Shown here: positions 1 to 58,169 of the stretch, one piece after another | Layout: the number at the start of each line of letters is the position of its first letter | Position numbering within the stretch: position 1 is the stretch's first letter | NCBI GenBank assembly: GCA_036752305.1 | Contig: DAIOSZ010000001.1 | Span: forward strand, 2,556-60,724 | DNA from: Burkholderiaceae bacterium | GTDB taxonomy: Bacteria > Pseudomonadota > Gammaproteobacteria > Burkholderiales > Burkholderiaceae_C | Direction: 5' to 3' | Length of the DNA: 58,169 nucleotides | The notes under the pieces: generated by a model | What the model was told of the DNA's origin: nothing | Databases searched by the model: none | What the model saw: only the letters and a program-made list of their open reading frames with translations | Program-made: the position numbers and the translations under genes

Positions 1-1353
1 CCGCCGCCGCGGGAGGCCGCCATTACCCGCTCGCGCTTGCCGCGCGAGGCCTTTGCGCTGCTGGTCGCCGATGCCGACGGCCCGGTCAGCGCATCGCCGC
101 GTCTGGCGCACCGCGCTCAGGCCGAGATGAATCCGGCGTCGGTGATGAAGCTGGTCACCACCTTCGCAGCGCTTGATCTGCTTGGCCCCGCGCATCAGTG
201 GACCACGCAGATCGCCCTGGACGGTCGTGTCGAGACCGGAGTTCTGAAGGGCAACATGGTCATTCAAGGCGGAGGTGATCCCAAACTGGTGGTCGAGCGC
301 CTGTGGTTGCTGCTCGCGCGGGTGCGGAGCCTGGGCGTGCGTCAGGTGGCGGGCGACATCGTGCTGGACGCCAGCGCGTTCGAACCTCTTCCAACCCGCG
401 CAGGCGACTTTGACGATCAGCCGCTGCGTGCCTACAACGCGGCGCCCGATGCGCTGCTGATCAACTTCAAGGCGGTTGTCCTGACCTTTTCACCGGATGC
501 ATCTGCTGGCGTGGCGCGCGTGCATCTGGACCCACCGCTTGCGGGCGTACAGCGGCCCAGCGAGGTTCCGCTGGCGCCGGCCGGATCCGATTGCGGCGAC
601 TGGCGCGCAGGCCTGCGCGCTGACTTTTCCGACCCAGCCCGCATCCGCCTGGGCGGCACTTACCCGGCGGCTTGCGGTGAAAAGCTCTGGGCCCTGGCCT
701 ATGCCGACCCGAGCAGCCATGCCCGCCGCGCCGTGGAGGGCATGTGGCGCGAGATGGGAGGACAGGTAGCGGGCCAGGTGCGCGCACGGCGCCCCGACGA
801 GCGCGCTCCGGCCGGAGCGCCGGTGCTGAGCTTTGCTTCACCGCCGCTGGCGGAACTGGTGCGAGACATCAACAAGTTCAGCAACAACGTGATGGCGCAG
901 CAGGTCTTCCTGACTCTCTCGCCCAACCGGCCCGCGAGCTTTGCGCAGGCGCGCGCGCGATTGGGTTTGTGGTGGACGGAACGCCTGCCGGGGTTCAAGG
1001 CCCCGGTCCTGGAAAATGGCTCGGGACTGTCACGCGACGAACGGATTACCGCCCAATCACTGGCCGGCCTGCTGCGCCTGGCGTGGCAATCGGCCCTGAT
1101 GCCCGAGTTCGCCGCTTCGCTGCCGCTGGCGGGCGTGGACGGCACGCTGCGCCGCTCAAATGCCCGCGCCGCGCATCTGAAGACGGGATCGCTGCGCGAC
1201 GTGGCGGCGATCGCGGGCTATGTGGACGCGGCCCAGGGCCAGCGGCGCATCGTCGTCGGTCTCGTCAATCACCCCAATGCCGCGGCAGGACGCCAGGTGC
1301 TGGATGCGCTCGCGCTGTGGGCGTCCGAAGCCGGCGCCGGGGCCCAGCCATGA
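1..1353 (+). CDS. dacB: PBP4-family D-alanyl-D-alanine carboxypeptidase/endopeptidase (peptidase S13), 5' partial
   Basis: The frame is open from nt 1, so the listed ORF start at 37 is an internal TTG. The SxxK (SVMK), SxN (FSNNV) and KTG (KTGSL) penicillin-binding boxes occur in order. Confidence 0.85.
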   Translation, partial: PPPREAAITRSRLPREAFALLVADADGPVSASPRLAHRAQAEMNPASVMKLVTTFAALDLLGPAHQWTTQIALDGRVETGVLKGNMVIQGGGDPKLVVERLWLLLARVRSLGVRQVAGDIVLDASAFEPLPTRAGDFDDQPLRAYNAAPDALLINFKAVVLTFSPDASAGVARVHLDPPLAGVQRPSEVPLAPAGSDCGDWRAGLRADFSDPARIRLGGTYPAACGEKLWALAYADPSSHARRAVEGMWREMGGQVAGQVRARRPDERAPAGAPVLSFASPPLAELVRDINKFSNNVMAQQVFLTLSPNRPASFAQARARLGLWWTERLPGFKAPVLENGSGLSRDERITAQSLAGLLRLAWQSALMPEFAASLPLAGVDGTLRRSNARAAHLKTGSLRDVAAIAGYVDAAQGQRRIVVGLVNHPNAAAGRQVLDALALWASEAGAGAQP

Positions 1354-1652
1354 ATCTGGAAGGCCTGATCGGATATGCAGCGGCCACGCTGACTACGGTG
1401 AGCTTCGTGCCTCAGGCTTGGGGGATTTTCCGCACGCGCGACGTGAGCGGCATCTCACCCTGGATGTACGCGGTATTCACGTTGGGCATCGCGCTGTGGC
1501 TGGCATATGGGTGGATGATCCGCTCCTGGCCAGTGGTGATTGCCAACAGCATTACCTTCGTCCTGTCGGCCTCGATTCTGGTCATGACCTTGTACCATCG
1601 CTCGCGGGGGCGCACGCACGACCAGGGCGCGCAGCCGCAAGTCCGACCATGA
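1350..1652 (+). CDS. SemiSWEET / PQ-loop family small membrane transporter (100 aa)
   Basis: The ATG at 1350 overlaps the dacB stop (ATGA). The protein has three hydrophobic helices and a PQ motif (SFVPQAWGIF) in helix 1. Confidence 0.7.
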   Translation: MNLEGLIGYAAATLTTVSFVPQAWGIFRTRDVSGISPWMYAVFTLGIALWLAYGWMIRSWPVVIANSITFVLSASILVMTLYHRSRGRTHDQGAQPQVRP

Positions 1653-2869
1653 AACATCTCCCCTATTTCCCTGCGCGCCGGTTGGTTGCGATGGCCCTGG
1701 CCGGACTGCTGACCGCCTGTGGCGGAGGAGGCGGCACCAGCCCTGGAGGTCCCAGCACGCCCACGTCACCCTCGCCGGCTGGCACGCTCGCCATGACAGC
1801 GCTGCGAATCGCGGGAGACAGCCTGTCCGACAGCGGCACCTTTCAAGGCCAGCCGGGCTATGGGCGCATCTTTTCCGTGCAGGGCAGCAGCAGCGAACCC
1901 CATACGCTGTGGGTCGAACGGCTGGCTGTTGCCTCCGGGTTGGCGACTCCGTGTCCGGTCTATCGCTACGACGGGACGGCCTTTGCGCGCAATGCCGTCA
2001 GTGGATGCCGGAACTTTGCCGTCGGCGGTGCGCGGGTGCACAACCCGTCAGCGCGGGGTGGCGATGGCGTGCCGTTGTCGATCGTCCGCCAGTTGCAAGA
2101 CGCAGCCGGCCTGGGTCTTTACGCCGAGGGTGAATGGCTGATGGTCAGTGCTGGGGCGAATGACCTGGCGGAGCTCACGGGCGCCTGGGCCAACGTGTAT
2201 CAGGGTGGACGTGACGAATTCAAGACCATGCTGGCCGAGGTGCTGCCCGCCTCCACGGTCAACCAGACGGTCGGCCTTTTCACCGGGTACAGCGAGGCCG
2301 GCACGCTGTACGCCCGCGCGCTCGCCGACCGCCTGTATGGGGCCATTCAACGGTACGCGCTCGACCAGGGCGCCCGACGCGTCGTGGTGCTCAACGCGCC
2401 GCCCATCACGGCTACGCCGCGGGGGCGCATCGTGCTCGACACCGTTGAGAGTGCACTCGGCGGCGGTGCCATTGGTGCCTACGCGCGAACCGAGTTGAAG
2501 AACATGATCGACGGGTGGACAGCGGCTTACAACACCCAACTCGCGGCCCGCGCCGCCAGCGAAACACGAGTTCGCGTACTGGATTGGCATGCCACGGTTC
2601 TTGACCAGTTCAACCGCCCAGCCGCGTATGGCCTGACCAACGTGACGACCCCTGCTTGTCCGCCAAACGGTCTGGGCAGCCTGGGCGTACCGCCCTTCGA
2701 CCTGAGCGCATGTACCGCCGCGCTGTTGTCGGCCCGGTTCGCGGCCAGCGGCCAGGGCGTGAATGCCTGGGCGAGCTACGCCTTCGCCGATCACATGCAT
2801 CCAACGCCCTACGGACACGAGTTGATTGCCAACTTCGCCGTGCAACGCGTCCAAGCTTCGGGTTGGTAG
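1649..2869 (+). CDS. SGNH/GDSL-family hydrolase lipoprotein
   Basis: The ATG at 1649 overlaps the upstream stop (ATGA). It has a lipobox signal peptide (LAGLLTAC-GGGGG), a block I GDSLSD motif and a C-terminal DxxH (ADHMHP). Confidence 0.8.
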   Translation: MKHLPYFPARRLVAMALAGLLTACGGGGGTSPGGPSTPTSPSPAGTLAMTALRIAGDSLSDSGTFQGQPGYGRIFSVQGSSSEPHTLWVERLAVASGLATPCPVYRYDGTAFARNAVSGCRNFAVGGARVHNPSARGGDGVPLSIVRQLQDAAGLGLYAEGEWLMVSAGANDLAELTGAWANVYQGGRDEFKTMLAEVLPASTVNQTVGLFTGYSEAGTLYARALADRLYGAIQRYALDQGARRVVVLNAPPITATPRGRIVLDTVESALGGGAIGAYARTELKNMIDGWTAAYNTQLAARAASETRVRVLDWHATVLDQFNRPAAYGLTNVTTPACPPNGLGSLGVPPFDLSACTAALLSARFAASGQGVNAWASYAFADHMHPTPYGHELIANFAVQRVQASGW

Positions 2870-2896
2870 CCACGTCATTTCACCTAAGAACTTTGC

Positions 2897-3373
2897 ATGC
2901 CGCCCTCCCCCTTGACTCACTTTGACGCGCAAGGCCAGGCGCACATGGTGGACGTTTCCGCCAAGCCAGCCACGCACCGCATCGCCCGCGCGGCGGGCCG
3001 CATCTCGATGAAGCCCGAAACCTTGGCGCTGATCGCCAGCGGTTCAGCCAAGAAGGGCGATGTTCTTGGCGTAGCGCGTCTTGCCGGCATCATGGGCGCA
3101 AAAAAGACCAGCGAGCTGATCCCGCTGTGCCACCCGATCGCGCTGACCCGTGTGGCCGTGGAGTTTGAATTGATCCCGGGCGAAAGTGCCGTCGAATGTG
3201 TAGCCACCACCGAAACCATAGGCCCGACGGGCGTTGAAATGGAGGCGCTGACGGCTGTTCAGGTGGCACTGCTGACGGTTTATGACATGTGCAAGGCGGT
3301 GGATCGGGGGATGGTGATTGAGTCCGTCGTGCTGCGGAGCAAAACCGGTGGCAAGTCCGGTGAATGGAGCTAG
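2897..3373 (+). CDS. moaC: cyclic pyranopterin monophosphate synthase MoaC
   Basis: 158 aa with typical MoaC motifs ([36 protein letters not shown]). Confidence 0.95.
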
Positions 3374-4131
3374 AACGAGTCGATTTGAACAACTCCTATG
3401 GGCCGGGCGCTTTTAGAATCCAACAACACCGTCCATGCACCCTTGCGGTCCAACAAGGGCAGATAGCGCAAATCCTCCAACAAATATCCTGCCGCCGCTG
3501 CCACTCTTTTTATTGCATCGGCTTCGCCGGGAAACCGAATCGATAACCTGTCGGCTGACTGAGATTCAGACAGTATGGCGGATGTTTGAGATTCGTAGTT
3601 TGTCCACAACCAGGGTTGTGCCGCTTGCGGCGTGCCCCCGAGATCTAGCGTCGCAGAGTCGAATTGCTCGCTTGGCCCGGTGAAGCTACGTAAGGCAATC
3701 CACTGTGGCCCTGTCCATGGCAAAACGCGCAAATCGTTGGGCGCTCTAACCAGATGATCACTGGTTATGTCCGCCGCATGGACAACACGGAATCGACTGT
3801 ATTCAAACACCACGTAAACCGGCCGGGCCTGCGCAACGGTATTCAAGCCATACAGCAACGCACCAAGCTGGAGAATCCCCACAACCGTCAGATCAGCTAT
3901 TAATTCTCGACGGGATTTATCGGAACTGCAAATAATGAGGGTGATGGCAGGACCCATGACCACGTCAACTAGGATCAACAGAAAAAAAAGCTGCCGACCT
4001 CCAGATAGCTCACGATATGGATAAGGATACCAGACGCCAAATACCAACGCCGCAGAGAGTGCAGCGACGGATACGCTGACCAATAAGTGCCAACCTGCTG
4101 CACGAATGCGAGCATTTACATTGTTCGCCAT
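3370..4131 (-). CDS. type IV pilin accessory protein, FimB/TfpX-Y-Z-like membrane protein
   Basis: N-terminal TM helices and the pattern WYPYP..GG...VD.VMGP..T......K.RREL..DL.....LQL.AL.YG.....ARP.YVVFE..RF.V recall FimB/TfpZ-type accessory proteins. It sits last in the pilA locus and has AT-rich codon usage. Confidence 0.55.
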
Positions 4132-4147
4132 ACCAACTTTCCTACGG

Positions 4148-5866
4148 CTATTTTAGGTTGACCATATCATCTTCATTTTTCCTTGTTTCCCACTCATCGT
4201 ATAGCCCTGCACACGCTTTTTCGGAAAGCAACCAACAACTGCGCTCTGCCCATATTCTAGCTTCGTCAGAGTAGCCATTTACTCGATAGGCACCAATTAC
4301 TTTTCGTATAGAAAGGGGTGCTGTTGCATACAGCATAAGATTCTCCCAATGCTGGATCTCGTTTTGAGACATGCCCGTTCGAGGCGTGGCCCGAAACAGA
4401 GCAATGGCATCCGGCCAGTCAACCAGCACAATGGTTCTAGGAGGTGATTCGTCATGCCCGCTCCCAATCTTCGCCACCTGGAAACGCAGTTCAGAAAACG
4501 CAGCCTCAACCCGCAAATAATCAATCACAATTACAACCGTAATCACCAGCATCCCCACCACGACGCCTGTCATCCAATTCTTCGATATCCGAACGATTGG
4601 CTTGGGAGGGCCTAGCCTTCCAGCTATCAGTCCGAGTATGCAGCCGAATGGGAGGAGAAAATACGGATAATTGAGTGGAAACTCTAGCATCGCATGCACG
4701 CCGAAAGCCAATACGCAACCAAGTATGCAGTAGTCCACCAACGAAGAAGTCGCCTTTACGAGACGACTCAGCCATACAATACTCAAGACAAGTATGAGCG
4801 CGGCAATCGGCCATCCCACCCACAACGCCAAGTCCAATATTAAATTGTGACTTTGCTCGAAATAGATATTTCCAATCGCCTCTTTAAAATCAAGATAAAC
4901 CCCAAAATATCCCAAATTGCTCTTTCCCCAACCATAACCGATCCAGAAACTTTTCGTGCTCGCAGCGAGGGCCATTTGCCACAGCATCAGGCGAATTTCA
5001 CCTGCATTTCGATCAACCAGGGTGCTTTGAATATCTGCATTGAGAATACGTCCAAGCATGCCCTGCGAGAATAGCGCGACAACGTAGCACCCAAATAAAA
5101 TCCAAATAGTGGTTTTGACTCGACCCGAAACATCCTTCGGCGGAAAAAACGAACAAGCAAGCACCCAAAGACTGAGCGTTAGTAAAGCATGGCGAGATTG
5201 CGTCATGGCAATACCCCAAAGAATCCAGCCACATCCAAGCAACGCGCTCAGGTTTCCGATCCGCCGAGAGCCCCACAACAATCCAATTCCCATTATTCCG
5301 CACAAGAGCAATGTTGCCAGTTGATTGGGCTGTGCAAGATTGGCGTACGGCCTAGAACCCTCATAAAAGGGGAGTATCCACACTTCGAAAAGATCAGGGT
5401 TTTTTGCATAACCCAGCCATTGATAACTGGCAATACCGGTAGATCCGATGGCGGCAAATGTCATGGCCATGATCACCAAATAGCCAATCGAAATCTCTTG
5501 TCCGCATGCTTCTGATGCGTAGCTCAGCTGATAACACACTGCAAATCCAAACAGCACAAGCGCAGTAATGATCGCATTACTTTTCAGCGGCATTAAGCCA
5601 ATGCTGTACTGCAATAGCGGCGTGATCGCCAAAAGGAGCAGCGCCAAGCTGGCCCTAGGAACTGCCAATTGTTTCGGCATGCCGCGCAGACAGTAAATAC
5701 CAATGAATGCCAGCGCAATGGACGCCCAGGCATTAGAGTGAAACGCCATCCAAGGCGGGTAATGATTGGGTATCAACCACGCGCACATCAGCAGCGCAAG
5801 AAGAATGGATTCCCAAACAGCCGCGTCGCGCCACCCGATGGTGCGCTTCATTCCGAAATCATGCAT
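4148..5866 (-). CDS. pilin O-oligosaccharyltransferase, TfpO/PilO/PglL-like (O-antigen-ligase/Wzy_C family)
   Basis: Polytopic membrane protein with the NHYPPW..FHSN motif of PglL/Wzy_C-type ligases and a soluble C-terminal domain. I chose the ATG at 5866 (alternative 5851) because the listed 6052 start overlaps pilA and the pilA terminator. Confidence 0.75.
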   Translation of the reverse strand: MHDFGMKRTIGWRDAAVWESILLALLMCAWLIPNHYPPWMAFHSNAWASIALAFIGIYCLRGMPKQLAVPRASLALLLLAITPLLQYSIGLMPLKSNAIITALVLFGFAVCYQLSYASEACGQEISIGYLVIMAMTFAAIGSTGIASYQWLGYAKNPDLFEVWILPFYEGSRPYANLAQPNQLATLLLCGIMGIGLLWGSRRIGNLSALLGCGWILWGIAMTQSRHALLTLSLWVLACSFFPPKDVSGRVKTTIWILFGCYVVALFSQGMLGRILNADIQSTLVDRNAGEIRLMLWQMALAASTKSFWIGYGWGKSNLGYFGVYLDFKEAIGNIYFEQSHNLILDLALWVGWPIAALILVLSIVWLSRLVKATSSLVDYCILGCVLAFGVHAMLEFPLNYPYFLLPFGCILGLIAGRLGPPKPIVRISKNWMTGVVVGMLVITVVIVIDYLRVEAAFSELRFQVAKIGSGHDESPPRTIVLVDWPDAIALFRATPRTGMSQNEIQHWENLMLYATAPLSIRKVIGAYRVNGYSDEARIWAERSCWLLSEKACAGLYDEWETRKNEDDMVNLK

Positions 5867-5874
5867 TTCAAATA

Positions 5875-5902
5875 GCAAATAGAAAAGGCCGCTCACGCGG
5901 CC
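5875..5902 (-). terminator. rho-independent terminator/attenuator after pilA
   Basis: On the minus strand, GGCCGC-GTGA-GCGGCC (5887-5902) is followed by TTTTCTATTT. It lies between the pilA stop (5928) and the tfpO-like start. Confidence 0.6.
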
Positions 5903-5927
5903 TATTCTATTGAATGTTGATTGTATA

Positions 5928-6407
5928 TCAGGATTGCTTGCAGGAGCCTGGCAGGTATTTTCGATCCAATGGGTTACTGGCTGCTGGGCCACACCGCCAT
6001 TCGGTAATCGCCTGTCCTCCGTTGGTGTTGCCAGCCACTGCACTAGAGCCAATATACGGCTTTAGTTCAATCTGATTGGTCGTAGTGGTTACGCTGCCGC
6101 CCAACGCGCCGGCACTGGCAGTGACCGTAATCACGCCATTCGTGTCAGAAGAACCTCCGGTAACCATCTTGGTGGGGGAAATCGTGCAGCCAGCAATAGC
6201 CGACTGCGCGTCAGCAACCGGCGAACTCTGCAATGACTCTGTAACCGTTGTACGGCAAGAGGACGCCGCCAGAATCACCTCAGAAACCCGTGCACGCACG
6301 GTGTAGTCCTGATATGCCGGCAACGCGACCGCAGCCAGAATACCAATAATGGCCACCACGATCATCAGTTCGATGAGCGTGAAGCCTTGTTGCAGTTGAC
6401 GCTTCAT
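5928..6407 (-). CDS. pilA: type IVa major pilin
   Basis: It has the class III signal and N-methylation motif ([35 protein letters not shown]). A C-terminal disulfide loop ([18 protein letters not shown]) is followed by KQS. Confidence 0.95.
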
Positions 6408-6447
6408 GGATAACCTCCTGGTAAGTGTGAAGAAGCGCAGAAGCTAA

Positions 6448-6464
6448 AGCGAGAACCGTGCCTG
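6448..6464 (-). promoter_or_regulatory. sigma-54 (RpoN) -24/-12 type promoter for pilA
   Basis: The minus strand reads CAGGCACGGTTCTCGCT, i.e. GG-N10-GC with GGCACG-N4-TCGC (consensus TGGCACG-N4-TTGC). The -12 element lies about 42 nt upstream of the pilA ATG. Confidence 0.55.
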
Positions 6465-6562
6465 ACGCCTGCGCCATTCATGGTGGCGCGAACACCGTAA
6501 AAAAGCCCGCGCTGTGTGACTCAATGGCCACTGAAGCTGCCAACCAAGGACAATTTTGTCAC

Positions 6563-8968
6563 TCACTTGATGCAAACCTGCCTGACCTGCTTCACATCTG
6601 TCAGTCCCATCAGCACCTTCTCCATACCGTCCATCTTCAAGGTTCGCATGCCGCCTTCCACAGCCTTGGCAAAGACTTCGGCCACGCGGGCGCGTTCTTG
6701 AACGAGCTTCTTGATGGCGTCGTCGGCAATCAGCAGTTCATGCAGACCGACTCGGCCCTTGTAGCCTGATCCGGCGCACTTGGCACAGCCCACCGCCTTG
6801 TACAGCTTGAGCTGCCCATCCTGCGCGTAGCGCTTGGTCCATCCGTCCAGCAGACGCTTGTACTCGCCGTCGGTATCGGCTTTCCAGGCAGCCGTGCGGC
6901 CCAACTCTTCTGCGTATTCCATGACGAAGAGGTGCAGTTCGTCCTCTTCCGGCACATACGCGGCCTTGCAATCGCCGCACAGACGCCTGGCCAGGCGCTG
7001 GGCCAGGATGCCGAGCAACGCGTCCGCGAAATTGAACGGGTCCATGCCCATGTCCAGCAGGCGCGTGATCGACTCAGGCGCGGAATTCGTGTGCAGCGTT
7101 GAAAACACCAAATGCCCGGTAAGCGAAGCTTCCACGCCCATCGACACGGTTTCCTTGTCGCGGCTTTCGCCGACCATGATGATGTCGGGGTCGGCACGCA
7201 GAAAGGCGCGCATGACCAGCGCAAAGTCGATGCCGGCCTTTTTATTGATTTGTACCTGACGCAAACCCTTCTGGGTGATTTCCACCGGGTCTTCGGCCGT
7301 CCAAATCTTGGTTTCCGGTGTGTTGAGATGGTGCAGGATGGAGTGCAGCGTGGTGGTCTTGCCGGAGCCCGTCGGTCCACAAACATAGAAAAGACCATAG
7401 GGCTTTTCTATGGTTTTGACCAACCGCTCGCGGTTGTGGTCCGTCAAACCCAGTTTTTCCAGCGGAATCGGCTCGCCTGCCGCCAAAATACGCATCACCA
7501 CATCTTCAACACCGCCGGCGGATGGAATGGTGGCAACACGCAATTCAATGTCGAGTGGTCCGAAACGCTTGAATTGGATTTTTCCATCCTGCGGCTTGCG
7601 CTTCTCGGAAATGTCGAGGTCACACATGATCTTCAGGCGCGTGATCATGGCCTGGCGAAAATGCGCGGGAACCTCGATGTAGGGTTGCAGGACGCCGTCG
7701 ATGCGCAGGCGCACACCCGTCTTGGCTTTCCCGGGCAGCGGCTCAATGTGAATGTCAGAGGCTTTTTGCTGGTACGCGTCAACAATGACCTTGTTGACGA
7801 ATTTGACCAGCTCATTGTCTGCCGCAAGCGATGCGACCGCGTCCTCGCCAGCGGGTTCATCATCGGCCATGGGCTGCAGGTCGGCCAACAACTGGTCAAT
7901 CGTCCCAGCCGCCCCCGAGCCATAAATCTGCTCGACGGTTTGCGCGAACTCACGCTGCGTCGTCACTTTCAGCACCAGGTGCGGCTGCTGCCGGAAAACC
8001 TGCTGAACCACCCGGCCCGCGCGCACGGCTTCCGGGTCCAGGCACAAAATTACCAGTCCCTCGGGTACCTGTTCCAGCGGCAGCCAGCCTTGTTCTTCAA
8101 TGAATTCGCGCTTGAGCGGGTTGTGCAGGTTGTCGATGCGCAGCCGCGCATTGGCCGCCCCTTCGTACGCAACGCCAAAAAACTTGCCCAGCGCATGACC
8201 AACGTCGCTGGCCGTCAACCCCAGCTTGCCGATGAGCACATCTTCCACGTGAACCTGTTCGTCACGCGCCCGCTGCACACATTCCTGCAATTCCGCCTGC
8301 GTTACACGCCCATCGGTGACGAGTGCGTCGTATTTGGTGGGCTTGTGCTGGGCAACGAATTGCCCTCCCGAGCGCTGGCGCTGCCGGATCGCCGTGGCCA
8401 GCGTCTTGCACAACTGGGCCGCGCCATCCACGTCAAGCGCAGAAAATGGACGATCGGCTTTGTTGTTGATGATCTGCAGCACGCCGTGCAACTGCTTCCC
8501 GTCCAAAATGGGCTGCACCAGCATCTGCTTGGTGCGGTATCCGGAGCGCTTGTCAACCTCCTGCAAAAAAGTAAGGTCCGGATGGAGCCTGCGCAGATCT
8601 TCCTCGACGTAGACATCGGCGATGTTGAGCGGCTGTCGGCTCATGGCCACGTAGCCGGCAAGACTTTGCGTGCCCACCGGTAGCTTGAGTTCCCGCGCGG
8701 TGTTCAGGCCCGTTTTGACCTTGGAGACAATGGAGGCCTGATCCTCACCCATCGCGTACAGCGTGAAGCGATCGGCGTTGAACAGCCGACAAATGTCGCT
8801 GCTCAGCTCAAGCATGAGCTGATCAAGGTTCTCGGTGTCGTGGATGCGCGTGGTGACCTGTTGCAACTGGCGGAAAAACAGCGCCTCGAACGAAAGCCCA
8901 CGCTTGTCGCCGCCTTCTGTCCTTGGAAAACCGCCGAGCGTGGAGTTGGGTGCCTCAACGCCGTTCAC
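6563..8968 (-). CDS. PilB/GspE-family secretion/pilus ATPase with N-terminal GAF domain (801 aa)
   Basis: Residues ~25-190 look like a GAF domain. A T2SSE_N-like region follows, then Walker A (GPTGSGKTTT), Walker B (IIMVGESRD), a His box (GHLVFSTLHTN) and a tetra-Cys motif (CGDC...CAKC). The GTG start at 8968 overlaps the upstream stop. Confidence 0.85.
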   Translation of the reverse strand: MNGVEAPNSTLGGFPRTEGGDKRGLSFEALFFRQLQQVTTRIHDTENLDQLMLELSSDICRLFNADRFTLYAMGEDQASIVSKVKTGLNTARELKLPVGTQSLAGYVAMSRQPLNIADVYVEEDLRRLHPDLTFLQEVDKRSGYRTKQMLVQPILDGKQLHGVLQIINNKADRPFSALDVDGAAQLCKTLATAIRQRQRSGGQFVAQHKPTKYDALVTDGRVTQAELQECVQRARDEQVHVEDVLIGKLGLTASDVGHALGKFFGVAYEGAANARLRIDNLHNPLKREFIEEQGWLPLEQVPEGLVILCLDPEAVRAGRVVQQVFRQQPHLVLKVTTQREFAQTVEQIYGSGAAGTIDQLLADLQPMADDEPAGEDAVASLAADNELVKFVNKVIVDAYQQKASDIHIEPLPGKAKTGVRLRIDGVLQPYIEVPAHFRQAMITRLKIMCDLDISEKRKPQDGKIQFKRFGPLDIELRVATIPSAGGVEDVVMRILAAGEPIPLEKLGLTDHNRERLVKTIEKPYGLFYVCGPTGSGKTTTLHSILHHLNTPETKIWTAEDPVEITQKGLRQVQINKKAGIDFALVMRAFLRADPDIIMVGESRDKETVSMGVEASLTGHLVFSTLHTNSAPESITRLLDMGMDPFNFADALLGILAQRLARRLCGDCKAAYVPEEDELHLFVMEYAEELGRTAAWKADTDGEYKRLLDGWTKRYAQDGQLKLYKAVGCAKCAGSGYKGRVGLHELLIADDAIKKLVQERARVAEVFAKAVEGGMRTLKMDGMEKVLMGLTDVKQVRQVCIK

Positions 8969-9756
8969 AGCTCAAACTCCTGTCCGGCGTGCAGCCAGCG
9001 AATGTCGTGCACCACATTGCCGTTGATCGACTGGGTTTGGTCAAAGCGTTGAACCTCTTCCATGATGAGATCGGTTTCGGCCGGTTTGGTATGCGTGATG
9101 TAGATGGGAAAGCGCTTGTCGGTGTCGATGCAATCGAGCTCATCGGCCAGCGTATGCGGCGCCAGGTGCAGCGCGCGGCGCGCGAGATTGGCCTCTCGAT
9201 TGCTGAACGCGGTCTCGATGACCAGCATCGCCACGTTGAGTTGGTTAAGCCGCTGCCAGAACGCCGGGTTGCGCTCGGTATCGCCCGTGAACACCCAGCA
9301 GCCAGCGCCCTCGGTGATCGCATAACCCACCGCCGGCACTGTGTGCACCGCGGGCAGAACCTCGATCACCTTTCCCTCCAGCGCCAGCACCTGACCGATC
9401 CGAATCGGGACATAGCGTATGAATGGTGCCTGCGGCGTCGGAATCCGGCTGAAGTCAGGCCAGATCAAATCGTTGAAGATGTGCGCCTGCAGCGCGTCGA
9501 TCGTGCCTTGCAGCGCATACACCAGCACCGGCGCCTTTCGCCGCGCCGCGATCGAATCCACCATCAAAGGCAGCGCCGCCACGTGATCGAGATGCGAATG
9601 CGTGATCAGCACATGGTCAATGGCCGCCATTTCATCGAGCGTCAGATCGCCCACGCCAGTACCCGCGTCCACGAGGATATGCCTATCCACCAGGAACGAC
9701 GTCGTTCGGCAATCCTTGGCGATCGCGCCAGAACAGCCCAGCACGCGAACTCTCAT
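8965..9756 (-). CDS. class II 3',5'-cyclic-nucleotide phosphodiesterase (metallo-beta-lactamase fold)
   Basis: It carries the class II PDE signature HSHLDHVAALP (HxHLDH). Size is 263 aa. Confidence 0.8.
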   Translation of the reverse strand: MRVRVLGCSGAIAKDCRTTSFLVDRHILVDAGTGVGDLTLDEMAAIDHVLITHSHLDHVAALPLMVDSIAARRKAPVLVYALQGTIDALQAHIFNDLIWPDFSRIPTPQAPFIRYVPIRIGQVLALEGKVIEVLPAVHTVPAVGYAITEGAGCWVFTGDTERNPAFWQRLNQLNVAMLVIETAFSNREANLARRALHLAPHTLADELDCIDTDKRFPIYITHTKPAETDLIMEEVQRFDQTQSINGNVVHDIRWLHAGQEFEL

Positions 9757-9779
9757 GTGCGTTTCTCCCTTTAGGCGGC

Positions 9780-12029
9780 CTACTTGCTGTCGAAGTTGGT
9801 CGCTCCATCCCAGGACAGGTCAAGCGGCGCTTCGCGCATGTCGATGACCCGCTGCGAGAACAACTGATAGAGACCATTTTCCGGGGCCATGCGCTTGAGG
9901 TTGAACAGGTGCAACTCGGCCTGGTCCCAATCCTGGGCGCGAAAGGCCTTGAGAAACGCCCCCCACAACTTGAGTTCATCACCAGCTTTCGCCGCATCAC
10001 CCTCGCGCAACGTGTAGATCGACACGGCCTGCTGCTTGCCCTTGACACGCACGCGGTCGAGTTCCTGCCAGGGAAGATCTGGCGCGGCGCGGCGTGTCTG
10101 CTCGCTGGCCACGATGTCCACGTCGTAAAAGCGCGTCAGCCCTTCGAGCCTTGCGCCAAGATTGACCGAGTCGCCGATCACCGTGTAGGCGCGGCGCGAA
10201 TCCGACCCCATGTTGCCCACGCACATGGAACCGGTATTGAGGCCGATGCCCACACCGACTTCCGGCAAGCCCCTCGCGCGGTGGTCGGCATTCACTTCGT
10301 TGATTGCATCCAGCATCTGGCGCGCCGCGCGGCACGCCAGCGCCGCGTGGTCGGGTTGGTCCACCGGAGCGCCCCAGAACGCCATCACGCAATCGCCCAT
10401 GAACTTGTCGGTGGTACCCATGTTGGAATCGATCACCTGTGTGAGCCGCGAGAACAGATTGTTCAGCAAGCCCTGCAATGCCACCGGATCCATGCGTTCG
10501 GACAGTTTCGTAAACCCGCGCATGTCGCAGAACATCACGGTCAGCTCCTTGTTCTTCGCCTCCATGCTGTAGCTCTCGGGACGCTTGACCATCTCCTCAA
10601 CGAGCGCGGGCGGTACGTAGGTGCCAAACAAGCGCGCCAAACTGCGCTTGGATCGGCTTTCAACGAAATACCCGTAGCTCATGTTGAGCGCAAAGGCCGC
10701 CAGCACCAGCAAAACCGAAGCCGCCAAGGGCATCACCAGCCCCTGACTCTCGTACAGCCACCAATTGAGCCCGGACAAAGCCGCTAGCACGCCCACGCAC
10801 ACCAGCACGGCGATGGGCGCGGTCACCGCCGGCAGCACGAATGCCAGCAGCAGCCCCACGGCCAGCAGCATGAGAACGTCATAGCCCATCGCATAGTCGG
10901 GAACAACGGGCAGGCGGTCATCCAGAAGCCCCGACAGCAGGTTTGCGTGAATTTCCACCCCTGGATACACCTGGCTGACAGGCGTCACGCGCAAGTCCTG
11001 AAGGCCCGGCGCCGTGGTTCCAACAAACACCACGCGCCCCTGCAATTGTCCCGGCGTCAGCTTGCCTTCGATGATGTCGGAGGCGGAGACATACCGAAAA
11101 GACCCGCCCGCCTCTCCGCCCTGCCCGCGAAAAGGCACCAGTGTCGCGACGCGGCGATCTACTGGCAATGCCTGAAAATCCTTGCCATCGCGGCGCAACT
11201 TGACGCTTTCAAGATGCTGATAACTACGGCCAAGAAAGCGCTCGGGCGGGAACCCGGGCAGCACCTGTGGCATGCCCTGCGTGAGCCGATAGACAGCCAG
11301 CGCCAGCGATTCGTAGTACCCACCTTTGTATTCCACCAGCAACGGCACCGCCCGCACCATGCCGTCGCCGTCCACGATCGGGTTGAAGAATCCGCCCAGC
11401 GGCGCCGCGCTCGCAAAGCGCGCGAGATTCGACCCGTAGCCGTTCCAACTCGTGAAACGGATCGGCCGCCCCTTGAGCGCGGCGGCGTCCATCACCGGCG
11501 CGGGGATGACTCCGGAAGTTCGTCCGTCCCGGTCACTCGTGAAGTAATAGCCCATCACGACGGCCCGATTCTTCAGCGACTGGGCAAACTGCCCGTCGTA
11601 GTCCAGCTTGGGGGCTAACTCTCCGAACTTCTCGACAAAATTCGCGTCGTCCTTGAGAGCCCCTTTCGAGAGGTCCTCCAACCGCCTCAGGCCCGAGCTT
11701 TCATCCGGCTCCGCAAACACCACGTCAAACGCCGCCACCGCGATCTTCTGCTCGTCAAACAGCGCGTCGATCATGCGCGCAACCTTGTCGCGTGGCCAAG
11801 GCCAGCGGCCCACCGCAGCCAGGCTCTTTTCGTCGATGTCAACGATGACGATCCGGTCGTCAAGCGTCTGCGGCATCGTGGCCCGCAGCCGCGCGTCGTA
11901 GATCACATCGTCGAGTTGCTGCACCAAGCGCAGCGGCTGCACTTCCATCGCGTGCAGCAGCGCAAACAGCAGCGGCACCAACGTGAGCGCCACCCGTGGC
12001 CAAGACTTGAAAATGGCGCCAACGGACAT
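9780..12029 (-). CDS. CHASE2 sensor domain-containing class III adenylate/guanylate cyclase
   Basis: N-terminal CHASE2 signature (IVDIDEKSLAAVGRWPWPRD), then TM helices. The C-terminal cyclase domain has both metal Asp residues (FCDMRGFT, FMGDCVMAFWGAP) and VNLGARLE. Confidence 0.9.
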   Translation of the reverse strand: MSVGAIFKSWPRVALTLVPLLFALLHAMEVQPLRLVQQLDDVIYDARLRATMPQTLDDRIVIVDIDEKSLAAVGRWPWPRDKVARMIDALFDEQKIAVAAFDVVFAEPDESSGLRRLEDLSKGALKDDANFVEKFGELAPKLDYDGQFAQSLKNRAVVMGYYFTSDRDGRTSGVIPAPVMDAAALKGRPIRFTSWNGYGSNLARFASAAPLGGFFNPIVDGDGMVRAVPLLVEYKGGYYESLALAVYRLTQGMPQVLPGFPPERFLGRSYQHLESVKLRRDGKDFQALPVDRRVATLVPFRGQGGEAGGSFRYVSASDIIEGKLTPGQLQGRVVFVGTTAPGLQDLRVTPVSQVYPGVEIHANLLSGLLDDRLPVVPDYAMGYDVLMLLAVGLLLAFVLPAVTAPIAVLVCVGVLAALSGLNWWLYESQGLVMPLAASVLLVLAAFALNMSYGYFVESRSKRSLARLFGTYVPPALVEEMVKRPESYSMEAKNKELTVMFCDMRGFTKLSERMDPVALQGLLNNLFSRLTQVIDSNMGTTDKFMGDCVMAFWGAPVDQPDHAALACRAARQMLDAINEVNADHRARGLPEVGVGIGLNTGSMCVGNMGSDSRRAYTVIGDSVNLGARLEGLTRFYDVDIVASEQTRRAAPDLPWQELDRVRVKGKQQAVSIYTLREGDAAKAGDELKLWGAFLKAFRAQDWDQAELHLFNLKRMAPENGLYQLFSQRVIDMREAPLDLSWDGATNFDSK

Positions 12030-12066
12030 GGTAACAATACCGTTCAGCGCCGCGGGTCTGCGCCGC

Positions 12067-12723
12067 CTAGTGCACCACGAACTGCATGGAAGTACCCGCG
12101 AGATCGAGCATGTCGCCGTTGCTCAAGGTCGTGGGCGCGCTGCCAACGGGCTTACCGTTGACTTTTGGCGGCTCGGCTCCCTCAACGTGCGCGAGCACGA
12201 AACCATTGGGCCGGCGCGTGATGGAGGCCACACCCACTCCGGGCTTGCCCAGCGTCGTGACGACTTTGGTCAGCGGCACTTCGCGGCCGGCCGCGGGCCC
12301 CGTGGTCACCTTGATCGAGGCCTGCATCTCCATGCCGCTGTTAACAAACCCCGAAGGAGCAGCCGTCTGGGCCGCCACGGGCGCCGCGGGCACGGCGCCC
12401 GGCCGTACGATCATGGTCTTGTCGTAGTCACCGACCGGTTCGTTGACGAAGCGGATCTTGTACTTGCCAATCTCGACCGAGTCGTTGTGGTGCAAGGCCT
12501 GCTTCTTGATGGCCTTGCCGTTGATGTAGGTACCGTTGGTGCTGTTGAGATCCTCCAAGAAGATCTCCGGCCCGGCCATCTGCACGACCGCGTGCTCGCC
12601 GCTGACGGCAAGATTGTCGATCACGATGTCGTTGTATGGTCGCCGGCCCAGGGTGGTGCGATCCTTGACGATCTGCACTTCCTTGATGACGACACCGTCG
12701 ATCGAAACGATCATCTTCGGCAT
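12067..12723 (-). CDS. FHA domain protein (N-terminal FHA plus C-terminal FHA-like domain)
   Basis: FHA signature TLGRRPYNDIVIDNLAVSGEHAVV...STNGTYING at the N-terminus. A second beta-rich segment (TTLGKPGVGVASI...VNGKPV) follows a Pro/Ala linker. Confidence 0.85.
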   Translation of the reverse strand: MPKMIVSIDGVVIKEVQIVKDRTTLGRRPYNDIVIDNLAVSGEHAVVQMAGPEIFLEDLNSTNGTYINGKAIKKQALHHNDSVEIGKYKIRFVNEPVGDYDKTMIVRPGAVPAAPVAAQTAAPSGFVNSGMEMQASIKVTTGPAAGREVPLTKVVTTLGKPGVGVASITRRPNGFVLAHVEGAEPPKVNGKPVGSAPTTLSNGDMLDLAGTSMQFVVH

Positions 12724-12795
12724 GGTCGACTCCTGACAATTTCTATGAATGAGTGGGTTGGAATGGGCCGGACGCGAGACTTGATGCGACTCGGT

Positions 12796-13581
12796 TCATG
12801 GTGAAAGCCATCGTGCCAGCAAACCCTTTCGGGTACCTTCCACGCGCGCCTTCACCAACAACACGGAAATATTATCCCGCCCCCCATTGGCATTGGCGGT
12901 ATCAATCAAGCTCTCCGCAACCTGCTCCAGGCTCTGCTGTGCGCCGAGCAAACGGGCAATCGCTTCATCATCCATCATGTCGGACAAGCCATCAGAGCAC
13001 ATCATGTACAGATCACCGGACTCGACCTTGAAGTCATTGACCTCCAGATCCACGGCCTCATCGACACCGAGCGCGCGCGTCACCAAATTCTTGTTCACCG
13101 AAACCGCCGCCTGCTCGGCCGTGATATAGCCTGCATCCAGTTGCTCCTGCAACAATGAGTGATCGCGCGTGATCTGCATCAGCACGCCGGCACGCAAGCG
13201 ATAGCAGCGCGAATCTCCCACATGCCCCAGCACCAGGCGGTTGCCGTGGAACACTCCGACCACCACAGTCGTGCCCATGCCCGCGTATTGCCGGTTCGTT
13301 GACGCCGCCCTGAAGATGGACGTATTCGCGTTCTCCACGCAGATGCGCAGCGCCCGTTGAATCTCACGCGGCATGGCTTTGCGCTCGACCTCGCGCAGCC
13401 AGCGGGACAGTTCGGACACGATGAACGCCGTTGCCATGCCGCTGGCCACTTCACCCGCCGCATATCCGCCCATGCCGTCGGCCAGCACGGCCACGCCGGT
13501 TGGCGGATCGAAATGCACCGCGTCTTCGTTGTTGCCGCGCACCTTCCCAGGATCGGTGCGCGCGCAGAATTCGTACTGCAT
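12796..13581 (-). CDS. PP2C-family Ser/Thr protein phosphatase
   Basis: Motifs RGNNEDA, LADGMGG, CSDGLSD and GGRDNISV are present. I chose the ATG at 13581; the alternative TTG at 13614 would overlap the kinase stop by 4 nt. Confidence 0.9.
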   Translation of the reverse strand: MQYEFCARTDPGKVRGNNEDAVHFDPPTGVAVLADGMGGYAAGEVASGMATAFIVSELSRWLREVERKAMPREIQRALRICVENANTSIFRAASTNRQYAGMGTTVVVGVFHGNRLVLGHVGDSRCYRLRAGVLMQITRDHSLLQEQLDAGYITAEQAAVSVNKNLVTRALGVDEAVDLEVNDFKVESGDLYMMCSDGLSDMMDDEAIARLLGAQQSLEQVAESLIDTANANGGRDNISVLLVKARVEGTRKGLLARWLSP

Positions 13582-13610
13582 CGAAGCCGACGACTTGTTT
13601 CCGGCACCCG

Positions 13611-16364
13611 TCAAGATGTCGACCCTCCGTCGTCCGGGCGGCGCCCGGGCAGATGCGGTGCATCCAGTTTTTGCGTTTTCTGGCTATCCGGCTGAGCGGC
13701 TGGTTGGTAGCGGGAAATCGGCTGCGTCGCGTCGCTGCCTTCAAACGACATGGGCATCGTATGGTCGGCGGCGAATGGCACTGGAGCCGACGCGGGGGCG
13801 GCACTCGCCGCCGCAGGCGCCGCGACCAAGGCCACAAATCCTACCGCCAGTATCTGCTTGAGATCGTCCGCCAACTGGTCACCGTCCTGGTAGCGCACCT
13901 CGGGCCGCTTGGTCAGCGCAAGGGCCGCCAGACGAGCCAGATCCGGCGACAAATCCGGTCGGAAACTGCGCAAGTCGGGCGCCTCCTCATTGGCAATCTT
14001 GTACATCAGGCCAGCCATCGAGTCAGCCCGGAACGGCAGGTTGCCGGTCAGCATCTGGAACAGCATGACGCCCAGCGAATACAGGTCGGAGCGGCCATCG
14101 ACACGCGTTCCCGCGATCTGCTCGGGCGACATATAGCTCGGCGTGCCCAGCACCAGGCCGGTCTTCGTCTTGCTTGAATCGGTGATGCGCGCGATGCCGA
14201 AGTCGGTCACCTTCACCGCGTCGCTCGTGGGCTCATACATGATGTTCGCTGGCTTGATGTCGCGATGCACCACGTTTTGACGGTGTGCGTAAGCCAGCGC
14301 GCGCGCAACGCGCTCGACGATGGACAAGACCTGTGGCACCGGCAGCAACTGGCCGGGACGGCAGTAGTCGGCCAAATCCTTGCCTTTGAGAAATTCCATC
14401 GCGATGTAGGCCAGATCGTGCTCCTCGCCGGCATCGAAGATCGTCACGATATTCTGATGCTGCAGGCGCCCCGCCGTCTCGGCTTCGCGGAAGAAGCGTT
14501 CGCGCGCGTCGTCCAGGTCGCTGCCTTCGAATTCCTGGCTCAGGGCCATGGTCTTGATGGCCACTACGCGGCCAATCTTCGGATCTTTGCCCTGGTAGAC
14601 CACGCCCATGGCGCCTTTGCCCAACTCCTTTTCCACCTGGTAGCGGCCCAGCATGGGTTTTTCCACCGCGCCCCCGTCCAGCAGCATGGTGCCGCCCGGA
14701 TGCGCGGTGCCGCCGCCCAGGATGACCGTCTCCGACAAATTCTTGGCGCGGTTGAGCTTGGCGGCCAGATCCTTGTAGTTCGGCTTGTAACTGGCCATGT
14801 GCTCGTAGACCGCCTGCGCCTTGTTGAACTGACGCTTGCGCTCGAAATCCAGCGCCAAGTTGTACAGGTTGTCCATCAACGCATCGCCGATACCGGGTTC
14901 CAACGGCACGCGGCGGAAGCGATCAAAAGCCATGTCCAACTGGCCCTGGCCCTGCAACGCCAAGCCCATCATCCGGTTCGTCTCCGCCGATTCTTCATCC
15001 GATTTCACCTTGCCGGCTTCCGTGACCAGGAAGCGCTTGGTCGTGATAAGCAAATACCCTGCCACCAGCAGCGCAGCCGGAAACACCAGCCGCACCCAGA
15101 TGGACGCGCCCGCCAGCAAGCCATATTCGGAGCCCAGCAGCAACAGCAGCAAAGCCGCCGTGATGCCCGCCGCCGGACCGGCTTTCAACCGCGGCAGCAA
15201 GCCAATCACATAGGCGGAAACGACCAGAAACGCCGCCAGCGCGAGCCAGATACCCCACCCGGGTTGAACGATGAAATGTTCGCTCAGGATGCTGGAGGTG
15301 ATGTGCGCCATCGTCTCCGCGGGCGACAAGCCGGGATGCCCAGGCACCGGAAACTGCACGCCCACGCCAGCCGCCGTGGCGCCGATGATGACAATCTTGT
15401 CGGCAAATTTGGCCGCCGGCACCTTGCCGATCAGCACGTCGGAGAACGAATCGACCGGAAACGGCGCCTTGCCATCGCGGTTGGCATAAAACTGCGGGAG
15501 CATCAGCGCCGAGTCATCGGTGCGAACCTTGAGCTTGCCGATCTGCACCGAATCACCGGGATTGAGCCGCACATCACCCACGCCAAGGTTCAGGCTGCTC
15601 AGCGCCGTCATCAAGGCCATCGACGGAGCCGATCGGCCGAAATAGTCCACCAGCAGCGCCTCCTGGCGCACCGCGCCGTCGGTGTCCTGAAACTGGTTGA
15701 GGTGTCCAATACCGGCGGCCGCCTCGCCGATGACGGGAATCGGAAACTGTCCGCGCACCGCAGGCACCGCGAACCCCGGCAGCGACTCCACCGTGCTCTT
15801 GAGCACATAGGGCGGCAGCGGCTGGTCGGCGCGGCCCTGGGGCTCACCCAGCGTATAGACCGCCGGCGTCAGCACGCGGGCCGCCTTTTGCATGCTGGCC
15901 GCCAACTGACCATCGGCATCCAGCACGCGCTCGGCCTCGCCAATGACCTGATCCAGTTGCTGACGGATTTCGGGCGCCTCCGGTGGCGCCTTGGCCAGAA
16001 CATCCTTGATCTTGCGGATATAGCCCATGCCCCGGTCAGTCTGCGGCTCCAGGAAGAACGCCGTGTGCGCGATCGTCTTCGCGCCAGCCTGCGACAACTG
16101 ATCAATCAACTTGCCGTGCACGTCACGCGCCCAGGGCCAGCGGCCGATGTTGGCGATGGAGTGGTCGTCGATGGCGATCACCGCGATGCGCTCGGAAGGC
16201 TTGCGGCTGCTGGCCGTGCTGGCGGTGTCGTAGAAACGCCGCTCTAGCGAACCAAAAACGTCAGTCCACTGATTGAGTGCCAATGCAAGCGCCACGATGC
16301 ACAGCCCCAAGAACCAGTCCTGGCGCCAGATGGCCCCGCCCGGTGCCGCCAATTTGAATTTCAA
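13611..16364 (-). CDS. CHASE2 sensor domain-containing Hanks-type Ser/Thr protein kinase (917 aa)
   Basis: N-terminal CHASE2 (IAIDDHSIANIGRWPWARD), then TM helices. The C-terminal kinase has GKGAMGVVY, VAIK, HRDIKPANI, DFGIA and GTPSYMSPE. The only start near the N-terminus is a TTG. Confidence 0.9.
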   Translation of the reverse strand: MKFKLAAPGGAIWRQDWFLGLCIVALALALNQWTDVFGSLERRFYDTASTASSRKPSERIAVIAIDDHSIANIGRWPWARDVHGKLIDQLSQAGAKTIAHTAFFLEPQTDRGMGYIRKIKDVLAKAPPEAPEIRQQLDQVIGEAERVLDADGQLAASMQKAARVLTPAVYTLGEPQGRADQPLPPYVLKSTVESLPGFAVPAVRGQFPIPVIGEAAAGIGHLNQFQDTDGAVRQEALLVDYFGRSAPSMALMTALSSLNLGVGDVRLNPGDSVQIGKLKVRTDDSALMLPQFYANRDGKAPFPVDSFSDVLIGKVPAAKFADKIVIIGATAAGVGVQFPVPGHPGLSPAETMAHITSSILSEHFIVQPGWGIWLALAAFLVVSAYVIGLLPRLKAGPAAGITAALLLLLLGSEYGLLAGASIWVRLVFPAALLVAGYLLITTKRFLVTEAGKVKSDEESAETNRMMGLALQGQGQLDMAFDRFRRVPLEPGIGDALMDNLYNLALDFERKRQFNKAQAVYEHMASYKPNYKDLAAKLNRAKNLSETVILGGGTAHPGGTMLLDGGAVEKPMLGRYQVEKELGKGAMGVVYQGKDPKIGRVVAIKTMALSQEFEGSDLDDARERFFREAETAGRLQHQNIVTIFDAGEEHDLAYIAMEFLKGKDLADYCRPGQLLPVPQVLSIVERVARALAYAHRQNVVHRDIKPANIMYEPTSDAVKVTDFGIARITDSSKTKTGLVLGTPSYMSPEQIAGTRVDGRSDLYSLGVMLFQMLTGNLPFRADSMAGLMYKIANEEAPDLRSFRPDLSPDLARLAALALTKRPEVRYQDGDQLADDLKQILAVGFVALVAAPAAASAAPASAPVPFAADHTMPMSFEGSDATQPISRYQPAAQPDSQKTQKLDAPHLPGRRPDDGGSTS

Positions 16365-16501
16365 GACCCGCCCCCGCGAAATGTCGCGTCAGTATCCGTG
16401 ATTTCCTTCACAAAGGACAAGATTTGGGTAATGTGCACGGTGGGCGATGCGTCGTTTCCACGCACCAACCCACCACGCGCGGCGCGCGGGCTCCGCGCTT
16501 T

Positions 16502-17197
16502 TCAGGAACTTGCGCCGGTGTGTTTGGCCGCCTGGCGGGCCGCCAGCCACTTGCCCAGGCCCACCACGAAGGCGGCCCCCGCAGCGGCGGCGGCGTAGTG
16601 CAGCCAAGGGTTGGCGGCCAGCACGTCTTTCAGTGCCACGTCGCTGACGATGGTCTCGCCGCCCACCCAGCCGATGAGCGCGGCGCCGAGCACCACGATG
16701 ACGGGATAACGCTCCATCAGCTTGATCATCAATGTGCTGCCGAAGATCACCAGCGGAATGCTGATCGCCAGGCCGATAACCAGGAGCGCGGTATTGCCCT
16801 TGGCTGCAGCCGCCACGGCGATCACGTTGTCCAGGCTCATCACCAAATCGGCAATCAGGATGGTGCGCACGGCCGCCATCATGCCGCCGCCGCCTTCCTT
16901 GCCGTCCTCGCCCTCTTCTTCCTCGCCCAGCAGCTGCACGCCGATCCACAGCAGCAGAATGCCCCCGATGATCTGCAAATACGGCAGTTGCAGCAACTTG
17001 GCCGCCACCACCGTCAAGACCACCCGCAGCACCACGGCCGCGCCGGAGCCGAACATGATGGCCTGCTTCTGCTGCTGGGGCGGCAGCGAGCGCGCGGCCA
17101 GCGCAATGACCACGGCGTTGTCGCCCGAGAGAATGATGTTGATCCAGATGATCTTGAGCAGACCGATCCAGAAGTCCGAGGTTTGGAGCATTTCCAT
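16502..17197 (-). CDS. TerC/YjbE-family integral membrane protein
   Basis: It has the motif ILSGDNAVVIALAA and a second DNVIAVAAAA repeat. I chose the ATG at 17197 (MEMLQTSDFW); the listed start at 17239 is a GTG just after a terminator. Confidence 0.8.
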   Translation of the reverse strand: MEMLQTSDFWIGLLKIIWINIILSGDNAVVIALAARSLPPQQQKQAIMFGSGAAVVLRVVLTVVAAKLLQLPYLQIIGGILLLWIGVQLLGEEEEGEDGKEGGGGMMAAVRTILIADLVMSLDNVIAVAAAAKGNTALLVIGLAISIPLVIFGSTLMIKLMERYPVIVVLGAALIGWVGGETIVSDVALKDVLAANPWLHYAAAAAGAAFVVGLGKWLAARQAAKHTGASS

Positions 17198-17245
17198 GGT
17201 TTTGTCTCGTCTGACGCTTGTCGCTTGTTGTGTGGCCACTCGGCC

Positions 17246-17270
17246 AAAAAAAACGCGGGCCGAGCCCGCG
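17246..17270 (-). terminator. rho-independent terminator downstream of sucD
   Basis: On the minus strand, CGCGGGC-TCG-GCCCGCG is followed by eight T (plus-strand A-run 17246-17253). Confidence 0.7.
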
Positions 17271-17373
17271 CGTGGAATCCAGGAATGGTGCCGGGGTGAG
17301 CGGCGCCAACGGCGGGTCAGCCCAGTGTAACGGCGCCAGACCCGCCCAAACTACGTGGTTGTACGGGTATGCC

Positions 17374-18267
17374 TTACAACAGCGCCTTGAGCATGCGGCC
17401 CATTTCGGATGGGTTGCGCGTGACCTTGAAGCCGCTTTCCTCCATGACGGCCAGCTTGGCCTCGGCGGTATCCGCGCCGCCGGAAATCAGCGCGCCGGCA
17501 TGGCCCATGCGCTTGCCGGGAGGCGCCGTCACGCCGGCAATGAAGCCGACGATGGGTTTTTTCATGTTGGCCTTGCACCAGCGCGCCGCGTCGGCCTCGT
17601 CCGGGCCGCCGATCTCGCCGATCATGATCACGGCGTCGGTGTCAGGGTCGTCGTTGAAGGCCTTCATCACGTCGATGTGCTTGAGGCCGTTGATCGGGTC
17701 ACCACCAATGCCCACCGCGCTCGACTGGCCGATGCCCAGTTCCGTCAATTGCGCCACGGCCTCGTAAGTGAGCGTGCCGGAGCGGCTGACCACGCCGACG
17801 CGGCCTTTCTTGTGGATATGGCCCGGCATGATGCCGATCTTGATTTCGTCGGGCGTGATGATGCCGGGGCAGTTCGGGCCCAGCAGCAGCGTCTTCTTGC
17901 CGCCCGCCGCTTCCTTGGCCTTCATGCGGTTACGCACCTCCAGCATGTCGCGGATCGGGATGCCCTCGGTGATGCAGACCACAAAGTCCAGATCGGCCTC
18001 CACGGCTTCCCAGATCGCCGCGGCCGCGCCCGCCGGCGGCACATAGATCACGCTGACCGTGGCGCCGGTCTGGCGGGCCGCGTCGGCCACGCTGGCGTAG
18101 ATGGGAATGCCGAAGATCGACTCACCGGCCTTCTTGGGGTTCACGCCGGCGACAAAGCAGTTCTTGCCGTTGGCGTATTCCTGGCATTTCTCGGTATGGA
18201 ACTGCCCGGTCTTGCCCGTGATGCCTTGCGTAATGACACGGGTGTTTTTGTTGATGTAGATGCTCAT
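17374..18267 (-). CDS. sucD: succinyl-CoA ligase (ADP-forming) alpha subunit
   Basis: Full-length match to SucD ([24 protein letters not shown]..., MGHAGA active-site His region). Confidence 0.97.
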
Positions 18268-18279
18268 GGGTGTCCTCGC

Positions 18280-19440
<1,161 letters not shown>

Positions 19441-19686
19441 GGGAGTCGTCTGGAGGTTGGGGTAGGTTGGGCGCGGCGGGCGCGCTGGGAATGGTGCGAG
19501 GAGCTGAAGGACTGGCGCCGTGGCACCGGTGCCCGGACGTGGCGCGAAATGTATCATCCCACGACCATCGGTGACGGGCTTTTGCGCTCCGTGAAGCGCT
19601 CAGCGCCGCTCTCCGGTGGCCCCGGGGCCGTAATGCATAATTATTTCGAGCCGTTCTGAATTCAAGCTGACGGGAGCACCCTCGCC

Positions 19687-20601
19687 ATGCCATCCATCTT
19701 CATTGACGGCGAAGCCGGCACCACCGGCCTGCAGATCCGCGAACGCCTGGCCGACCTGCCCCAGGTGGGCGTGCTCAGCATCGCTCCCGAGCGTCGCAAG
19801 GACCCGGCCGCCAAGCGCGAGTTGCTGGAACAGGCCGATCTGGTCCTGCTGTGCCTGCACGACGACGCCGCGCGGGAGACGGTTGCGCTCATCGACGGCC
19901 TGCCGGGCCGCAAGCCGCGCATCATCGACGCCTCCACCGCGCACCGCACAGCGCCTGGCTGGGTGTATGGCTTTCCCGAGCTTTCGGCGGCGCAGGCCGA
20001 GGCGGTGCGGCGCGCCGAACGCGTGGCCAATCCGGGCTGCTACCCCACCGGCGGCATCGCGCTGATGCGCCCGCTGCGCGACGCCGGCCTGCTGCCGGCC
20101 GACTATCCGGTGGTCATGCAGGGCTTCTCGGGCTATTCCGGCGGCGGGCGGCAGATGATCGAGGCCTACGAAGTGACCCACAGCGCGTCGCCGCTGGAGG
20201 TCTACGGCCTCAACCTGAGCCACAAACACGTGGCCGAGTTGCAGCAATACGCCGGGCTCAGCCGCCGCCCGATCTTCATTCCCGCCGTCGGCAATTTCCA
20301 CAGCGGCATGATCGACCATGTGGCGTTGCATTTCGACCTGCTGCGCGGCGTCAACCACGTCCGCCAACTGCACGAGGTGCTGGCCGCGCACTACGCAGGC
20401 AGCGAATGGGTGCGCGTGGTGGAGGCCAACCCCGGCGGCAAGGTCGAACCGACGCAGTTCAACGGCAGCAACACAATGGAACTGTCGGTCTACGGCAACG
20501 ACGCCCAGCGCCAGGCGGTGCTGGTGGCGCGCTTTGACAACCTGGGCAAGGGCGCCAGCGGCGCGGCGGTGCAAAACCTCAAACTGATGCTGGGCATTTG
20601 A
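19687..20601 (+). CDS. argC: N-acetyl-gamma-glutamyl-phosphate reductase (short/type 2 form)
   Basis: GEAGTTG nucleotide-binding N-terminus and active-site NPGCYPTG. Confidence 0.9.
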
Positions 20602-20620
20602 CCGAAGGGTCGGCACCCCG

Positions 20621-20977
20621 ATGTCCTCCGACGCGAGCTTCATGCAATACGTGGCCGACCAGTGCGCGCGCGCCGGCGGCATCACGTTCAAGCGCATGTT
20701 TGGCGAATATGCGTTGTACTGCGACGCCAAGGTCGTCGCCTTCGTCTGCGACAACCAGTTCTTCCTCAAGCCCATCGAGGCCGTGCGGCCCCTGCTGGGC
20801 GCGCTGGACGAAGCGCCCGCCTACCCCGGCTCCAAGCTGTATTGGCGCCTGACGCAAGAATTGGAAGACGCGCCGCTGCTGGCCCGCATCGTGCGCGCCA
20901 GTGCCGATGCGCAACCCGCGCCCAAACCCAAGGCACCCAAAAAACCACGCGTTCCGGGGCGCTCGGCCAAGTCCTAA
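20621..20977 (+). CDS. TfoX/Sxy N-terminal-domain-only protein
   Basis: The pattern ITFKRMFGEYALYCDAKVVAFVCDNQFFLKP is typical of the TfoX_N domain. At 118 aa there is no TfoX C-terminal domain. Confidence 0.65.
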   Translation: MSSDASFMQYVADQCARAGGITFKRMFGEYALYCDAKVVAFVCDNQFFLKPIEAVRPLLGALDEAPAYPGSKLYWRLTQELEDAPLLARIVRASADAQPAPKPKAPKKPRVPGRSAKS

Positions 20978-20981
20978 AACG

Positions 20982-21210
20982 ATAGCTGCCTGTGGCTGAT
21001 TTTATTGGCCCTTAGGCCAATTTCATTTGGAAAATTGACCTTTGAACGCCTTGTTTGCGCGCCTCACAATCACATTTTGTTGATGTTTCTACATTTTTCG
21101 TAGATATATTAACAAAATCGTCCATTGAAACCTTGTTGCCGGGCTTCAGGGGCCCATTTTTTACTGTGAATTTGGCTTGAAACAACCGCCGAATCACCAC
21201 GGGCAGCTAT
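20982..21210 (+). repeat. MITE-like intergenic element, copy A (229 bp)
   Basis: Terminal inverted repeats are ATAGCTGCCTGTGGCTGAT (20982-21000) and the reverse complement of ATCACCACGGGCAGCTAT (21193-21210). It is AT-rich, exactly fills the gap between convergent tfoX-like and recX, and shares an internal GGCCCATTTTT block with copies B and C. Confidence 0.6.
21004..21028 (+). terminator. hairpin plus T-rich tract inside repeat copy A (possible terminator for the tfoX-like gene)
   Basis: The ATTGGCC-CTTA-GGCCAAT stem-loop is followed by TTCATTT. Confidence 0.35.
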
Positions 21211-21214
21211 CTAT

Positions 21215-21694
21215 TCAGGAGTCCTCGACAGCGCTTCGCATGGCTTCGTCGAGCACGCGCCGCACCACCTCGGCGCCAAAACCGCGGGTGTGCAAAAAGC
21301 GCGCCTGGCGCGCCCACAGCAGGCGGTCCGCGCGCAGCGCCGCGGCGCTGGCGCCAAAGCGCTCCCGCCAGAGCGCGCGGGCGCGTTCATGCTCGCTGCC
21401 CGCGTTCTCCCCGACCTGGGCCAGTGCCGCGCGTGCGGCGTGGGTCTCGATGCCGCGCTCGGCCAGCGCCTGGCGCAGCCGCGCATCGCCCCAGCGGGCG
21501 GCCTTGCGCGCCACCAGCGCCTCGGCGGCGCGCGCATCGCTCAGCCAGCCGCGCCGCGTCAGGTCATCGAGCAGCGCGGCCAGTTGCCCAGGCGCCTGGG
21601 CATGCGCCGCCAGCTTGCGCTCCAGCTCCGCGCGCGAGCAGTCGCGGCGCGCCAGCAGCGCCAGCGCGCGCTGGCGCAGCGAGGGGGGCTGCAT
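21215..21694 (-). CDS. recX: recombination regulator RecX
   Basis: Located downstream of recA. The helical repeat protein begins MQPPSLRQRALALLARRDCSRAELERKL at ATG 21694; the listed start at 21886 overlaps recA. Confidence 0.85.
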   Translation of the reverse strand: MQPPSLRQRALALLARRDCSRAELERKLAAHAQAPGQLAALLDDLTRRGWLSDARAAEALVARKAARWGDARLRQALAERGIETHAARAALAQVGENAGSEHERARALWRERFGASAAALRADRLLWARQARFLHTRGFGAEVVRRVLDEAMRSAVEDS

Positions 21695-21761
21695 CGCGCT
21701 CACTGGACTACCCTCCGCGCACGGCGCTGCGGGATTCGCGCTTGGGAACGGCCCGGCGCGC

Positions 21762-22829
<1,068 letters not shown>

Positions 22830-22875
22830 ACGGGCCTTCCTTTAAGGGGTTGATGTGGGTGTGATTTCATCCACG

Positions 22876-22891
22876 CTGGATGCGTAACCAG
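22876..22891. promoter_or_regulatory. palindrome CTGG-N8-CCAG in the recA/marR-like divergent intergenic region (possible degenerate SOS box or MarR operator)
   Basis: CTGGATGCGTAACCAG lies 47-62 nt upstream of the recA ATG. It has the same geometry as the CTGT-N8-ACAG LexA box but with G/C at the inner positions. Confidence 0.3.
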
Positions 22892-22955
22892 TAGTTTAGA
22901 GGCGTATAGATTTCGCACAAGGCAATTTTTAGTCAATTTGCTTTACTATTTGGGC

Positions 22956-23459
22956 ATGACCCCCGCCGCCAATGACGGCTGGCGCAGCCAGCACCTGGGG
23001 CGCCTGCTCGGCCATGCGATGCGCCGCTTCGACGCGCGCGTGCTCGATCTCATGTCGCGCGACGAGGCGGCGCCGCTGGCGCTGGCCAATCTGGCCGCGC
23101 GGCAGAAGATCGGCGCCTCGCACGTGCACATCGTCCGCCATCTGGCGCTGGCCGGCGAGCGCCCGCGTGATCTGGCGCGCGCGGCCGGGGTGAGCAAGCA
23201 GGCGGCCGGGCAGATCGTCGCGCAGTGCGCCGCCTGGGGGCTGATCACGCTGGAAAAAGACGCCCACGACGCCCGGGCGCGCATCGCGCGCTTCACGCCA
23301 GCGGGGCTGGACTGGCTGGCGGCGTTCGAGCGCGCGGTGCGGCGCGCGGAGGCGGAATTCACCGCCAGCACGGGGGAGGCAGTGGCCACCGTGGTACGGT
23401 TGGGGCTTGAAGCCTATGCGGGCGGCTGGGACGCTTGGTCCGTCACGCAAGGGCCGTAA
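22956..23459 (+). CDS. MarR-family transcriptional regulator
   Basis: Winged-helix region (HVHIVRHLALAGERPRDLARAAGVSKQAAGQIV...LITLEKDAHDARARI). I prefer the ATG at 22956 over the listed TTG at 22938. Confidence 0.8.
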   Translation: MTPAANDGWRSQHLGRLLGHAMRRFDARVLDLMSRDEAAPLALANLAARQKIGASHVHIVRHLALAGERPRDLARAAGVSKQAAGQIVAQCAAWGLITLEKDAHDARARIARFTPAGLDWLAAFERAVRRAEAEFTASTGEAVATVVRLGLEAYAGGWDAWSVTQGP

Positions 23460-23505
23460 ACTGTGATTAATTTCACGAAATTGATCAAACCCTAGGACAA
23501 ACCTC

Positions 23506-24084
23506 ATGATGGGCTCGCTGCTGGACAACCTCACCGCCAAGGGCCGGCGCAAGCGCGCCGTGCAGGAATCGCCCACCGCCGAGTTGGCCGCCCGCATGCT
23601 GCGCGCGCCCAGCGCCCTCATCCAGTTGTCCGAGGACGACGCCCGCGTCATCGTCAGCTACATGGAGCCGCGGCGCTTTGATGCCGATGCGCGCGTGATG
23701 ACCGCTGGCGACACCGAGAACACCGACTACATGCTGTTGGTCCTTGAAGGCGCCGTGACGGTGGAGAGCGTGAACGTGAGCCGCAAGCTGCCGATCACGG
23801 TGACCGTGCTCGGCCCGGGCAGCATGCTCGGCGAGATGAGCCTGCTCGACGGCTCGCCGCGCTCGGTCACCTGCACCGCTGGCGACGATCTGCTGTGCGC
23901 GCAATTGACGCGCGAGGGCCTGCAGGAACTGATTCAGGACGACTCCATCCTCGGCATCAAGCTGCTGATCGCCATCGGCATGCGCATGGCCGAGCGCCTG
24001 CGCGACAACACCGACAAGCTGTGGCGCTACGCCCGGCTCACCCAAGCTATGCAACAGGAGATCGACCGCCTGATGCCCACTTGA
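23506..24084 (+). CDS. stand-alone cyclic-nucleotide-binding (CNB/Crp-like effector) domain protein
   Basis: CNB beta-roll with GPGSMLGEMSLLDGSPRSVTCTA (GE..L....PRS.T phosphate-binding cassette). No HTH output domain follows. Confidence 0.8.
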   Translation: MMGSLLDNLTAKGRRKRAVQESPTAELAARMLRAPSALIQLSEDDARVIVSYMEPRRFDADARVMTAGDTENTDYMLLVLEGAVTVESVNVSRKLPITVTVLGPGSMLGEMSLLDGSPRSVTCTAGDDLLCAQLTREGLQELIQDDSILGIKLLIAIGMRMAERLRDNTDKLWRYARLTQAMQQEIDRLMPT

Positions 24085-24200
24085 GGCAAGGCCGGGGCGA
24101 GGCCGAACTGTCAGCGCCCGGCGCACCCGCCGCGTTGCTACGGTCAAGCCCGCGCGTTTCGGCGGGGAACCCAACCGGGTGTGCCCGGACCTAAGGACAC

Positions 24201-24788
24201 ATGAAAACCTCCCTCGCACTTCTTCTCGCCAGCGCCCTGGGCGCTTTCGGCCCCACGGCCATTGCCCAATCCGCCCCGGCCGATCCGTCGGGCACGCGGT
24301 TTTACGCCAATGGGCAGATCCAGAGCCAGATCGAGCAGACGCGCAGCCGCCGCACCGAGCGCGCCTTCTACCCCACCGGCGTGATGCAGCACGAAATCGT
24401 CTACGCGATGGACGGCGCCAAGCCCATCAAGGAGCGCGAGGTGCAGTTCACCCCCGCCGGGACCATGCTGCGCGAGCAGAAATGGGTGGGCGGCGAGCCG
24501 CAGCTCGACGTCGAGTTCCTCGCCAGCGGAGTGCTGCGCAGCCGCAAGGAATACATGGGATTGGGCAGCACGCGCGAGATGGTCTCGCAAAGCTACTTTG
24601 CCTCCGGCGTGCTCGCCAGCGAGGAGCGCATGGCGGTCCCGTCCAGCGGCAAACCGTTCCCGGTGGGCGTGCAAAAGAGCTTTGACGCCTCGGGCCGCTT
24701 GATCCAGGAGCGCAACTACGACGACAACGGTCGCCTGGTCTCCGAAAAATCGATGGGTCCAGCCGGCGCACTGGTGCAAACCCGCTGA
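24201..24788 (+). CDS. secreted MORN-variant repeat protein (YwqK-like)
   Basis: Signal peptide ending AIAQ. Repeated F/Y-x-x-G-x-hydrophobic-x-x-E units occur (FYANGQIQSQIE, FYPTGVMQHEIV, FLASGVLRSRKE, YFASGVLASEE, FDASGRLIQERN). Confidence 0.6.
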   Translation: MKTSLALLLASALGAFGPTAIAQSAPADPSGTRFYANGQIQSQIEQTRSRRTERAFYPTGVMQHEIVYAMDGAKPIKEREVQFTPAGTMLREQKWVGGEPQLDVEFLASGVLRSRKEYMGLGSTREMVSQSYFASGVLASEERMAVPSSGKPFPVGVQKSFDASGRLIQERNYDDNGRLVSEKSMGPAGALVQTR

Positions 24789-24850
24789 TCCAGCGGGCGG
24801 CAGGCGGCGGCTGGGCCGGGCGGGGGAGTTTTTCCGTACGATCTGCTCCC

Positions 24851-25780
24851 TTGAGCCGCCCACCACCTCCCACGCTTGGCCTGTGGCTGCGCATGACGCG
24901 GCCGGGCTTTCTCGCCGTCACCGCCGTCGGATGCGGCGTCGGCATTGCTTCGGCCCTGGCCTGGGGCTCTCCGTTTCATCCCGCGCTGGCGGCCGCCACG
25001 GTGCTTCTTGCGCTGGCGGCTCACGCAGCGGCCAACGTACTCAACGATTGGGCCGATGCGCTGTCCGGCGCGGACGCGGCCAACACCCAGGCCATCGCCC
25101 CCTTCACCGGCGGCGCCGGGTTCATCCAACGTGGAGAAGTTTCGCTGGATGAGACGCGGCGTCTGGCGCTGGGTCTGGCCGCGCTGGCGGTGCTCGGCGG
25201 CTTGTGGCTCAGCTGGCAGGTGGGCGGCGGCTTGCTGCTGATCGGGCTGGCGGGCGCCTTCGTCGGCTGGGCCTATTCGGCCCGGCCCCTGCAGTTGATG
25301 GCGCGCGGCGCGGGGGAGCTCGCCGTCGCGCTGGCATGGTGGCTGGTGGGGCTGGGCGCGGACTATGTGCAGCGGCGCGGCTTTTCCGCCATGCCCGCTG
25401 TGATCGGCGTGAGCTATGCGCTGATGGTGGCCAACATCCTGCTGATCAACGGAGTCCCGGACGCCCCCTCGGACGCGCGCGTCGGCAAACGCACGCTCGC
25501 CGTCCGCCTGGGCCCTGGAGGCGTCGCCCGCGCCTATCTGATGATCGCCTTGGCGGCCCAGGCCTGGGCCGTGGGCAGCGCGTGCCTGCGTCTCGCGCCC
25601 CTGCCCACGCTCGCCGCGCTGGTGGCGTTGCCGGCGTCGCTGGCCGCTGCGGCGCTGCTCTGGCGCCACGCCGAAGACCGCGCGCGTCTGCGCCTGGCCA
25701 TCGTGCTGACGATCCTGGCCGCGCTGCTGCACGGCCTGGGCCTGATGGGCGGCCTGTTGTTCGTCGCCGCCCAGCGTTGA
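24851..25780 (+). CDS. UbiA-family prenyltransferase (MenA-like)
   Basis: Polytopic membrane protein with the Asp-rich motif NVLNDWADALSGAD. The TTG start is uncertain. Confidence 0.75.
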   Translation: MSRPPPPTLGLWLRMTRPGFLAVTAVGCGVGIASALAWGSPFHPALAAATVLLALAAHAAANVLNDWADALSGADAANTQAIAPFTGGAGFIQRGEVSLDETRRLALGLAALAVLGGLWLSWQVGGGLLLIGLAGAFVGWAYSARPLQLMARGAGELAVALAWWLVGLGADYVQRRGFSAMPAVIGVSYALMVANILLINGVPDAPSDARVGKRTLAVRLGPGGVARAYLMIALAAQAWAVGSACLRLAPLPTLAALVALPASLAAAALLWRHAEDRARLRLAIVLTILAALLHGLGLMGGLLFVAAQR

Positions 25781-25834
25781 ACCATTTCCACAAAGTCCTG
25801 GACAGGATGTGCCGTTTTCCATATACTCCCCCCA

Positions 25835-26847
25835 GTGTTTAAATTGCTCATCCCACTTTTGCTGCTCGCCCCCGCCGGCACCCTTGTCGCCGCCGAGCCC
25901 TTGCGCGTGCCCACGCTGACCGTGCAGGACAGCGCGCAGGCTGCGCAGATCTGGCTTGATGGCGTGGTCCAGCCGGTACGCCAGAGTCAGGTTGCCGCGC
26001 AGGCCCAGGGCCGGGTGCTGACGCGAACCGTGAAGGCGGGCGATGCGGTGCGGGCGGGCCAGTTGATGTTCACCATCGACGACCGTGAAGCCCTCGCCGG
26101 CGTACAGGCCAGCGGCGCGCGGGTGGCGCAAGCGGAAGCCGAGCTGGCTCAGGCGCGCCTGTCGCTGGAGCGCCAGCGCGCCTTGCAACGCCAGGGCTTC
26201 GTCAGCCAGGCCGCGCTGGATGCGGCGCAAACGCAAGTCCAATCCGCGCTTGCCGCGCGCGACCAGGCCAGCGCGGGCGCTGGCCAGTCCCGGCTGGCGC
26301 AGGGCTTTACGCGCGTCACCGCGCCGTACGACGGTTATGTGCGCGAGACCTTGGCCGAGCCCGGCGATCTTGCGTTGCCGGGCAAGCCGCTGGCCAGCGT
26401 CTACGCGCCCGATCGTTTGCGCGTGGCGGTGCAGTTGCCGCTGACGCGTCAGACCGTCGGCAAACCCGAGATCGAGTTGCCGGGTGGCGAATGGTTGACG
26501 CCCACGCAAACGCAGTTGATGCCGGCCGCCGACGCCGCCAGCCAGACCGTCGAATGGCGGCTGGACCTGCCGTCTGGCGCCAGCGCGCGCCTGACGCCCG
26601 GCCAGCAGCTGCGCGTGCGCGTCACCGGCGCCGGCACGCTTTCCCGCTTGGTGCTGCCCGAATCGGCGGTGCTGCGCCGGGGCGAGCTGAACGCGGTGTA
26701 CGTGGCCGCCGAGAGCGGCTTCCGCTTGCGCGCGGTGCGGCTGGGGGCCGCGCGTCCGGGGCTGGGAATAGAGGTGCTCGCGGGCCTCAGAAGCGGCGAG
26801 CGGGTGGCGCGGGACGCCGTCCGCGCGGGGCTTGAGGGCGCGCAGCC

Positions 26848-26851
<4 letters not shown>
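25835..26851 (+). CDS. RND efflux periplasmic adaptor (HlyD/MFP family)
   Basis: Signal sequence, lipoyl/coiled-coil hairpin region (AQAEAELAQARLSLERQRALQRQGFVSQAALD) and a beta-barrel C-terminus. The stop overlaps the RND start. Confidence 0.85.
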
Positions 26852-30127
<3,276 letters not shown>

Positions 30128-30131
<4 letters not shown>

Positions 30132-30352
30132 CCATTGAGCGTTATGTGCGCCTGTTTGCGGGCCTATTTGTCATGATTTCCCTCGCGCTCGGCGTGCGCG
30201 GCAGCCCGCTGTTCGTGAGCGACTGGGCACTGGCTTTCACCGCCTTCGTTGGCCTGAACCTGTTCCAGTCCAGCCTGACCGGCTTTTGTCCACTGGTGAA
30301 CATCCTGCAAAAACTGGGCGTGCCGGCCGAGGGGGCTGCATGCGCGCGCTGA
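30128..30352 (+). CDS. DUF2892 (YgaP C-terminal-like) small membrane protein
   Basis: 74 aa with two TM helices and the motif GLNLFQSSLTGFCPL. The ATG overlaps the RND stop (ATGA). Confidence 0.7.
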
Positions 30353-31086
30353 TCGCCAGCGCGCTTGCGGCGTCCAGCCTGTGGCTGGCTGTGCCTGCCC
30401 ACGCCACCTGGCTGGACGACAGCGTGGCGCTGGACGCCGTCTACATTCCGGCGCTGTCCCACAGCAGTGCCGCGCAGAACGACGCCGACGCCGCGCCGCG
30501 CGCCGTTCAGGCCACACAGCGCCTCACACAGCAGTGGCCTGGCCTGCGTGAGCGCCTGCGGACGAGCCTGGGCGGACCAGGTGTCGCCAGCGCCTTGGCC
30601 GACATCGACCGACGCATCACCCAAGCTTCGACGCATGTGGCCCAGGCCCGCTTTGGCCCAGCGCATGAAGCGCTCGAAGGCGTGCGCGAACGCCTGGGCC
30701 ATTTGCGCAGCGAGCGCGGGTACGACTATTTCGTTGACCGCTTGACCGCCTTCCACGAACCCATGGAAACCCTGGCGCTGGCCGGGCGCGATTGGAAGCC
30801 CGCCGAACTCACGCCGGAGCGCCGTGCCACGCTAGAGCAAGCCTTTGCGCATGCCCGGGCACTGTGGCACGGCGTTGAAAGTCAGACGCCCCAAGCCGCC
30901 GCTTACGCGCTGGACGACCGCCGTCTGACCCAACTTCGTCAGGGGATGGAAGGCGAAAGCGCCGCGCTCTCGCGCTTGTCGCAGGCCTTTCGCGGCAGCG
31001 ACGCGCAGGCCCTGCTAAAAGCGGCGGCCGCCATCAAGCCGCCCTTCGCGCGCACCTTCACGGCCTTCGGCCACAATGGCCCGTAG
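30340..31086 (+). CDS. hypothetical secreted helical protein
   Basis: The ATG at 30340 gives the signal peptide MRALIASALAASSLWLAVPAHA. The rest is Ala/Arg/Leu-rich with no motif I recognise. Confidence 0.5.
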   Translation: MRALIASALAASSLWLAVPAHATWLDDSVALDAVYIPALSHSSAAQNDADAAPRAVQATQRLTQQWPGLRERLRTSLGGPGVASALADIDRRITQASTHVAQARFGPAHEALEGVRERLGHLRSERGYDYFVDRLTAFHEPMETLALAGRDWKPAELTPERRATLEQAFAHARALWHGVESQTPQAAAYALDDRRLTQLRQGMEGESAALSRLSQAFRGSDAQALLKAAAAIKPPFARTFTAFGHNGP

Positions 31087-31105
31087 TCTGCTTCAGGAAG
31101 CCACC

Positions 31106-31552
31106 ATGAGCGCCGAACCCACCCGCGTCACGCTGCGTCAGCAGCAAGACTATCAATTCGCCATCGACTTTGGCGCCGGCAAGCAGGTTTTGCTCGGCGA
31201 CGAGCCACCGCCACTGGGCGCTGGTATCGGCCCCTCGCCCGACCAGTTGCTGTGTGCGGCGGTGGGCAACTGCATGAGCGACTCGCTGCTGTTCGCGCTG
31301 CGCAAGTTCAAGCAGTCGCCCGAGCCCATCCACTGCGAGGTGACGGCGGAGAAAGGCCGCAACGCCCAGGGGCGGCTGCGCATCGCGCGGATCTCGGTGA
31401 CGCTCACCCTCGGCGTGGCAGCCGAAGCACTCCAGCATTTGGACCGGGTGCTGGTCCAGTTCGAGGAGTTCTGTACCGTTGGCGCCAGCGTGGCGCAGGC
31501 GATCCCCACCGAGGTCCACGTCAAGGACGCGACCGGGAAAACGCTCAAATGA
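31106..31552 (+). CDS. OsmC/Ohr-family protein
   Basis: OsmC-like pattern (PSPDQLLCAAVGNCMSDSLLFALRK ... FEEFCTVGASV) containing the two conserved Cys. Confidence 0.75.
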   Translation: MSAEPTRVTLRQQQDYQFAIDFGAGKQVLLGDEPPPLGAGIGPSPDQLLCAAVGNCMSDSLLFALRKFKQSPEPIHCEVTAEKGRNAQGRLRIARISVTLTLGVAAEALQHLDRVLVQFEEFCTVGASVAQAIPTEVHVKDATGKTLK

Positions 31553-32592
31553 CGCTGTCTGCAGGTGGCGGCAAAACCCCACTGAAGTTCCTAGGACCCG
31601 GTTGGTTTTCAATGGTGATGGGTCTGTGTGGGCTGACCCTGGCGTGGTCGCGCGCGCAGTGGCTGCTCGGTGCTGCCTCAGAGGGCGCGGTTCTGGCCCT
31701 GGGTGCGTTGGCTGCACTGGTGGCCGTGGCGCTGGGCGCCGCCAGCCTGATGCGCGCGCGGCGCCATCCCGAGGCCTGGGCCGAGGATCTGCGCCACCCG
31801 ATGCGCCACGCCTTCGTCGCCACGATGCCGGCTTCGGTAATTCTGTTGGCCACGGTGCTCACCCTCGTCGCCGGGCCAAACGATCTGGCCCGCGCACTGT
31901 GGATGGTGGGCGCGCTCTGGCAGTTCGCGGTCACGGTGTGGGTGATGGGGCGCTGGCTGCGCGCTTCGCCAGCGGCTCAGGCACCGGGCGGAAAACCCGG
32001 CCCGGGCTTCTGGGCGGGGGTGACGCCGGTGCTGGTGATCCCCGTGGTGGGCAATGTGCTGACGCCGCTGGCCGGCGTGCCGCTGGGTTTTGGTGCCTGG
32101 TCGGCGGCTCAATTCGGCGTGGGCCTGTTCTTCTGGCCGGTGATTCTGGTGTTGTTGATTTTGCGCATCGTCAATCAGGGACTGTGGCCGGAGCGGCTGC
32201 TGCCCGCCACGTTCATCACGGTGGCGCCGCCAGCCGTGATCGGCTCGGGCTTTCTGCAGCAGGGCGCGCCCCCGGCGGTCGCCTGGGCGATGTGGGGCGT
32301 GGCGGTGTTCTTCCTCGCCTGGTCGGCGCTGCTGGTGCGGCGCATGCTGGCGCAGCCCTTTTCGGTGCCGTTCTGGGCGCTGTCCTTCCCGCTCGCCGCG
32401 TTCGCGGCGCTCACGCTGCGGTTGGCCGAAGGCCTGGGCAGCGGCTTGTTCAACACACTGGCGGTGCTGGCGCTGGCCTTTGCCTCTCTGGTGATCGCCG
32501 CCTTGCTGCTGGCCACCTTCAAAGGCCTGCGAGACGGCACGCTGCTGGTGCCCGAGCCCGTCGCATCCATCGTGCCCGCGCAGGGGCCCTGA
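31549..32592 (+). CDS. TehA/TDT (SLAC1-like) family anion transporter
   Basis: The ATG at 31549 overlaps the osmC-like stop. The N-terminus reads LKFLGPGWFSMVMGLCGLTLAW, and there are about 10 TM helices. Confidence 0.8.
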   Translation: MTLSAGGGKTPLKFLGPGWFSMVMGLCGLTLAWSRAQWLLGAASEGAVLALGALAALVAVALGAASLMRARRHPEAWAEDLRHPMRHAFVATMPASVILLATVLTLVAGPNDLARALWMVGALWQFAVTVWVMGRWLRASPAAQAPGGKPGPGFWAGVTPVLVIPVVGNVLTPLAGVPLGFGAWSAAQFGVGLFFWPVILVLLILRIVNQGLWPERLLPATFITVAPPAVIGSGFLQQGAPPAVAWAMWGVAVFFLAWSALLVRRMLAQPFSVPFWALSFPLAAFAALTLRLAEGLGSGLFNTLAVLALAFASLVIAALLLATFKGLRDGTLLVPEPVASIVPAQGP

Positions 32593-32595
32593 CAG

Positions 32596-32871
32596 TCAGC
32601 GCGCGTCGGGCAGCGGCTGCCAGGCGGTCATCGGCCCGCGCTTGCCCGCCGCGCGGGCGCGCGTGAGCAACGCCCACCCGGCCACGAAGATCCAGTTGAT
32701 CCCGACGATGGCCAGCGCAAAGCGGTTGGCCATTCTCAAGGTCTCCAGCGCGCCCGCGCCCAGCGGCAGGGGCGCCAGCAGGTACAGCAGGGCGAGCACC
32801 ACGATCGGCAGACCGGTGCCGAGCGCCGCGACCATAACGAGGGGACGGGACAGGGAGAAGCGGGAAACCAT
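32596..32871 (-). CDS. hypothetical small membrane protein
   Basis: 91 aa from ATG 32871 with three hydrophobic segments. No motif recognised. Confidence 0.4.
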   Translation of the reverse strand: MVSRFSLSRPLVMVAALGTGLPIVVLALLYLLAPLPLGAGALETLRMANRFALAIVGINWIFVAGWALLTRARAAGKRGPMTAWQPLPDAR

Positions 32872-32990
32872 GGGAAACCAATACAAACGGATCAAGAGCC
32901 CTGAATCAGGGAGTCCGCGGGATTGTGCGGCGCAGCATTCGGAGTGGTTTTGATGCAGCGCAACAAAATCGCTTTTTCGCTATGAATTCA

Positions 32991-33156
32991 GTAGCTGTTC
33001 GTGGTGGTCAAATTTGACCGAAAGGCACAAAACACGCCCAAAATTGGCCCATTCAGCACCGTCAAACGCCCAAGCGGTGCCCGGACCAGCCTAGGCAGGG
33101 CCATTTTTAAGGTCTAATTGGCATATAGGCCTTTGTTTATATCCACGGGCAGCTAC
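32991..33156 (+). repeat. MITE-like intergenic element, copy B (166 bp)
   Basis: TIRs are GTAGCTGTTCGTGGTGGT (32991-33008) and the reverse complement of ATCCACGGGCAGCTAC (33141-33156). Internal features include the palindrome GGTCAAATTTGACC and a GGCAGGGCCATTTTT block. Confidence 0.55.
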
Positions 33157-33172
33157 GCTTTTACTAGCGTTT

Positions 33173-33979
33173 TCAATCCCCGAACACGGGCTTGCGCTTT
33201 TCCATGAAGGCCGTGACCGCCTCACGATGCGCATCGGTCTTGTGCGCCAGCGCCTGGTAGCTGGCCGACAGTTCCAGCAAGCCGTCGAGCGAAGCGGTCT
33301 GCCCTTCGCGAATCAGCCGCTTGGTCATGCGCAGCACGACTCCTGGATTGGCGGCAACGCGCGCGGCCAGCCGCAGCGCCTCGTCCATGAGCTGCTCGCT
33401 CGGAACCACGCGCGAGACCAGCCCACACGCCAGCGCCTCCCGCGCGTCGATGGGGTCGCCGGTGAACGCCATCTCACAGGCCTTGGCGAGCCCCACGGCG
33501 CGCGGCAGCAGCCAGGCTCCGCCGTCACCGGGAACGATGCCGACCTTGACAAAGCTCTCGGCAAACGTCGCGCTTTCAGCGGCGATGCGCAGATCGCACA
33601 TGCAGGTGAGATCCAGTCCGGCGCCGATGGCCGGGCCATTGACCGCGGCGATCACCGGCACGTCCAGCGCGGCAAAGGCGCGCGGCAGGCGCTGGATGCC
33701 GCGCCGGTACTCCTCGCGGATCGCATCCGGCGCCGGCGCGCCCTCGGCGGCGAAGAAACGCGCCATGTCCTTGACGTTGCCGCCCGAGCTGAACACCGGA
33801 CCCGCCCCGGTGAGGATGACGCAGCGCACCGCGGCATCGGCCTGGATGGCATCAAGCGCATCGACGAACTCTTGCACCGCTGTGTTGCCGGTCAGCGCAT
33901 TGCGCGTGGCCGGCTGATTCATGGTGAGGATGGCGATGCCGCCTTCGCGGTGGATCTGCAAGAAGGCTGGTGAGCTCAT
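33173..33979 (-). CDS. enoyl-CoA hydratase/isomerase (crotonase family)
   Basis: Crotonase fold motifs (RNALT, VILTGAGPVFSSGGN, IAAVNGPAIGAGLDL). Confidence 0.9.
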   Translation of the reverse strand: MSSPAFLQIHREGGIAILTMNQPATRNALTGNTAVQEFVDALDAIQADAAVRCVILTGAGPVFSSGGNVKDMARFFAAEGAPAPDAIREEYRRGIQRLPRAFAALDVPVIAAVNGPAIGAGLDLTCMCDLRIAAESATFAESFVKVGIVPGDGGAWLLPRAVGLAKACEMAFTGDPIDAREALACGLVSRVVPSEQLMDEALRLAARVAANPGVVLRMTKRLIREGQTASLDGLLELSASYQALAHKTDAHREAVTAFMEKRKPVFGD

Positions 33980-34755
33980 GGCGTGGAGACTGCAAGGGTT
34001 TCGGTGAGGGCGCGCAGCATGTCGAGCGTCGGGCCCGCGTGTTCGTGCACCAGGGCGCGGCCCAGTTCGGCATGCCAGTACGATTCGCTCCCCGCGCTCT
34101 GGCGCCAGCGGTGCAGGCGCAGCGTGAAGAGTGGCAGATCGCTCTCATGCGTGAAGCCAATGGCGCCATGCACCGCGTGCGCGATGGCGGCCACTTCCAC
34201 CGCCGCCTCGCTGGTGCGCGCCTTGGCCACCGCCACGCGCTGCGGATCGATGCGACGCAGGTCGGCCGCCACGTAGGCCAGCCGCGCCGCCATGCGGGCG
34301 GCAAACACTTCTTCGGCCATCACCGCCAACTGATGCTGAATGGCCTGGAACTTCCCGAGCGGCCGGCCAAACTGCACGCGGTCGTTGGCATAGGCCAGCG
34401 AGCGGTCGAACACGGCGCGCATCGCACCCGCCAGCAGCGCGGCGCACACCAGCGCCCGATGCGCCAGCGGCAAATCCGGTGGTGCAACACCGAGAGCGCG
34501 CGCGACCATCTGCTCGGCCGCCGGCAGCGGCAGCGCGTGCGCGCCGAAGGCCTCGAACACCGGAAAAATCTCATCCAGCCCCAACCCCAGGCCACCATCG
34601 GCCTCGGCGCGCAAGGCGTCGTCAAAGCCCAGTTGGGCGAAGGATGCGGCCAGGGCGTCCGGGCTGGCGCCAGCGTCGATGGCGCGCACCACGGCCGCCG
34701 TGCATTCCTGGCGCAGCCAAGCGGTGGCGGCGTCGAGCATCAGGTGATCGCTCAT
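33976..34755 (-). CDS. acyl-CoA dehydrogenase-family protein, short (C-terminal-domain) subunit
   Basis: 259 aa from ATG 34755 (ATGA overlap with the upstream ACAD stop). It has an ACAD C-terminal helical domain (RVQFGRPLGKFQAIQHQLA) but lacks the N-terminal domain. Confidence 0.7.
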   Translation of the reverse strand: MSDHLMLDAATAWLRQECTAAVVRAIDAGASPDALAASFAQLGFDDALRAEADGGLGLGLDEIFPVFEAFGAHALPLPAAEQMVARALGVAPPDLPLAHRALVCAALLAGAMRAVFDRSLAYANDRVQFGRPLGKFQAIQHQLAVMAEEVFAARMAARLAYVAADLRRIDPQRVAVAKARTSEAAVEVAAIAHAVHGAIGFTHESDLPLFTLRLHRWRQSAGSESYWHAELGRALVHEHAGPTLDMLRALTETLAVSTP

Positions 34756-35912
34756 CGCAAACCCAGTCCCCGCGCGATCATGCCGCGCAAAATTTCCCGC
34801 GTTCCGCCGCGCAGCGAGTAACAAGGCGCCACGCGGATGATGTGGTCCAGCGTGAGCAACAGTTCGGCGGGTGGCTGCACGTCAGGCCGCGAGCCGAGGT
34901 CGTCGGCAATCACGGTGGCGATGCGCTGCTCCAGCGTGGTGCCCAGATCTTTGACCAGCGCAGCCTCCACGACCGGGCTCTCGCCTTGCGAAAGCCGTTC
35001 GGTGACCGCGACCGACAGCGCGCGCAGCGGTGCGAGCTGGCTCAGGATGCGCCCGGCGCGGCGCTCCGCCTCGGGGCTGGCGCCTTGCGGCGTGCGCAAC
35101 CAGGCCAGCCAGTTGTCGAACAGCACGATGCTGGAAAAAATGCGCTCGGGGCCGCTGCGCTCGAAGGCCAGCTCTGCCGTCACCTGCTCCCAGCCCTGGC
35201 CTTCGTTTCCGATGAGCGCATCGGCCGACAGCGGCACGTCGTCAAAGAACACTTCGCAGAAATGGTCCGCGCCACTCATGTCGGTGATGGGCCGCACCGT
35301 GACACCCGGCGAGCGAAGATCGACGATGAATTGCGACAAGCCCTTTTGCCGGTCGGCGGCGTCGCCCGACGAACGCACCAGCGCAATCATGTGGTCGCAA
35401 TGATGCGCGTTCGTCGTCCAGATTTTCTGGCCATTCAAGCGCCAGCCGCCATGGCCATCGGGCGTGGCGCGGGTGCGCACACTGGCAAGGTCGGAACCCG
35501 CGTTGGGCTCGCTCATGCCAATGCAGAAGAAGGACTCGCCACGGGCAATTGGCGGCAGGTAGGCGCGCCGCTGCGCCTCGGTGCCGAATTTGAGAATCAG
35601 CGGGCCACTTTGCCGGTCGGCAATCCAGTGCGAGCCTACCGGCGCGCCCGCGTTCAGGAATTCCTCGACCAGCACGTAGCGAGCGAAGGCACTGCGCTCC
35701 GCTCCTCCATAGGCTTTGGGCCAGGTGATGCCCAGCCAACCCCGCTCGCCCAGCGCACGGCTGAATGCGGGGCTGTAACCCGCCCAGGACTGGGCGCGTT
35801 CGTGCGCGGGCCGATCCCGGAGGGCTTCGCGCAGAAAGGCGCGCGCCGCGCCGCGCAACGCTTCATCCTCGGGTGGAATGCGCGTGGGCGCGAGGGTGTC
35901 GAAGGCGGTCAC
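34752..35912 (-). CDS. acyl-CoA dehydrogenase
   Basis: 386 aa with all three ACAD domains (FCIGMSEPNAGSDLAS, GQKIWTTNAH). The GTG start overlaps the upstream Bug stop. Confidence 0.9.
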   Translation of the reverse strand: MTAFDTLAPTRIPPEDEALRGAARAFLREALRDRPAHERAQSWAGYSPAFSRALGERGWLGITWPKAYGGAERSAFARYVLVEEFLNAGAPVGSHWIADRQSGPLILKFGTEAQRRAYLPPIARGESFFCIGMSEPNAGSDLASVRTRATPDGHGGWRLNGQKIWTTNAHHCDHMIALVRSSGDAADRQKGLSQFIVDLRSPGVTVRPITDMSGADHFCEVFFDDVPLSADALIGNEGQGWEQVTAELAFERSGPERIFSSIVLFDNWLAWLRTPQGASPEAERRAGRILSQLAPLRALSVAVTERLSQGESPVVEAALVKDLGTTLEQRIATVIADDLGSRPDVQPPAELLLTLDHIIRVAPCYSLRGGTREILRGMIARGLGLR

Positions 35913-36862
35913 TGCAATTCAACCTTGGCCTTGGCGGCGATGCGCTTCCACTGTGCGATCTCGGTGGCCTGGAACGCACGCAATTCCTCGGGGCCACCTT
36001 TCATCACCTCGGCGCCAAGCCTTTCGTAGAACTCGCGCGTCTCGGGCAGTTGCTCGATGCGCGTCATCAAGGCCGCCAGACGCTCGGCCTCGGGCCTGGG
36101 CGTGCGGGCCGGCACCATGCTGGCCACCCAGGTGTAGGCGGTGAAGCCCGGCAGGCCGGCCTCGGCCGCGGTCGGCACCTGAGGCAACACCGGACTGCGA
36201 CGCTCCGAGGCCACGGCCAGTGCCCGCAGCTTGCCGGCCTTGGCCAACTCGGCCGCGCTGGTGACTTCTGCAAATGCAAAGCCCACGGTGCCTGAGGCGA
36301 TGGCGGTGACGGCTTCCGAGGCGCCCTTGAACGGCACGTGCAGCGTCTGCAAGCCCGCCGCGTCGTTGAACAGTTCCGCCATCAGCTGGTAGCCGGCCGA
36401 GCCAGCGCCAAAGCTCAGTTTGCCAGGCTGCGCGCGCGCCGCGGCGATCAACTCGGCCACGCTCTGGTACGGCGCGTTTGCCGGTGCAATCAGCAGCGCG
36501 GGAGCGCGCATCGCCATCGAAAGCGGCGCGAAATCGGCCACCGGGTCGTACGGCAGGCTCTTGAACAGCGCCGCATTCACGGCCAGCGTGGAGTTGCTGC
36601 CGAAGAACACCGTGGATCCGTCGGCCGGCGCCGCCAGCACCTGACGCACGGCAATGAAGCCATTGGCGCCGGGCTTGTTGTCCACGACCACGACCTGCCC
36701 GGTGAGCTCGGTCACCTTGCGGGCGAAGTAGCGCGCCGACGTGTCGGTGCCGCTGCCCGGCGGAAACGGCACGACGAACCTGAGCGCCCGGGTATCGGAC
36801 GGCGCCTGCGCCCAGGCCGGCATCGCCAGCGCGGCCAGAAAGCCGCGACGCTTGAGTTGCAT
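35909..36862 (-). CDS. Bug/TctC-family tripartite tricarboxylate transporter substrate-binding protein
   Basis: The ATG at 36862 gives the signal MQLKRRGFLAALAMPAWAQA. Bug motifs are present (VVPFPPGSGTDT, VVVDNKPGANG). Confidence 0.85.
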   Translation of the reverse strand: MQLKRRGFLAALAMPAWAQAPSDTRALRFVVPFPPGSGTDTSARYFARKVTELTGQVVVVDNKPGANGFIAVRQVLAAPADGSTVFFGSNSTLAVNAALFKSLPYDPVADFAPLSMAMRAPALLIAPANAPYQSVAELIAAARAQPGKLSFGAGSAGYQLMAELFNDAAGLQTLHVPFKGASEAVTAIASGTVGFAFAEVTSAAELAKAGKLRALAVASERRSPVLPQVPTAAEAGLPGFTAYTWVASMVPARTPRPEAERLAALMTRIEQLPETREFYERLGAEVMKGGPEELRAFQATEIAQWKRIAAKAKVELQ

Positions 36863-36909
36863 GAGACTCTCCCAGTCAAGGTGCGCCCGTGGACGCATGC
36901 CATTGGCCG

Positions 36910-37899
36910 TCATTCCAGGCTCGCGCCGGTCTGGCGCACGACTTTCGTCCAGCGCTCGATTTCGGATTTGATATAGCGGCCGTAGGCCTCGGAGGTCGAA
37001 CCCAGCGGATCGGCGCCTTGCTGCGCGAGCTTGGCGCGCACATCGGGCGCGGCCAGTGCCTTGCCCAACTCGGCGTGGAGCCGACGCACGATCTCCGGCG
37101 GCGTCTTCGCGGGCACGGTGAGGCCCTGCCACGCGCCCACCTCGAAGCCGGGCATCACCGTCTCGGCCAGCGTGGGCACGTCGGGCAGCAACGCGCTGCG
37201 GTTGGCGCCGGTGACGGCCAGCGCGCGCAGGCGCTTGTCACGAATGAACGGCAGCGACGAGTTGAGCGTATCGGTCGTGAACTGCGTCTGCCCCGCCACC
37301 AGATCGGTCAGCGCCGGCGCGCTGCCCTTGTAGGGCACATGCTGGGCGCTCAGGCCATTGGCTTGCAGGAACATGTGCGCGCCCAGGTGCGTGATGTTGC
37401 CGTTGCCCGCCGAGCCATAGCTCAGCTTGCCGGGATTGGCCTTAAGGTATGCGACGAACTCCTGGACCGTCTGCGCAGGCACCGAAGGATGCACGCTGAG
37501 CACCAGCGGAATCACCGCGCACAGCATCACGGGTGCGAGGTCGGCCGCCGGGTCATAAGCCAGCTTTTTGTACAGCGCGGGGGACAGCGCGATGGCCGAG
37601 GTGTTGTAGAACAGCGTATAGCCGTCGGCGGGTGCCTTGACAACGAATTCGGCGGCGATGTTGCCATTGGCGCCGGGCTTGTTGTCCACGACCACGCTCT
37701 GGCCCATCTGCTCGCCCAGTTTCTGCGCCAGCACGCGCGCCACCAGATCCGTCGGCCCGCCCGGCGGAAACGCAATCACCAGACGAATCGGTTTGTCGGG
37801 GTAGCCGCCAGGCGCCTGCGCCCAGGCCGAGGGCATGGCAAGAGTGACGGGCAGTGCCGCGAGAGTGAAGGAACGGCGGGACAACGGTTTGGCGGTCAT
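36910..37899 (-). CDS. Bug/TctC-family substrate-binding protein
   Basis: Signal peptide plus PIRLVIAFPPGGPTDLVAR and VVVDNKPGANGNIAA. Confidence 0.9.
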   Translation of the reverse strand: MTAKPLSRRSFTLAALPVTLAMPSAWAQAPGGYPDKPIRLVIAFPPGGPTDLVARVLAQKLGEQMGQSVVVDNKPGANGNIAAEFVVKAPADGYTLFYNTSAIALSPALYKKLAYDPAADLAPVMLCAVIPLVLSVHPSVPAQTVQEFVAYLKANPGKLSYGSAGNGNITHLGAHMFLQANGLSAQHVPYKGSAPALTDLVAGQTQFTTDTLNSSLPFIRDKRLRALAVTGANRSALLPDVPTLAETVMPGFEVGAWQGLTVPAKTPPEIVRRLHAELGKALAAPDVRAKLAQQGADPLGSTSEAYGRYIKSEIERWTKVVRQTGASLE

Positions 37900-37909
37900 G
37901 GCAAAGGCT

Positions 37910-38386
37910 TCAGTTCGGTCGCCCGGCCAGCAATCGGGTGGCGGTATAGGTCATCACGTTTTCGCCGCGCTGATTGAACACGTCGATCACCGAGGTGACG
38001 ACTGCGCGGCCCTTGGTGGAGGTGGGGCGGATGCCGGTGACCTCCACCTCGGCGCCGATCGTGTCGCCCACGCACACCGGCGCGAGAATTTTCTGCGTGA
38101 GCTCGAGCATCGCCAGGCCGGTCCCCTGGATCATGGTTTGCAGCACGAAGCCCTCAATGAACGTGTACGTCAGCGCGCCGGGCACCGGCCGGCCACCGAT
38201 GGCGGCGCCTTCGTAGCCTTGTTCGATGAAGATGGCCTCCAGCATGCCGGTGCAGTTGATGAAGGCGACGAGATCGGCCTCGGTGACCGTGCGGCGGAAG
38301 GTGCGAAAACGCTGGCCGACCTGCAGGTCCTGCCAGTAAAAGCCTTGGCCCAGGCGCGGCAGCGGCGCGGGTTGTGGGTTGCCCAT
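37910..38386 (-). CDS. MaoC-like (R)-specific enoyl-CoA hydratase / hot-dog fold dehydratase
   Basis: 158 aa with a hot-dog fold pattern (FRRTVTEADLVAFINCTGM...). Confidence 0.8.
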   Translation of the reverse strand: MGNPQPAPLPRLGQGFYWQDLQVGQRFRTFRRTVTEADLVAFINCTGMLEAIFIEQGYEGAAIGGRPVPGALTYTFIEGFVLQTMIQGTGLAMLELTQKILAPVCVGDTIGAEVEVTGIRPTSTKGRAVVTSVIDVFNQRGENVMTYTATRLLAGRPN

Positions 38387-38395
38387 GTCGCGCCT

Positions 38396-39604
38396 TCAGT
38401 CTTCCAGATAGTTGCCCGCCGAAAAGCGCACCGGGGGCGCGTCCGGCTCGAAGCTCAGGCCCGCCGGGTCGCGCCCCTCGGCTACGGCGTCAAGCTGGGC
38501 TTGCAACAGGCGGCGCAGCATCACGATGCCGCGATCGGTGGTAGCCAGGTGTTCCTCGGAATGCTTGGCGATCACGCCCTGGCTGACCATGGCCTCGTGA
38601 TCGCCAGGAAAGCGCTGATGCTCCTCGTCGCTCAGCTCCTCCCACAGCTTGCCATTCAGGCGCGAGCGCATCTTCACCAGCTCGCCCGCCTCGCGCACGC
38701 GGCCGACGACGTAGATGCGAAAGTGATGGTCGTCGATGGGCAGCACCCAGCCGAGCGACTCGACCGGCCCCCAACGCCCCACCCGCGGGCTGGGAATGAC
38801 GCGCAGCGTGGGCAGGCCCGCCTCGCTGATGCGCCGGAAGGTTTTGCCGTCCGGGAGCTTGCGGACCGAGAGTGTGCGCACGCTCATCTCCTGCGTGTCC
38901 CAGGAGACCTCGGGCATAAGAGCCATCTGCTCGACGAACTGGGTGCCGGAAAAGGAGGAGTGCAGGATGACGACGTGAAACGGATCAACCAGGTTCTCAT
39001 AGTGCTGCAACCAGTTGCAGGGAACGATCTGGGGGCCGCCGCCGCCAATGCTTTGGTCATTGGCCTCCAGGAACTCACCGGCCTCCAGTTCCTCCAGGCA
39101 GGCGTAGCGTGGCAGCACGGGCTTTTTTTCCGGCGGGCCAAGGTAGGCCCACACGAGGCCGTAGCGCTCCTGCACCGGGTACCAGGGCTGGCGCGCCCGG
39201 TGGCGAGCCCGCCCGCCATCGGGTTCGCAGGGTTGTTCGAGGCAATGGCCTTGCACGTCAAACAGCCAGCCGTGGTAGCAGCAGCGGATGCCGCGCTCCT
39301 CGACCTTGCCATAGAACAATGAGGTGCCGCGGTGCGCGCAATGTGGGTAGACCAGCCCCGGGCGACCCTCGCCATCGCGAAACAGGATCAGGTCTTCGCC
39401 GAGCACGCGGATCTGGCGCGGCGTGGCGCCGGCATCGACCGACAGGCCCACCGGGTGCCAGTAGCGGCGCATCAGCTCACCCATCGGCGTGCCCGCGCCT
39501 ACGTCGGTCAAATGGTGCATCGAATGAGGCGCGGGCCGGCCATATGCCGTGCCCGTGTCGGTCGCGATGGGGATGACGCGGTGTTCGCCGTGTTCAGGGT
39601 TCAT
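38396..39604 (-). CDS. Rieske [2Fe-2S] non-heme-iron oxygenase, alpha (catalytic) subunit
   Basis: Rieske motif CAHRG...CCYHGW and mononuclear iron motif ENLVDPFHVVILH (D-x2-H-x4-H). Confidence 0.9.
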   Translation of the reverse strand: MNPEHGEHRVIPIATDTGTAYGRPAPHSMHHLTDVGAGTPMGELMRRYWHPVGLSVDAGATPRQIRVLGEDLILFRDGEGRPGLVYPHCAHRGTSLFYGKVEERGIRCCYHGWLFDVQGHCLEQPCEPDGGRARHRARQPWYPVQERYGLVWAYLGPPEKKPVLPRYACLEELEAGEFLEANDQSIGGGGPQIVPCNWLQHYENLVDPFHVVILHSSFSGTQFVEQMALMPEVSWDTQEMSVRTLSVRKLPDGKTFRRISEAGLPTLRVIPSPRVGRWGPVESLGWVLPIDDHHFRIYVVGRVREAGELVKMRSRLNGKLWEELSDEEHQRFPGDHEAMVSQGVIAKHSEEHLATTDRGIVMLRRLLQAQLDAVAEGRDPAGLSFEPDAPPVRFSAGNYLED

Positions 39605-39608
39605 GGAT

Positions 39609-40598
39609 TCACTCTGCTTTGACGCCGGCCGCGCGAATCAGCTCGGCCGTGCGCGGGAAATCGGCCTTGTAGCGTTCGGTGAATTCGGCGGGCGTGTTGG
39701 CCAGCGGCTCAAAGCCAAAGGCCGTCAGCCGCGCCGAGACCTCGGGCTGGCGGGTGATCTCGCGCAGCGCGGTCGCCCAGGTCTCTTGCCAGGGCGCGGG
39801 CAGCCGCGCGGGCGCGTACAGGCCGACCCATGAATCCACGTCGAAGCCCGCAAACCCCTGTTCGGCAAACGTGGGCACCTGCGGCAGCGCGGAGACGCGT
39901 CGCGTGCCGGCAATGCCCAGCACCTTCATCTTGCCGCTTTGCACATGGCCTCTTGCGGTGGCGGGGTTGGCCCAGGCGAAGTCGAGGTTCTCGCCAAACA
40001 AGTCCTGATGGACCTGCGCCTCGGCCTTGTAGGCCACATGCGTCAGCGGCACGTCGGTCTGGCGCTTGAGCAATTCGCCGAACAGATGCGCCGTCGAACC
40101 GTTGCCCCAGGTACCGTAGTACAGCGGCTTGCCCTGGCGGCGGCCGACCTCGATAACTTCTTTCAGGTTCCCGTATGGCGCGCTGGCCCGCGCCACCAAC
40201 ACCGCCCCGCCGGTGGCAACCATCGACAGCGGCGTGAAATCGGCCACGGGGTCATAGGGCATCTTGGCCTGGAGGATGGGCAGGTTCACGTGCGTGAGCG
40301 GCAGCGTCATCATCACGGTATGGCCGTCCGGGGCCGCCTTGGCCACGAAGTCCGCGGCGACGATGCCGCTGGCGCCCGGCTTGGCATCCACGATCACCGG
40401 CTGGCCCCAACGTTGTTGCAGCCGCTCGGCGTACACGCGCGCCAGGGTATCGATTGGCCCGCCTGGCGCGCCAAACGGCACGATGCGCACCGGGCGGGTC
40501 GGAACCGGCGCTGGCGTCTGCGCCCGAACGCCCGGCAACGCGGCAATGCCGCCCAAGCCAGCGAACACCAGCGAGCGGCGAGAAAACGGGTGGGTCAT
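39609..40598 (-). CDS. Bug/TctC-family substrate-binding protein
   Basis: The ATG at 40598 gives MTHPFSRRSLVFAGLGGIAALPGVRAQ. Motifs RIVPFGAPGGPIDT and VIVDAKPGASG follow. Confidence 0.85.
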   Translation of the reverse strand: MTHPFSRRSLVFAGLGGIAALPGVRAQTPAPVPTRPVRIVPFGAPGGPIDTLARVYAERLQQRWGQPVIVDAKPGASGIVAADFVAKAAPDGHTVMMTLPLTHVNLPILQAKMPYDPVADFTPLSMVATGGAVLVARASAPYGNLKEVIEVGRRQGKPLYYGTWGNGSTAHLFGELLKRQTDVPLTHVAYKAEAQVHQDLFGENLDFAWANPATARGHVQSGKMKVLGIAGTRRVSALPQVPTFAEQGFAGFDVDSWVGLYAPARLPAPWQETWATALREITRQPEVSARLTAFGFEPLANTPAEFTERYKADFPRTAELIRAAGVKAE

Positions 40599-40697
40599 CG
40601 CATGGCTCCCGAAGGGCGGTGGGGCCACCCCGCGCGACCCCGCCAGGCCATTATGCGGCGCTCCAACCGGCGCCGCTTGTCCCGCGGACGCGACGGG

Positions 40698-41339
40698 TCA
40701 CCAACGCAGCAATCGCGGCCCCAGCCAAGCGCCCACGACCACGGGCAAGGCCATGCCCAGCACGTACCACACGGCCAGAAACGGCGCCGTCAGCTCAGGG
40801 CAGTGCAGAGCGTACACGGCCGCGCCAGTGCCGCCAGCCAACAGTCCGGCCGCCGCGCCGGCCCATCGCGGTCGGGTGGGCGCCAATTGGCGTAACGCAA
40901 ACAGCGCGGCCACGAACATCGGCAGGCCAATCCAGCCTACGCTCCACAGGCAGGCCTGCCAGGTCTGTCCCCACAGCAACACAGGCCGCTCGGCCCTCGG
41001 CGCATCCAACCACTGCACGAGCCCCATGCTCCATACCAACGCCAGCAGCACCGCCACCACCGCGACCGCCCCACGCGCCGACAAGCCCGGGCGCCCCAAT
41101 CGCGCCACGGCCCAGCCTCCCGCCAGGGCCATGCCCAGCGGCAATCCGATCTTGAACCAGAACATCGGCCAGGCGGTGGCCGCCGCCAGATCCCGGCGCA
41201 GACCATAGAACGCGAACATGAGTACCAGCGCGCCCAGCAAGCCCAGCCCCGCCCAGCGCGCCACCCGGGCCCCGGCGTGTGTCGGCGGCACGGGCTGCAG
41301 GCCAGTAGACAGAAAGCCGATCAGTTCATCGGTCTTCAT
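40698..41339 (-). CDS. nrsF: NrsF-family (DUF1109) membrane anti-sigma factor
   Basis: The ATG at 41339 (ATGA overlap with the sigma gene stop) gives the [18 protein letters not shown]-terminus typical of NrsF. Six TM helices follow. Confidence 0.8.
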   Translation of the reverse strand: MKTDELIGFLSTGLQPVPPTHAGARVARWAGLGLLGALVLMFAFYGLRRDLAAATAWPMFWFKIGLPLGMALAGGWAVARLGRPGLSARGAVAVVAVLLALVWSMGLVQWLDAPRAERPVLLWGQTWQACLWSVGWIGLPMFVAALFALRQLAPTRPRWAGAAAGLLAGGTGAAVYALHCPELTAPFLAVWYVLGMALPVVVGAWLGPRLLRW

Positions 41340-41908
41340 GCCCGGTCTCCCACTGTCGAGCAGGCCTGCGCGAAACGCAGGGCCAATGCCTTCAGACCAC
41401 GGTGGATGCCCACCTTGACTGCTGACTCGGACAGCCCGGTCAGCCGCGCGGTCTCGGCCACCGACAGGCCCTCGATCTTGACGCACTCAATCGGCCTGCG
41501 CTGCTTGTCCGGCAAGGTGTGCAGCATGCCCAGGACATCGCGCCGGGCGTCGCTGGCCTCGGTGTCGCTGGCGGCAAACACCGCCAGCTCGTCGTCCAGC
41601 GGCACATGCAGCGCCTCGCGCCCCGAGCGAGCGCGCAGCAGGTCGATCAATTTGTAGCGCGCGATCGCCTGTACCCAGGCCACGAACACCTGGTCAGGTT
41701 GGTAGGTGTGGCGCTGGTTGTGCACCGCCAGCAGACATTCCTGCACGAGATCCTCCACGTCATCGGGCCAGCCGAACAGGCGCCGACCCACCCAGGCGCG
41801 CAGATGCGTGGCCAGCCGTTGCAAAAAGCGCCGGTACGCGGTTTCGTCGCCATCCAGGCTGCGCAACAGCAGACCGCGCAGCTCAACTTCGACATCCGGC
41901 TTTGACAT
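41336..41908 (-). CDS. ECF (group IV) RNA polymerase sigma factor, SigF-type
   Basis: Region 2 ([17 protein letters not shown]) and region 4 HTH ([28 protein letters not shown]). It is paired with an nrsF-like gene. Confidence 0.9.
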
Positions 41909-41927
41909 CCATCACTCCGTATCCCTA

Positions 41928-41953
41928 TTCGCGCCCGCCGTGGTTGCGGTTAC
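41928..41953 (-). promoter_or_regulatory. ECF-type promoter GTAACC-N16-CGAA upstream of the sigma gene (autoregulation)
   Basis: The minus strand reads GTAACC GCAACCACGGCGGGCG CGAA. The -10 element lies about 20 nt upstream of the sigma ATG (41908). Confidence 0.6.
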
Positions 41954-41994
41954 AGCCTCCGCAAAAAAAAGACAAGTCTTTCTCAGCATCGACT

Positions 41995-42020
41995 GTAACC
42001 AGACCGGTGAACGGTGCGAA
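41995..42020 (+). promoter_or_regulatory. ECF-type promoter GTAACC-N16-CGAA upstream of the DUF2282 precursor gene
   Basis: The plus strand reads GTAACC AGACCGGTGAACGGTG CGAA, 60 nt upstream of ATG 42081. It has the same hexamer, tetramer and spacing as the divergent copy. Confidence 0.65.
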
Positions 42021-42080
42021 AGAGGATGCAACCGCGCCATATCGGCCCGGTTCGATCTCAACCTGTCAAGGAGCTCAAGC

Positions 42081-42365
42081 ATGACCACCCTATCCAAAAC
42101 CCTGACGGCCGCCGGCCTCGCCGCGCTGGTCGCCACCGCCGTGCAGGCCCAGACACCAATGGGTGACAAGGCCGCCGCGATGGAAAAGTGCTACGGCGTC
42201 GCCATGGCCGGCAAGAACGATTGCGCCGCGGGCCCAGGGACCACCTGCGCCGGCACGTCCAAGACCGACTACCAGGGCAATGCCTGGAAAAACGTCCCGG
42301 CAGGCACCTGCACCGGCATCAAGACGCCCAAAGGCATGGGCTCGCTGGCGCCCATCAAGGCCTGA
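42081..42365 (+). CDS. bufA: DUF2282 secreted Cys-containing peptide, bufferin-type RiPP precursor (BufA1-like)
   Basis: AAGGAG RBS. Sec signal peptide [23 protein letters not shown]. The core has four Cys in contexts EKCYG, NDCAAG, TTCAGT and GTCTG. Confidence 0.85.
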
Positions 42366-42391
42366 CCGTCGCCCTCCCCCGCGTGCCCACC

Positions 42392-43243
42392 ATGTCCGCC
42401 CCGCTGTGCGCCGGCCTCGGCCTCAAGCCCGAGCACTTCGACCAGGCGCTGGCCTGTCGCCAGTCGGGCCTGTGGTTCGAGATCCATCCGGAAAACTACC
42501 TGGTGGACGGTGGGCCGCGCCTGGCCTGGCTGGAGGCCATTCGCAGCGAGCATCCGCTGTCGGTGCACAGCGTCTCGCTGTCGCTGGCGGACAGCGAGCC
42601 GCCGGACCAAGCGCGGCTGACCCGGCTGGCGGCGTTCGTGCGGCGCTTTCAGCCAGCCCTGGTGTCCGAGCATCTGGCGTGGTCGTCCTGGCGGGGCCAG
42701 TACCTGCCCGACCTGCTGCCCTTTCCGCGCACCCACGAGGCGCTGTGCGTCGTTGCCGCGAATATTGATCGGCTGCAGAACGCGCTGGGCCGCATCGTCG
42801 CCATCGAGAACCCGGCCCACTACCTTGATCTGCCGGGTCATGACTGGCCGGAGCCAGAATTCCTGGCCGAACTGGTCCGTCGCACCGGCTGCCGCCTGCT
42901 GCTGGACTTGAACAACGTACGGGTATCGGCGCACAACCTGGGCACGACACCCGCCGACTATCTGCGCGACTTTCCCCTTCATGCGGTCGTTGAGCTGCAT
43001 CTGGCGGGCTACAGCGCCGACCCGAGGCTCGGCGATGCGCTGTGGATCGACTCGCACGACGCTCCCGTGTGCGAGGACCTGTGGTCCTTGCTCGCCGGGC
43101 TGCTGGCTCGCACCGGCCCGCTGCCCACCCTGATCGAACGCGACGGGCATCTCCCCGACTTCGCCGAACTGCGGCTGGAAGCCGAGCACGCGCGGCGCCT
43201 GCTGACAGTCCAGGCCGACAGCGCGGCGCTGGTGGACGCATGA
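42392..43243 (+). CDS. bufB: DUF692 / MNIO (multinuclear non-heme iron oxidative) enzyme, BufB-like
   Basis: GLGLKPEHF...WFEIHPENYL..GGPRL..LEAIR..HPLSVHSVSLSL is the typical DUF692 N-terminus. Start is ATG 42392. Confidence 0.9.
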   Translation: MSAPLCAGLGLKPEHFDQALACRQSGLWFEIHPENYLVDGGPRLAWLEAIRSEHPLSVHSVSLSLADSEPPDQARLTRLAAFVRRFQPALVSEHLAWSSWRGQYLPDLLPFPRTHEALCVVAANIDRLQNALGRIVAIENPAHYLDLPGHDWPEPEFLAELVRRTGCRLLLDLNNVRVSAHNLGTTPADYLRDFPLHAVVELHLAGYSADPRLGDALWIDSHDAPVCEDLWSLLAGLLARTGPLPTLIERDGHLPDFAELRLEAEHARRLLTVQADSAALVDA

Positions 43244-44013
43244 ACCCCACTCTGGCCGAGTTTCAGCGCCAGTTCGTCCAGGCTCTGCAAGACGATGGCG
43301 GTGCCGCCGCCGACCCTGCATGGGTCCGCCAAGGCGGCTTTGCCGTCTACCGCAACACCGGCCGCCTGGCCTGCCGGGACGCGCTGCGCGCCAACTACCC
43401 CGTGGTTGCGCGGCTCGTGGGCGCCGACTGGTTCAACGCCGCCGCGGAGCACTATCTGCGCGATCATCCGCCCGCGGACAGCCGGCTGTTGCTGTACGGC
43501 GCGCGATTTCCCGACTTTCTGGAGCCGCTCGCGCGCGCGCATGACCTGCCTTATCTGGTCGAGGTAGCCCGTCTGGACCGCGCCTGGACCGAAGCGCACG
43601 CCGCTGCCGACGCCTCCCCCTGGCAGGCCGATCAACTGGCCGCGCTGCCTCCCGAGGCCTTGGCGACTCTGGTGCTCAGGCCGCACCCCGCTGCCCGCTG
43701 GCACTGGAGCGCCCAGGTTCCGGCCTTCACCCTCTGGTCGCGCCACCGCGCGGACGATGAGCCGAGTTGGGGCGATCTGATTTGGCAAGGCGAGGGCACG
43801 CTGCTGACGCGCGCCTGGGGGGTCGTTCGCTGGGAACCGCTGTCTCGGGCAGGCTGCGCCTTTTTGCAAGCCTGCGCCGATGGCCTGCCCTTGCCCCGGG
43901 CGCTGCAAACCCTTGATGCCCTGGAAACCCAGGTGGACCGGGGCGCGCTGCTCGGTCGCTTGCTGCAGCAGGGTGCTTTTCAACCGCCGTCCGATGAGAG
44001 AACCTCCGCATGA
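43240..44013 (+). CDS. bufC: DUF2063 protein, MNIO partner (BufC-like)
   Basis: The ATG at 43240 overlaps the bufB stop (ATGA). The N-terminus LAEFQRQFVQALQDD is typical of DUF2063. Confidence 0.8.
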   Translation: MNPTLAEFQRQFVQALQDDGGAAADPAWVRQGGFAVYRNTGRLACRDALRANYPVVARLVGADWFNAAAEHYLRDHPPADSRLLLYGARFPDFLEPLARAHDLPYLVEVARLDRAWTEAHAAADASPWQADQLAALPPEALATLVLRPHPAARWHWSAQVPAFTLWSRHRADDEPSWGDLIWQGEGTLLTRAWGVVRWEPLSRAGCAFLQACADGLPLPRALQTLDALETQVDRGALLGRLLQQGAFQPPSDERTSA

Positions 44014-44450
44014 ACGCCTTCACCGCCTGGCACAACGCCATGCTCCTCAAACTGGAATCCCTGAGCCCCGCCGACCTGCTCGCGCTGGCTGCCCGCCTGG
44101 GGATCGCCGCGGTGTTCTGGCAATCCGGCCGCACCAAGGTGGACGAGCAGTTCCACGTGACCGACAGCGCCATCGCGCTGTTCACCGACGAATTCAAGCT
44201 CCCCTTGCTGGACCCGGCATTCGCTGCCCATCTGGCCGCCTACGCCGAGCATCTGTTTCCGCTGCTCCTGGCGCTCGGCCTGCTCACGCGGCTGTCGGCG
44301 CTGGCGCTGCTGGGCATGACGCTGGTGATCCAGATATTCGTCTATCCGGATGCCTGGCCCACCCACCTGAGCTGGGCAGCCATTCTGCTGTTGCTACTGC
44401 ACCATGGCGGCGGGCGCCTGTCAATGGACGCGGTGCTCGGACTGCGCTGA
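44010..44450 (+). CDS. DoxX-family membrane protein
   Basis: ATGA overlap with the upstream gene. Four TM helices and a DoxX pattern (RLGIAAVFWQSGRTKV). Confidence 0.85.
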   Translation: MNAFTAWHNAMLLKLESLSPADLLALAARLGIAAVFWQSGRTKVDEQFHVTDSAIALFTDEFKLPLLDPAFAAHLAAYAEHLFPLLLALGLLTRLSALALLGMTLVIQIFVYPDAWPTHLSWAAILLLLLHHGGGRLSMDAVLGLR

Positions 44451-44538
44451 GGTCCTGCACGCCCGGCGCCACGGCTGCCCACGCCAACCAGATCACCCAC
44501 GTTCACCGGGGGCGGGCGTCGATCATGCCCTCGGGCGG

Positions 44539-45477
44539 CTATGGCTGCTGCTCGGCGCGCCGCTGTGAGCGGCGCGTGGGCGGCATGAGCTCGTTGCTGG
44601 TCACGCCGCCAGCGGGCGCGGCGTTGTTGGCCGGGTCGCCAGCGTTGGTCACTTCGCGCGAGGCCGCCGTGTTGCCGCCCGAGACGCCAAGGCGCCCGCC
44701 CGTGCCCAATCCGCCGCGCACCTCCTGCGCCTGATAGTTGCGCAACGCCACGACCATCTGGTTGTACGAATCGATGAACGCCGCGACGATGAGCTTGCCT
44801 TCGGGCGTGTTGGTAAAGCCGCCCGCGCCGCCGCCACCCAAGCCGCCGAACAGCCCACCGAACAGGTTGAAGTCGGTGTTGCGCGAGCTCCCCTCGGCGG
44901 CGGCGAGCTGCACGCCGGAACGGTTGTCCACCAGGGTCAGCATGGTCGAGGCGTCGCTGAATTGCACGCTGCCGGCCAGCGCGCCCGCCAGGCCGCCGGC
45001 GAAGCGGCCCAGCGCCGCGCCCAGGCCACCGGTGCCTTGCTGGCTGAAGGTGATCGTCGGATTCATCGTGTAGTCGGCCGACACCATCTGGCCGCGCCCA
45101 AAGTTGCTGCCCTGGCGCAACTCGCCGCTTTGCTGCAACGCGCGTTCCTGCGCCATGTTGCGCATGGCCGCGCCGCGCTCGACCACGACGAAGCAGCCCG
45201 ACTGCTGAACCAGCATCCGCAGCACCGGCAGCGTCGATTGCAACCGATGGCTTTGCATCTGCATGAACCAGGGCTGGGTGCTGTCTTCCACCAGCGCGAT
45301 GGTGCCCAGCGCGGCGGGACACCGTTCTAGCTGGGTGTTCGCGTTGTGGCTGCCGGCTCCGGCTGCCGAGCCGGTGGCGGCCGTGCGCGCGTTCTCATTG
45401 CCGATGGTCTGCGCGGCGGCCTGACTTCCCAGCAGCGCCGTCGCCAGCGCCGCGACCATCCAAGGGGTTTTCTTCAT
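44539..45477 (-). CDS. secreted CsgG/HfaB-like protein with Gly-rich C-terminal region
   Basis: AAGGAG RBS before ATG 45477 and a signal peptide ending AAAQ. The order of IALVED.., GCFVVVERG, SADYTMNPTITF and LTLVDNRSGVQ resembles the CsgG fold; this call is tentative. Confidence 0.5.
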   Translation of the reverse strand: MKKTPWMVAALATALLGSQAAAQTIGNENARTAATGSAAGAGSHNANTQLERCPAALGTIALVEDSTQPWFMQMQSHRLQSTLPVLRMLVQQSGCFVVVERGAAMRNMAQERALQQSGELRQGSNFGRGQMVSADYTMNPTITFSQQGTGGLGAALGRFAGGLAGALAGSVQFSDASTMLTLVDNRSGVQLAAAEGSSRNTDFNLFGGLFGGLGGGGAGGFTNTPEGKLIVAAFIDSYNQMVVALRNYQAQEVRGGLGTGGRLGVSGGNTAASREVTNAGDPANNAAPAGGVTSNELMPPTRRSQRRAEQQP

Positions 45478-45580
45478 ACCCGTCACTCCTTCATCATTGA
45501 AGAAGATTATGGGAGGAAAACCCCCGGCCAGACCGTAGCCAAACGTTTCCGATTTTGGTGAATATGCCCGTTGCCGCAGC

Positions 45581-46996
45581 CTACATCGAGAAGATCTTGC
45601 CCGGATTCATGATGCCTTGCGGGTCGAGCGCGCGCTTGAGCGTGCGCATCATCGCCACCGCGCCGTCACCGGCTTCGTTGATCAGAAAATCCATCTTGTG
45701 CAGGCCCACGCCATGCTCGCCCGAGCATGTGCCGCCCAGCGAGAGGGCGCGCGCGACGAGTTGCCGGTTCAACTGTTCCGCGCGCTCGCGCTCGGCGTCG
45801 TCGAGCGGATCGATGAGATAGCCAAAGTGGAAGTTGCCGTCGCCCACGTGGCCGACGAGGAAGTACGGAATGCCGCTGGCGTCAGCCTCGGCCACCGAGT
45901 CGAGCAGGCAGTCGGCCAGGCGCGAGATCGGCACGCAGGTGTCGGTGGAAATGCAGCGGCAGCCCGGCCGGCTTTGCACCGCCGCAAAATATGAGTTGTG
46001 CCGCGCGGTCCACAGGCGCGTGCGCTCCTCGGGCGTGGTCGCCCACTCAAAGCCCGCGCCGCCATGTTCAGCGGCAATGGCCTGCACGGTCTCGGCCTGT
46101 TCCTTGACGCTCGCGGGCGAGCCATGGAATTCCATCAGCAGCATCGGCGTCGGCGCCAGGGACAGCTTGGCGTAGCGGTTGACCATGGCGACGGTGTTGG
46201 CGTCGATCAGCTCCACGCGGGCGATGGGCACGCCAAGCTGGATCGTCTGGATCGTGGTGTTCACCGCGTCGGCGATGCTGGGAAACGAGCACACGGCCGC
46301 CGAGATCGCCTCGGGCAGCGGATACACGCGCAGCGTGACCTCGGTGATGATGCCCAGCGTGCCCTCGCTGCCCACGAACAGGCGCGTGAGGTCGTAGCCG
46401 GCGCTGGACTTCTTGGCCCGCGTGCCGGTGCGGATGACCTCGCCCTGCGCCGTCACCACCTCCAGCGCCAGCACGTTTTCGCGCATCGTGCCGTAGCGCA
46501 CGGCGTTGGTGCCGCTGGCCCGGGTGGCCGTCATGCCGCCAATGCTGGCGTCGGCGCCAGGGTCGATGGGGAAAAACAGTCCCTCGTGCTTGATCGCCTC
46601 GTTGAGCGTCTTGCGCGTCACGCCGGGCTGCACCGTCACCGTCAGATCCTCCGGCTGCGAGACCAACACGCGGTTCATGCGCGAGACGTCGACGCTGATG
46701 CCGCCCTGGACCGCCAGCAAATGGCCTTCCAGCGAGGACCCCACGCCAAAGGCGATCACCGGCGTGCCATGGGCGGCGCACAGCTTCACGGCGTCCTGCA
46801 CGTCCTGCGTGCTTTCGGCGAACACCACGCCGTCGGGCGGCGGCACGGCCACGAAGGCCGACTCGTCGCGACCGTGCTGCTCACGCACGGCGGTGGCCAC
46901 GGAAAAGCGCTCGGCAAAGCGCGCGCGCAGCGCCTCCAGCAGGGCAGCGGGGGCGGTGCGGGGCGCGAGTTGCGCGCCAGATAACGGTGCATTCAT
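45581..46996 (-). CDS. FAD-linked oxidase (GlcD / D-lactate dehydrogenase family)
   Basis: 471 aa with an FAD-binding PCMH domain (VIAFGVGSSLEGH) and a C-terminal GGTCSGEHGVGLHK motif. Confidence 0.9.
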   Translation of the reverse strand: MNAPLSGAQLAPRTAPAALLEALRARFAERFSVATAVREQHGRDESAFVAVPPPDGVVFAESTQDVQDAVKLCAAHGTPVIAFGVGSSLEGHLLAVQGGISVDVSRMNRVLVSQPEDLTVTVQPGVTRKTLNEAIKHEGLFFPIDPGADASIGGMTATRASGTNAVRYGTMRENVLALEVVTAQGEVIRTGTRAKKSSAGYDLTRLFVGSEGTLGIITEVTLRVYPLPEAISAAVCSFPSIADAVNTTIQTIQLGVPIARVELIDANTVAMVNRYAKLSLAPTPMLLMEFHGSPASVKEQAETVQAIAAEHGGAGFEWATTPEERTRLWTARHNSYFAAVQSRPGCRCISTDTCVPISRLADCLLDSVAEADASGIPYFLVGHVGDGNFHFGYLIDPLDDAERERAEQLNRQLVARALSLGGTCSGEHGVGLHKMDFLINEAGDGAVAMMRTLKRALDPQGIMNPGKIFSM

Positions 46997-47083
46997 GGCG
47001 GGGCGGGGTCAATGGCGGAAGGCGCAGTTTACGTGCGCGGCGCCGATAATCCCAGCCCCTTATTTGTCCAGGAGGAATGCCGC

Positions 47084-47650
47084 ATGGGTAACCGTCTCTC
47101 GCAAATCGCCACCCGCACCGGCGACGATGGCACCACCGGGCTGGGCGACGGCGCGCGCGTGCCCAAGAACCATTTGCGCATCGCGGCAATGGGTGAAGTC
47201 GATGAACTGAACTCGCACATCGGCGTGCTGCTGTGCGAGGCGCTGCCCGACCGCGTGCGCGAGCAGCTGGTGGACATTCAGCACCAGCTCTTCAACCTGG
47301 GGGGGGAGTTGTCGATTCCCGGCTACGAGCTGCTCAAGGAGGAGGCCGTGGCGGCGCTGGACGCCGCGCTGGCCGAACACAACGCCACGCTGCCCCGCCT
47401 GGCCGAGTTCATCCTCCCGGCGGGCACGCGCGCGGCCTCGCTGGCGCATGTATGCCGCACGGTAGCGCGGCGCGCCGAGCGCGCCGTCGTCACGCTGGGC
47501 CAGGCAGAAACGGTGCGCGCGGCCCCGCGCCACTACCTCAACCGCCTGTCGGACCTGATGTTTGTGCTGGCCCGGGTGCTGAACCGCCAAAACGGCGGCG
47601 ACGACGTGTATTGGAAGAGTGAACGGCTGGCTCGGGAACTACAAAAATAG
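47084..47650 (+). CDS. PduO-type ATP:cob(I)alamin adenosyltransferase
   Basis: AGGAGGA RBS. The N-terminus TRTGDDGTTGL and DELNSHIG are typical of the PduO/MMAB family. Confidence 0.9.
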   Translation: MGNRLSQIATRTGDDGTTGLGDGARVPKNHLRIAAMGEVDELNSHIGVLLCEALPDRVREQLVDIQHQLFNLGGELSIPGYELLKEEAVAALDAALAEHNATLPRLAEFILPAGTRAASLAHVCRTVARRAERAVVTLGQAETVRAAPRHYLNRLSDLMFVLARVLNRQNGGDDVYWKSERLARELQK

Positions 47651-47825
47651 TAGCTGCCCGTGGTGATGAAATAAGCGATTTTGCCCAATTGCGGGCTAAA
47701 AGCGGGCGCAAAAACCCGGCTTGCCAACCCACCGGGCAGGCCATTAGCCATTTTTCTAACGAAAGGTGGTGTTTTTCATCATCAAAATGGCCTGTCTTCT
47801 AACAAATACAACCACGACCAGCTAT
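47651..47825 (+). repeat. MITE-like intergenic element, copy C (175 bp)
   Basis: It starts immediately after the pduO-type stop. TIRs are TAGCTGCCCGTGGTGAT (47651-47667) and the reverse complement of AACCACGACCAGCTAT (47810-47825). An internal GGCAGGCCATTAGCCATTTTT block is present. Confidence 0.55.
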
Positions 47826-47850
47826 GAAATTTGTTATCAAAATTCATAGC
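47821..47850. promoter_or_regulatory. 30-bp near-perfect palindrome upstream of the calpain-like gene (candidate operator)
   Basis: GCTATGAAATTTG-TTAT-CAAAATTCATAGC has 13-nt arms with 12/13 complementary. It lies 67 nt upstream of ATG 47917. Confidence 0.35.
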
Positions 47851-47916
47851 AGGCGGAATGAAGCCCTCGTTGCCTACGATACGAACGCCCTTCATTGACT
47901 CAGCCCCGCCAGCGCC

Positions 47917-49933
47917 ATGCCCAATCGAACCGACACCGACAGCGGTTATGCCCGGTACCTCTCCAACGCGGTCCTCTATGTGGACGCCCATGAAACCTGG
48001 AAAGTCGGCGAGGCGGGGCAGACCGTCTCGCAGTACCTGACGATCACCGCCAGCGGCCTGACGCAGCTGAGCGACGCCACCACCGGCATCACGGCGCAGG
48101 CCATCGCCAAGACGCCCACGGGTTACCTGCTGTTTGGCGTGTCCAACGCCGATCCGGCCATGTTCTATTCCGCGACCGTCAACACCAGCGGCGTGATCAC
48201 CGACGCGCAGGCGCTGAGTACCGAAGACCTGCTCACCGCGGAAACCAAGCTCTGGGTGGACCTGAATGGCAACGGGGGCATTGGCGACCGCAAGGTCCTG
48301 CTCAACGACGGCATGCTGGCCGACCTGTACGCCGATGGCCTGGGCCATCTGCTCATCAAGGGAGATCTGGGCGCCTTCACGCCACTGCACCTTGGCGGCA
48401 AGGCGCTCACGCAGGCTGCGCTCGGTGACGCGCTCAGCATCACGCAGATCGTCCCCGGCGGAGGGCTTTCAGGCATATATCAAGGACGACAACGGCAGCG
48501 TGTACGAAGCTGGAGTCAGCGCATCCGGCGCCGCCACCGGCGCGGTGCGCCTGCTGTCGGCCGCCGAGGAACAGGCGCTGGAGTCCAGCGTGCAGGCCGA
48601 TCTGAACCAGAAGGGCGATACGCCCGCCCCCTCGGGGTGGACCAGCATGCTCAAGGTCTCGGCGATCCGGGAGAAGGTCGATCAGCTCGGCGCCAACGGG
48701 CAGAAGATCGGCCACGCGGGCCTGGTGAGCATCGTGGACGCGGCGATCGCCAGCCTGGGCGCGGACAGCACCACGGTCTCGCCAGACGTGATCGGCGACC
48801 TGCGCGCCATCGCCATGCGCGGCAAGGCGCTGTTTGCCTCCACCTCGGCCGACGGCAACACGCACGGCGACTACCTCAGCGACGTGTTCGGCAGCATGGT
48901 GGGCTCGTCGGCGGCCAACAACTTCTACACCGGCGGTCAGAAACAGGCTACGGCGCTGGGCAACCTGAGCAGCGAGTCCACCGTCGCGCAGCTCAAGCAG
49001 TTGGAAGCAAAATGGCTGCTCGGCCTGGACAACCCCAACCCGACCATCGAGGGCGACTCCGCCAACCCCAACGCCAGCGCGGCCTCGGGCGTCTACAAGA
49101 CCTTTGAGGGCAGCCTGTTCGTCGATGGCATCTCGTTTGCCGACGTGGCGCAGGGTTCGGCCGGAACCTGCTATCTGCTGGCCGTCGCGGCGGCTTTCGC
49201 TCAGGACCGGCCCGGTTTGATCGAGCAGCTCTTCGTCGACAACGGCGTCTCGGCCTCGGGCGTGCACACCTACGGCGTGCGCCTGTTTGACGCGCAAGGC
49301 GTGGCGCATTGGGTCACGGTCAGCAACCAGTTCGCCGTCAAGGACCTGTCCGACACCGAGCCCCTGTGCGCCAAGCTGTTCGCGCCGGGAACGAGCGGCA
49401 CGCCGGAGTTGTGGATGGCGCTGCTTGAAAAGGCCTACGCGCAGATGAACGAAACCGGGCTGCTGGAACGCGACGGCGCCAACAACGGCAAAAACGCCCT
49501 GTTCGCCATTGAAAACGGCGGCGCCGAGCCCGGCATCTTCCTGGGCGCCAGGGGCGTGGTGGGCTATGCCACCGATGTCCTGGCTCCGGTGACCGTCAAC
49601 GGCGTCGCGGGTTACGAGGCGCGGCCGGTGCCGGCGGGCAACACGGCCCTTGCCGAGGTCGCGAAGTACGTCAACGGCGGCCAGGCCGTCTGGATCAGTT
49701 CAGAAAAAGTGACCCGGGACACCGCAGGCAAAACCCTGTTCACCAACGGCCACGCCTACATGGCCTACGACGCCGACCCCGGCAACCCGACCAACACCAG
49801 CGTCCAGGTGTTCAACCCCTGGGGCGCAACGTCCGCCGCCAGCGACGCGGGCTACGTCGCGCCGTTTGCCGCCGACCTCGCGCAAATCGTCGGCGTGACC
49901 GGGTTCGAGGTGTACATGTTCGGCATCGCTTGA
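47917..49933 (+). pseudogene. calpain-like (peptidase C2) cysteine protease with N-terminal Ca-loop repeats, interrupted by a 1-nt insertion near 48455-48465
   Basis: Frame 1 (47917 to about 48462) and frame 2 (about 48463 to 49933) together give roughly 671 aa. The calpain triad contexts are QGSAGTCYLLA (Cys codon 49169), NGHAYMAY (His 49751) and FNPWG (Asn 49814), plus LWMALLEKAYAQ. The 2017-nt span is one more than a multiple of 3. Confidence 0.75.
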
Positions 49934-50028
49934 GGAGGAGACTTCCTGCGCAACCGCCGTGGGCATGAAACGTTCTCGCCGACACGACGCGCTATCATTT
50001 CTGCTCCTCGGCGCAACCGGTGCGATCG

Positions 50029-52134
50029 ATGCGTGTTCCTACCCCCTTTGTTCCTCAGATTCGCCTGTACCAAGACTGGTTGCGTGAGCAGCGCGGCCTG
50101 AGCTTCGACAGCTACGACGCGCTGTGGCGCTGGTCAACCACCGAGCTGACCGCGTTCTGGCAAAGCATCTGGGACTATTTCGACTTGCGCTCGCCCACGC
50201 CGTGCACGGCGGTGCTGGAGCGCAATGTGATGCCGGGTGCCCGCTGGTTTGCCGGCGCTTCGCTGAACTACGCGGCGCAGGTGCTGCGGCATGTGGACGC
50301 GGCGCACGCCGCGGGTTTTCCCGCCATCGTGTTCCAGGACGAACGTGCAATGGCGGCCGGGCGCGCCGCGCGCGAGCTGGGCTGGCCCGAGTTGCGCCGG
50401 CAGATCGCTGCGCTGGCCCTGCACCTGAAGGCGCAGGGCGTGCGCCCGGGCGATCGCGTCGCGGCCTATCTGCCGAACATTCCAGAAACGGTGGTGGCCT
50501 TTCTCGCCACGGTCAGCATCGGCGCCATCTGGAGCCTGTGCGCCCCCGACATGGGCAGCGCGGCCGTGCTCGACCGCTTCCGCCAGATCGAGCCAGTGGC
50601 GCTGATTGCCAGCGATGGCGTGGTCTACGCCGGGCGTGAGATCGACCGCGCGGGCGTGGTCGCGGAATTGCGCGCCGCGCTGCCGAGCGTGCGGCACCTC
50701 ATCGTGCATGATCTGCTGCATGGCGCTACACAAAATTTAGCTGCTGAGGGTCGTCTTGCGGACATTCTGGCCCGAAACGATGCCCAAATCGAGGCGTTCG
50801 AGCCCGAGCCGCTGCCGTTCGAGCACCCGCTGTGGATCGTCTATTCAAGCGGCACCACCGGCCTGCCCAAGCCCATCGTGCACAGCCATGGCGGCACCGT
50901 CATCGTCGCGCTGGCGCTCAAGAGCCTGCACAACGACGTGGGCTGCAGCTACCACCCCAACAGCTGGGGCGAGCGCTTCCATTGGTACAGCACCACGGGC
51001 TGGGTGATGTGGAACGCCCAGGTCGCGGGCCTGCTCAACGGAACCACCTGCGTGATCTTTGATGGCAGCCCCGGCGGCTCCAAGGACAACCCGGACTGGA
51101 CGGTGCTGTGGCGCCTGGCCGCGCGGGAGGGGGTCACGTTCTTTGGCGCGGGCGCGGCCTTCTACGCCAATTGCCTGAAGGCGGGCGTCGATCTGGGCGC
51201 CTGCGGCGACCTCTCGCGCGTGCGTGCGCTGGGGACGACCGGCTCGCCCCTGTCGGCCGAGGTGCAGCAATGGGGGATCGACCAGTTTCGCCGCGTCCAT
51301 GGCCCGGCACCGGCCCGGGAGGACATGTGGTGGTGCAACATTTCCGGCGGCACCGACTTCGCGGGCGCGTTCATCGGCGGCAACCGCGAGCTGCCGCAGG
51401 TGCCCGGCGAGATGCAATGCCGCCTGCTCGGTTGCGCCGTCGAGTCCTGGAATGAGGAAGGCCGGCCGGTGCTCGGTCAGGTGGGCGAGCTGGTCTGCAC
51501 GCAGCCGATCCCCTCGATGCCGCTCCAGTTCTGGAACGACCCCGGCGGCCAGCGCTACTTTGGCAGCTACTTCGACATGTTCCCCGCCGGCCACGGGCGC
51601 CGGCCCGGTGGTGGCGACGCCGACGCCTCGTTCGGACCGGTCTGGCGCCACGGTGACTGGCTGCGCATCGGCAATCCCGAGACGGGCAGCCAAGGCTGCG
51701 TGATCTTTGGCCGCAGCGACGCGACGATCAACCGCCATGGCCTGCGCATGGGCACCAGCGAGATCTACAGCGCCGTGGAAGCGCTGCCAGAAGTCCTCGA
51801 CAGCCTGGTGATCGATCTCGAATACCTCGGGCGCGAAAGCTACATGCCGCTGTTCGTGCAGCTGCGCCCCGGCGCCGCGCTGGATGAAGCGCTGACGCGG
51901 CGCATCCACGACGCCATCAAGACCCAGCTTTCACCGCGCTTCGTGCCCGACGCCGTGTTCGCGGTGGCCGATATTCCGCGCACGCTCACCGGCAAGAAGC
52001 AGGAACTGCCGGTCAAGAAGCTGCTGCTTGGCCAACCCATGGAGAAGGTGGTCAACCGGGACGCCATGGCCAACCCGGGCAGCATGGACTGGTTTGCCGA
52101 CTTCGCCGCGCGCCGCGCGGCCGTGAGCACGTGA
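50029..52134 (+). CDS. acetoacetyl-CoA synthetase (acetoacetate-CoA ligase)
   Basis: N-terminus ...YDALWRWSTTELTAFWQSIWDYF and AMP-binding motif YSSGTTGLPKPIVH, about 700 aa. I prefer the ATG at 50029 over the GTG at 50020. Confidence 0.9.
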   Translation: MRVPTPFVPQIRLYQDWLREQRGLSFDSYDALWRWSTTELTAFWQSIWDYFDLRSPTPCTAVLERNVMPGARWFAGASLNYAAQVLRHVDAAHAAGFPAIVFQDERAMAAGRAARELGWPELRRQIAALALHLKAQGVRPGDRVAAYLPNIPETVVAFLATVSIGAIWSLCAPDMGSAAVLDRFRQIEPVALIASDGVVYAGREIDRAGVVAELRAALPSVRHLIVHDLLHGATQNLAAEGRLADILARNDAQIEAFEPEPLPFEHPLWIVYSSGTTGLPKPIVHSHGGTVIVALALKSLHNDVGCSYHPNSWGERFHWYSTTGWVMWNAQVAGLLNGTTCVIFDGSPGGSKDNPDWTVLWRLAAREGVTFFGAGAAFYANCLKAGVDLGACGDLSRVRALGTTGSPLSAEVQQWGIDQFRRVHGPAPAREDMWWCNISGGTDFAGAFIGGNRELPQVPGEMQCRLLGCAVESWNEEGRPVLGQVGELVCTQPIPSMPLQFWNDPGGQRYFGSYFDMFPAGHGRRPGGGDADASFGPVWRHGDWLRIGNPETGSQGCVIFGRSDATINRHGLRMGTSEIYSAVEALPEVLDSLVIDLEYLGRESYMPLFVQLRPGAALDEALTRRIHDAIKTQLSPRFVPDAVFAVADIPRTLTGKKQELPVKKLLLGQPMEKVVNRDAMANPGSMDWFADFAARRAAVST

Positions 52135-52139
52135 ATCGG

Positions 52140-54536
52140 ATGGCACGACCGACCCGGTGGCGCTGGCTCGCGCTGGCCCTGCTGTGGCTGTCGCTCGCAG
52201 CCGGCGCGGTACACGCGGCGGTGCCCGTCTGCCCGCTCCCGCTGGACGGACTGCGCATCGATACGCTGGCATCGACCTGGATCGACCCCACCGGCCAGGC
52301 CGACGCGCGGCAAGCCCGCGACCAGTTGGCGCGCGGCGCGTTCCGCTCGCACGCCTCCACCAGTCCGCCCAACTTCGGCTTCGTGTCGGGCGCGCTGTGG
52401 GCGCATCTGATGCTGCCGGAGGTCAAGGAGCGCTGCACCGTGCTGCTGGTCGTGGGCAAGACGCGCATCGGACGCGTGGACGTGTTTCTGCCCGGCATGG
52501 AGGGCGTCAACAGTCCCCTGGCGATGGGCTCCGACCTGCCGTTTGCCGAGCGCACGGTTGAAAGCCGCTTCCCCAACCTGCGCATCGAGCGCGAACCGGG
52601 GGGGCCCACGCCGCTGCTGCTGCGCGTGGTCTCGCAGTCGTCGATCCAGTTGCCGCTGACGCTGCACACCGCCGCCTCGCTGTATCGGCTGCGCAGCCTG
52701 GAGATGCTGCCCGTGGGGCTGTTTCTCGGCCTGATGTTCGGCGTGCTGCTGTACGACTTCGCGGTGCTGCTGGGCACCAGCGACCGCAACTACGCCTGGA
52801 TGTCGGCCTACGTCGTCGCCGTCATCTTTTATGCGCTGACTTATCACGGGTACGCCTTCGAGTACCTTTGGCCCGACAGCCCGGCGATACAGCAGCGGGC
52901 ATTCCCGATCGCTGCTGCCGCGTTGCTGATTTCGGCGCTGGGCTTTGTCGCGGCGTTCCTGGGCGCCCGGCGCAATGTGCGCTGGGGTTGGATCGGCGCC
53001 AAAGTCATGACGGCGATGTTCGTCGGGGCGGCGCTGATCAGCGCGGCCGGCTATGTGCAACTGGCCTCGCGCATCGTGGCGGGCGCGGCGCTTCCCACGG
53101 TGGCGCTGGCCTGCGCCATCGGCTGGTCGCGCATGCGCAGCGGCTCGCGCTCGGCACGGTTGATCCTGGCGTCCTGGGTGTTGTTCTTGTTGTTCGCGGC
53201 GGCCACCCCGTTGTCGGCTTTCGGCCTGATGCCGCGCACCTTTCTCGGCGACTATGGCGCGCAGGTGGGCGCCATCGTGCAGATGAGCGTGCTGGCGGCC
53301 GCGCTGATGCTGCGCATCGAGGGCTTGCGACGCGAACGCGAGCGCCTGCGCATGGATCGGGAGCTGTCGGCTCAGCGCCGGGAACTGGAAAACCGGATTG
53401 AGGACGAGGAAGCCGAGCGCACGGCCCTGCTGGACACCATGCGCGTGGCGATCCTCTATGGCTCGGCCGAAGGCGAAGTGCAGTGGTGCAACGGCGAGGC
53501 CGAAACCTTGCTTGGCACGCGGCTGGGTGAGCTGCGGGGCAAGACTCTGGAGCACATGTTCGACCACCCCGATGAATACCAGCGCAGCCGCGCCGACTTC
53601 CGGGAGGCGGTGGAGCGCGGCGAGTTCTACGACGCGGAAGTCAACCTCACACGGCCCGACGGCGGCCGCATCTGGGCATTGGTCCGCGGCCGCGCCCTGG
53701 TCCTGGAAGAGCCGGAGCGCGGCAACGTCTGGTGCATGCTGGACATCACCTCGCGCAAGACGGCCGAGAACGAGTTGCGCAAGGCGTTGTCGGGCCAGCG
53801 CGAGCTCACGGCGCTCAAGTCACGCTTCATCACGATGGCGTCGCACGAGCTGCGCACGCCGCTGGCCACGGTGCTGGCCAGCAACGAACTGTTCAAGCAT
53901 TTTCTCGACAACATGTCACCCGAGGAACGCCAGATGGCGCTCAACGCCACCGATGAAGCGGTGCAGCGCATCACCAAGCTGCTCGACGACGTGCTGCGGA
54001 TTGGCGAGACCGAGAACGGCGTCGTCTTCGAGCCCGCGCCCCTGTTGTTGCGCGCGTTCGCCGAGCGGCAGATCCAGGATGCGCTGGCCGCGCCGCAACC
54101 TCGGGGCGTGGCACCGCCCAGCGTGGAACTGGTGATCGCCCCTGAACTGGACGCAACGCCCGTGCTGGCCGATGCGAACCTGCTGGCTCAGATTCTCGCG
54201 CCCCTGCTGTCCAACGCCATCAAATACGCCAAGCCCGGTGGCGACGTGCGCGTGAGCCTCAAACGCAACGAAGGCGCGCTTGAGCTGGCCGTGCTCGACA
54301 ACGGCATCGGCATTCCCCCGAGCGACGTGGACCGCATCTTCGAGCCGTTTCACCGCGCCTCCAACGTCAGCTCGATCGAGGGCACCGGGCTGGGCATGCT
54401 GCTGGTCAAGCGCGCGGTCGAAATGCACGGCGGTGTCGTGACGATCTCCAGCCGCGCGGGCGAAGGCACCATCATCACGGTGCGGCTGCCCATGCCGGTG
54501 GCGGCGGCGCCGACCGCCGCGGTCAACCCGACCTGA
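52140..54536 (+). CDS. 7TMR-DISM sensor histidine kinase (extracellular DISMED2-like domain, 7 TM, PAS, HisKA, HATPase_c)
   Basis: Signal peptide, then seven hydrophobic helices and a coiled coil. A PAS-like segment follows, then the H-box MASHELRTPL, the N-box LLSNAIKYA and G-boxes DNGIGI / GTGLGM. Start is ATG 52140, or GTG 52131 overlapping the upstream stop. Confidence 0.85.
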   Translation: MARPTRWRWLALALLWLSLAAGAVHAAVPVCPLPLDGLRIDTLASTWIDPTGQADARQARDQLARGAFRSHASTSPPNFGFVSGALWAHLMLPEVKERCTVLLVVGKTRIGRVDVFLPGMEGVNSPLAMGSDLPFAERTVESRFPNLRIEREPGGPTPLLLRVVSQSSIQLPLTLHTAASLYRLRSLEMLPVGLFLGLMFGVLLYDFAVLLGTSDRNYAWMSAYVVAVIFYALTYHGYAFEYLWPDSPAIQQRAFPIAAAALLISALGFVAAFLGARRNVRWGWIGAKVMTAMFVGAALISAAGYVQLASRIVAGAALPTVALACAIGWSRMRSGSRSARLILASWVLFLLFAAATPLSAFGLMPRTFLGDYGAQVGAIVQMSVLAAALMLRIEGLRRERERLRMDRELSAQRRELENRIEDEEAERTALLDTMRVAILYGSAEGEVQWCNGEAETLLGTRLGELRGKTLEHMFDHPDEYQRSRADFREAVERGEFYDAEVNLTRPDGGRIWALVRGRALVLEEPERGNVWCMLDITSRKTAENELRKALSGQRELTALKSRFITMASHELRTPLATVLASNELFKHFLDNMSPEERQMALNATDEAVQRITKLLDDVLRIGETENGVVFEPAPLLLRAFAERQIQDALAAPQPRGVAPPSVELVIAPELDATPVLADANLLAQILAPLLSNAIKYAKPGGDVRVSLKRNEGALELAVLDNGIGIPPSDVDRIFEPFHRASNVSSIEGTGLGMLLVKRAVEMHGGVVTISSRAGEGTIITVRLPMPVAAAPTAAVNPT

Positions 54537-54918
54537 GCGGCCCCACGGTCAGCGCGCCCGCGGCGTCCCGCGCGACAGGTACCGGCGTCAATGCCTCACC
54601 TTCGCAAGGCCCCCGCGTGCAGCGCCCATCCACCCAGTCGAACCGGGCGTAGTGGACGTTGCAGGTCAGCGAGGCCATCGGCTTTTGAATCAGTTGCGCC
54701 TGCTGCTCAGCCAGCGGAGCGCCGAAATGCGGGCAGCAGTTGACGAACGCGTGCACACGCTCGCCCTCGCGCAGCACGATCAGCCGCCACGGGCGCCTCC
54801 CACCCTCGCGGGGCAGGTCACACAGACTGGCGCGGTGGTCGGCGAAATCGGTCAGCCGGCCCAATGGGGTGCCGGTAGGCGGGAAGTCCAGGTGCGGCTC
54901 AGAACTGGGGTTTTGCAT
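54523..54918 (-). CDS. Rieske [2Fe-2S] domain protein (small, ferredoxin-like)
   Basis: CCPHFG ... CNVHYARF supply the Rieske ligands. Its 3' end overlaps the kinase gene 3' end by 14 nt (convergent). Confidence 0.75.
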   Translation of the reverse strand: MQNPSSEPHLDFPPTGTPLGRLTDFADHRASLCDLPREGGRRPWRLIVLREGERVHAFVNCCPHFGAPLAEQQAQLIQKPMASLTCNVHYARFDWVDGRCTRGPCEGEALTPVPVARDAAGALTVGPLRSG

Positions 54919-54968
54919 GGTGCGCAAGAAGGCTCGGGCCATTATGCTTGCGGGAAACTGACAACCGC

Positions 54969-55991
54969 ATGCCGCTCCTTATGTCCCACCTTCTCGCTTC
55001 ACACCGCTCCTGGAGCCGTCGCCAGGTCCTGGCGCGTACATCCGCCTGGCTGGGCACGGGCGCCGCAGCTTCCATGGCCCTTCCGGCATGGGCGCAGGAA
55101 CGCTTTCCCAGCAAGCCCGTCTCGCTCATCGCCCCCTGGCCACCGGGCGGCAGCAGCGACGCGGTGATGCGTGCCTTTGCCGAAAGCGCGGCGCGCAACC
55201 TGGGCAGCGTCGTGATCGTGGAAAACAAGCCGGGCGTGGGCGGCACGCTGGGCGCCAGCGCCATGCTGCAGGCCAAGCCCGACGGCCACGCGCTCACGCA
55301 GCTGCCGCTGGGCATTTATCGCCTGCCACACATGCAGAAGATGCCGTTCGACCCAGTGAAGGATCTGACGCACATCGTCTGCCTGACCGGCTATACCTTC
55401 GGGTTGGCGGCAACCATGGACGCACCCTACAAGTCGCTCAAGGAAATGGTCGCCTATGCCAAGGCCAACCCGGGCAAGGTCGCCTATGGCCACACCGGAA
55501 CCGGCACCACACCCCATCTGGCCATCGAGGAGTTCGCCGCCAAGGCTGGGATCGAGTTGCAGGACATTCCCTATAAAGGCTCGGCCGAGTTGATGCAGGC
55601 CATCCTGGGTGGCCACATCGCGCTCATCAGCAGCACCACGGAGTTTGCCCCGCACGTCAAAGCCGGCAAGCTGCGCCTGTTGGCGACGCTGGGCCGCGAG
55701 CGCAACAAGGCCTTTCCCGATGTGCCCACGGTCAAGGAGAGCGGCTGGGACACCGTGACCGAGTCGCCGTTTGGCATCGGTGGCCCCAAGGGCATGGACC
55801 CGGCTGTCGTCAAGACGCTGCACGACGCCTTCAAGAAAACGCTGGACGATCCCAAGGTGCTCGAAACGCTGGACCGCTTCTTCCAGCCGGTGATCTACAT
55901 GAACACGGCCGACTACACGTCCTATGCGGCGCGCACGTTCGCAGCCGAGAAGGCGTTGATCGACCGTCTGCGTGCCGCCAAGAAGATCTGA
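54969..55991 (+). CDS. Bug/TctC-family substrate-binding protein
   Basis: Twin-Arg-like signal (SRRQVLARTSAWLGTGAAASMALPAWAQ), then SLIAPWPPGGSSD and VIVENKPGVGG. Confidence 0.85.
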   Translation: MPLLMSHLLASHRSWSRRQVLARTSAWLGTGAAASMALPAWAQERFPSKPVSLIAPWPPGGSSDAVMRAFAESAARNLGSVVIVENKPGVGGTLGASAMLQAKPDGHALTQLPLGIYRLPHMQKMPFDPVKDLTHIVCLTGYTFGLAATMDAPYKSLKEMVAYAKANPGKVAYGHTGTGTTPHLAIEEFAAKAGIELQDIPYKGSAELMQAILGGHIALISSTTEFAPHVKAGKLRLLATLGRERNKAFPDVPTVKESGWDTVTESPFGIGGPKGMDPAVVKTLHDAFKKTLDDPKVLETLDRFFQPVIYMNTADYTSYAARTFAAEKALIDRLRAAKKI

Positions 55992-56032
55992 ATCTCCCCT
56001 GACATTCAATTTCCTCATCAAAGAAAGAGACC

Positions 56033-56377
56033 ATGAAGCGCATCACCTTCACCCTGCTGGCCCTTCTTCTGTCAGCCGGCGCGCATGCCGCTGGCGCCAT
56101 CGCCGTCGATGACGACGAAGGCGAGGACGAGCCTGGCTACGGCTTCGTCACCGGTGCCGCGAACCGCGACGAAGCAGGCCGAAAGGCGCTGCAGGAATGC
56201 CGCAAGTCGGGCAACGACAACTGCAAGGTCGTCGCGCGCTTCGACACCTGCGGGGCATACGCCGCCTCCAAGAAGTACTACGGCGTCGGCTGGGGCAACA
56301 CCAAGGCCAAGGCCATCGATATGGCGCTGGAAAATTGCCGCGGCAAGTGCAAGGTGCACGTGGCCGAATGCGAGTGA
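56033..56377 (+). CDS. DUF4189 secreted Cys-rich protein
   Basis: Signal peptide followed by the GAIAVD...GYGFV...A...AL..C......CKVV..F..CGA.A....YYGVGWG..K..A...AL..C pattern. Confidence 0.7.
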   Translation: MKRITFTLLALLLSAGAHAAGAIAVDDDEGEDEPGYGFVTGAANRDEAGRKALQECRKSGNDNCKVVARFDTCGAYAASKKYYGVGWGNTKAKAIDMALENCRGKCKVHVAECE

Positions 56378-56390
56378 CCGCGAAGTGAGC

Positions 56391-57269
56391 TCAATCGGGC
56401 TGCGCGCTGTCGGGTAGGCGCGGCCCGAGCCGGCGCGTACCCCCTGGCGGCACGCGCTCGGCCATCCAGCGCAGCAGGTCCAGCCACATCTGGCGCATTT
56501 CGCTGTCCAACGGGGTGCGCAGCGCGCTGGGCAACTCGACCGTGACCACGGGAATGCGCAGGTGCACGCCGCCATAGTTGCCCAGGGAGCCGGGGAAGAT
56601 GCCCACCTGATCCAGGTACAGGCGGCCCAGACGCTTGGGCGGCGTGAACGGACCGTCGAAATCGAGCACCCCATAGGGCGCGTGAATGCTCAGAATGAGT
56701 TGCGGCTTGAAGGTCTTGATCTGCTCGTCGAGAAAGCGGCTTTCCGGCTCCGACAAGGCAGCCTTGCCGGGCCAGCGGCGCGGGTCGCGGCGGGTGCGCT
56801 TTTCCCAGTAGACAGGCGCCTCCTTGGCCCAGCCAGGCGTGGGAAAGTTGCGGTTGAGGTCCACGCCCGAGGCGTTGGTGCGCGTGGGCCGCGCCGCCAT
56901 GATCCCGTCGGGGTTGAGCGCCGGGATGAAGCGCCAATGCACGCGGTGAACGGCATCGGCTGGGGGCGTTTCGGCATGCAGCAGCCAGTGCAGCGCCAGC
57001 GAGACGGAGGACAACTCATCGCCGTGTATGCCGCCGAGCACCAGCACCCGCAAGTTGGCCTTGTCCGCGGGAATGTCGCGCGCCATGAGGGTTCGGCGCT
57101 GCACCGACCGGCCCTCGCTCGCCGCGAGCTGTGCGCGCTCGCACAGGGTACGGCTCACGTTCGGCAGGCGGCGCGGCATTTCATGGCAAAACAGCGATGA
57201 CGCATCCCCCGCGTGGCCGTGACCAGCCGTCAGACTCAAGGCAACCATCAGGGTGAAACGAAACAGCAT
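56391..57269 (-). CDS. M14-family zinc carboxypeptidase (MpaA-like murein peptide amidase)
   Basis: Signal peptide, zinc motif GGIHGDELSS (HxxE), NPDG and VDLNRNFP. Confidence 0.85.
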   Translation of the reverse strand: MLFRFTLMVALSLTAGHGHAGDASSLFCHEMPRRLPNVSRTLCERAQLAASEGRSVQRRTLMARDIPADKANLRVLVLGGIHGDELSSVSLALHWLLHAETPPADAVHRVHWRFIPALNPDGIMAARPTRTNASGVDLNRNFPTPGWAKEAPVYWEKRTRRDPRRWPGKAALSEPESRFLDEQIKTFKPQLILSIHAPYGVLDFDGPFTPPKRLGRLYLDQVGIFPGSLGNYGGVHLRIPVVTVELPSALRTPLDSEMRQMWLDLLRWMAERVPPGGTRRLGPRLPDSAQPD

Positions 57270-57374
57270 GGCACGGACGCAGGGGAACTCCTCCCGATTA
57301 TCCGCACGCCCACCGGCATGGCCGCGCGGCAGCGGGCTCGCGCGGCGCCGGCGGATTTCAGGTAGATTGCGGCC

Positions 57375-57878
57375 ATGCTTGCGCCGTCTTCACCTGAACC
57401 CGCCACCGGGTTCTCGCCCCAGGAGTTTCGTCAGGCGCTTGGCAGCTTCGCCACCGGCGTGACCATCGTACCCGCCGCCACGCCCGCGGGCGAGCCGGTG
57501 GGGCTGACGGTCAACTCGTTCAATTCGGTCTCGATGGAGCCTCCCTTGGTGCTGTGGAGCCTCTCCCGGCGTGGCGCCTCGGTTCCCGTCTTCATGACGA
57601 GCGAGCATTTCGCGGTCAACGTACTGGCCGCCGAGCAGCGCACGCTGGCCGAGCGCTTTGCCACCCGTGGCGCGGACCGCTGGGCCGGGCTTTGCTGGCG
57701 CGCGGGCCGTGGTGGCGCTCCGATCCTCGCGGGGGTGGCCGCGTCGTTTGAATGCCGCGTGAAATCGCGCCACGACGAAGGCGACCACATCGTCTTCATC
57801 GGCGAGGTGCTGCATTGCGCGCACCGGGTGGGAGCCGTGCCGCTGCTGTTCATCGGCGGGTGCTTTCACGCACTGTAG
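57375..57878 (+). CDS. flavin reductase family protein (NAD(P)H:FMN oxidoreductase, RutF/HpaC-like)
   Basis: FRQALGSFATGVTIV ... GLTVNSFNSVSMEPPLVLWSL is typical of the family. Confidence 0.9.
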   Translation: MLAPSSPEPATGFSPQEFRQALGSFATGVTIVPAATPAGEPVGLTVNSFNSVSMEPPLVLWSLSRRGASVPVFMTSEHFAVNVLAAEQRTLAERFATRGADRWAGLCWRAGRGGAPILAGVAASFECRVKSRHDEGDHIVFIGEVLHCAHRVGAVPLLFIGGCFHAL

Positions 57879-57884
57879 GGCGCG

Positions 57885-58169
57885 GTGAGTTCGGCGTCTC
57901 CCCCCGCGCGCCATGCGCACCTCGATGCGTTGGCCGTGAGCCTGCTGTTCGCGTGCTGCCTGTTCTGGGGCGCGCAGCAGGTGATGGTCAAGGCCACGCT
58001 GGCCGAGCTGGCGCCCGTCTGGCAGGCGGCGCTGCGGTTTGCCGGTGCCACGGTCTTGTTATGGCTGTGGTGCCGGTGGCGGGGCATCCCGCTCACGCAG
58101 CGGGACGGCAGCCTGCGCGGCGGCCTGCTCGCAGGCGTGCTGTTCGCCGGGGAGTTTGCGGCGCTGTAC
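57885..58169 (+). CDS. EamA/DMT-family transporter, 3' partial
   Basis: From GTG 57885 the frame stays open to the window end. It has hydrophobic helices with LFWGAQQVMVK and GVLFAGEFAALY. Confidence 0.65.
   Translation, partial: MSSASPPARHAHLDALAVSLLFACCLFWGAQQVMVKATLAELAPVWQAALRFAGATVLLWLWCRWRGIPLTQRDGSLRGGLLAGVLFAGEFAALY

Follow-up and report, generated by a model that had tools for sequence, protein, structure and literature searches.

Can the assembly ATPase of a type IV pilus be controlled directly, at the protein level, by cyclic nucleotide and phosphothreonine circuits encoded in its own operon? The question is raised by a 58,169-nt stretch of Burkholderiaceae DNA (hereafter the window), in which an initial annotation had described a six-gene array and proposed for it a dedicated two-input gating of type IV pilus assembly. 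Open reading frames, together with domain assignments from Pfam and NCBIfam profile searches, reproduced this array with unchanged coordinates. Six tightly packed minus-strand ORFs occupy positions 6563–16364, with coding-type GC3 values of 0.73–0.82, and encode, in the 3' direction, a CHASE2 Hanks kinase, a PP2C phosphatase, an FHA protein, a CHASE2 class III cyclase, a class II phosphodiesterase (PDE) and the ATPase (Table 1). The junctions are likewise as described, with a GTGA overlap between the PDE and ATPase genes, a TTGA overlap between the kinase and PP2C genes (an alternative PP2C ATG lies 29 nt downstream) and gaps of 72, 37 and 23 nt at the remaining ones. The run of same-strand genes extends upstream of the kinase through terC and sucDC, and a terminator-like hairpin lies 3' of sucD. 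A gene for a cNMP_binding protein is found elsewhere in the window (23485–24084), and a TfoX_N gene and recA lie near the cassette. Profile searches detected no type VI secretion genes in the window, and pilC, pilD and pilMNOPQ are absent from the locus.

Table 1. Features of the signalling cassette and the adjoining pilin locus (positions in the window)
Feature	Coordinates	Strand	Evidence or remark
TerC-family membrane protein	16502..17239	-	Pfam TerC 1.6e-48; upstream syntenic neighbour
CHASE2-sensor Hanks-type Ser/Thr kinase, 917 aa, putative pThr writer	13611..16364	-	Pfam CHASE2 1.5e-47, Pkinase 2.9e-55
PP2C Ser/Thr phosphatase, putative pThr eraser	12796..13614	-	Stp1/IreP NCBIfam NF033484; Pfam PP2C_2 3e-15
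FHA protein, 218 aa, putative pThr reader or adaptor	12067..12723	-	Pfam FHA 1.7e-22
CHASE2-sensor class III nucleotide cyclase, 749 aa, putative cNMP writer	9780..12029	-	Pfam CHASE2 7e-56, Guanylate_cyc 2.9e-24
Class II (MBL-fold) cyclic-nucleotide phosphodiesterase, 263 aa, putative cNMP eraser	8965..9756	-	MBL fold, PDEase_II 1.1e-13
GAF + MshEN-like + PilB/GspE-type hexameric assembly ATPase, 801 aa	6563..8968	-	Pfam T2SSE 2e-114, GAF 3.9e-11
GAF domain of the ATPase, aa ~40-195, candidate cAMP/cNMP receptor	8384..8851	-	CyaB2 similarity
MshEN-like (T2SSE_N) domain of the ATPase	7889..8341	-	Pfam MshEN ~1.2e-7 to 1.3e-6
Sigma-54-type pilA promoter GGCACG-N4-TCGCT, GGCACGGTTCTCGCT	6448..6462	-	55 nt before pilA ATG
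Type IVa major pilin PilA, 159 aa	5928..6407	-	Pfam Pilin 8.7e-11, N_methyl 4.4e-10
TfpO/PglL-type O-oligosaccharyltransferase (pilin glycosylation)	4148..5866	-	Wzy_C_2 4.8e-13, PglL_A 9.8e-8
TfpX/TfpZ-family pilin accessory protein	3370..4131	-	NCBIfam NF041437, 224 bits vs 200-bit cut-off

The three upstream genes of the cassette would constitute a phosphothreonine circuit. The kinase carries all five motifs of Hanks-type Ser/Thr kinases between residues 582 and 748 (GKGAMGVV, VAIK, HRDIKPAN, DFG and SPE), and has hydrophobic segments at about residues 372–442, after CHASE2. The phosphatase, 272 residues long from TTG 13614 or 261 from ATG 13581, belongs to the Stp1/IreP family (248.4 bits against a cut-off of 230 bits) and contains the metal-binding motifs NEDA, DGMGG, GDSR and GGRDN. 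The third product had been read as a double FHA protein, a description that holds in full only for its N-terminal half. Residues 23–86 form a canonical FHA domain with the Gly-Arg, Ser-x-x-His and Asn-Gly-Thr phosphopeptide loops (GR, SGEH and NSTNGT), which are invariant in 70 orthologues, including those from kinase-less loci. A linker with a conserved EKTM follows, and then a C-terminal domain (residues ~135–218) that is homologous to the first in profile–profile alignment (hhalign, 94.6%, E = 7e-8) but degenerate and FHA-like only, as it matches Pfam FHA only at E = 0.05 and its SxxH and NGT loops are deleted. Sequence inspection gave no confident candidate for a phosphorylation site.

The next two genes would write and erase a cyclic nucleotide. 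In the cyclase, transmembrane segments flank CHASE2 on both sides and the catalytic domain contains the motifs FCDMRGFT, DKFMGD, GDCVM, YTVIGD, SVNLGARLE and YTVIGDSVNLGARLE. In an alignment to CyaB (3r5g), CyaC (1wc0) and Cya2/IlaC, Asp/Asp occupy the metal-binding positions, Lys and Thr those that specify the substrate, and Asn and Arg those that stabilise the transition state. The specificity residues are Lys (in DKFMGD) and Thr (in YTVIGD), as against Glu and Gly in the guanylyl cyclase Cya2, which is the pattern of adenylyl-type class III cyclases; the predicted product is a cyclic mononucleotide, most likely cAMP. The PDE has the signature HxHLDH (HSHLDH, at residue 53) of the class II enzymes, to which yeast PDE1 and Vibrio CpdP belong, and is devoid of hydrophobic segments, indicating a cytoplasmic protein. 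Among solved structures it is closest to yeast PDE1 (4ojv, E = 1.5e-9), in a match that includes the FNDLIWPD stretch, and its orthologues also match the Apyc1 family of cNMP phosphodiesterases. It is thus a predicted cyclic-nucleotide phosphodiesterase, with a substrate range that its PDEase_II match, spanning ~60 of 340 model positions, does not fix.

The last gene, whose GTG start is backed by orthologue N-termini, encodes an assembly ATPase of the T2SSE superfamily. It contains Walker A (GPTGSGKT), Asp box (EDPVE), Walker B (DPDIIMVGESRD), His box (TGHLVFSTLHTN) and a tetracysteine zinc motif (CxxC...CxxC, as CGDC...CAKC), and its best solved relatives are PilF, PilB and GspE (~1e-95 to 1e-102), PilT reaching only 1e-33. 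We rejected a canonical PilB or GspE identity, since the protein scored 469.3 bits against the 675.65-bit cut-off of the PilB equivalog (TIGR02538) and 446.7 against 630.25 bits for GspE (TIGR02533). By sequence it is a PilB-like paralogue and, because it lies below both cut-offs, its machine is assigned from the neighbouring pilA only. The initial annotation had rightly recognised a GAF domain and a T2SSE domain in this protein, but overlooked the MshEN-like domain between them. As a c-di-GMP receptor, this domain was discarded: it matches Pfam at the fold level, but a relaxed form of the 24-residue c-di-GMP motif, defined from Wang et al. 2016 (PMC5013675), was found neither in the window ATPase nor in any of 76 orthologues, whereas the consensus used as a positive control was matched.

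By sequence, the GAF domain groups with those of the cNMP type. Among solved structures, it most resembles the cAMP-bound tandem GAF of Anabaena CyaB2 (1ykd, E = 5.4e-26), and the GAFs of PDE2A, PDE5, PDE10 and PDE6 come next (5e-8 for PDE2A GAF-B). Of 17 matches with E ≤ 1e-4, 13 are to cNMP-GAF chains. It shares with these domains the pocket segments DxxxGYRT and IAG. Nearly all of the 76 orthologues share the pocket-aligned residues T69, A104, G105, D139, S142, T146 and Q165, and T69, S102 and T146 are kept also in four distant orphan GAF-ATPase relatives. Among them are residues aligned with the pocket contacts of PDE2A GAF-B described by Martinez et al. 2002, Thr/Ser to phosphate and ribose and Ala-Gly as backbone contacts. 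An AF2 model of the domain (pLDDT mostly 80–96) has a fold matching GAF structures, in a comparison that does not separate cNMP-binding, PtsP-type and bilin-binding GAFs; the best TM-score normalised to target length was that of the PtsP GAF (3trc, 0.86). The PtsP model was also the only NCBIfam match of the region (E = 6e-9), and the PtsP GAF reached 2e-4 in the sequence search of solved structures. Some relatives of the ATPase, such as P0281, contain a tandem GAF pair. On its closeness to CyaB2, the GAF domain is a candidate cAMP receptor. Domains, motifs and solved relatives were consistent with every writer, eraser and reader role proposed for the cassette.

Directly downstream lies a pilin locus, for which a sigma-54-type promoter had been proposed. 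In 36 of 50 orthologous loci, a GGCAY-N5-YYGCW element of the GG-N10-GC kind is found 50–73 nt upstream of the start codon of pilA, as compared with 0.9% of shuffled intergenic regions, indicating that the promoter is real and conserved. A terminator-like hairpin (5886–5903) follows pilA, and the TfpO/PglL gene likely starts past it, at ATG 5866 or 5851, in a stretch of low GC content (0.49 at 4001–6000). Of 64 loci, 44 have a pilin gene within 600 nt on the downstream side of the ATPase, and in the remaining 20 no pilA is recognisable over that distance.

To what extent the six genes belong together was examined by a survey of gene neighbourhoods, a check suggested in the initial annotation. 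In a scan of genome contigs, relatives of the GAF/MshEN module were encoded on at least 583 stretches, and the 80 best loci belong to Ramlibacter, Polaromonas, Rhodoferax, Curvibacter, Hylemonella, Caenimonas, Variovorax and Acidovorax. Informative were 61 loci, each from a species genome whose locus spans from sucD to the ATPase gene and together covering at least eight genera. The full cassette was present in 47 of the 61, in the same order (kinase, PP2C, FHA, cyclase, PDE, ATPase) and at the same site (sucCD–terC ... pilA), with terC between sucD and the kinase gene in most loci and missing from some. Spacing was operon-like, with median gaps across orthologues of 7, 47, 55, 15 and −3 nt and a conserved PDE/ATPase overlap. 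The other 14 loci lack the kinase and/or the cyclase and/or the PDE: the kinase gene is present in 52 of the 61, 13 have no cyclase gene and nine no PDE gene, and nine are without either. Conversely, the PP2C and FHA genes were found in every locus, always beside the ATPase, indicating that the phosphothreonine reader and eraser and the motor form the core of the cassette. Identity of the GAF domain was 0.69 without and 0.70 with a local cyclase and PDE, and its pocket was unchanged in the nine loci devoid of both, so that the GAF does not depend on the neighbouring cyclase. The proposed dedicated two-input gating thus made too much of the unity of the cassette: PP2C, FHA and ATPase are invariant, but kinase, cyclase and PDE are each lost in some lineages, and the pocket persists without the latter two.

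More distant cassettes, 46–51% identical in the N-terminal region, have the same gene order, with an additional cNMP_binding+Rhodanese gene immediately 5' of the ATPase gene. In one of them (L081) an extra GAF+HD gene lies on the downstream side of the ATPase; these additions reinforce the cNMP theme. Distant GAF–MshEN–T2SSE proteins, in turn, are orphans, with neither a cassette nor a pilin gene nearby. Overall, the cassette is a conserved, predicted six-gene operon of Comamonadaceae-type soil and freshwater bacteria.

On balance, we lean slightly towards the view that this operon places a PilB-family paralogue under direct post-translational control by cAMP and phosphothreonine circuits; such pilus-control wiring is plausible, and it would be widespread. 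The membrane cyclase, with its periplasmic CHASE2 sensor, would generate a cyclic mononucleotide, most likely cAMP, to be cleared by the cytoplasmic class II PDE. This nucleotide would be read by the GAF domain at the N-terminal end of the ATPase, with an effect, in one direction or the other, on how active the hexamer is or how it docks to the pilus platform. The second CHASE2 membrane sensor would act through the Hanks kinase, writing phosphothreonine that PP2C would erase. The small FHA protein would read this mark and either inhibit the ATPase or its partners or serve them as an adaptor, in a gating that would resemble the Fha1/PpkA/PppA control of type VI secretion. The kinase and the cyclase/PDE pair may be add-on inputs, lost in some lineages and presumably replaced there by enzymes from other loci. 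As output, the adjacent PilA would be polymerised on a shared type IVa machine, with pilA transcribed separately from its sigma-54 promoter.

More tentatively, the GAF-PilB paralogue might be a coincidence detector, combining direct binding of cAMP with a licence from a phosphothreonine checkpoint (the CHASE2 kinase, PP2C and the two-domain FHA adaptor), a specific arrangement that we regard as possible but somewhat doubtful. Were it true, direct reception of cAMP by a type IV filament ATPase would be seen for the first time, and a pilus motor would be subject to a phosphothreonine checkpoint following the same logic as type VI secretion gating. Two periplasmic CHASE2 sensors could then pick, in seconds and with no need of transcription, the PilB paralogue that powers the shared machine, and the choice of paralogue would set pilus behaviour, for instance in the cyst-to-motile-rod switch of Ramlibacter. 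The initial annotation knew of no characterised control of a pilus ATPase by cNMP/GAF plus kinase/FHA modules, and our literature search likewise found none.

Part of this scheme might hold without the rest. Phosphothreonine control could be real, with a kinase in cis or in trans, while the GAF reads another ligand, such as a metabolite (PtsP-like) or a different nucleotide, or is a dimerisation or autoinhibitory module only; the cyclase and PDE would then have been recruited later, maybe for other receptors. The universal PP2C–FHA pair, contrasted with the loss of cyclase (13 loci) and PDE (nine), fits this account, as do the constancy of the pocket with or without these genes, the orphan GAF-ATPases lacking a nearby cyclase, the PtsP matches in TM-score and NCBIfam, and the separate cNMP_binding protein of the distant cassettes, which could be the true cNMP receptor. 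Betaproteobacterial genomes, however, usually hold other class III cyclases, so losing the local one does not remove cAMP. In addition, the GAF is ~17 orders of magnitude nearer to CyaB2 (5e-26) than to any other solved GAF (2e-4 for PtsP), and the residues aligned with the Thr/Ser and Ala-Gly contacts of PDE2A GAF-B are invariant. We judge this account rather unlikely.

Gene order and tight spacing maintained across at least eight genera, including the 4-nt PDE/ATPase overlap, a reader domain fused to the ATPase itself, and a PP2C–FHA pair never apart from the ATPase in 61 loci argue against mere co-location. Under that explanation, which we deem improbable, the genes would share an operon for expression and the circuits would act mainly elsewhere, for example on CRP-type regulators, PilR/sigma-54 expression of pilA or CHASE2-sensed envelope functions, the ATPase not being a direct target. 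It does agree with the transcriptional nature of known cAMP control of type IV pili (Vfr in Pseudomonas, Sycrp1/2 in Synechocystis), with the separate cNMP_binding proteins encoded in the window and in distant cassettes, and with the promoter that pilA has of its own. It is very improbable, in turn, that pilA adjacency is a historical accident in a variable locus and that the ATPase drives a type II secretion-like, MSHA-like or DNA-uptake-only system. The ATPase core is indeed as similar to GspE (1p9r, 3.6e-98) as to PilB/PilF and misses both equivalog cut-offs, pilA is not recognisable within 600 nt in 20 of 64 loci, the distant orphans lack a pilin neighbour, and TfoX_N and recA genes lie nearby. 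Nevertheless, pilA follows the ATPase in the other 44 loci, the window contains the pilin-specific accessory genes TfpO and TfpZ, and no GspF, GspD or pseudopilin appeared in the surveyed flanks, which were screened only with the window's own genes. Additionally, the authors of the R. tataouinensis study treat the GAF fusion as one of several PilB paralogues belonging to a single pilus machinery (PMC3164672).

Direct control of the PilB-like paralogue, the reading that we favour, has precedents for its separate parts. Vibrio cholerae MshE reads c-di-GMP through the N-terminal MshEN domain of the assembly ATPase (PMC5013675). The window ATPase would likewise sense a second messenger through its own N-terminus, for post-translational gating of the motor, and keeps an MshEN-like fold; unlike MshE, it lacks the 24-residue motif (0/76 orthologues), its candidate sensor is an extra GAF of the cyclic-mononucleotide type, and dedicated writer and eraser genes lie in the same operon. 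A GAF-PilB fusion was already listed in 2011 and has never been studied. The genome of Ramlibacter tataouinensis TTB310 encodes a single type IV pilus machinery together with three PilB paralogues. Among the latter is the GAF fusion Rta_37350, which is only an annotation line in Table S5 of De Luca et al. 2011 (PMC3164672), with no function or experiment offered and no mention of neighbouring kinase, phosphatase, FHA, cyclase or PDE genes. Rta_37350 is probably the orthologue of the window ATPase, the two being matched by annotation rather than sequence.

For the phosphothreonine module, the parallel is the H1 type VI secretion system of Pseudomonas aeruginosa, in which the PpkA kinase, the PP2C phosphatase PppA and Fha1 gate assembly post-translationally. 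Both systems encode a membrane Hanks kinase with a periplasmic sensor, a PP2C and a small FHA protein with an envelope-spanning nanomachine. The cassette differs in having no type VI genes, a CHASE2 instead of a vWA sensor, a PilB-type ATPase and an added cyclic-nucleotide circuit. The type VI pathway is an analogue only, the FHA protein having been rejected as a TagH/Fha member (TIGR03354, 38.5 bits against a cut-off of 120.25). The closest solved structures and NCBIfam models for its N-terminal domain are those of actinobacterial GarA/OdhI and of the FHA domain of Bdellovibrio DgcB. GarA and OdhI, themselves small FHA proteins, serve as kinase substrates as well as enzyme regulators, and DgcB couples phosphothreonine reading to a second-messenger output. 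Their targets, unlike the candidate target here, are metabolic enzymes or a diguanylate cyclase; GarA also has an N-terminal phospho-tail, whereas the window protein starts at the FHA core and adds a degenerate FHA-like domain.

Through Vfr, CyaB and CpdA, cAMP controls the type IV pili of P. aeruginosa via a CRP-family transcription factor. In Synechocystis, control by cAMP through Cya1, Sycrp1 and Sycrp2 is also transcriptional (PMC7690835). The cassette would have in common with these systems that cAMP from a class III cyclase decides piliation and twitching; unlike in them, a GAF on the motor ATPase takes the place of a CRP-family factor as candidate receptor, and the PDE belongs to class II, with an MBL fold, in contrast to the class III CpdA. 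In sequence similarity, pocket segments and fold, that GAF is most like those of Anabaena CyaB1/CyaB2 and mammalian PDE2/5/6/10, although it is single instead of tandem and its predicted output is a secretion-superfamily ATPase rather than a cyclase or phosphodiesterase.

Six minus-strand open reading frames (ORFs) were confirmed between positions 6563 and 16364 of the window, exactly where the initial annotation had placed them, and Pfam and NCBIfam searches recovered every domain it had named. The source is a metagenome-assembled 'Burkholderiaceae bacterium', and the six ORFs have a GC3 of 0.73–0.82, the third-position bias expected of genuine coding sequence at a genome GC of 68%. The junctions were also as previously described, with overlaps between the PDE and ATPase genes (GTGA) and between the kinase (STK) and PP2C genes (TTGA), and gaps of 72, 37 and 23 nt at the others; scans for promoters and terminators internal to the cassette gave results at chance level. 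The ATPase is given as 772 aa in the public record HMS04179.1, which starts it 29 residues short and omits the stretch at 8882–8968 (-). The ATPase start at GTG-8968, which overlaps the PDE stop, is backed by the N-termini of 35 relatives, in which M-x-x-V is conserved.

Genes of the cassette in the window, and additional genes in distant homologous cassettes (L081, L082 and L083, loci from the genome scan; coordinates of each locus)
Feature	Location	Strand	Support
CHASE2 + Pkinase (STK)	13611-16364	-	Pfam/NCBIfam
PP2C	12796-13614	-	above NCBIfam Stp1/IreP cut-off
FHA	12067-12723	-	Pfam/NCBIfam
CHASE2 + class III cyclase	9780-12029	-	Pfam/NCBIfam
MBL fold + PDEase_II, HSHLDH (PDE)	8965-9756	-	Pfam/NCBIfam
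GAF + T2SSE (ATPase)	6563-8968	-	Pfam/NCBIfam
cNMP_binding + Rhodanese gene, between PDE and ATPase	L081 8824-9909		
cNMP_binding + Rhodanese gene, between PDE and ATPase	L082 8869-9954		
cNMP_binding + Rhodanese gene, between PDE and ATPase	L083 1445-2503		
GAF + HD_5 gene, between ATPase and pilin gene	L081 12389-14011		

A profile of the GAF/MshEN region (alignment A1), scanned against one genome per species, identified relatives of this N-terminal module in at least 583 stretches/species genomes. The best 80 of these share 57–63% identity and come from Ramlibacter, Polaromonas, Rhodoferax, Curvibacter, Hylemonella, Caenimonas, Variovorax and Acidovorax. A tblastn search with the proteins of the window located their counterparts in these 80 loci, 61 of which covered the full interval from sucD to the ATPase. 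The initial annotation had proposed such a neighbourhood survey, which revealed the order STK-PP2C-FHA-cyclase-PDE-ATPase in 47 of the 61 loci. Reduced cassettes lacked the cyclase and PDE (4/61), the kinase, cyclase and PDE (5/61), the cyclase only (2/61), the kinase and cyclase (2/61) or the kinase only (1/61), and PP2C-FHA lay directly upstream of the ATPase in all 61. Median intergenic distances among orthologues were 7, 47, 55, 15 and -3 nt, the PDE/ATPase overlap being conserved. The parts, motifs and synteny underlying the two-circuit gating first proposed held up, but PP2C-FHA-ATPase alone is invariant. Our main refinement is that these three form a stable functional unit, from which two inputs, the kinase and the cyclase/PDE pair, can be separated. 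One Rhodoferax metagenome-assembled genome contained two GAF-ATPase copies on separate contigs (JANMKM010000687.1 and JANMKM010000448.1, loci L038 and L047), which could reflect a true duplication, a strain mixture or binning contamination.

Distant cassettes, 46–51% identical in the N-terminal region, maintain all six genes in unchanged order, plus the cNMP_binding+Rhodanese gene. GAF-MshEN-T2SSE proteins at still greater distance are orphans among unrelated genes, and some contain a tandem GAF. Among 1.84 billion cluster representatives, a profile search found 443 clusters at E ≤ 1e-30, and relatives found with the full-length ATPase as query were around 800 aa long. Together, the survey and the distant relatives indicate that the GAF-fused ATPase is an old, fairly broad family and that the signalling cassette is the mark of a betaproteobacterial clade.

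The ATPase had been described as a GAF domain joined to an ATPase core; both are present, but an MshEN-like third domain between them had been missed. As to the GAF subtype, the solved structure with the highest sequence similarity is that of the Anabaena CyaB2 tandem GAF with bound cAMP (E 5e-26), followed by the GAF of an HD-GYP protein (only 2e-9) and then by the cGMP/cAMP GAFs of PDE2A, 5, 10 and 6; the PtsP GAF scored 2e-4. The matching segments are the IAG segment and DxxTGFRT, which correspond to the lining of the nucleotide pocket in PDE2A GAF-B. Residues T69, A104, G105, D139, S142, T146 and Q165, aligned with that pocket, are unchanged in almost all 76 orthologues, and T69, S102 and T146 are kept in four distant orphan relatives too. 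An AlphaFold model was confident across the GAF and MshEN-like parts and matched GAF structures, in a fold search that did not separate ligand classes by fold alone. Sensing of c-di-GMP through the MshEN-like domain was rejected, because the c-di-GMP motif is absent from this domain in every orthologue. Judging from its full motif set, the core would be that of an active PilB/GspE-type enzyme; the protein scores below the NCBIfam cut-offs of both canonical PilB and GspE.

The cyclase contains both metal-binding Asp and the Asn and Arg of the transition state. Its specificity positions are occupied by Lys and Thr, where the guanylyl cyclase Cya2 has Glu and Gly, and its expected product is, from these residues, cAMP. 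The PDE shows the class II signature and a match to yeast PDE1 and should be cytoplasmic, since neither a signal peptide nor a hydrophobic segment was found in it.

The catalytic motifs of the kinase and PP2C are complete. Likewise, the phosphopeptide-binding residues of the FHA protein, whose nearest relatives are GarA-type FHA switches, are invariant, also where the kinase gene is missing from the locus. This protein was initially annotated as a double FHA. One canonical domain is indeed present, but the C-terminal half, with a Pfam E value of only 0.05, is a degenerate FHA-like copy: its profile (67 C-domains) aligned with that of 62 distinct N-domain orthologues (94.6% probability, E 7e-8), and the SxxH and NGT phosphopeptide loops are lost. 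The assignment rests on this profile-profile comparison and not on the low-confidence AlphaFold model (mean pLDDT 61; N-terminal 43 residues below 50), whose match to FHA structures does not specify the aligned half. Thr103 in the linker (EKTM; window 12415–12417 (-)) is kept in 63 of the 70 orthologues, and EKTM is deleted or substituted in seven cassettes without cyclase, a correlation that is not clean. As candidate phospho-acceptors, Thr103 and several Ser/Thr of the ATPase that are specific to the cassette clade (S26, T45, T133, T189 and T336/T337) are too weak for a claim on a phosphorylation site.

CHASE2 is a very common periplasmic sensor domain with few known signals, and it is flanked in both proteins by membrane segments as expected. 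The two domains are only 26% identical (E 1e-21), and we discarded the idea that they are recent duplicates for one signal, a common ligand being neither supported nor excluded. The kinase also shows an extra hydrophobic segment past the catalytic domain (aa 835–853, window 13812–13868 (-)), followed by a tail of around 60 residues; the protein would then have an atypical topology or a C-terminus anchored in the membrane.

Upstream of the cassette, terC, sucD and sucC lie on the same strand, with a TfoX_N gene and recA beyond them. A strong terminator-like hairpin 3' of sucD (window 17253–17271 (-); 8 pairs, 7 of them G-C, then T7) is only ~14 nt ahead of the start of terC in its longest ORF. 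We rejected a riboswitch or any other known RNA, beside terC or at another place in the window, as no Rfam family matched at gathering thresholds, not even the Mn riboswitch that frequently precedes terC genes. The TfoX N-terminal-domain gene beside recA (20588–20977 (+) and 21762–22829 (-)) hints at a link of the pilus locus to DNA uptake. Just past recA, ~7 kb from the cassette, are a stand-alone CAP-type cNMP_binding protein (23485–24084 (+)), which could be a further cNMP receptor, and a MORN-repeat protein (24195–24788 (+)). Elsewhere in the window, the coding sequence of an AcrB-type RND transporter is broken up into two ORFs that overlap (26848–28818 and 28815–30131 (+); model positions 10–604 and 846–1019), either by a frameshift, as a pseudogene, or by an assembly error, and a 555-aa protein (48266–49933 (+)) contains a calpain-type Peptidase_C2 domain (E 1e-12), uncommon in bacteria.

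Downstream of the cassette are pilA, a TfpO/PglL-type pilin glycosylase gene and a TfpZ accessory gene, then moaC on the opposite strand; pilC, pilD and pilMNOPQ were not found within the window. The sigma-54-type promoter previously attributed to pilA was located 55 nt ahead of the ATG (GGCACG-N4-TCGCT), and the element recurs at a fixed distance in 36 of 50 orthologous loci as compared with 0.9% of shuffles; a hairpin terminator lies 3' of pilA. Across related loci there are zero to four pilA copies downstream of the ATPase, within 600 nt of it in 44 of 64 loci. Positions 4001–6000 (pilA/tfpO) have 49% GC against ~68% for the genome, typical of exchanged pilin-glycosylation segments, and may be such a segment. 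The GC of the cassette itself is 0.58–0.63, but its occurrence in the same sucCD-terC/pilA slot across several genera led us to reject a recent horizontally acquired island.

On balance it appears probable, if only modestly so, that the operon gives a PilB paralogue two post-translational inputs, cAMP and phospho-threonine. The CHASE2 cyclase would write cAMP, the class II PDE would erase it and the GAF on the ATPase would read it; in parallel, the CHASE2 kinase would write phospho-threonine, PP2C would erase it and the FHA protein would read it, likely as an adaptor or inhibitor in the mode of Fha1 of type VI secretion or of GarA-type switches. The most likely output would be polymerization of the neighbouring PilA by the shared type IVa machine, with pilA transcribed separately from the sigma-54 promoter. 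Sequence analysis establishes the gene content, intact motifs, synteny, spacing, GAF subtype, cyclase specificity residues and lack of the c-di-GMP motif, whereas the binding events, substrates, direction of effect and phenotype in this scheme are inferred.

That the GAF binds a ligand other than cAMP is unlikely, although it has evidence in its favour: the pocket is equally conserved in nine loci without cyclase and PDE (GAF identity 0.69 versus 0.70), and orphan GAF-ATPase relatives have no cyclase nearby, suggesting that the GAF is independent of the neighbouring cyclase. Its input is then either a different ligand or cAMP supplied by other cyclases. We regard it as quite improbable that the circuits act mainly on targets other than the ATPase, a reading with which the transcriptional nature of known cAMP control of pili (PMC7690835) and the separate cNMP_binding proteins inside or near the cassette are consistent. 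Service of the ATPase to a different machine seems very improbable; it would fit a core equally close to GspE and PilB and the lack, in about a third of the loci, of a recognisable pilA directly downstream. The cassette is widespread and internally coherent, its observation being confirmed and its interpretation, as dual cAMP and phospho-threonine control of a PilB paralogue, partly supported.

The post-translational regulation known for type IV pilus motors is mostly that by c-di-GMP (MshE, some PilB and the FimX-PilZ-PilB route). To our knowledge, cAMP acts on pili only via transcription factors, and it is in type VI secretion, but not in pili, that gating by phospho-threonine through an FHA adaptor is established. 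The cassette would bring these three themes, the first as c-di-GMP-style motor control, onto one motor. It is not a one-off: its synteny extends over dozens of species, from Ramlibacter, Polaromonas, Rhodoferax, Curvibacter, Variovorax, Acidovorax and related genera, and the hypothesis is open to direct test because several carriers are cultured, among them Polaromonas sp. JS666 (locus L010), Ramlibacter tataouinensis TTB310, Caenimonas soli and Curvibacter sp. CHRR-16. Complete genomes with the cassette include NZ_CP190017 and NZ_CP192467. The cassette would also provide a genetic handle on CHASE2 and on the choice among PilB paralogues, of which three are counted in R. tataouinensis alongside one pilus machinery (PMC3164672). 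Its naturally reduced forms, lacking kinase, cyclase or both, are a ready-made dissection of the essential input; that of Curvibacter sp. CHRR-16 has neither cyclase nor PDE. As initially supposed, the full-text literature searched, outside which most subscription journals fall, yielded no work on a PilB fused to GAF, on the cassette or on FHA/PP2C control of PilB; the only trace was a single annotation line of 2011, Rta_37350, a GAF-PilB fusion near recA (PMC3164672, Table S5).

Motor regulation here would fall within known kinds and would not be a separate category. As in c-di-GMP-gated MshE/PilB, the messenger would be read by the motor's own N-terminus, but the cassette ATPase does not belong to the c-di-GMP-binding MshEN class, because the motif was looked for and is missing. 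The phospho-threonine arm would work in the manner of the type VI secretion checkpoint formed by PpkA/PppA/Fha1, of which the cassette is not a member, since type VI genes are absent and the TagH model was not reached. With the Vfr and Sycrp systems the cassette would share the messenger and, if our reading is right, would dispense with the transcription factor.

Follow-up and report, generated by a model that had tools for sequence, protein, structure and literature searches.

How the motor that extends type IV pili is switched, and whether a cyclic nucleotide could do so by binding to the motor itself, is the question raised by the locus described here. PilB, the extension ATPase, is controlled by c-di-GMP at its N1/MshEN domain or by partners such as PilZ, FimX, SgmX and phage inhibitors. 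To our knowledge, an effect of cAMP on type IV pili is known solely via transcription (through Vfr), and a 2024 review of PilB regulation makes no mention of GAF or FHA. The locus lies in a 58,169-nucleotide stretch of DNA from a Burkholderiaceae bacterium (the window, in which all coordinates are given) and encodes what appears from its sequence to be a PilB-type extension ATPase that has acquired, at its N-terminus, a GAF domain from the lineage of those that bind cyclic nucleotides. We call this protein GAF-PilB; no published study of it was found in the literature. Every gene and feature located below is on the minus strand of the window.

Architecture of GAF-PilB

The GAF-PilB gene (6563..8968) is a real open reading frame with a GTG start. 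Its 801-residue product, which is identical to a database record (P0001), consists of a GAF domain, a GSPII/MshEN-like N1 domain and a complete PilB/GspE ATPase, in this order. The Pfam GAF model matches residues 48–194 (E 3.9e-11, 44 bits against a cut-off of 22.4), and the GAF_2 and GAF_3 models likewise exceed their cut-offs on the N-terminus. A previous sequence-only reading of the window had placed a GAF domain here instead of an MshEN or plain GSPII N-domain. The GAF domain stands, but it has been added in front of N1 and has not taken its place: N1 occupies residues 211–380 (7829..8338) and contains a Pfam MshEN match at residues 278–353 (28.7 bits, cut-off 23.1). The alignment with the PilB model TIGR02538 opens at residue 215, which corresponds to profile position 5, so that a whole PilB lies downstream of the GAF domain.

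The N2 domain and C-terminal ATPase core (residues 384–795, 6584..7819) match Pfam T2SSE with an E-value of 2e-114, and the closest structures in the PDB are those of PilF, PilB and EpsE (1e-95 to 1e-102). The core is complete, as had been claimed: it carries Walker A (GPTGSGKTT, residues 531–539), Walker B (DPDIIMVGESRD, 593–604) and the His box (TGHLVFSTLHTN, 617–628), a motif search also finds the Asp box and the catalytic Glu, and two Cys pairs (CGDC, 664–667, and CAKC, 728–731) with 60 residues between them make up the tetracysteine module. PilB is the top NCBIfam model with 469.3 bits, which is under its equivalog cut-off of 675.65. The GspE model (TIGR02533) reaches 446.7 bits, under a cut-off of 630.25, and database sources label the protein as GspE/PulE family. 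Because GAF-PilB belongs to a subfamily of its own and scores under the equivalog cut-off, we describe it as PilB-like and not as an equivalog. Its homologues (E < 1e-30) fall into 163 clusters at 50% identity. Versions with one, two or three GAF domains occur in Burkholderiales, Nitrospinota and other lineages.

The c-di-GMP-binding motif of MshEN consists of two tandem 24-residue units, RLGxx(L/V/I)(L/V/I)xxG(L/V/I)(L/V/I)xxxxLxxxLxxQ (PMC5013675). Searches with strict and relaxed forms of this motif, run with no positive-control sequence, gave no match in GAF-PilB, in 120 close homologues or in 44 diverse GAF-PilBs. With the motif missing from N1 across the family, these PilBs lack the customary second-messenger input.

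The GAF domain and its candidate ligand pocket

The assignment of residues 25–205 (8354..8896) to the GAF family is solid. The AF2 model (pLDDT 89.9) is a six-stranded sheet with flanking helices, for which the leading Foldseek matches are 4MCW, 1YKD and 3IBJ, with probability 1.0 to many GAFs. The linker that connects the domain to N1 has a pLDDT below 50 and is predicted to be flexible. In sequence, the domain stands nearer to the GAFs that bind cNMPs than to the remaining GAF subfamilies. Its best PDB matches are CyaB2 (E 3.8e-25), PmGH (1.3e-9) and PDE2A GAF-B (1e-7), and the first 14 matches of the N-terminus (CyaB2, PmGH, PDE2A, PDE5, PDE10, Lcd1 and PDE6; 4e-25 to 3e-5) are all cNMP-type GAFs with the cAMP-binding CyaB2 at their head. 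Bilin or PtsP GAFs enter the list only from about 1e-4.

Pocket motifs common to GAF-PilB and the CyaB and PDE GAFs are ADRxT, IAG/LAG, D-x2-[ST]-G-[YF]-R-T and GV.Q..N. In the alignments, VDKRSGYRT (residues 138–146, 8531..8557) is the equivalent of the ligand-contact helix of PDE2A and CyaB2 and is matched with D485/T488/T492 of the former and D356/N359/T363 of the latter (T363 follows sequence numbering). Alignment alone defines seven contact-equivalent positions, T69, A104, G105, D139, S142, T146 and Q165, with counterparts S424, I458–A459, D485, T488, T492 and E512 in PDE2A and, for part of the set, T293, D356, N359 and T363 in CyaB2. The PDE2A residues are those that we take to contact the ligand, and the contact role of the aligned positions is assumed on that basis. 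In CyaB2, D356 and N359 of helix alpha4 contact docked cGMP (PMC4411481). The glutamine at position 165, which corresponds to PDE2A E512, is also a glutamine in CyaB2. All seven positions are invariant in 76 of 76 orthologues, against a background of 31% invariant columns in the GAF domain (hypergeometric p about 2e-4). We infer from this resemblance that the pocket may bind cAMP. Near the pocket lid, before HPDL, GAF-PilB has a seven-residue insertion (VEEDLRR) without a counterpart in the reference cNMP GAFs.

The sequence-only reading had also recognised an NKFDE-like signature in residues 169–181. The string NKADRPFSALDVD is indeed found there, at nucleotides 8426–8464, but in gapless HMMER alignments to PDE2A GAF-B (aligned segment VNKINGPWFSKFDE) and CyaB2 the canonical N-K pair falls on N168–N169, and the lysine comes one residue later, at K170. 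The region is better described as a degenerate NKFDE motif, NNKADRPFSALDV (residues 168–180, 8429..8467), in which N168, F175 and D179 align with NKXnFX3DE, N169 occupies the Lys position and V180 that of the final Glu, a residue found there in 2 of the 76 orthologues. Within the same set, N169 is conserved in 87%, K170 in 96%, and F175 and an acidic residue (Asp or Glu) at 179 in 100%. The NKFDE residues do not contact the ligand, yet every one of them is needed for cGMP binding in PDE2 GAF-B (PMC11977230). As evidence for a cNMP-type GAF, the NKFDE-like motif is weaker than overall homology.

A proposed circuit for control of pilus extension

GAF-PilB is encoded in a run of genes in the order CHASE2-Ser/Thr kinase, PP2C, FHA, CHASE2-adenylate cyclase, class II PDE, GAF-PilB and pilin, which recurs across Comamonadaceae. 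No terminator-like site was found between the kinase gene and PilB. In the reading that we consider the most likely, and somewhat probable, cAMP gates pilus extension post-translationally at the PilB motor, with a second, phospho-threonine input. The membrane-bound CHASE2 adenylate cyclase, whose gene is the second one upstream of PilB, would convert an extracytoplasmic cue into cAMP, and cAMP would occupy the GAF pocket of PilB. Acting through its long C-terminal helix, the short linker and N1, the GAF domain would then alter hexamer assembly, engagement of the pilus platform or ATPase cycling. The most likely effect of cAMP, by analogy with other cNMP-GAF enzymes, would be to turn extension on, and the class II PDE, translationally coupled to PilB, would reset the signal. 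The second input would be formed by the CHASE2 Ser/Thr kinase, the PP2C and the small FHA protein, of which the latter two probably act via a phospho-threonine-dependent contact whose presumed target is PilB or the linker of the FHA protein itself. The motor would act on the glycosylated major pilin, whose gene comes immediately after its own.

A larger version of this scheme is possible and is put forward tentatively. In it, the dedicated CHASE2 cyclase and the co-translated PDE would maintain a private cAMP pool, and the kinase/PP2C/FHA channel would converge on PilB, giving a two-channel envelope-sensing circuit in place of the c-di-GMP/MshEN input on which other bacteria rely. Several features of the system count against gating by cAMP, namely the degenerate NKFDE motif, the VEEDLRR insertion, the loci that lack a cyclase or PDE, the genomic context in Nitrospinota and the flexible linker.

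The locus suggests a control mode not yet described, in which a small signalling molecule would act on the motor itself to switch pilus assembly. If cAMP does bind to the GAF domain, no earlier case would be known of a secretion-superfamily ATPase with its own receptor for a cyclic mononucleotide, and GAF-PilB would offer a simple system for finding out how the hexamer is governed by the N-terminal part of PilB, which is still poorly understood. The family has many members and is experimentally accessible, cultured carriers such as Variovorax terrae, Caenimonas soli, Curvibacter sp. and Ramlibacter spp. exist, and natural operon variants with or without the cyclase, PDE or kinase provide ready-made comparisons.

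Phospho-threonine genes and conservation of the operon

The first gene of the series (13611..16364) encodes a Hanks-type Ser/Thr protein kinase with a CHASE2 sensor and a PknB-like kinase domain (Pfam CHASE2 and Pkinase). It is followed by a PP2C Ser/Thr phosphatase of the Stp1/IreP family (12796..13614; Pfam PP2C; NF033484, 248 bits against a cut-off of 230) and by a 218-residue FHA protein (12067..12723; Pfam FHA). According to the alignment, the FHA protein is made up of a near-invariant N-terminal FHA domain, which is almost unchanged between genera, a variable Ala/Pro linker, in which K102-T103-M104 is invariant, and a conserved all-beta C-terminal domain. Its Foldseek neighbours are FHA domains of the GarA/OdhI type. 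The sequence-only reading had missed the kinase as well as the FHA protein and the PP2C, the most conserved partners.

Conservation was assessed in 90 anchored loci, each set in a different genome or metagenome of the Comamonadaceae. The complete kinase-PP2C-FHA-cyclase-PDE-PilB order is found in 48 of them. An FHA gene lies upstream of GAF-PilB in 87 loci and a PP2C gene is present in 86; the CHASE2 kinase is found in 62, the cyclase in 58 (about 36% are without it) and the PDE in 63 (30% without). PP2C-FHA-PilB is thus the near-invariant core of the locus. The GAF pocket is unchanged in the orthologous loci, about one third, in which the cyclase or PDE is missing, so its link to this particular cyclase is not obligatory. 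In Nitrospinota, no cyclase, PDE or FHA gene lies near the tandem-GAF PilBs, which are only distantly related.

These patterns bear on an alternative that we consider doubtful, in which the GAF domain senses some other small molecule or serves as a dimerisation or partner module, the kinase, PP2C and FHA protein control PilB, and the cyclase and PDE serve other receptors, for example of the Crp/Vfr type. A near-universal FHA and PP2C alongside a dispensable cyclase and PDE fit this alternative, as do the near invariance of the FHA domain across genera and the Nitrospinota GAF-GAF-PilBs without a nearby cyclase, but a pure dimerisation module would have no need of seven invariant contact-equivalent positions. 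The degenerate NKFDE motif also agrees with it, as does the fact that the known control of type IV pili by cAMP is transcriptional (PMC11656802). Against it stand the similarity of the domain, which is specifically highest to cNMP-binding GAFs, and the translational coupling of the PDE of this locus to PilB itself.

The cyclase and the phosphodiesterase

The two cyclic-nucleotide enzymes adjoin GAF-PilB on the same strand, as noted in the sequence-only reading. The nearer one (8965..9756) is a class II cyclic-nucleotide PDE with a metallo-beta-lactamase fold (Pfam PDEase_II and Lactamase_B_2); its PDEase_II score is 51.5 bits against a cut-off of 23.7, with the profile matched only in part. 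The signature HxHLDH is present as THSHLDHV, and the protein also contains FNDLIWPD, as in the yeast class II enzyme PDE1, the structure of which (4OJV) is its sole PDB match. A precomputed annotation gives a match to the Apyc1 family. The stop codon of the PDE gene and the start codon of PilB overlap in GTGA.

The cyclase (9780..12029; Pfam CHASE2 and Guanylate_cyc) is a CHASE2-sensor class III adenylate cyclase of the Lys/Thr, class IIIb type. The closest structure to its catalytic domain is that of P. aeruginosa CyaB (3R5G, E 4e-31), with which the motifs FCDMRGF, DKFMGDCVM and AYTVIGDSVNLGARLE align residue for residue; the two enzymes have the same Lys (DKF.GD) and Thr (Y-T-[VI]-IG) at the substrate-defining positions. 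The catalytic set is complete and comprises two metal-binding Asp, an adenine-specifying Lys, a Thr replacing Asp, and a transition-state Asn and Arg, roles that are established for class III cyclases. The aligned guanylate cyclase Cya2 has DEFMGD, with a Glu where this cyclase has Lys.

It is improbable that the adjacent cyclase makes, and the GAF domain binds, a cyclic nucleotide other than cAMP, be it cGMP or a pyrimidine cNMP such as cCMP or cUMP. The domain does resemble the cGMP-binding GAFs of PDE2A, PDE5 and PDE6, and CyaB2 GAF-B on its own accepts cGMP as well as cAMP (PMC4411481), but its best match is the cAMP-specific CyaB2, with which it shares the Gln at the position of PDE2A E512. 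The PDE has its match to Apyc1, a family of enzymes that break down several cNMPs, and the cyclase matches the PADLOC models of PycC (best score 103 bits), although only via the generic class III domain; its Lys and Thr are exactly those of the adenylate cyclase CyaB and not the Glu of Cya2. A Pycsar anti-phage system was considered and rejected, since there is no TM/TIR effector and the locus keeps its place between sucCD and moaC in different genera; for the same reasons the locus is not a mobile defence island.

For cAMP as the ligand, and for the earlier proposal of a putative cNMP-type GAF on a PilB-like ATPase tied to the adjoining cyclase and PDE, the PDB matches, the invariant pocket, the cyclase Lys and Thr, the PDE signature, the GTGA overlap and the recurrent synteny all speak in favour. 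Gating of the motor by cAMP is further favoured by the N1 domain without a c-di-GMP motif, by the stretch from the kinase gene to PilB without a terminator-like site, and by the cAMP dependence reported for a GAF-HD-GYP enzyme (see below).

Pilin and accessory genes

The ATPase had been thought to be set apart from machinery genes. This is not so: a major pilin, a PglL/TfpO and a TfpZ are encoded directly downstream on the same strand. The pilin (5928..6407; Pfam N_methyl and Pilin) is of type IVa, with a prepilin leader, a terminal disulfide loop and a C-terminal Ser, and its gene is followed directly at the 3' side by a terminator-like hairpin (5886..5903). Next is a 567-residue PglL/TfpO-type O-oligosaccharyltransferase for pilin glycosylation (4148..5851; Pfam PglL_A, Wzy_C and Wzy_C_2), encoded in a segment with a GC content of 49%, compared with about 65% elsewhere, and then a pilin accessory protein of the TfpX/TfpZ (FimB) family (3370..4131; NF041437, 224 bits against a cut-off of 200; PF27166 FimB). 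A pilin gene begins within 700 nt after GAF-PilB in at least 64 related loci, with a spacing of about 150–250 nt there and in the window. Since a pilin follows it, GAF-PilB is not an orphan. The statement that pilC, pilD, pilMNOPQ and a secretin gene are missing holds for the ORFs scanned across the rest of the window, and no gsp genes were found in the window or the related loci.

Despite the nearly equal PilB and GspE scores, the GspE/PulE family name, the PDB matches of about equal strength to PilF, PilB and EpsE, and the absence of pilC, pilD and pilM–Q from the window, it is very improbable that the ATPase serves type II secretion or another GspE-type motor of a system encoded elsewhere and stands next to a pilin by accident, given PilB as the top NCBIfam model, the recurrent type IVa pilin with its PglL/TfpO and TfpZ, and the lack of nearby gsp genes.

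Comparison with known systems

GAF-PilB shares its GAF lineage with Anabaena CyaB1 and CyaB2 (1YKD) and with mammalian PDE2, 5, 6, 10 and 11, and like them carries an N-terminal cNMP-type sensor domain (putative in this case) fused to an enzyme. In the distant GAF-GAF-PilBs, the pocket motifs are kept only in the enzyme-adjacent GAF, much as in PDEs. The output, however, is a hexameric secretion-superfamily ATPase and not a dimeric cyclase or PDE, and the GAF-PilB clade differs further in its single GAF domain, its degenerate NKFDE motif, the insertion before HPDL and a linker predicted to be flexible, in contrast to the rigid continuous helix of cyclases and PDEs under GAF control. The structurally nearest GAF, which ranks second by sequence, is that of the GAF-HD-GYP phosphodiesterase PmGH (4MCW; Foldseek E 5e-11, TM 0.72), which has DKR[ST]GYRT in common with GAF-PilB. 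Tlr0485, a GAF-HD-GYP protein related to PmGH, is reported to be cAMP-dependent (bioRxiv 10.1101/2021.11.05.467447). Unlike in these two proteins, the output domain in GAF-PilB is an ATPase and not HD-GYP.

In P. aeruginosa, type VI secretion is controlled by the threonine phosphorylation pathway PpkA-PppA-Fha1. As in that pathway, the genes for a Hanks kinase, a PP2C and an FHA protein lie here next to those of an ATPase-driven machine that the three proteins presumably gate, and the small FHA protein with its conserved linker Thr (T103) is reminiscent of the self-inhibiting actinobacterial GarA/OdhI. Both are resemblances and not a matter of membership: the machine here is a type IV pilus motor and the kinase has a CHASE2 sensor.

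MshE, the PilBs of M. xanthus and C. thermophilum, and C. perfringens PilB2 have MshEN domains that bind c-di-GMP (PMC5013675, PMC11656802). GAF-PilB has a homologous N1 and, like them, would use an N-terminal module of an extension ATPase as a nucleotide sensor, but RLGxx motifs are absent in all 164 GAF-PilBs examined, and sensing would fall to a separate GAF domain with a cyclic mononucleotide as its presumed ligand.

In the CyaB-cAMP-Vfr/Pil-Chp system of P. aeruginosa, cAMP acts on type IV pili via the transcription factor Vfr (PMC11656802). Here too a membrane class IIIb cyclase, with a catalytic domain most like that of CyaB, is linked to type IV pili. In contrast to CyaB-Vfr, the candidate receptor is a domain of the motor, the cyclase, PDE and motor are encoded in one operon, and the cyclase has a CHASE2 sensor.

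The pilin region resembles the P. aeruginosa group I pilin with TfpO/PilO and the TfpX/TfpZ pilin accessory genes, in that a pilin ending in Ser is followed, within a low-GC, highly variable cassette, by a PglL/Wzy_C-type O-oligosaccharyltransferase and a TfpZ-family gene. It differs in combining the two accessory types and in the placing of the extension ATPase gene, which directly precedes the pilin in the same orientation instead of being divergent together with pilCD.

Domain organization of GAF-PilB

The ORF of GAF-PilB (6563–8968, minus strand) encodes an 801-residue protein with a GTG start codon, which overlaps the stop codon of the upstream phosphodiesterase (PDE) gene in the shared sequence GTGA. 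Pfam models identify a GAF domain (residues 48–194, E-value 3.9e-11, 44 bits against a cut-off of 22.4; GAF_2 and GAF_3 also exceed their cut-offs), an MshEN domain (residues 278–353, 28.7 bits against a cut-off of 23.1) and a T2SSE domain (residues 384–795, E-value 2e-114). Walker A (residues 531–539), Walker B (593–604), a His box (617–628) and two Cys pairs (664–667 and 728–731) are all present. The NCBIfam PilB model aligns with its own position 5 to residue 215, so a GAF domain precedes a complete PilB-like ATPase made up of N1, N2 and a C-terminal domain. Thus, the GAF and T2SSE domains proposed in an earlier sequence-only reading are borne out, but its proposal that the GAF domain replaces the N-domain is contradicted by the presence of N1.

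The protein scores below the NCBIfam equivalog cut-offs for both PilB (469 bits, cut-off 676) and GspE (447 bits, cut-off 630), and in a PDB sequence search the solved structures of PilF, PilB and EpsE match it about equally (1e-95 to 1e-102). Judged by its sequence, GAF-PilB is a member of a separate subfamily. In its zinc module (residues 664–731, window 6776–6979), 60 residues separate the two Cys pairs, and about 30 residues of this module (roughly residues 688–720, ...AEELGRTAAWKADTDGEYKRLLDGWTKRYAQDG...) stay unmatched when GAF-PilB is aligned with Thermus PilF by HMMER.

MshEN domains that bind c-di-GMP are defined by two 24-residue motifs (PMC5013675). The strict motifs and the authors' relaxed pattern are both absent from GAF-PilB, from 120 close homologues and from 44 diverse full-length GAF-PilBs, in a pattern search that had no positive control sequence. 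On these grounds c-di-GMP sensing by N1 was rejected, and N1 appears to have lost the usual messenger site. A PDB search with N1 alone gave no significant match.

Lineage and ligand pocket of the GAF domain

When the N-terminal 327 residues were searched against all PDB chains, the best match was Anabaena CyaB2 (E-value 3.8e-25), the tandem GAF domains of which bind cAMP; both GAF-A and GAF-B match. The GAF domain of the HD-GYP enzyme PmGH (1.3e-9) and PDE2A GAF-B (1e-7) rank second and third, followed by PDE5, PDE10, Lcd1 and PDE6, while bilin-binding and PtsP GAF domains match only at 1e-4 or weaker. The AlphaFold model of residues 21–214 is confident (pLDDT of 89.9), and its best Foldseek matches are 4MCW, 1YKD and 3IBJ. 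Sequence discriminates the GAF subfamily better than structure alone.

The domain was aligned with CyaB2 GAF-A and GAF-B, PDE2A GAF-B and PmGH, which places seven of its residues at positions equivalent to cyclic nucleotide (cNMP) contacts. T69 corresponds to CyaB2 T293 and PDE2A S424, A104–G105 to the IAG backbone site, and D139, S142 and T146 (in VDKRSGYRT) to PDE2A D485, T488 and T492 and to CyaB2 D356, N359 and T363; Q165 is likewise a Gln in CyaB2, and PDE2A has E512 there (the PDE2A numbers are those that we take to denote the contact positions). CyaB2 residues T293, I308, D356 and N359 have been described (PMC4411481). Of the 176 GAF columns, 54 do not vary across 76 orthologues from related genomes, and these include all seven pocket positions (hypergeometric p about 2e-4). 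Decay of the pocket was sought in loci that lack the cyclase or the PDE, and the pocket motifs were identical in every gene-content group, a result compatible with coupling to the local cyclase and equally with its absence. The family also has a seven-residue insertion (VEEDLRR) ahead of HPDL.

The sequence-only reading saw a plausible cAMP/cGMP receptor in this domain because residues 169–181 (NKADRPFSALDVD, nt 8426–8464; these coordinates are correct) resemble the NKFDE signature and a cyclase and a PDE are encoded next to it. The motif is partial: in gapless alignments, the canonical N-K falls on N168–N169, with K170 one residue further on, F175 and D179 align, and the E position is occupied by V180. 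NKFDE is a mark of cNMP-binding GAF domains that makes no contact with the ligand, and in PDE2 GAF-B every residue of the motif is needed (PMC11977230). The motif is therefore weak evidence here, and its degenerate form counts mildly against cNMP binding. The cNMP interpretation is therefore upheld in part, on better grounds than the motif, namely CyaB2-type homology and an invariant pocket.

Gene neighbourhood

GAF-PilB is part of a series of minus-strand genes separated by short gaps. These encode a CHASE2 Ser/Thr kinase (13611–16364), a PP2C phosphatase (12796–13614; Stp1/IreP family, above the cut-off), an FHA protein (12067–12723), a CHASE2 class III cyclase (9780–12029), a metallo-beta-lactamase-fold class II PDE (8965–9756), GAF-PilB itself, a type IVa major pilin (5928–6407), a PglL/Wzy_C O-oligosaccharyltransferase (4148–5851) and a TfpX/TfpZ protein (3370–4131). 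Terminator-like hairpins follow sucCD and the pilin gene and thereby bracket the unit, and none was found between the kinase gene and GAF-PilB. The other ORFs scanned in the window are housekeeping or unrelated and include no pilC, pilD, pilM–Q or secretin gene. The observation of the sequence-only reading is essentially right and needs two corrections: N1 is present, and a pilin gene adjoins the ATPase gene, which that reading had separated from any machinery genes.

The catalytic domain of the cyclase is most closely related to Pseudomonas aeruginosa CyaB (3R5G, E-value 4e-31). The two share Lys (DKFMGD) and Thr (AYTVIGD) at the substrate-defining positions, and the cyclase also keeps both metal-binding Asp residues, the Asn and the Arg of CyaB, a pattern that predicts a class IIIb adenylate cyclase. 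The PDE carries HSHLDH and FNDLIWPD, and its sole PDB match is yeast PDE1. Matches to PycC and Apyc1 suggested a Pycsar defence island, which was rejected because the locus is chromosomal and syntenic and has no effector; these matches reflect generic class III cyclase and metallo-beta-lactamase homology.

The operon thus encodes two membrane proteins with CHASE2 extracytoplasmic sensors, one with a cyclase and one with a Ser/Thr kinase output, and their CHASE2 parts are about 24–28% identical (tblastn cross-matches). Directly upstream of the kinase gene, in the stretch 16502–17271, is a TerC/YjbE-family gene preceded by a strong terminator-like hairpin (17253–17271). NCBI groups this family as riboswitch-controlled; Rfam finds no RNA family in the window, and no yybP-ykoY or other riboswitch upstream of this gene. 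A conserved sigma-54 promoter before the pilin gene was also rejected: a clean TGGCAC-N5-TTGC occurs in six of 64 related loci, and the pilin upstream region (window 6408–6562) has only a weak sigma-54-like element, GGCACGGTTCTCGC.

Conservation of the locus

Genome and metagenome scans gave 160 related loci, mostly from Rhodoferax, Curvibacter, Polaromonas and other Comamonadaceae, onto which the window proteins were mapped by tblastn. The whole upstream region is visible in 90 loci, since these include an upstream anchor (sucD or terC). The full set of kinase, PP2C, FHA, cyclase and PDE genes is found in 48 of the 90, PP2C and FHA only in 12, and kinase, PP2C and FHA in seven; the remaining 23 have other partial sets, with 15 lacking only the kinase, only the cyclase or only the PDE, and the rest lacking more. 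Counted singly, the FHA gene is present in 87 of these anchored loci, PP2C in 86, the PDE in 63, the kinase in 62 and the cyclase in 58. By these counts the core consists of PP2C, FHA and GAF-PilB, and the modules for the cyclase, the PDE and the kinase often accompany it but can be dispensed with. A pilin gene lies within 700 nt downstream of GAF-PilB in at least 64 related loci.

The FHA protein is strikingly conserved. Its residues 1–95 are nearly invariant, with the GR, SxxH and NG features typical of FHA domains that bind phospho-threonine; next come a variable Ala/Pro linker and a conserved β-rich C-terminal domain. Within the linker (residues 95–109), 20 homologues all keep K102-T103-M104 and G109, and T103 is a candidate phosphorylation site that, speculatively, might engage the FHA domain of its own protein in the manner of GarA and OdhI. 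The AF2 model is of low confidence (pLDDT of 60), Foldseek retrieves only FHA domains with it (e.g. GarA, OdhI), and it supports no more than the presence of FHA-like β-sandwich folds. No convincing phospho-acceptor Thr for this protein was found in GAF-PilB. T211, in the K-x-T-K-Y-D linker of GAF-PilB, was rejected: although common, it gives way to Ser or Gly in a number of orthologues.

Breadth of the fusion

Residues 1–380 served as the query of an exhaustive HMMER search against representatives at 50% identity, which gave 163 proteins at E-values below 1e-30. These display GAF–N1–ATPase and GAF–GAF–N1–ATPase arrangements and, in one protein, three GAF domains. Tandem-GAF PilBs of 900–1040 residues are common in Nitrospinota (profile search). 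In tandem forms the N1-proximal GAF retains the pocket motifs and the distal one often lacks them, which recalls the tandem GAF domains of PDEs. A metagenome scan aimed at distant GAF-PilB loci gave close relatives only, and the distant contexts are two Nitrospinota loci where such genes occur singly or as three in succession next to parC/parE, topA and dprA, with no cyclase, PDE or FHA gene nearby. On a 3.37 Mb Nitrospinota contig (L166, 6800–16002), three consecutive GAF–GAF–MshEN–T2SSE paralogues of 1028, 965 and 971 residues are flanked by parC/parE on one side and the gene of a Sel1 protein on the other, and topA and dprA are close by; the corresponding site of a related genome (L165) carries one copy.

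Some of these proteins are already annotated by JGI as PilB-like and GAF-containing, so the architecture is on database record. No study was found that combines GAF with PilB, GspE, MshEN or a pilus ATPase, or FHA with PilB, in a literature search whose coverage leaves out most subscription journals. A 2024 review of PilB regulation mentions neither GAF nor FHA, and cAMP only in a transcriptional role via Vfr. The Ramlibacter tataouinensis genome paper describes one pilus machine and three PilB paralogues, which suggests that bacteria of this family could encode further PilBs beside GAF-PilB.

A probable mechanism

We lean towards a mechanism in which the CHASE2 cyclase would produce cAMP, which would bind the GAF domain of PilB and alter how the extension motor assembles, engages the platform or turns over ATP. 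The signal would pass to N1 via the long C-terminal helix of the GAF domain (residues 177–205) and a short flexible linker, and the co-translated PDE would reset it. The kinase, PP2C and FHA module would supply a second, phospho-threonine-dependent input; that cAMP activates PilB is a guess, and the target of the FHA protein, probably PilB or its own linker, is presumed. GAF-PilB would then represent a second-messenger-gated type of PilB, with a cNMP-type GAF domain in place of a c-di-GMP-binding MshEN, in a family that is widespread and directly testable.

It is possible, if doubtful, that the GAF domain is no cNMP sensor and the FHA branch dominates: the NKFDE motif is degenerate and FHA belongs to the core, set against a pocket that is invariant and of CyaB2 type. 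A cyclic nucleotide other than cAMP as the ligand, for which the sequence-only reading left room with cGMP, is improbable beside the adenylate cyclase pattern next door and a cAMP-binding closest relative. An ATPase serving a non-pilus system, compatible with scores below both the PilB and GspE cut-offs, is very improbable next to so recurrent a pilin gene.

Pilin cassette and other features of the window

The segment encoding pilin, PglL and TfpZ (3370–6407) has a GC content of about 49% at 4–6 kb, against about 65–68% elsewhere in the window. The pilins of most orthologous loci are only 40–50% identical to this one, and loci differ in their accessory genes, having PglL, TfpZ, both or neither. 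The segment resembles a cassette of pilin and glycosylation genes that can be exchanged, with the conserved genes for motor and signalling upstream of it. The last residues of the pilin are ...LPGSCKQS, so that a Ser closes the chain just past the disulfide loop. In P. aeruginosa group I pilin the C-terminal Ser is glycosylated by TfpO; the likeness fits the adjoining PglL/TfpO-like gene.

Elsewhere, an AcrB/RND transporter (26848–30131) is split into two ORFs with a 4-nt overlap, the first (656 residues) covering profile positions 10–604 and the second (438 residues) matching best over 846–1019; a frameshift, a pseudogene or an error in the assembly might account for the split. Upstream of this pump, a 716-residue ORF (24716–26866, minus strand) with no Pfam match and only moderate third-position GC is overlapped by plus-strand ORFs, and either strand may be the coding one here. 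Genes for an NrsF-family anti-sigma factor and for an MbnB/TglH/ChrH (DUF692) family protein lie close together (40698–43243), a pairing that recurs in many proteobacteria. A calpain-family cysteine protease homologue (48266–49933, 555 residues) and a PAS-containing 7TMR-DISM sensor histidine kinase (52131–54536, 801 residues) are apparently unrelated to GAF-PilB.

Follow-up and report, generated by a model that had tools for sequence, protein, structure and literature searches.

A probable Buf1-type bufferin operon with a divergent SigF/NrsF pair in Burkholderiaceae DNA

Positions 40698-44450 of the window, i.e. of the whole 58-kb stretch of Burkholderiaceae DNA that was analyzed, very probably constitute a Buf1-type bufferin (gig) operon, bufABCD, under the control of a divergent SigF/NrsF (ECF16) pair; the chemistry of its product and the inducing signal we infer. 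The cluster is an intact, ordinary member of the bufferin clusters, which produce an exported, enzymatically modified peptide that binds surplus copper and are turned on by a neighboring stress-responsive sigma/anti-sigma pair; its architecture has already been published and is found in thousands of genomes. What is new here is a pair of SigF motifs in the divergent intergenic region, which is kept in orthologous loci.

Organization of the locus

Coordinates read from the sequence define six intact genes. The minus strand carries sigF (41336-41908, 190 amino acids) and nrsF (40698-41339, 213 amino acids), and the plus strand, diverging from these across an intergenic region of 172 bp, carries bufA (42081-42365, 94 amino acids), bufB (42392-43243, 283 amino acids), bufC (43240-44013, 257 amino acids) and bufD/doxX (44010-44450, 146 amino acids). 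An earlier note on this DNA had described the divergence of the operon from an ECF sigma factor and a DUF1109/NrsF anti-sigma factor, along with the ATGA start/stop overlaps of bufB/bufC (43240-43243) and bufC/bufD (44010-44013), all of which can be read from the sequence. A third ATGA overlap, missed in that note, lies between the sigF stop and the nrsF start (41339-41336, minus strand). The bufA start is preceded at 8 nt by the ribosome-binding site AAGGAG (42068-42073); no Shine-Dalgarno sequence is recognizable for bufB and no intrinsic terminator was found 3' of bufD. All six frames have GC3 values of 0.79-0.86, which fit real genes in a genome of 67% GC.

In a Pfam scan judged against curated cut-offs the domain assignments of all six genes scored above them, confirming the six-gene observation and every domain proposed in the note; together with the layout, these scores place the region well past chance expectation. 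The order bufABCD is kept across 80 related loci, with bufA and bufB being present in 80/80, bufC in 79/80 and a bufD homologue downstream of bufC in 73/80, and a divergent sigF is found in 15 of the related loci (L001-L013, L015 and L017). The family had also been called barely annotated, which no longer holds: PF05114 has been renamed in Pfam, a BufB model exists in NCBIfam and the label 'HvfC/BufC family peptide modification chaperone' is already given to some homologues. The genome's own record uses the labels DUF2282, DUF692, 'DNA-binding domain-containing' (BufC) and DUF1109.

The predicted precursor, its modification enzymes and the sigma/anti-sigma pair

BufA contains the DUF2282 domain (PF10048; 88.6 bits against a cut-off of 22.4). 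Its predicted Sec signal peptide spans residues 1-23 (42081-42149), with the cleavage site VQA-QT being set by rule (AXA-type, VQA-Q). The resulting core of 71 amino acids contains Cys14, Cys25, Cys33 and Cys54 (core numbering), which are invariant in 81/81 homologues and show the same 11/8/21 spacing as Cys12/23/31/52 of Caulobacter BufA1 (PMC11626156).

BufB scored 303.1 bits against a cut-off of 25 with the MbnB_TglH_ChrH/DUF692 domain (PF05114). It passes the NCBIfam equivalog NF050167 MNIO_BufB ("MNIO family bufferin maturase"; 335 versus 310 bits) and falls below the equivalog cut-offs of HvfB (191.6 versus 360 bits), MbnB (54.9 versus 325 bits), ApyH and ChrH. The iron ligands of MbnB (PMC9060507) are matched in an alignment by H94, E139, D172, N175, H203, D220 and H222, and H59 and E249 were assigned to the ligand set by motif comparison with 3BWW, the closest solved structure (E = 2e-29); all nine residues are invariant in 81/81 homologues. 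These features identify BufB as a predicted cytoplasmic multinuclear non-heme iron oxidase (MNIO/DUF692).

BufC contains the DUF2063 domain (PF09836; 78.7 bits versus 27.2) at residues 7-94. The best PDB matches recovered by Foldseek for its AlphaFold2 model (pLDDT 92.9) were the MNIO partner proteins TglI (8HI7_A, TM 0.63) and NGO1945 (3DEE, TM 0.52/0.65), and RRE proteins of lasso-peptide systems also matched weakly, suggesting that BufC is a partner protein of the DUF2063 type whose C-terminal domain is RRE-like. BufD is a DoxX protein (PF07681; 66.7 bits versus 23.6) with hydrophobic spans in its hydropathy profile. Both proteins fail the NCBIfam Hvf equivalogs (BufC versus HvfC, 32 bits with a cut-off of 142; BufD versus HvfX, 52 bits with a cut-off of 80), as is expected if they belong to the Buf branch and not to the Hvf one; Buf-specific models for BufC and DoxX do not exist.

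Under older database readings DUF2282 would be integral to the membrane, DUF2063 would regulate by binding DNA and DUF692 would be a sugar-isomerase- or endonuclease-IV-like enzyme, with no RiPP being produced. They persist in the Pfam text, where PF10048 is a 'predicted integral membrane protein' and PF09836 is a 'putative DNA-binding domain', and in the GenBank name of BufC, 'DNA-binding domain-containing protein'. However, the only hydrophobic stretch of BufA is N-terminal (residues 7-23) and is followed by the AXA site, as in a signal peptide rather than a membrane anchor, the best match of the BufC model is itself an MNIO partner, and direct biochemistry on homologues demonstrates peptide modification. 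These readings have already been refuted for homologues and are extremely improbable here.

SigF scored above the curated cut-offs of Pfam Sigma70_r2, Sigma70_r4_2 and Sigma70_ECF and above that of NCBIfam PRK12536 (275.5 versus 250 bits), and its sequence predicts an ECF sigma factor of the ECF16/SigF-RpoQ type. NrsF matches PF06532 over its full length (230.2 bits versus 26.8), lies under the cut-off of the narrow NCBIfam NrsF equivalog (145 versus 300 bits) and has about six hydrophobic spans. Its Cys130 and Cys180 are invariant in 18/18 homologues, and lie 50 residues apart, as do C131 and C181 of Caulobacter NrsF, which have been tested functionally (PMC3511200).

Paired SigF promoter motifs

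The experimentally defined SigF promoter motif of Caulobacter is GTAACC-N16-CGAA (PMC3511200). Exact matches to it occur only twice in the window, as against 0.03 expected by chance, and both lie inside the divergent intergenic region, one on each strand and one facing each operon. The predicted SigF-dependent promoter of sigF-nrsF (41928-41953, minus strand) ends 19 nt before the sigF ATG, and that of bufABCD (41995-42020, plus strand) ends 60 nt before the bufA ATG. With no more than one mismatch, the sigF-side motif is kept in 15/15 orthologous loci and the bufA-side motif, around a varying spacer sequence, in 14/15; the position and orientation of the latter are common to loci from Acidovorax, Pseudomonas, Trinickia, Paraburkholderia and Caulobacter. 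These motifs before both operons, along with the BufB maturase equivalog, support the reading of the earlier note that this is a bufferin-type cluster under SigF/NrsF.

It has recently been argued for the gig genes of Cupriavidus metallidurans that transcription comes mainly from another, distal or housekeeping/heat-shock promoter: gig transcription could not be shown to depend on RpoQ, no RpoQ-dependent gig promoter was reported and gig expression was higher in an rpoQ deletion mutant (PMC13492112, PMC10304878). By the same token the main buf promoter here might be of such a kind, with sigF-nrsF being a mere neighbor. We consider this unlikely, as the motif that faces bufA is exact and conserved while its spacer diverges, and no sigma-70-like promoter was detected within 40400-45700. 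Moreover, the motif pair is also present in exact form on both strands of the gig/rpoQ locus of C. metallidurans CH34, with one copy facing gigP and the published RpoQ-dependent, metal-induced rpoQ transcription start lying 9 nt downstream of the other. The ECF16 consensus given in the C. metallidurans paper (-35 AATTCG, -10 GGTTAC) corresponds to the motif defined in Caulobacter when reverse-complemented, and this would account for the motif going unseen there.

Proposed mechanism and inducing signal

Under the favored SigF-controlled bufferin reading, NrsF with its six spans would, as in Caulobacter, keep SigF at the membrane in the absence of stress. Periplasmic stress would perturb NrsF, probably via the periplasm-facing Cys130 and Cys180, and SigF would be freed; the likeliest stress is an excess of copper or of some other metal that reacts with thiols, and an oxidant is possible. 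SigF-RNA polymerase would then fire from the two back-to-back promoters, one driving sigF-nrsF in positive autoregulation and the other bufABCD, with bufB, bufC and bufD being translationally coupled through their ATGA overlaps. By analogy with Caulobacter BufA1, BufC would bind the precursor BufA in the cytoplasm and hand it to the iron enzyme BufB, which would use O2 to convert the central Cys48 and Cys56 (precursor numbering) to 5-thiooxazoles. BufA would leave by the Sec route with removal of the 23-residue signal peptide, a Cys37-Cys77 disulfide would then form and the folded 71-residue periplasmic peptide would chelate Cu(I) and Cu(II) at a 2N/2S site, thereby buffering periplasmic copper. 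The DoxX membrane protein may have an accessory, possibly redox, role. In the homologous bufferin system copper induction, copper protection and 5-thiooxazoles have been described, with copper being bound 1:1 (KD ~1e-15 M for Cu(II) and ~1e-19 M for Cu(I)).

The earlier note had SigF-NrsF responding to metal or oxidative stress; the inducing signal differs between lineages. In Caulobacter it is Cu, Cr and Cd. The SigF/NrsF pair of Azospira suillum answers specifically to reactive chlorine species, and the divergent operon that it drives is a different one, yedYZ-mrpX (PMC4436054). For the present locus copper is accordingly an extrapolated signal. The same cluster might instead sense an oxidant, such as hypochlorite, another reactive chlorine species or ROS, or soft metals other than copper (Cd, Cr, Au), with the chief role of the peptide being defense against those stresses rather than copper buffering. 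In line with this, the Caulobacter SigF response was first found with chromate and cadmium (PMC3511200), gold induces the Cupriavidus operon and DoxX homologues have been linked to oxidative or sulfur stress protection. Yet Caulobacter buf1 reporters answer Cu and not Fe, Zn or Mn, and bufferin 1 picked copper out of a metal mixture; further, the locus has no linked msrPQ/yedYZ or mrpX gene, and no third copy of the SigF motif beyond chance is present in the window. On balance, we view such a role as a minority prospect.

Comparison with known systems

Likeness to the buf genes of Caulobacter and the gig genes of Cupriavidus, proposed in the earlier note, is seen in gene order, gene sizes and the divergent sigF-nrsF (PMC3511200, PMC11626156, PMC10304878). 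In Caulobacter vibrioides, buf1ABCD (CCNA_03363-03366 / CC3254-3257) and sigF-nrsF (CC3253-CC3252) comprise the same six genes, with order and divergence as here. BufA1, B, C, D, SigF and NrsF of Caulobacter have 93, 280, 254, 150, 179 and 214 amino acids (PMC3511200, PMC11626156), near-identical to the 94, 283, 257, 146, 190 and 213 found here. The 11/8/21 Cys spacing, the GTAACC-N16-CGAA promoters and the NrsF cysteine pair are likewise shared, and the bufA leader of about 55 nt is similar to that of Caulobacter bufA1, with a transcription start at -61 (PMC3511200). Identity to the Caulobacter-type locus L015 is 72% for BufA, 58% for BufB, 38% for BufC, 62% for BufD, 49% for SigF and 39% for NrsF. 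The differences from BufA1 include Ala in place of Lys after Cys-II and a core of 71 rather than 68 residues; no second (buf2) cluster was seen within the window. Unlike Caulobacter, the host here is betaproteobacterial, an uncultured Burkholderiaceae MAG.

C. metallidurans, of the same bacterial family, is the closest experimentally studied relative. The gigPABT/rpoQ-rsqA divergon on the chromid of strain CH34 (Rmet_4685-4682; PMC10304878) is the same divergon as here, with GigP having 94 amino acids like BufA and a core of about 72 amino acids with four Cys. Identities are 69% for BufA, 59% for BufB, 44% for BufC, 62% for BufD (GigT), 62% for SigF (RpoQ) and 42% for NrsF, and the motif precedes gigP by about 118 nt as against 60 nt for bufA.

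The oxazolin/captophorin hvfABC(X) systems of Haemophilus influenzae and relatives (fontiphorin, gonophorin) share the MNIO and DUF2063 pair, often with DoxX, and their precursors are also Sec-exported, bear 5-thiooxazoles and bind copper. However, these precursors contain EGKCG repeats and lack the DUF2282 fold. In methanobactin biosynthesis (MbnABC), an MNIO with the same set of iron ligands oxidizes Cys of a ribosomal peptide to yield a copper chelator, but the partner is MbnC, the short leader-dependent precursor has no Sec signal and the product is secreted for copper uptake, not for periplasmic buffering.

Organization of the sigF-buf locus

A six-frame ORF listing combined with direct reading of the 40600-44600 segment recovered six intact genes in the sigF/buf locus. 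On the minus strand lie nrsF (40698-41339, 213 aa) and sigF (41336-41908, 190 aa), and divergent from these, on the plus strand, are bufA (42081-42365, 94 aa), bufB (42392-43243, 283 aa), bufC (43240-44013, 257 aa) and bufD/doxX (44010-44450, 146 aa). The ATGA overlaps at 43240 and 44010 that had been claimed in the earlier note are both present on reading of the sequence, and an additional one at 41339-41336 couples sigF to nrsF. An AAGGAG ribosome-binding site is located 8 nt 5' of the bufA ATG, and GC3 ranges from 0.79 to 0.86 across all six genes. Longer starts for bufA (219 aa), bufB (351 aa), bufC (323 aa) and nrsF (262 aa) were rejected because they overlap with neighbors, find no support in alignments of homologs, and disregard both the ATGA couplings and the ribosome-binding site. 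A Pfam scan bore out all the domains proposed in the same note, with scores far over the curated thresholds, and matched ECF sigma regions 2 and 4 in SigF. Identical copies of all six proteins, HMS04210-HMS04214 and one neighbor, are found in the "MAG TPA: Burkholderiaceae bacterium" record, wherein they are labeled DUF2282, DUF692, DNA-binding-domain, DUF1109 and sigma-70 family; for the five that have "DUF" or "DNA-binding" labels, the names BufA, BufB, BufC, BufD and NrsF can be adopted.

For comparative analysis we extracted and aligned homologs from 80 related loci in species-representative genomes. The bufABCD order, with the DoxX gene in fourth place, is kept in 73 of the 80.

The precursor and its predicted maturation enzymes

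BufA matches PF10048 (DUF2282) with 88.6 bits and has a single hydrophobic stretch (residues 7-23) followed by VQA↓Q, where the arrow marks a cleavage site set by rule rather than by a predictor. Neither a twin-arginine motif nor a lipobox is present in its N-terminus, which is a predicted Sec signal peptide whose removal at this site would leave a core of 71 residues, with a monoisotopic mass of ~7038.25 Da for the predicted mature form. Cys37, Cys48, Cys56 and Cys77 are invariant in the alignment (81/81 sequences), and their spacing of 11/8/21 is the same as that of Cys12/23/31/52 in Caulobacter BufA1 (PMC11626156). In the latter, Cys-II and Cys-III, the second and third of these residues, are converted to 5-thiooxazoles, with Cys-I and Cys-IV forming a disulfide (PMC11626156).

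BufB matches PF05114 (MbnB_TglH_ChrH, formerly DUF692) with 303 bits. It passes the NCBIfam equivalog NF050167 (MNIO_BufB, "MNIO family bufferin maturase"; 335 versus a cut-off of 310 bits) and stays below the cut-offs of the HvfB, ApyH, MbnB and ChrH equivalogs, a pattern that assigns it, within the MNIO superfamily, to the bufferin branch. In alignments to MbnB (7TCR) and to 3BWW, residues H94, E139, D172, N175, H203, D220 and H222 of BufB stand opposite the MbnB iron ligands His90, Glu133, Asp163, Asn166, His192, Asp208 and His210, as listed in PMC9060507. H59 and E249 were equated with MbnB His54 and Glu239 by comparing motifs with 3BWW, rather than in the printed MbnB alignment. All nine residues are invariant in 81/81 sequences, and the predicted iron-ligand set of BufB is complete, with H59 and E249 assigned by that motif comparison.

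The partner protein BufC matches PF09836 (DUF2063) with 78.7 bits over residues 7-94. Sequence searches of BufC against the PDB with phmmer, and with hmmsearch using a 47-sequence profile, returned nothing even at E = 1. The best Foldseek matches of its AlphaFold2 model (pLDDT 92.9) were the MNIO partner TglI (8HI7_A, TM 0.63) and the DUF2063 protein NGO1945 (3DEE), both of which were reached only via this fold comparison; weaker matches were to the lasso-peptide RRE proteins 6JX3_B and 5V1U. The modeled fold fits the published description of a DUF2063 domain with a C-terminal RRE-like domain. BufD, the product of the fourth gene of the operon, is a DoxX protein (PF07681, 66.7 bits).

By its sequence features the locus belongs to the Buf1-type bufferin clusters, bufABCD, and on this basis we infer the chemistry of its product. 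An alternative is an oxazolin/Hvf-type captophorin cluster, which shares the MNIO superfamily; this was rejected on the scores, all under the NCBIfam cut-offs (NF003818 for HvfB, 191.6 versus 360 bits; HvfC, 32 versus 142; HvfX, 52 versus 80), and on the absence of the EGKCG repeat from the precursor. A methanobactin system (MbnABC) was likewise rejected, with TIGR04159 at 54.9 versus 325 bits; such systems pair an MbnA precursor with an MbnC partner, whereas here the precursor is a DUF2282 protein and the partner a DUF2063 protein. The ApyH and ChrH branches were also rejected on NCBIfam cut-offs. Buf1 clusters with adjacent sigma factor and NrsF genes are a major catalogued organization among thousands of bufferin clusters (PMC12452194), and a 2026 survey put the number of precursor peptides in "captophorin" clusters at 21,424. 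For this architecture, its chemistry and its link to SigF/NrsF, publications and catalogs covering thousands of genomes already exist; the one mildly new element here is the evidence from promoter comparison, together with what it means for the work on Cupriavidus.

The SigF/NrsF pair

NrsF has a full-length match to PF06532 (230 bits) and reaches 145 bits against the narrow NCBIfam NrsF equivalog, for which the cut-off is 300. Given the full-length Pfam match, we read this shortfall as divergence from the alphaproteobacterial seed. The ATGA-coupled sigF-nrsF pair is annotated as a predicted ECF sigma factor containing regions 2 and 4 and a six-span NrsF/DUF1109 anti-sigma factor that falls below the equivalog cut-off, the six-span topology having been read from the hydropathy profile. 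Two cysteines of NrsF, Cys130 and Cys180, are invariant in 18/18 sequences and correspond to C131 and C181 of Caulobacter NrsF, which have been tested by mutation (PMC3511200); the order of the hydropathic segments suggests that both would face the periplasm. As SigF/NrsF pairs in Azospira answer to reactive chlorine, the inducing signal at the present locus is uncertain.

No paralogs of the six proteins were found elsewhere in the window, apart from a weak match of SigF (E = 0.016) to an ORF near 23599-24045 on the minus strand, which probably encodes a further, unrelated sigma factor of the ECF type.

A conserved pair of predicted SigF promoters

The SigF-binding sequence GTAACC-N16-CGAA was defined by Kohler et al. 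using 5'RACE, promoter fusions and a sigF mutant (PMC3511200). Exact matches to it occur twice in the 58,169-bp window, versus a mean of 0.03 in shuffled sequence, and both fall between sigF and bufA, in the 172-bp intergenic region, one per strand. The first predicted promoter motif (41953-41928, minus strand) is separated from the sigF ATG by 19 nt, and the second (41995-42020, plus strand) from the bufA ATG by 60 nt; in Caulobacter the transcription start of the buf operon is at -61 (PMC3511200). We then compared 15 orthologous loci in which sigF is divergently oriented; the genera represented include Acidovorax, Pseudomonas, Trinickia, Paraburkholderia and Caulobacter. With at most one mismatch, the sigF-side motif is found in all 15 and the buf-side motif in 14, and the 16-nt spacers vary freely among them. 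This retention of the motifs while the spacers diverge constitutes a phylogenetic footprint of the predicted promoter pair. The locus offers a clean betaproteobacterial case in which an ECF16 promoter pair can be read straight from the sequence.

In two Paraburkholderia loci (L011 and L012, ~2979-3580) the sigF-bufA gap extends to ~800 bp and has a second minus-strand SigF motif, suggesting that an extra SigF-controlled gene has been inserted between sigF and bufA.

A consensus scan detected no sigma-70 promoter in the buf region. An attenuator, terminator or leader structure at the buf operon was considered and rejected on folding and terminator scans: terminator-like sites are not commoner than in shuffles (4 versus 3.0), and the bufA-bufB spacer, the region 3' of bufD and the predicted bufA leader fold no better than shuffled sequence (z = +0.86, +0.33 and -1.23, respectively). 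Allowing one mismatch in the SigF motif adds a single site in the window, GTTACC-N16-CGAA at 6139-6164 (minus strand), ~87 nt 5' of a PglL/O-antigen-ligase-like gene. At this stringency three sites are found versus a chance expectation of 1.37, a number that 16 of 100 shuffles attain and that is thus compatible with chance; the added site was rejected as a regulon member and is probably not a SigF target.

Implications for gig regulation in Cupriavidus metallidurans

The locus also helps in interpreting gig regulation in Cupriavidus metallidurans, whose gigPABT/rpoQ-rsqA divergon is the counterpart of bufABCD and sigF-nrsF. The CH34 locus (L081; chromid NC_007974.2, 1310439-1318209, reverse complement, from the plasmid collection) shows 59-69% identity to the present one in BufA, BufB and BufD, and 62% in the sigma factor. 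Its gigP-rpoQ intergenic region contains exact GTAACC-N16-CGAA matches on both strands, at L081 2982-3007 (minus) and 3042-3067 (plus). On the rpoQ side, the last base of the motif is record position 1315228, 9 nt 5' of TSS_1315237, a published RpoQ-dependent, metal-induced transcription start (PMC13492112), and the motif includes "GAATAACGGA", which the authors saw at -10.

The same 2026 report (PMC13492112) concluded that rpoQ and gig both lack an upstream ECF16 motif. The ECF16 consensus tabulated therein, with AATTCG as -35 and GGTTAC as -10, is the Caulobacter-defined motif (PMC3511200) in reverse complement. From the sequence it looks as if the motif is present in CH34 and was searched for in the wrong orientation, an apparent error in PMC13492112, which makes the main case published against direct control of the rpoQ and gig operons by the sigma factor less compelling. 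With a canonical ECF16 promoter facing gig, RpoQ probably drives gig directly in C. metallidurans, contrary to that report. This reading offers no explanation for the reported rise of gig expression in an rpoQ deletion mutant.

Proposed function

The mechanism that we propose would join three kinds of evidence: genes, couplings, motifs, ligands and cysteines read in the sequence; synteny and a promoter pair that are conserved; and properties established for homologs. The last comprise copper induction, copper protection, Sec export, 5-thiooxazole formation requiring both BufB and BufC, and 1:1 Cu binding through a 2N/2S site, with the thiooxazole assignment later confirmed across the class. 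Together these suggest the presence of a periplasmic copper-buffering peptide in this uncultured Burkholderiaceae organism. A more speculative and rather improbable proposal is that the sensor, capture and DoxX parts together make the module a closed periplasmic homeostat rather than a simple on-switch. The two periplasmic cysteines of NrsF would then respond to whichever thiol-reactive species, Cu(I) or an oxidant, is captured by the thiooxazole thiols of the exported bufferin, such that the product would directly quench its own inducing signal, and the conserved DoxX protein might link the thiol/disulfide state of the peptide to the quinone pool.

Genomic neighborhood

The flanking genes are ordinary chromosomal ones, encoding TctC-family receptors, a Rieske oxygenase, a CsgG-like lipoprotein, an FAD-linked oxidase and a cobalamin adenosyltransferase, with no further metal-resistance genes among them. 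The gene at 44539-45486 (minus strand) is convergent with bufD; its 315-aa product has an N-terminus resembling a signal peptide, shows a weak CsgG/LpoB-like domain and is rich in glycine throughout the C-terminal half. We found no evidence for membership of this gene in the buf operon. Genes for TctC/Bug-family periplasmic receptors at 36910-37899 and 39609-40628 (both minus strand) lie on either side of the Rieske oxygenase gene and a dehydratase-like gene. Multiple Bug-family receptors are typical of Burkholderiales, in keeping with the Burkholderiaceae label of the MAG record.

Farther away, the PglL-like gene at 4148-6052 (minus strand) codes for a 634-aa membrane protein with PglL_A, Wzy_C and Wzy_C_2 domains, of the protein O-glycosylation or O-antigen-ligase type. 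It lies inside a low-GC stretch (4001-6000; GC 0.49 versus ~0.67) and adjoins genes for a GAF-domain T2SSE/MshE-type ATPase (6563-8968) and a CHASE2 adenylate/guanylate cyclase (9780-12029). This markedly AT-richer segment may have been acquired horizontally, as a module for pili or glycosylation.

Follow-up and report, generated by a model that had tools for sequence, protein, structure and literature searches.

A gene for a calpain-type cysteine protease was identified in the window, i.e. the whole 58,169-nt stretch of Burkholderiaceae contig DAIOSZ010000001.1 that was analysed, and with a probability of about 60% we read this locus as a copy, disrupted by a frameshift, of a conserved stand-alone gene that occurs in freshwater and soil Burkholderiales and whose intact product would be an extracellular Ca2+-dependent endopeptidase. 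The intact product, of ~670 aa, comprises two W_rich_C-type repeat domains, a helical middle domain and a calpain-type CysPc core (Table 1). The gene runs from an ATG at 47917 to a TGA ending at 49933, exactly as delimited in the initial annotation, and is read in two frames, with frame A covering 47917 to ~48460 and frame B ~48461 to 49933. Its intact orthologue P0001 (672 aa, 97% identical to the window product) was found in the same neighbourhood on six metagenome contigs, and L001, a 99%-identical relative, shares 15.5 kb with the window, neighbours and upstream element included. The subfamily is present in at least four cultured strains, namely Giesbergeria anulus ATCC 35958, G. sinuosa CCUG 49452, Aquabacterium humicola RJY3 and Pseudaquabacterium terrae S2, and the closest genome in a scan of species-representative genomes reached no more than 58% identity. 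One homologue is already named 'C2 family cysteine protease' at NCBI and an NCBIfam search gave no match; the gene is best annotated as a frameshifted C2-family peptidase, disrupted in the window.

Table 1. Features of the protease locus and its upstream region (positions in the window; residues of the intact product).
Feature	Position	Strand	Basis
Whole calpain-family protease gene	47917..49933	+	Two frames; 97% identical to intact P0001; L001 syntenic
W_rich_C-like repeat 1, residues 18-121	47968..48279	+	hhalign, HMM tiling, AF2 model
Loop DLNGNGGIGD, DxNxNG Ca-type, ends repeat 1	48259..48288	+	Conservation in 42 homologues
W_rich_C-like repeat 2, residues 134-234	48316..48616	+	Interrupted by frameshift; hhalign, HMM tiling
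Frameshift site	48457..48462	+	2-bp deletion and two flanking substitutions versus six identical metagenome contigs
Loop DLNQKGD, ends repeat 2	48599..48619	+	Conservation in 42 homologues
Helical middle domain, residues 239-395	48629..49099	+	AF2 secondary structure, family conservation
Calpain CysPc protease core, residues 399-672	49109..49930	+	Pfam PF00648, PDB calpain profile match, Foldseek, invariant catalytic residues
MITE-like intergenic element	47641..47834		Terminal inverted repeats, core TAGCTGCCCGTGG; also in L001
Near-perfect palindrome	47818..47853		Inverted repeat I3: 16-nt arms, 88% complementarity, 4-nt loop

The protease core was recognised by profile, conservation and structural comparisons alike. 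Pfam Peptidase_C2 (PF00648) matched the window protein with E=1.7e-12 (47.4 bits versus the gathering cut-off of 23.8), and the cut-off was also passed by 10 of 10 homologues rescanned (41-63 bits). A phmmer search of the PDB retrieved calpains as the only matches, and the family profile aligned with the PDB calpains (E=1.2e-11) across the Cys block as well as the GHAY..NPWG block. All 42 homologues have Q413, C419, H613, N634 and W636, which align to the five corresponding calpain residues, with the catalytic codons located at 49151-53 (Gln), 49169-71 (Cys), 49751-53 (His) and 49814-16 (Asn); judged by sequence, no member of the catalytic set (Gln, Cys, His, Asn, Trp) is missing from the core. 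The AF2 model of P0001 was confident (pLDDT 88.5, pTM 0.89), and its best 10 Foldseek matches in the PDB were all calpain cores (E 3e-8 to 2e-6 over 308-326 columns), with moderate TM-scores to calpain of 0.46-0.53 on target, so that the core is predicted to have the calpain two-subdomain CysPc fold. The C2 identity and the four catalytic motifs, all found in the translation, which the initial annotation had proposed on reading the letters, were hence borne out by both the HMM search and the structure prediction that it had suggested as checks. Its remark that such proteases are rare and barely characterised in bacteria also agrees with the literature, as 67 bacterial homologues (66 in another section) were counted by Rawlings (2015, PMC4631099), of which only Porphyromonas gingivalis Tpr had been studied biochemically; bacterial calpains being already catalogued there, the present family adds genuinely, if modestly, to a known, almost unstudied group.

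Compared with the eukaryotic classical calpains (calpain-1, PDB 1KXR, 1ZCM, 2ARY and 7W7O), the window protein belongs to the same Pfam family, keeps the order Gln, Cys, His, Asn, Trp as well as the motifs QGxxGxC, LLEKAYA, GHAY and NPWG, and is aligned by Foldseek over the whole two-subdomain core, although it is only ~16-20% identical. Its PC2 is shorter, the Pfam profile being matched only to ~position 244 of 297, and the calpain-III/C2L and C-terminal penta-EF-hand domains are absent: PF00648 was the sole Pfam match at E up to 1, and the protein stops just past the core. What it adds instead lies N-terminal to the core, i.e. the two W_rich_C repeats and a helical domain of ~160 aa. This conserved, mainly helical middle domain matched no Pfam family and is common to cyanobacterial and planctomycete calpain homologues; the cyanobacterial tblastn matches begin at residues ~235-290.

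At the N-terminus, two related units of about 65 aa had previously been noted. Their homology is real, as hhalign of the family sub-alignments of repeats 1 and 2 gave P=1.4e-14 over 62 columns, but their length was underestimated: comparing the wider stretches, residues 18-121 versus 134-234, extended the homology to 96 columns (P=2e-14), which indicates a repeat unit of ~105 aa, of W_rich_C type rather than a new one. With the N-terminal profile, a word-indexed search of proteins gave only 2 matches and was replaced by an exhaustive HMMER search, which yielded 429 cluster representatives and matched PF07483 (W_rich_C) proteins at E 1e-64 to 1e-27; PF07483 was strongly matched by all 10 representatives checked (E 1e-39 to 1e-105), and several of these also had M10, Peptidase_M10_C or RTX domains. 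Single-repeat HMMs tiled PF07483 proteins end to end with a period of ~105-115 aa, and residues 141-241 of the homologue P0010, equivalent to repeat 2, aligned to positions 3-102 of the 105-position PF07483 profile. The N-termini of the window protein and P0001 had no Pfam W_rich_C match, and sub-cut-off PF07483 matches were obtained in 6 of 15 family N-termini (17.5-22.6 bits versus the gathering score of 26.2). From these profile comparisons, the N-terminal units are two divergent W_rich_C-type domains, both of which close with a DxNxNG loop; secreted proteins of the RTX and serralysin types carry numerous copies of this repeat family in tandem. Repeat 1 forms beta-meanders plus a helix in the AF2 model. 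Foldseek with the N-terminal model found only beta-propeller-blade-like matches, all with TM below 0.3, and so the repeats are without a solved homologue. Polyubiquitin, which appeared in a PDB profile search with the N-terminus, was rejected as an artefact of summing eight repeats, each of E ~100.

The loops closing the repeats, already marked as calcium-type in the initial annotation, proved to be well conserved in the 42 homologues. In repeat 1, D115, N117 and G123 never vary, and conservation at N119, G120 and G121 is 90% or higher; in repeat 2, D229 and N231 are each found in 40 of 42 and D235 in 36 of 42. The equivalent loops of PF07483 proteins, which close each repeat there with a DxNxDG motif, gave weak matches to EF-hand and Dockerin models. 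The repeat loops are described here as putative calcium-binding sites. In the core, the equivalents of calpain Ca-site 1, V403, G405, D410 (41/42) and E498 (36/42), are all retained by alignment, a site that is also reported to be kept in some bacterial calpains including cyanobacterial proteins (Rawlings 2015, PMC4631099). The Ca-site 2 region could not be aligned, since only 38 residues follow the catalytic Asn, another difference from the classical calpains.

No intact open reading frame is present in the window: a 2-bp deletion at 48457-48462 (window CCCCGG--CGGAGGGC, L001 CCCCAGCTCGGCGGGC) splits the gene into its two frames after codon 181, and cuts repeat 1 off from everything downstream. 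The broken frame had only been hinted at before, through mention of a 'repaired ORF', and the frameshift itself is located here. Programmed frameshifting was rejected, the slippery site being absent and the close relative in frame. A second apparent frameshift, of 1 nt at ~28770, lies in an AcrB-family gene; a third one, suspected at 33976-35912, was dismissed because the acyl-CoA dehydrogenase pair there consists of two complete adjacent genes.

Set beside the intact P0001 on six contigs, the deletion can be read in two ways, as marking a pseudogene of recent date or as an error of the assembly, and if the base calls are correct, no functional protease is made from this copy. That the gene is instead intact in the organism, with the 2-bp gap an assembly or base-calling error and the full 672-aa protease made, is given somewhat less than an even chance. 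The 97%-identical intact allele on at least six contigs, from several samples, argues for an error, as do the codon changes relative to L001, where 21 synonymous versus 15 non-synonymous, mostly conservative, changes indicate purifying selection on the gene up to the recent past; the apparent frameshift of the AcrB-family gene also hints at indel errors in the assembly. The lesion, however, lies outside a homopolymer and is accompanied by two flanking substitutions; it is the sole indel within coding sequence across the 15.5 kb in common with L001, the other two being intergenic as real strain differences predict, and the protease gene has the highest substitution density (18.8 per kb) among the 14 genes shared with L001.

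As to the location of the intact product, the window protein has no hydrophobic N-terminal segment, with a top 12-residue Kyte-Doolittle mean of 0.58 versus 1.95 in P0040, the sole family member with a Sec-type signal peptide, in agreement with the lack of a signal peptide recorded in the initial annotation. The Pfam scan found no RTX nonapeptide repeats (PF00353) in the window protein, and no T1SS ABC exporter or membrane-fusion gene was found in the window or beside the (W_rich_C)2 forms; RTX repeats, signal peptide and secretion genes within 10 kb are all absent in the window protein and most (W_rich_C)2 members, which weakens the case for export of this form. A search of orthologue neighbourhoods for T1SS, T6SS or immunity genes, proposed together with the first reading, revealed no such linked gene, and the clue to export, T1SS and RTX, came only from relatives. 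C-terminal extensions were counted in 10 of 42 members, nine of them of 142-455 aa with RTX and one (P0030) of only ~7 aa without RTX; P0044 has RTX N-terminal to the module, and other members carry SWM_repeat, DUF4214, Cadherin or He_PIG domains. An HlyB-type ABC exporter is encoded directly downstream of RTX-bearing relatives (L033, L034 and L036) and within 6 kb at three cyanobacterial loci (L066, L077 and L080), these T1SS-linked relatives being without the W_rich_C pair. The RTX extensions, the one Sec signal peptide and the adjacent T1SS exporters in relatives point to an extracellular Ca-dependent protease.

In the mechanism that we propose, the intact protein would act outside the cytoplasm as a Ca2+-dependent endopeptidase, probably exported via a type I system or another non-Sec route; folding or binding by the repeats would require Ca2+ at extracellular levels, and the putative Ca-site 1 ligands that are retained may help to align the active site. 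The enzyme would thereby be kept inactive in the low-Ca cytoplasm, which would fit the missing linked inhibitor or immunity gene. Extended to the intact (W_rich_C)2-helical-CysPc proteins, namely as secreted calpains gated by extracellular Ca2+, which are unfolded or inactive in the cytoplasm, exit by a type I or other non-Sec route without an RTX block and are switched on outside via the W_rich_C loops plus site 1, the proposal is tentative and less likely than not.

A cytoplasmic regulatory protease like the eukaryotic calpains, activated by intracellular Ca2+ rises that the repeats would sense, appears unlikely, although most family members are without a signal peptide, RTX repeats or a linked exporter and the putative site 1 ligands are kept. 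Such a location was suggested for the PPC-CysPc proteins in a cyanobacterial calpain survey, because transmembrane helices are absent (PMC9380684). All other W_rich_C contexts examined, however, have RTX, serralysin, CAP or dockerin-like features, i.e. extracellular markers; among paralogous members, some bear RTX repeats, others surface domains (SWM_repeat, Cadherin or He_PIG) and one a Sec signal peptide, and T1SS exporters adjoin relatives. Moreover, DxNxNG loops of the EF-hand-like or dockerin type usually need high Ca2+ concentrations, which also speaks against a cytoplasmic sensor. Very improbable is an interbacterial or anti-eukaryote toxin effector, T6SS-delivered or a polymorphic toxin, with an immunity partner: no conserved neighbour gene was found across nine contexts, no VgrG, PAAR or Rhs gene or small downstream immunity ORF across the contexts examined, and PADLOC returned no match, while the gene downstream is of housekeeping type (acetoacetyl-CoA-synthetase-like). 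The patchy phylogenetic distribution of the gene would suit a toxin, as would the fusion of some bacterial calpain homologues to the toxin-system domains WXG100 and Tox-PL (Rawlings 2015, PMC4631099).

Upstream of the gene, the 13-nt terminal inverted repeat TAGCTGCCCGTGG bounds 47651..47824, and two further copies of the element are located at 20983-21209 and 32992-33155 in the window. The terminal repeat has 8 matches at up to 2 mismatches versus 2.1 expected, and none of 100 shuffles reached 8. The MITE-like element noted initially is thus substantiated by three pairs of terminal inverted repeats, and the palindrome reported beside it is also present, consisting of the right terminal repeat of the element plus an adjacent inverted copy of that repeat. 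The AT-richer 5′ side did not hold for the coding part (GC 0.635-0.665, versus 0.65-0.70 further on), only the intergenic spacer being AT-rich (GC 0.47-0.53), and the accessory origin deduced from it and from the element and palindrome is supported neither by composition nor by the 99%-identical relative with the same neighbours and upstream element. Rfam returned nothing over 47550-48000, which argues against a riboswitch or sRNA upstream; a sigma-70 promoter scan was negative, terminator-like sites were at chance level, and no upstream motif or palindrome was conserved in common among 21 orthologue promoters.

Several known proteins resemble parts of this architecture. The cyanobacterial PPC-CysPc homologues, such as Nostoc Alr0369 (Rawlings 2015, PMC4631099; PMC9380684), have the helical middle domain and the core in common with it (32-35% identity from residue ~235), but come from a different phylum and carry an N-terminal PPC where the window family has two W_rich_C repeats. 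Gloeobacter violaceus Glr4140 (HemolysinCabind x 8, then Peptidase_C2; Rawlings 2015) likewise couples a calpain core to Ca-binding repeats of type I secreted proteins, although its RTX nonapeptides are N-terminal, whereas the window family has W_rich_C domains there and RTX as a C-terminal extension in some members. The same repeat family is joined to secreted-type proteases in serralysin-type M10 plus RTX plus (W_rich_C)n proteins, and the Synechococcus (W_rich_C)2-(PPC)2-subtilisin (PMC2605481) also has two N-terminal W_rich_C domains followed by a protease; the catalytic domains of these proteins are metallo- or serine proteases instead of calpains, and, unlike the divergent copies of the window family, their W_rich_C domains exceed the Pfam cut-off by a wide margin. 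P. gingivalis Tpr is likewise a bacterial C2-family peptidase, but the W_rich_C repeats are absent from it, and none of the searches picked it up as a close relative. Tpr is inhibited by EDTA and iodoacetate, and its activity and stability were reported to be Ca2+-regulated (Staniec et al. 2015, J Biol Chem 290:27248, as cited in PMC5266723).

With Tpr the only bacterial calpain ever assayed, a subfamily that keeps the putative site 1 ligands together with Ca-loop repeats would be a convenient system for studying Ca-dependence and export, and may bear on whether the calpain Ca2+ switch predates eukaryotes. It also ties the uncharacterised, widespread W_rich_C repeat to protease architectures. 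If the proteins are indeed secreted calpains gated by Ca2+, the origin of the calpain calcium switch could be studied in a tractable bacterial model, and the W_rich_C repeat would gain its first functional assignment.

The calpain-like gene at 47917..49933 (+) is disrupted in the window, where it comprises two overlapping frames rather than one ORF, and a 671-aa protein is obtained once one base near 48460 is dropped; the four motifs quoted in the initial annotation were all found in this repaired translation. A large protein search retrieved an intact 672-aa homologue with 97% identity to the window protein (P0001, whose residue numbering is used here). The calpain (C2) identity claimed from the sequence was upheld by Pfam Peptidase_C2 (PF00648; E=1.7e-12, 47.4 bits versus a cut-off of 23.8), and phmmer against the PDB returned calpains only. 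The profile of an alignment of 42 full-length homologues matched calpain-1 (E=1.2e-11), with both the QGxxGxC...ELWxxLLEKAYA and the GHAY...NPWG blocks aligned, and Q413, C419, H613, N634 and W636 are invariant in 42/42. An AlphaFold2 model built from this alignment was confident (pLDDT 88.5, pTM 0.89), and its ten best Foldseek PDB matches were all calpain protease cores (E 3e-8 to 2e-6, 308-326 columns, TM-score on target 0.46-0.53). The alignments and the predicted model show that both the full catalytic apparatus and the fold are of calpain type. Calpain-2 Ca-site 1 involves an aliphatic residue at 89, Gly91, Asp96 and Glu175, and some bacterial homologues, including cyanobacterial ones, retain this site alone (Rawlings 2015, PMC4631099); the equivalents by alignment are V403, G405, D410 (D in 41/42) and E498 (E in 36/42), while site 2 was not alignable because the protein ends 38 residues past the catalytic Asn.

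Two related N-terminal units of about 65 aa had been described as well; their homology stands (profile-profile P=1.4e-14, 62 columns), but not their length, since residues 18-121 and 134-234 matched at 2e-14 over 96 columns in family sub-alignments, giving a unit of ~105 aa. Each repeat is predicted to consist of beta-meanders, then a helix and finally a loop, with D115, N117 and G123 of loop 1 (DLNGNGGIGD) invariant in the 42 homologues, and D229 and N231 of loop 2 (DLNQKGD) each present in 40/42. No Pfam family matched the N-terminus of the window protein, and PF07483 (W_rich_C) matched 6 of 15 family N-termini below cut-off (17.5-22.6 bits versus 26.2), spanning profile positions 3-102 of 105 with edges at the internal repeat boundaries. 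When the N-terminal profile was run in an exhaustive HMMER search, 429 cluster representatives were obtained, many being large proteins with 3-12 matched stretches, and all ten scanned had strong PF07483 matches (E 1e-39 to 1e-105, 3-7 copies each), in architectures including M10 metalloprotease + Peptidase_M10_C + RTX + (W_rich_C)n and CAP + RTX + (W_rich_C)n; the repeat-ending loops of these proteins weakly matched EF-hand and Dockerin models. HMMs of either repeat alone tiled those PF07483 proteins end to end at a ~105-115-aa period. The sub-cut-off matches, profile search and tiling together identify the N-terminus, at the level of sequence profiles, as two divergent W_rich_C domains, and the alignment shows that the pair carries conserved DxNxNG loops. 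Foldseek found no solved structure like the repeat domain, giving propeller-blade-like matches only (TM <0.3). A conserved helical domain without a Pfam match occupies residues 239-395 and is also present in cyanobacterial and planctomycete calpain homologues. An analogous layout, (W_rich_C)2-(PPC)2-subtilisin of Synechococcus, was reported in a 2008 survey (PMC2605481).

The full-length architecture was found in Burkholderiales (Xylophilus, Giesbergeria anulus, G. sinuosa, Simplicispira, Comamonas, Limnohabitans, Aquabacterium humicola, Pseudaquabacterium terrae and Rubrivivax), and outside them in one Propionivibrio and one Thiotrichaceae MAG. That bacterial calpains are rare and barely studied agrees with Rawlings 2015 (PMC4631099), which counts 67 homologues (or 66, in another section), all chromosomal and spread over seven phyla, with only three having signal peptides and one, from Gloeobacter, having RTX repeats; Tpr of P. 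gingivalis was the only one studied biochemically, and is regulated by Ca2+ according to the title of a later paper (Staniec 2015, cited in PMC5266723). In NCBI the Xylophilus homologue is already named "C2 family cysteine protease", and no description of the (W_rich_C)2-helical-CysPc architecture, CysPc being the calpain protease core, or of its Burkholderiales subfamily was found in the literature searched.

Features of the window discussed in the text
Feature	Position	Strand	Remarks
Protease gene, frame A	from ATG 47917	+	396-aa ORF, meaningful for ~181 codons
Protease gene, frame B	~48461 to TGA 49931-49933	+	carries all the rest of the gene
Catalytic codons	Gln 49151-53, Cys 49169-71, His 49751-53, Asn 49814-16	+	from the translation
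Inverted-repeat elements	47641-47834, 20983-21209, 32992-33155		intergenic; terminal repeats TAGCTGCCCGTGG...CCACGGGCAGCTA
AcrB/RND-family transporter gene	26848-30131, junction ~28770	+	apparently split by 1-nt deletion (missing G)
Acyl-CoA-dehydrogenase-like genes	33976-34824, 34752-35912	-	adjacent, 73-nt overlap
BufA1 - MbnB/TglH/ChrH - HvfC_N - DoxX gene set	~42081-44450	+	mapped from L001 gene calls; bufferin-type RiPP-like cluster by Pfam names
CsgG-family gene	44539-45477	-	adjoins BufA1 gene set
GAF + MshEN + T2SSE secretion-type ATPase near two CHASE2-sensor proteins	6563-8968, 9780-12029, 13611-16364	-	one sensor fused to adenylate/guanylate cyclase domain, the other to Ser/Thr protein kinase domain

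Twelve contigs with P0001 were read, and the six shown, from six samples, are mutually identical across the protease gene, from which the window differs by ~50 substitutions and one indel (window CCCCGG--CGGAGGGC versus contigs CCCCAGCTCGGCGGGC), namely a 2-bp deletion plus two flanking substitutions. L001, the longest of these contigs, runs collinear with positions 41698..57985 of the window (~99% identity). We favour a real, recent pseudogene, at odds of about 60:40, over an assembly error, which is a possible reading of the gap insofar as a second apparent frameshift, in the AcrB-family gene (CTGTT in place of the expected CTGGTT; protein ...SPITFNGL|VRQYDLRELPEQG... spanning two frames), suggests that the assembly may be indel-prone; against such an error, the lesion lies outside any homopolymer and is the sole coding indel across the 15.5 kb common to the window and L001, two others being intergenic. 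Programmed frameshifting is not credible, because a slippery site is absent and the sister allele has an unbroken frame. Relative to L001, the pseudogene candidate shows 21 synonymous and 15 non-synonymous codon changes (mostly conservative), indicating purifying selection until recently, and, at 18.8 substitutions per kb, has diverged more than any other of the 14 shared genes (1.4-14.5 for those in the main aligned block), with both kinds of change raised. A frameshift in the acyl-CoA-dehydrogenase-like pair was rejected as both genes are complete, and they may constitute a heteromeric ACAD pair.

The earlier appeal to AT-richness for an accessory origin fails because the gene body (GC 0.635-0.70) is like its neighbours; the 266-bp spacer before it has 47-53% GC. 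The upstream MITE-like element was recovered in this spacer, bounded by an inverted 13-mer (TAGCTGCCCGTGG at 47651 (+) and 47824 (-)), and the reported 30-bp palindrome (47818-47853) consists of the element's right terminal repeat and, directly adjoining it, an inverted copy of that repeat. Eight TAGCTGCCCGTGG matches at <=2 mismatches were counted versus 2.1 expected, a number reached in 0/100 shuffles, and the three elements have sub-terminal AAAATTGGCC / GGCCAATTTT motifs in common with variable interiors. These short intergenic elements (~164-227 bp, three copies in 58 kb) are MITE- or REP-like repeats, and the one before the protease gene occurs in L001 too, so is not a recent insertion. 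The upstream region gave no Rfam family or promoter consensus, and the orthologue promoters no common motif.

As for export, the Sec signal is absent from the protease, as initially annotated, and the 58-kb window contains no T1SS genes; the main rival to an exported enzyme is a cytoplasmic Ca-regulated protease. The family leans towards the cell exterior: 10/42 members have C-terminal extensions of 142-455 aa, nine of these with Pfam RTX repeats, one (P0040) has a Sec-type signal peptide, and another (P0044, 1092 aa) is a dual-protease fusion in which an M10-like metalloprotease (motif HEVLHSLGLKH) and RTX repeats stand before the (W_rich_C)2-calpain module; others add SWM_repeat or DUF4214 domains. 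One Burkholderiaceae MAG encodes two tandem paralogues carrying such domains (L010, 10001-12466 and 12525-15590), and two other MAGs encode ~2300-aa proteins with He_PIG and Cadherin ahead of the calpain module (L040, 1453-8361; L046, 2326-9231). In three Burkholderiales MAGs (L033, L034, L036) a calpain + RTX + DUF4214 protein is directly followed by a 782-aa HlyB-type ABC exporter, and such an exporter lies <=6 kb away at three cyanobacterial loci; these T1SS-linked relatives are without the W_rich_C pair. By analogy, T1SS would be the only export route that relatives support for the minimal form. L001 shares the window's neighbours, i.e. an FAD-linked oxidase, a PduO-type cobalamin adenosyltransferase, the protease gene, an AMP-binding acetoacetyl-CoA-synthetase-like gene and a 7TMR-DISM sensor kinase. 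The suggested search for linked secretion or immunity genes revealed no conserved neighbour, immunity-like ORF or secretion gene in nine genomic contexts, and PADLOC gave no match; a toxin-immunity reading is disfavoured, having no conserved partner gene.

The interest of the locus is modest, and is lowered by the broken state of the window copy. The intact protein would be a Ca2+-dependent endopeptidase acting outside the cytoplasm, whose repeats and core site 1 may respond to extracellular Ca2+; this response would keep the enzyme harmless within the cell, which would fit the absence of a linked inhibitor.
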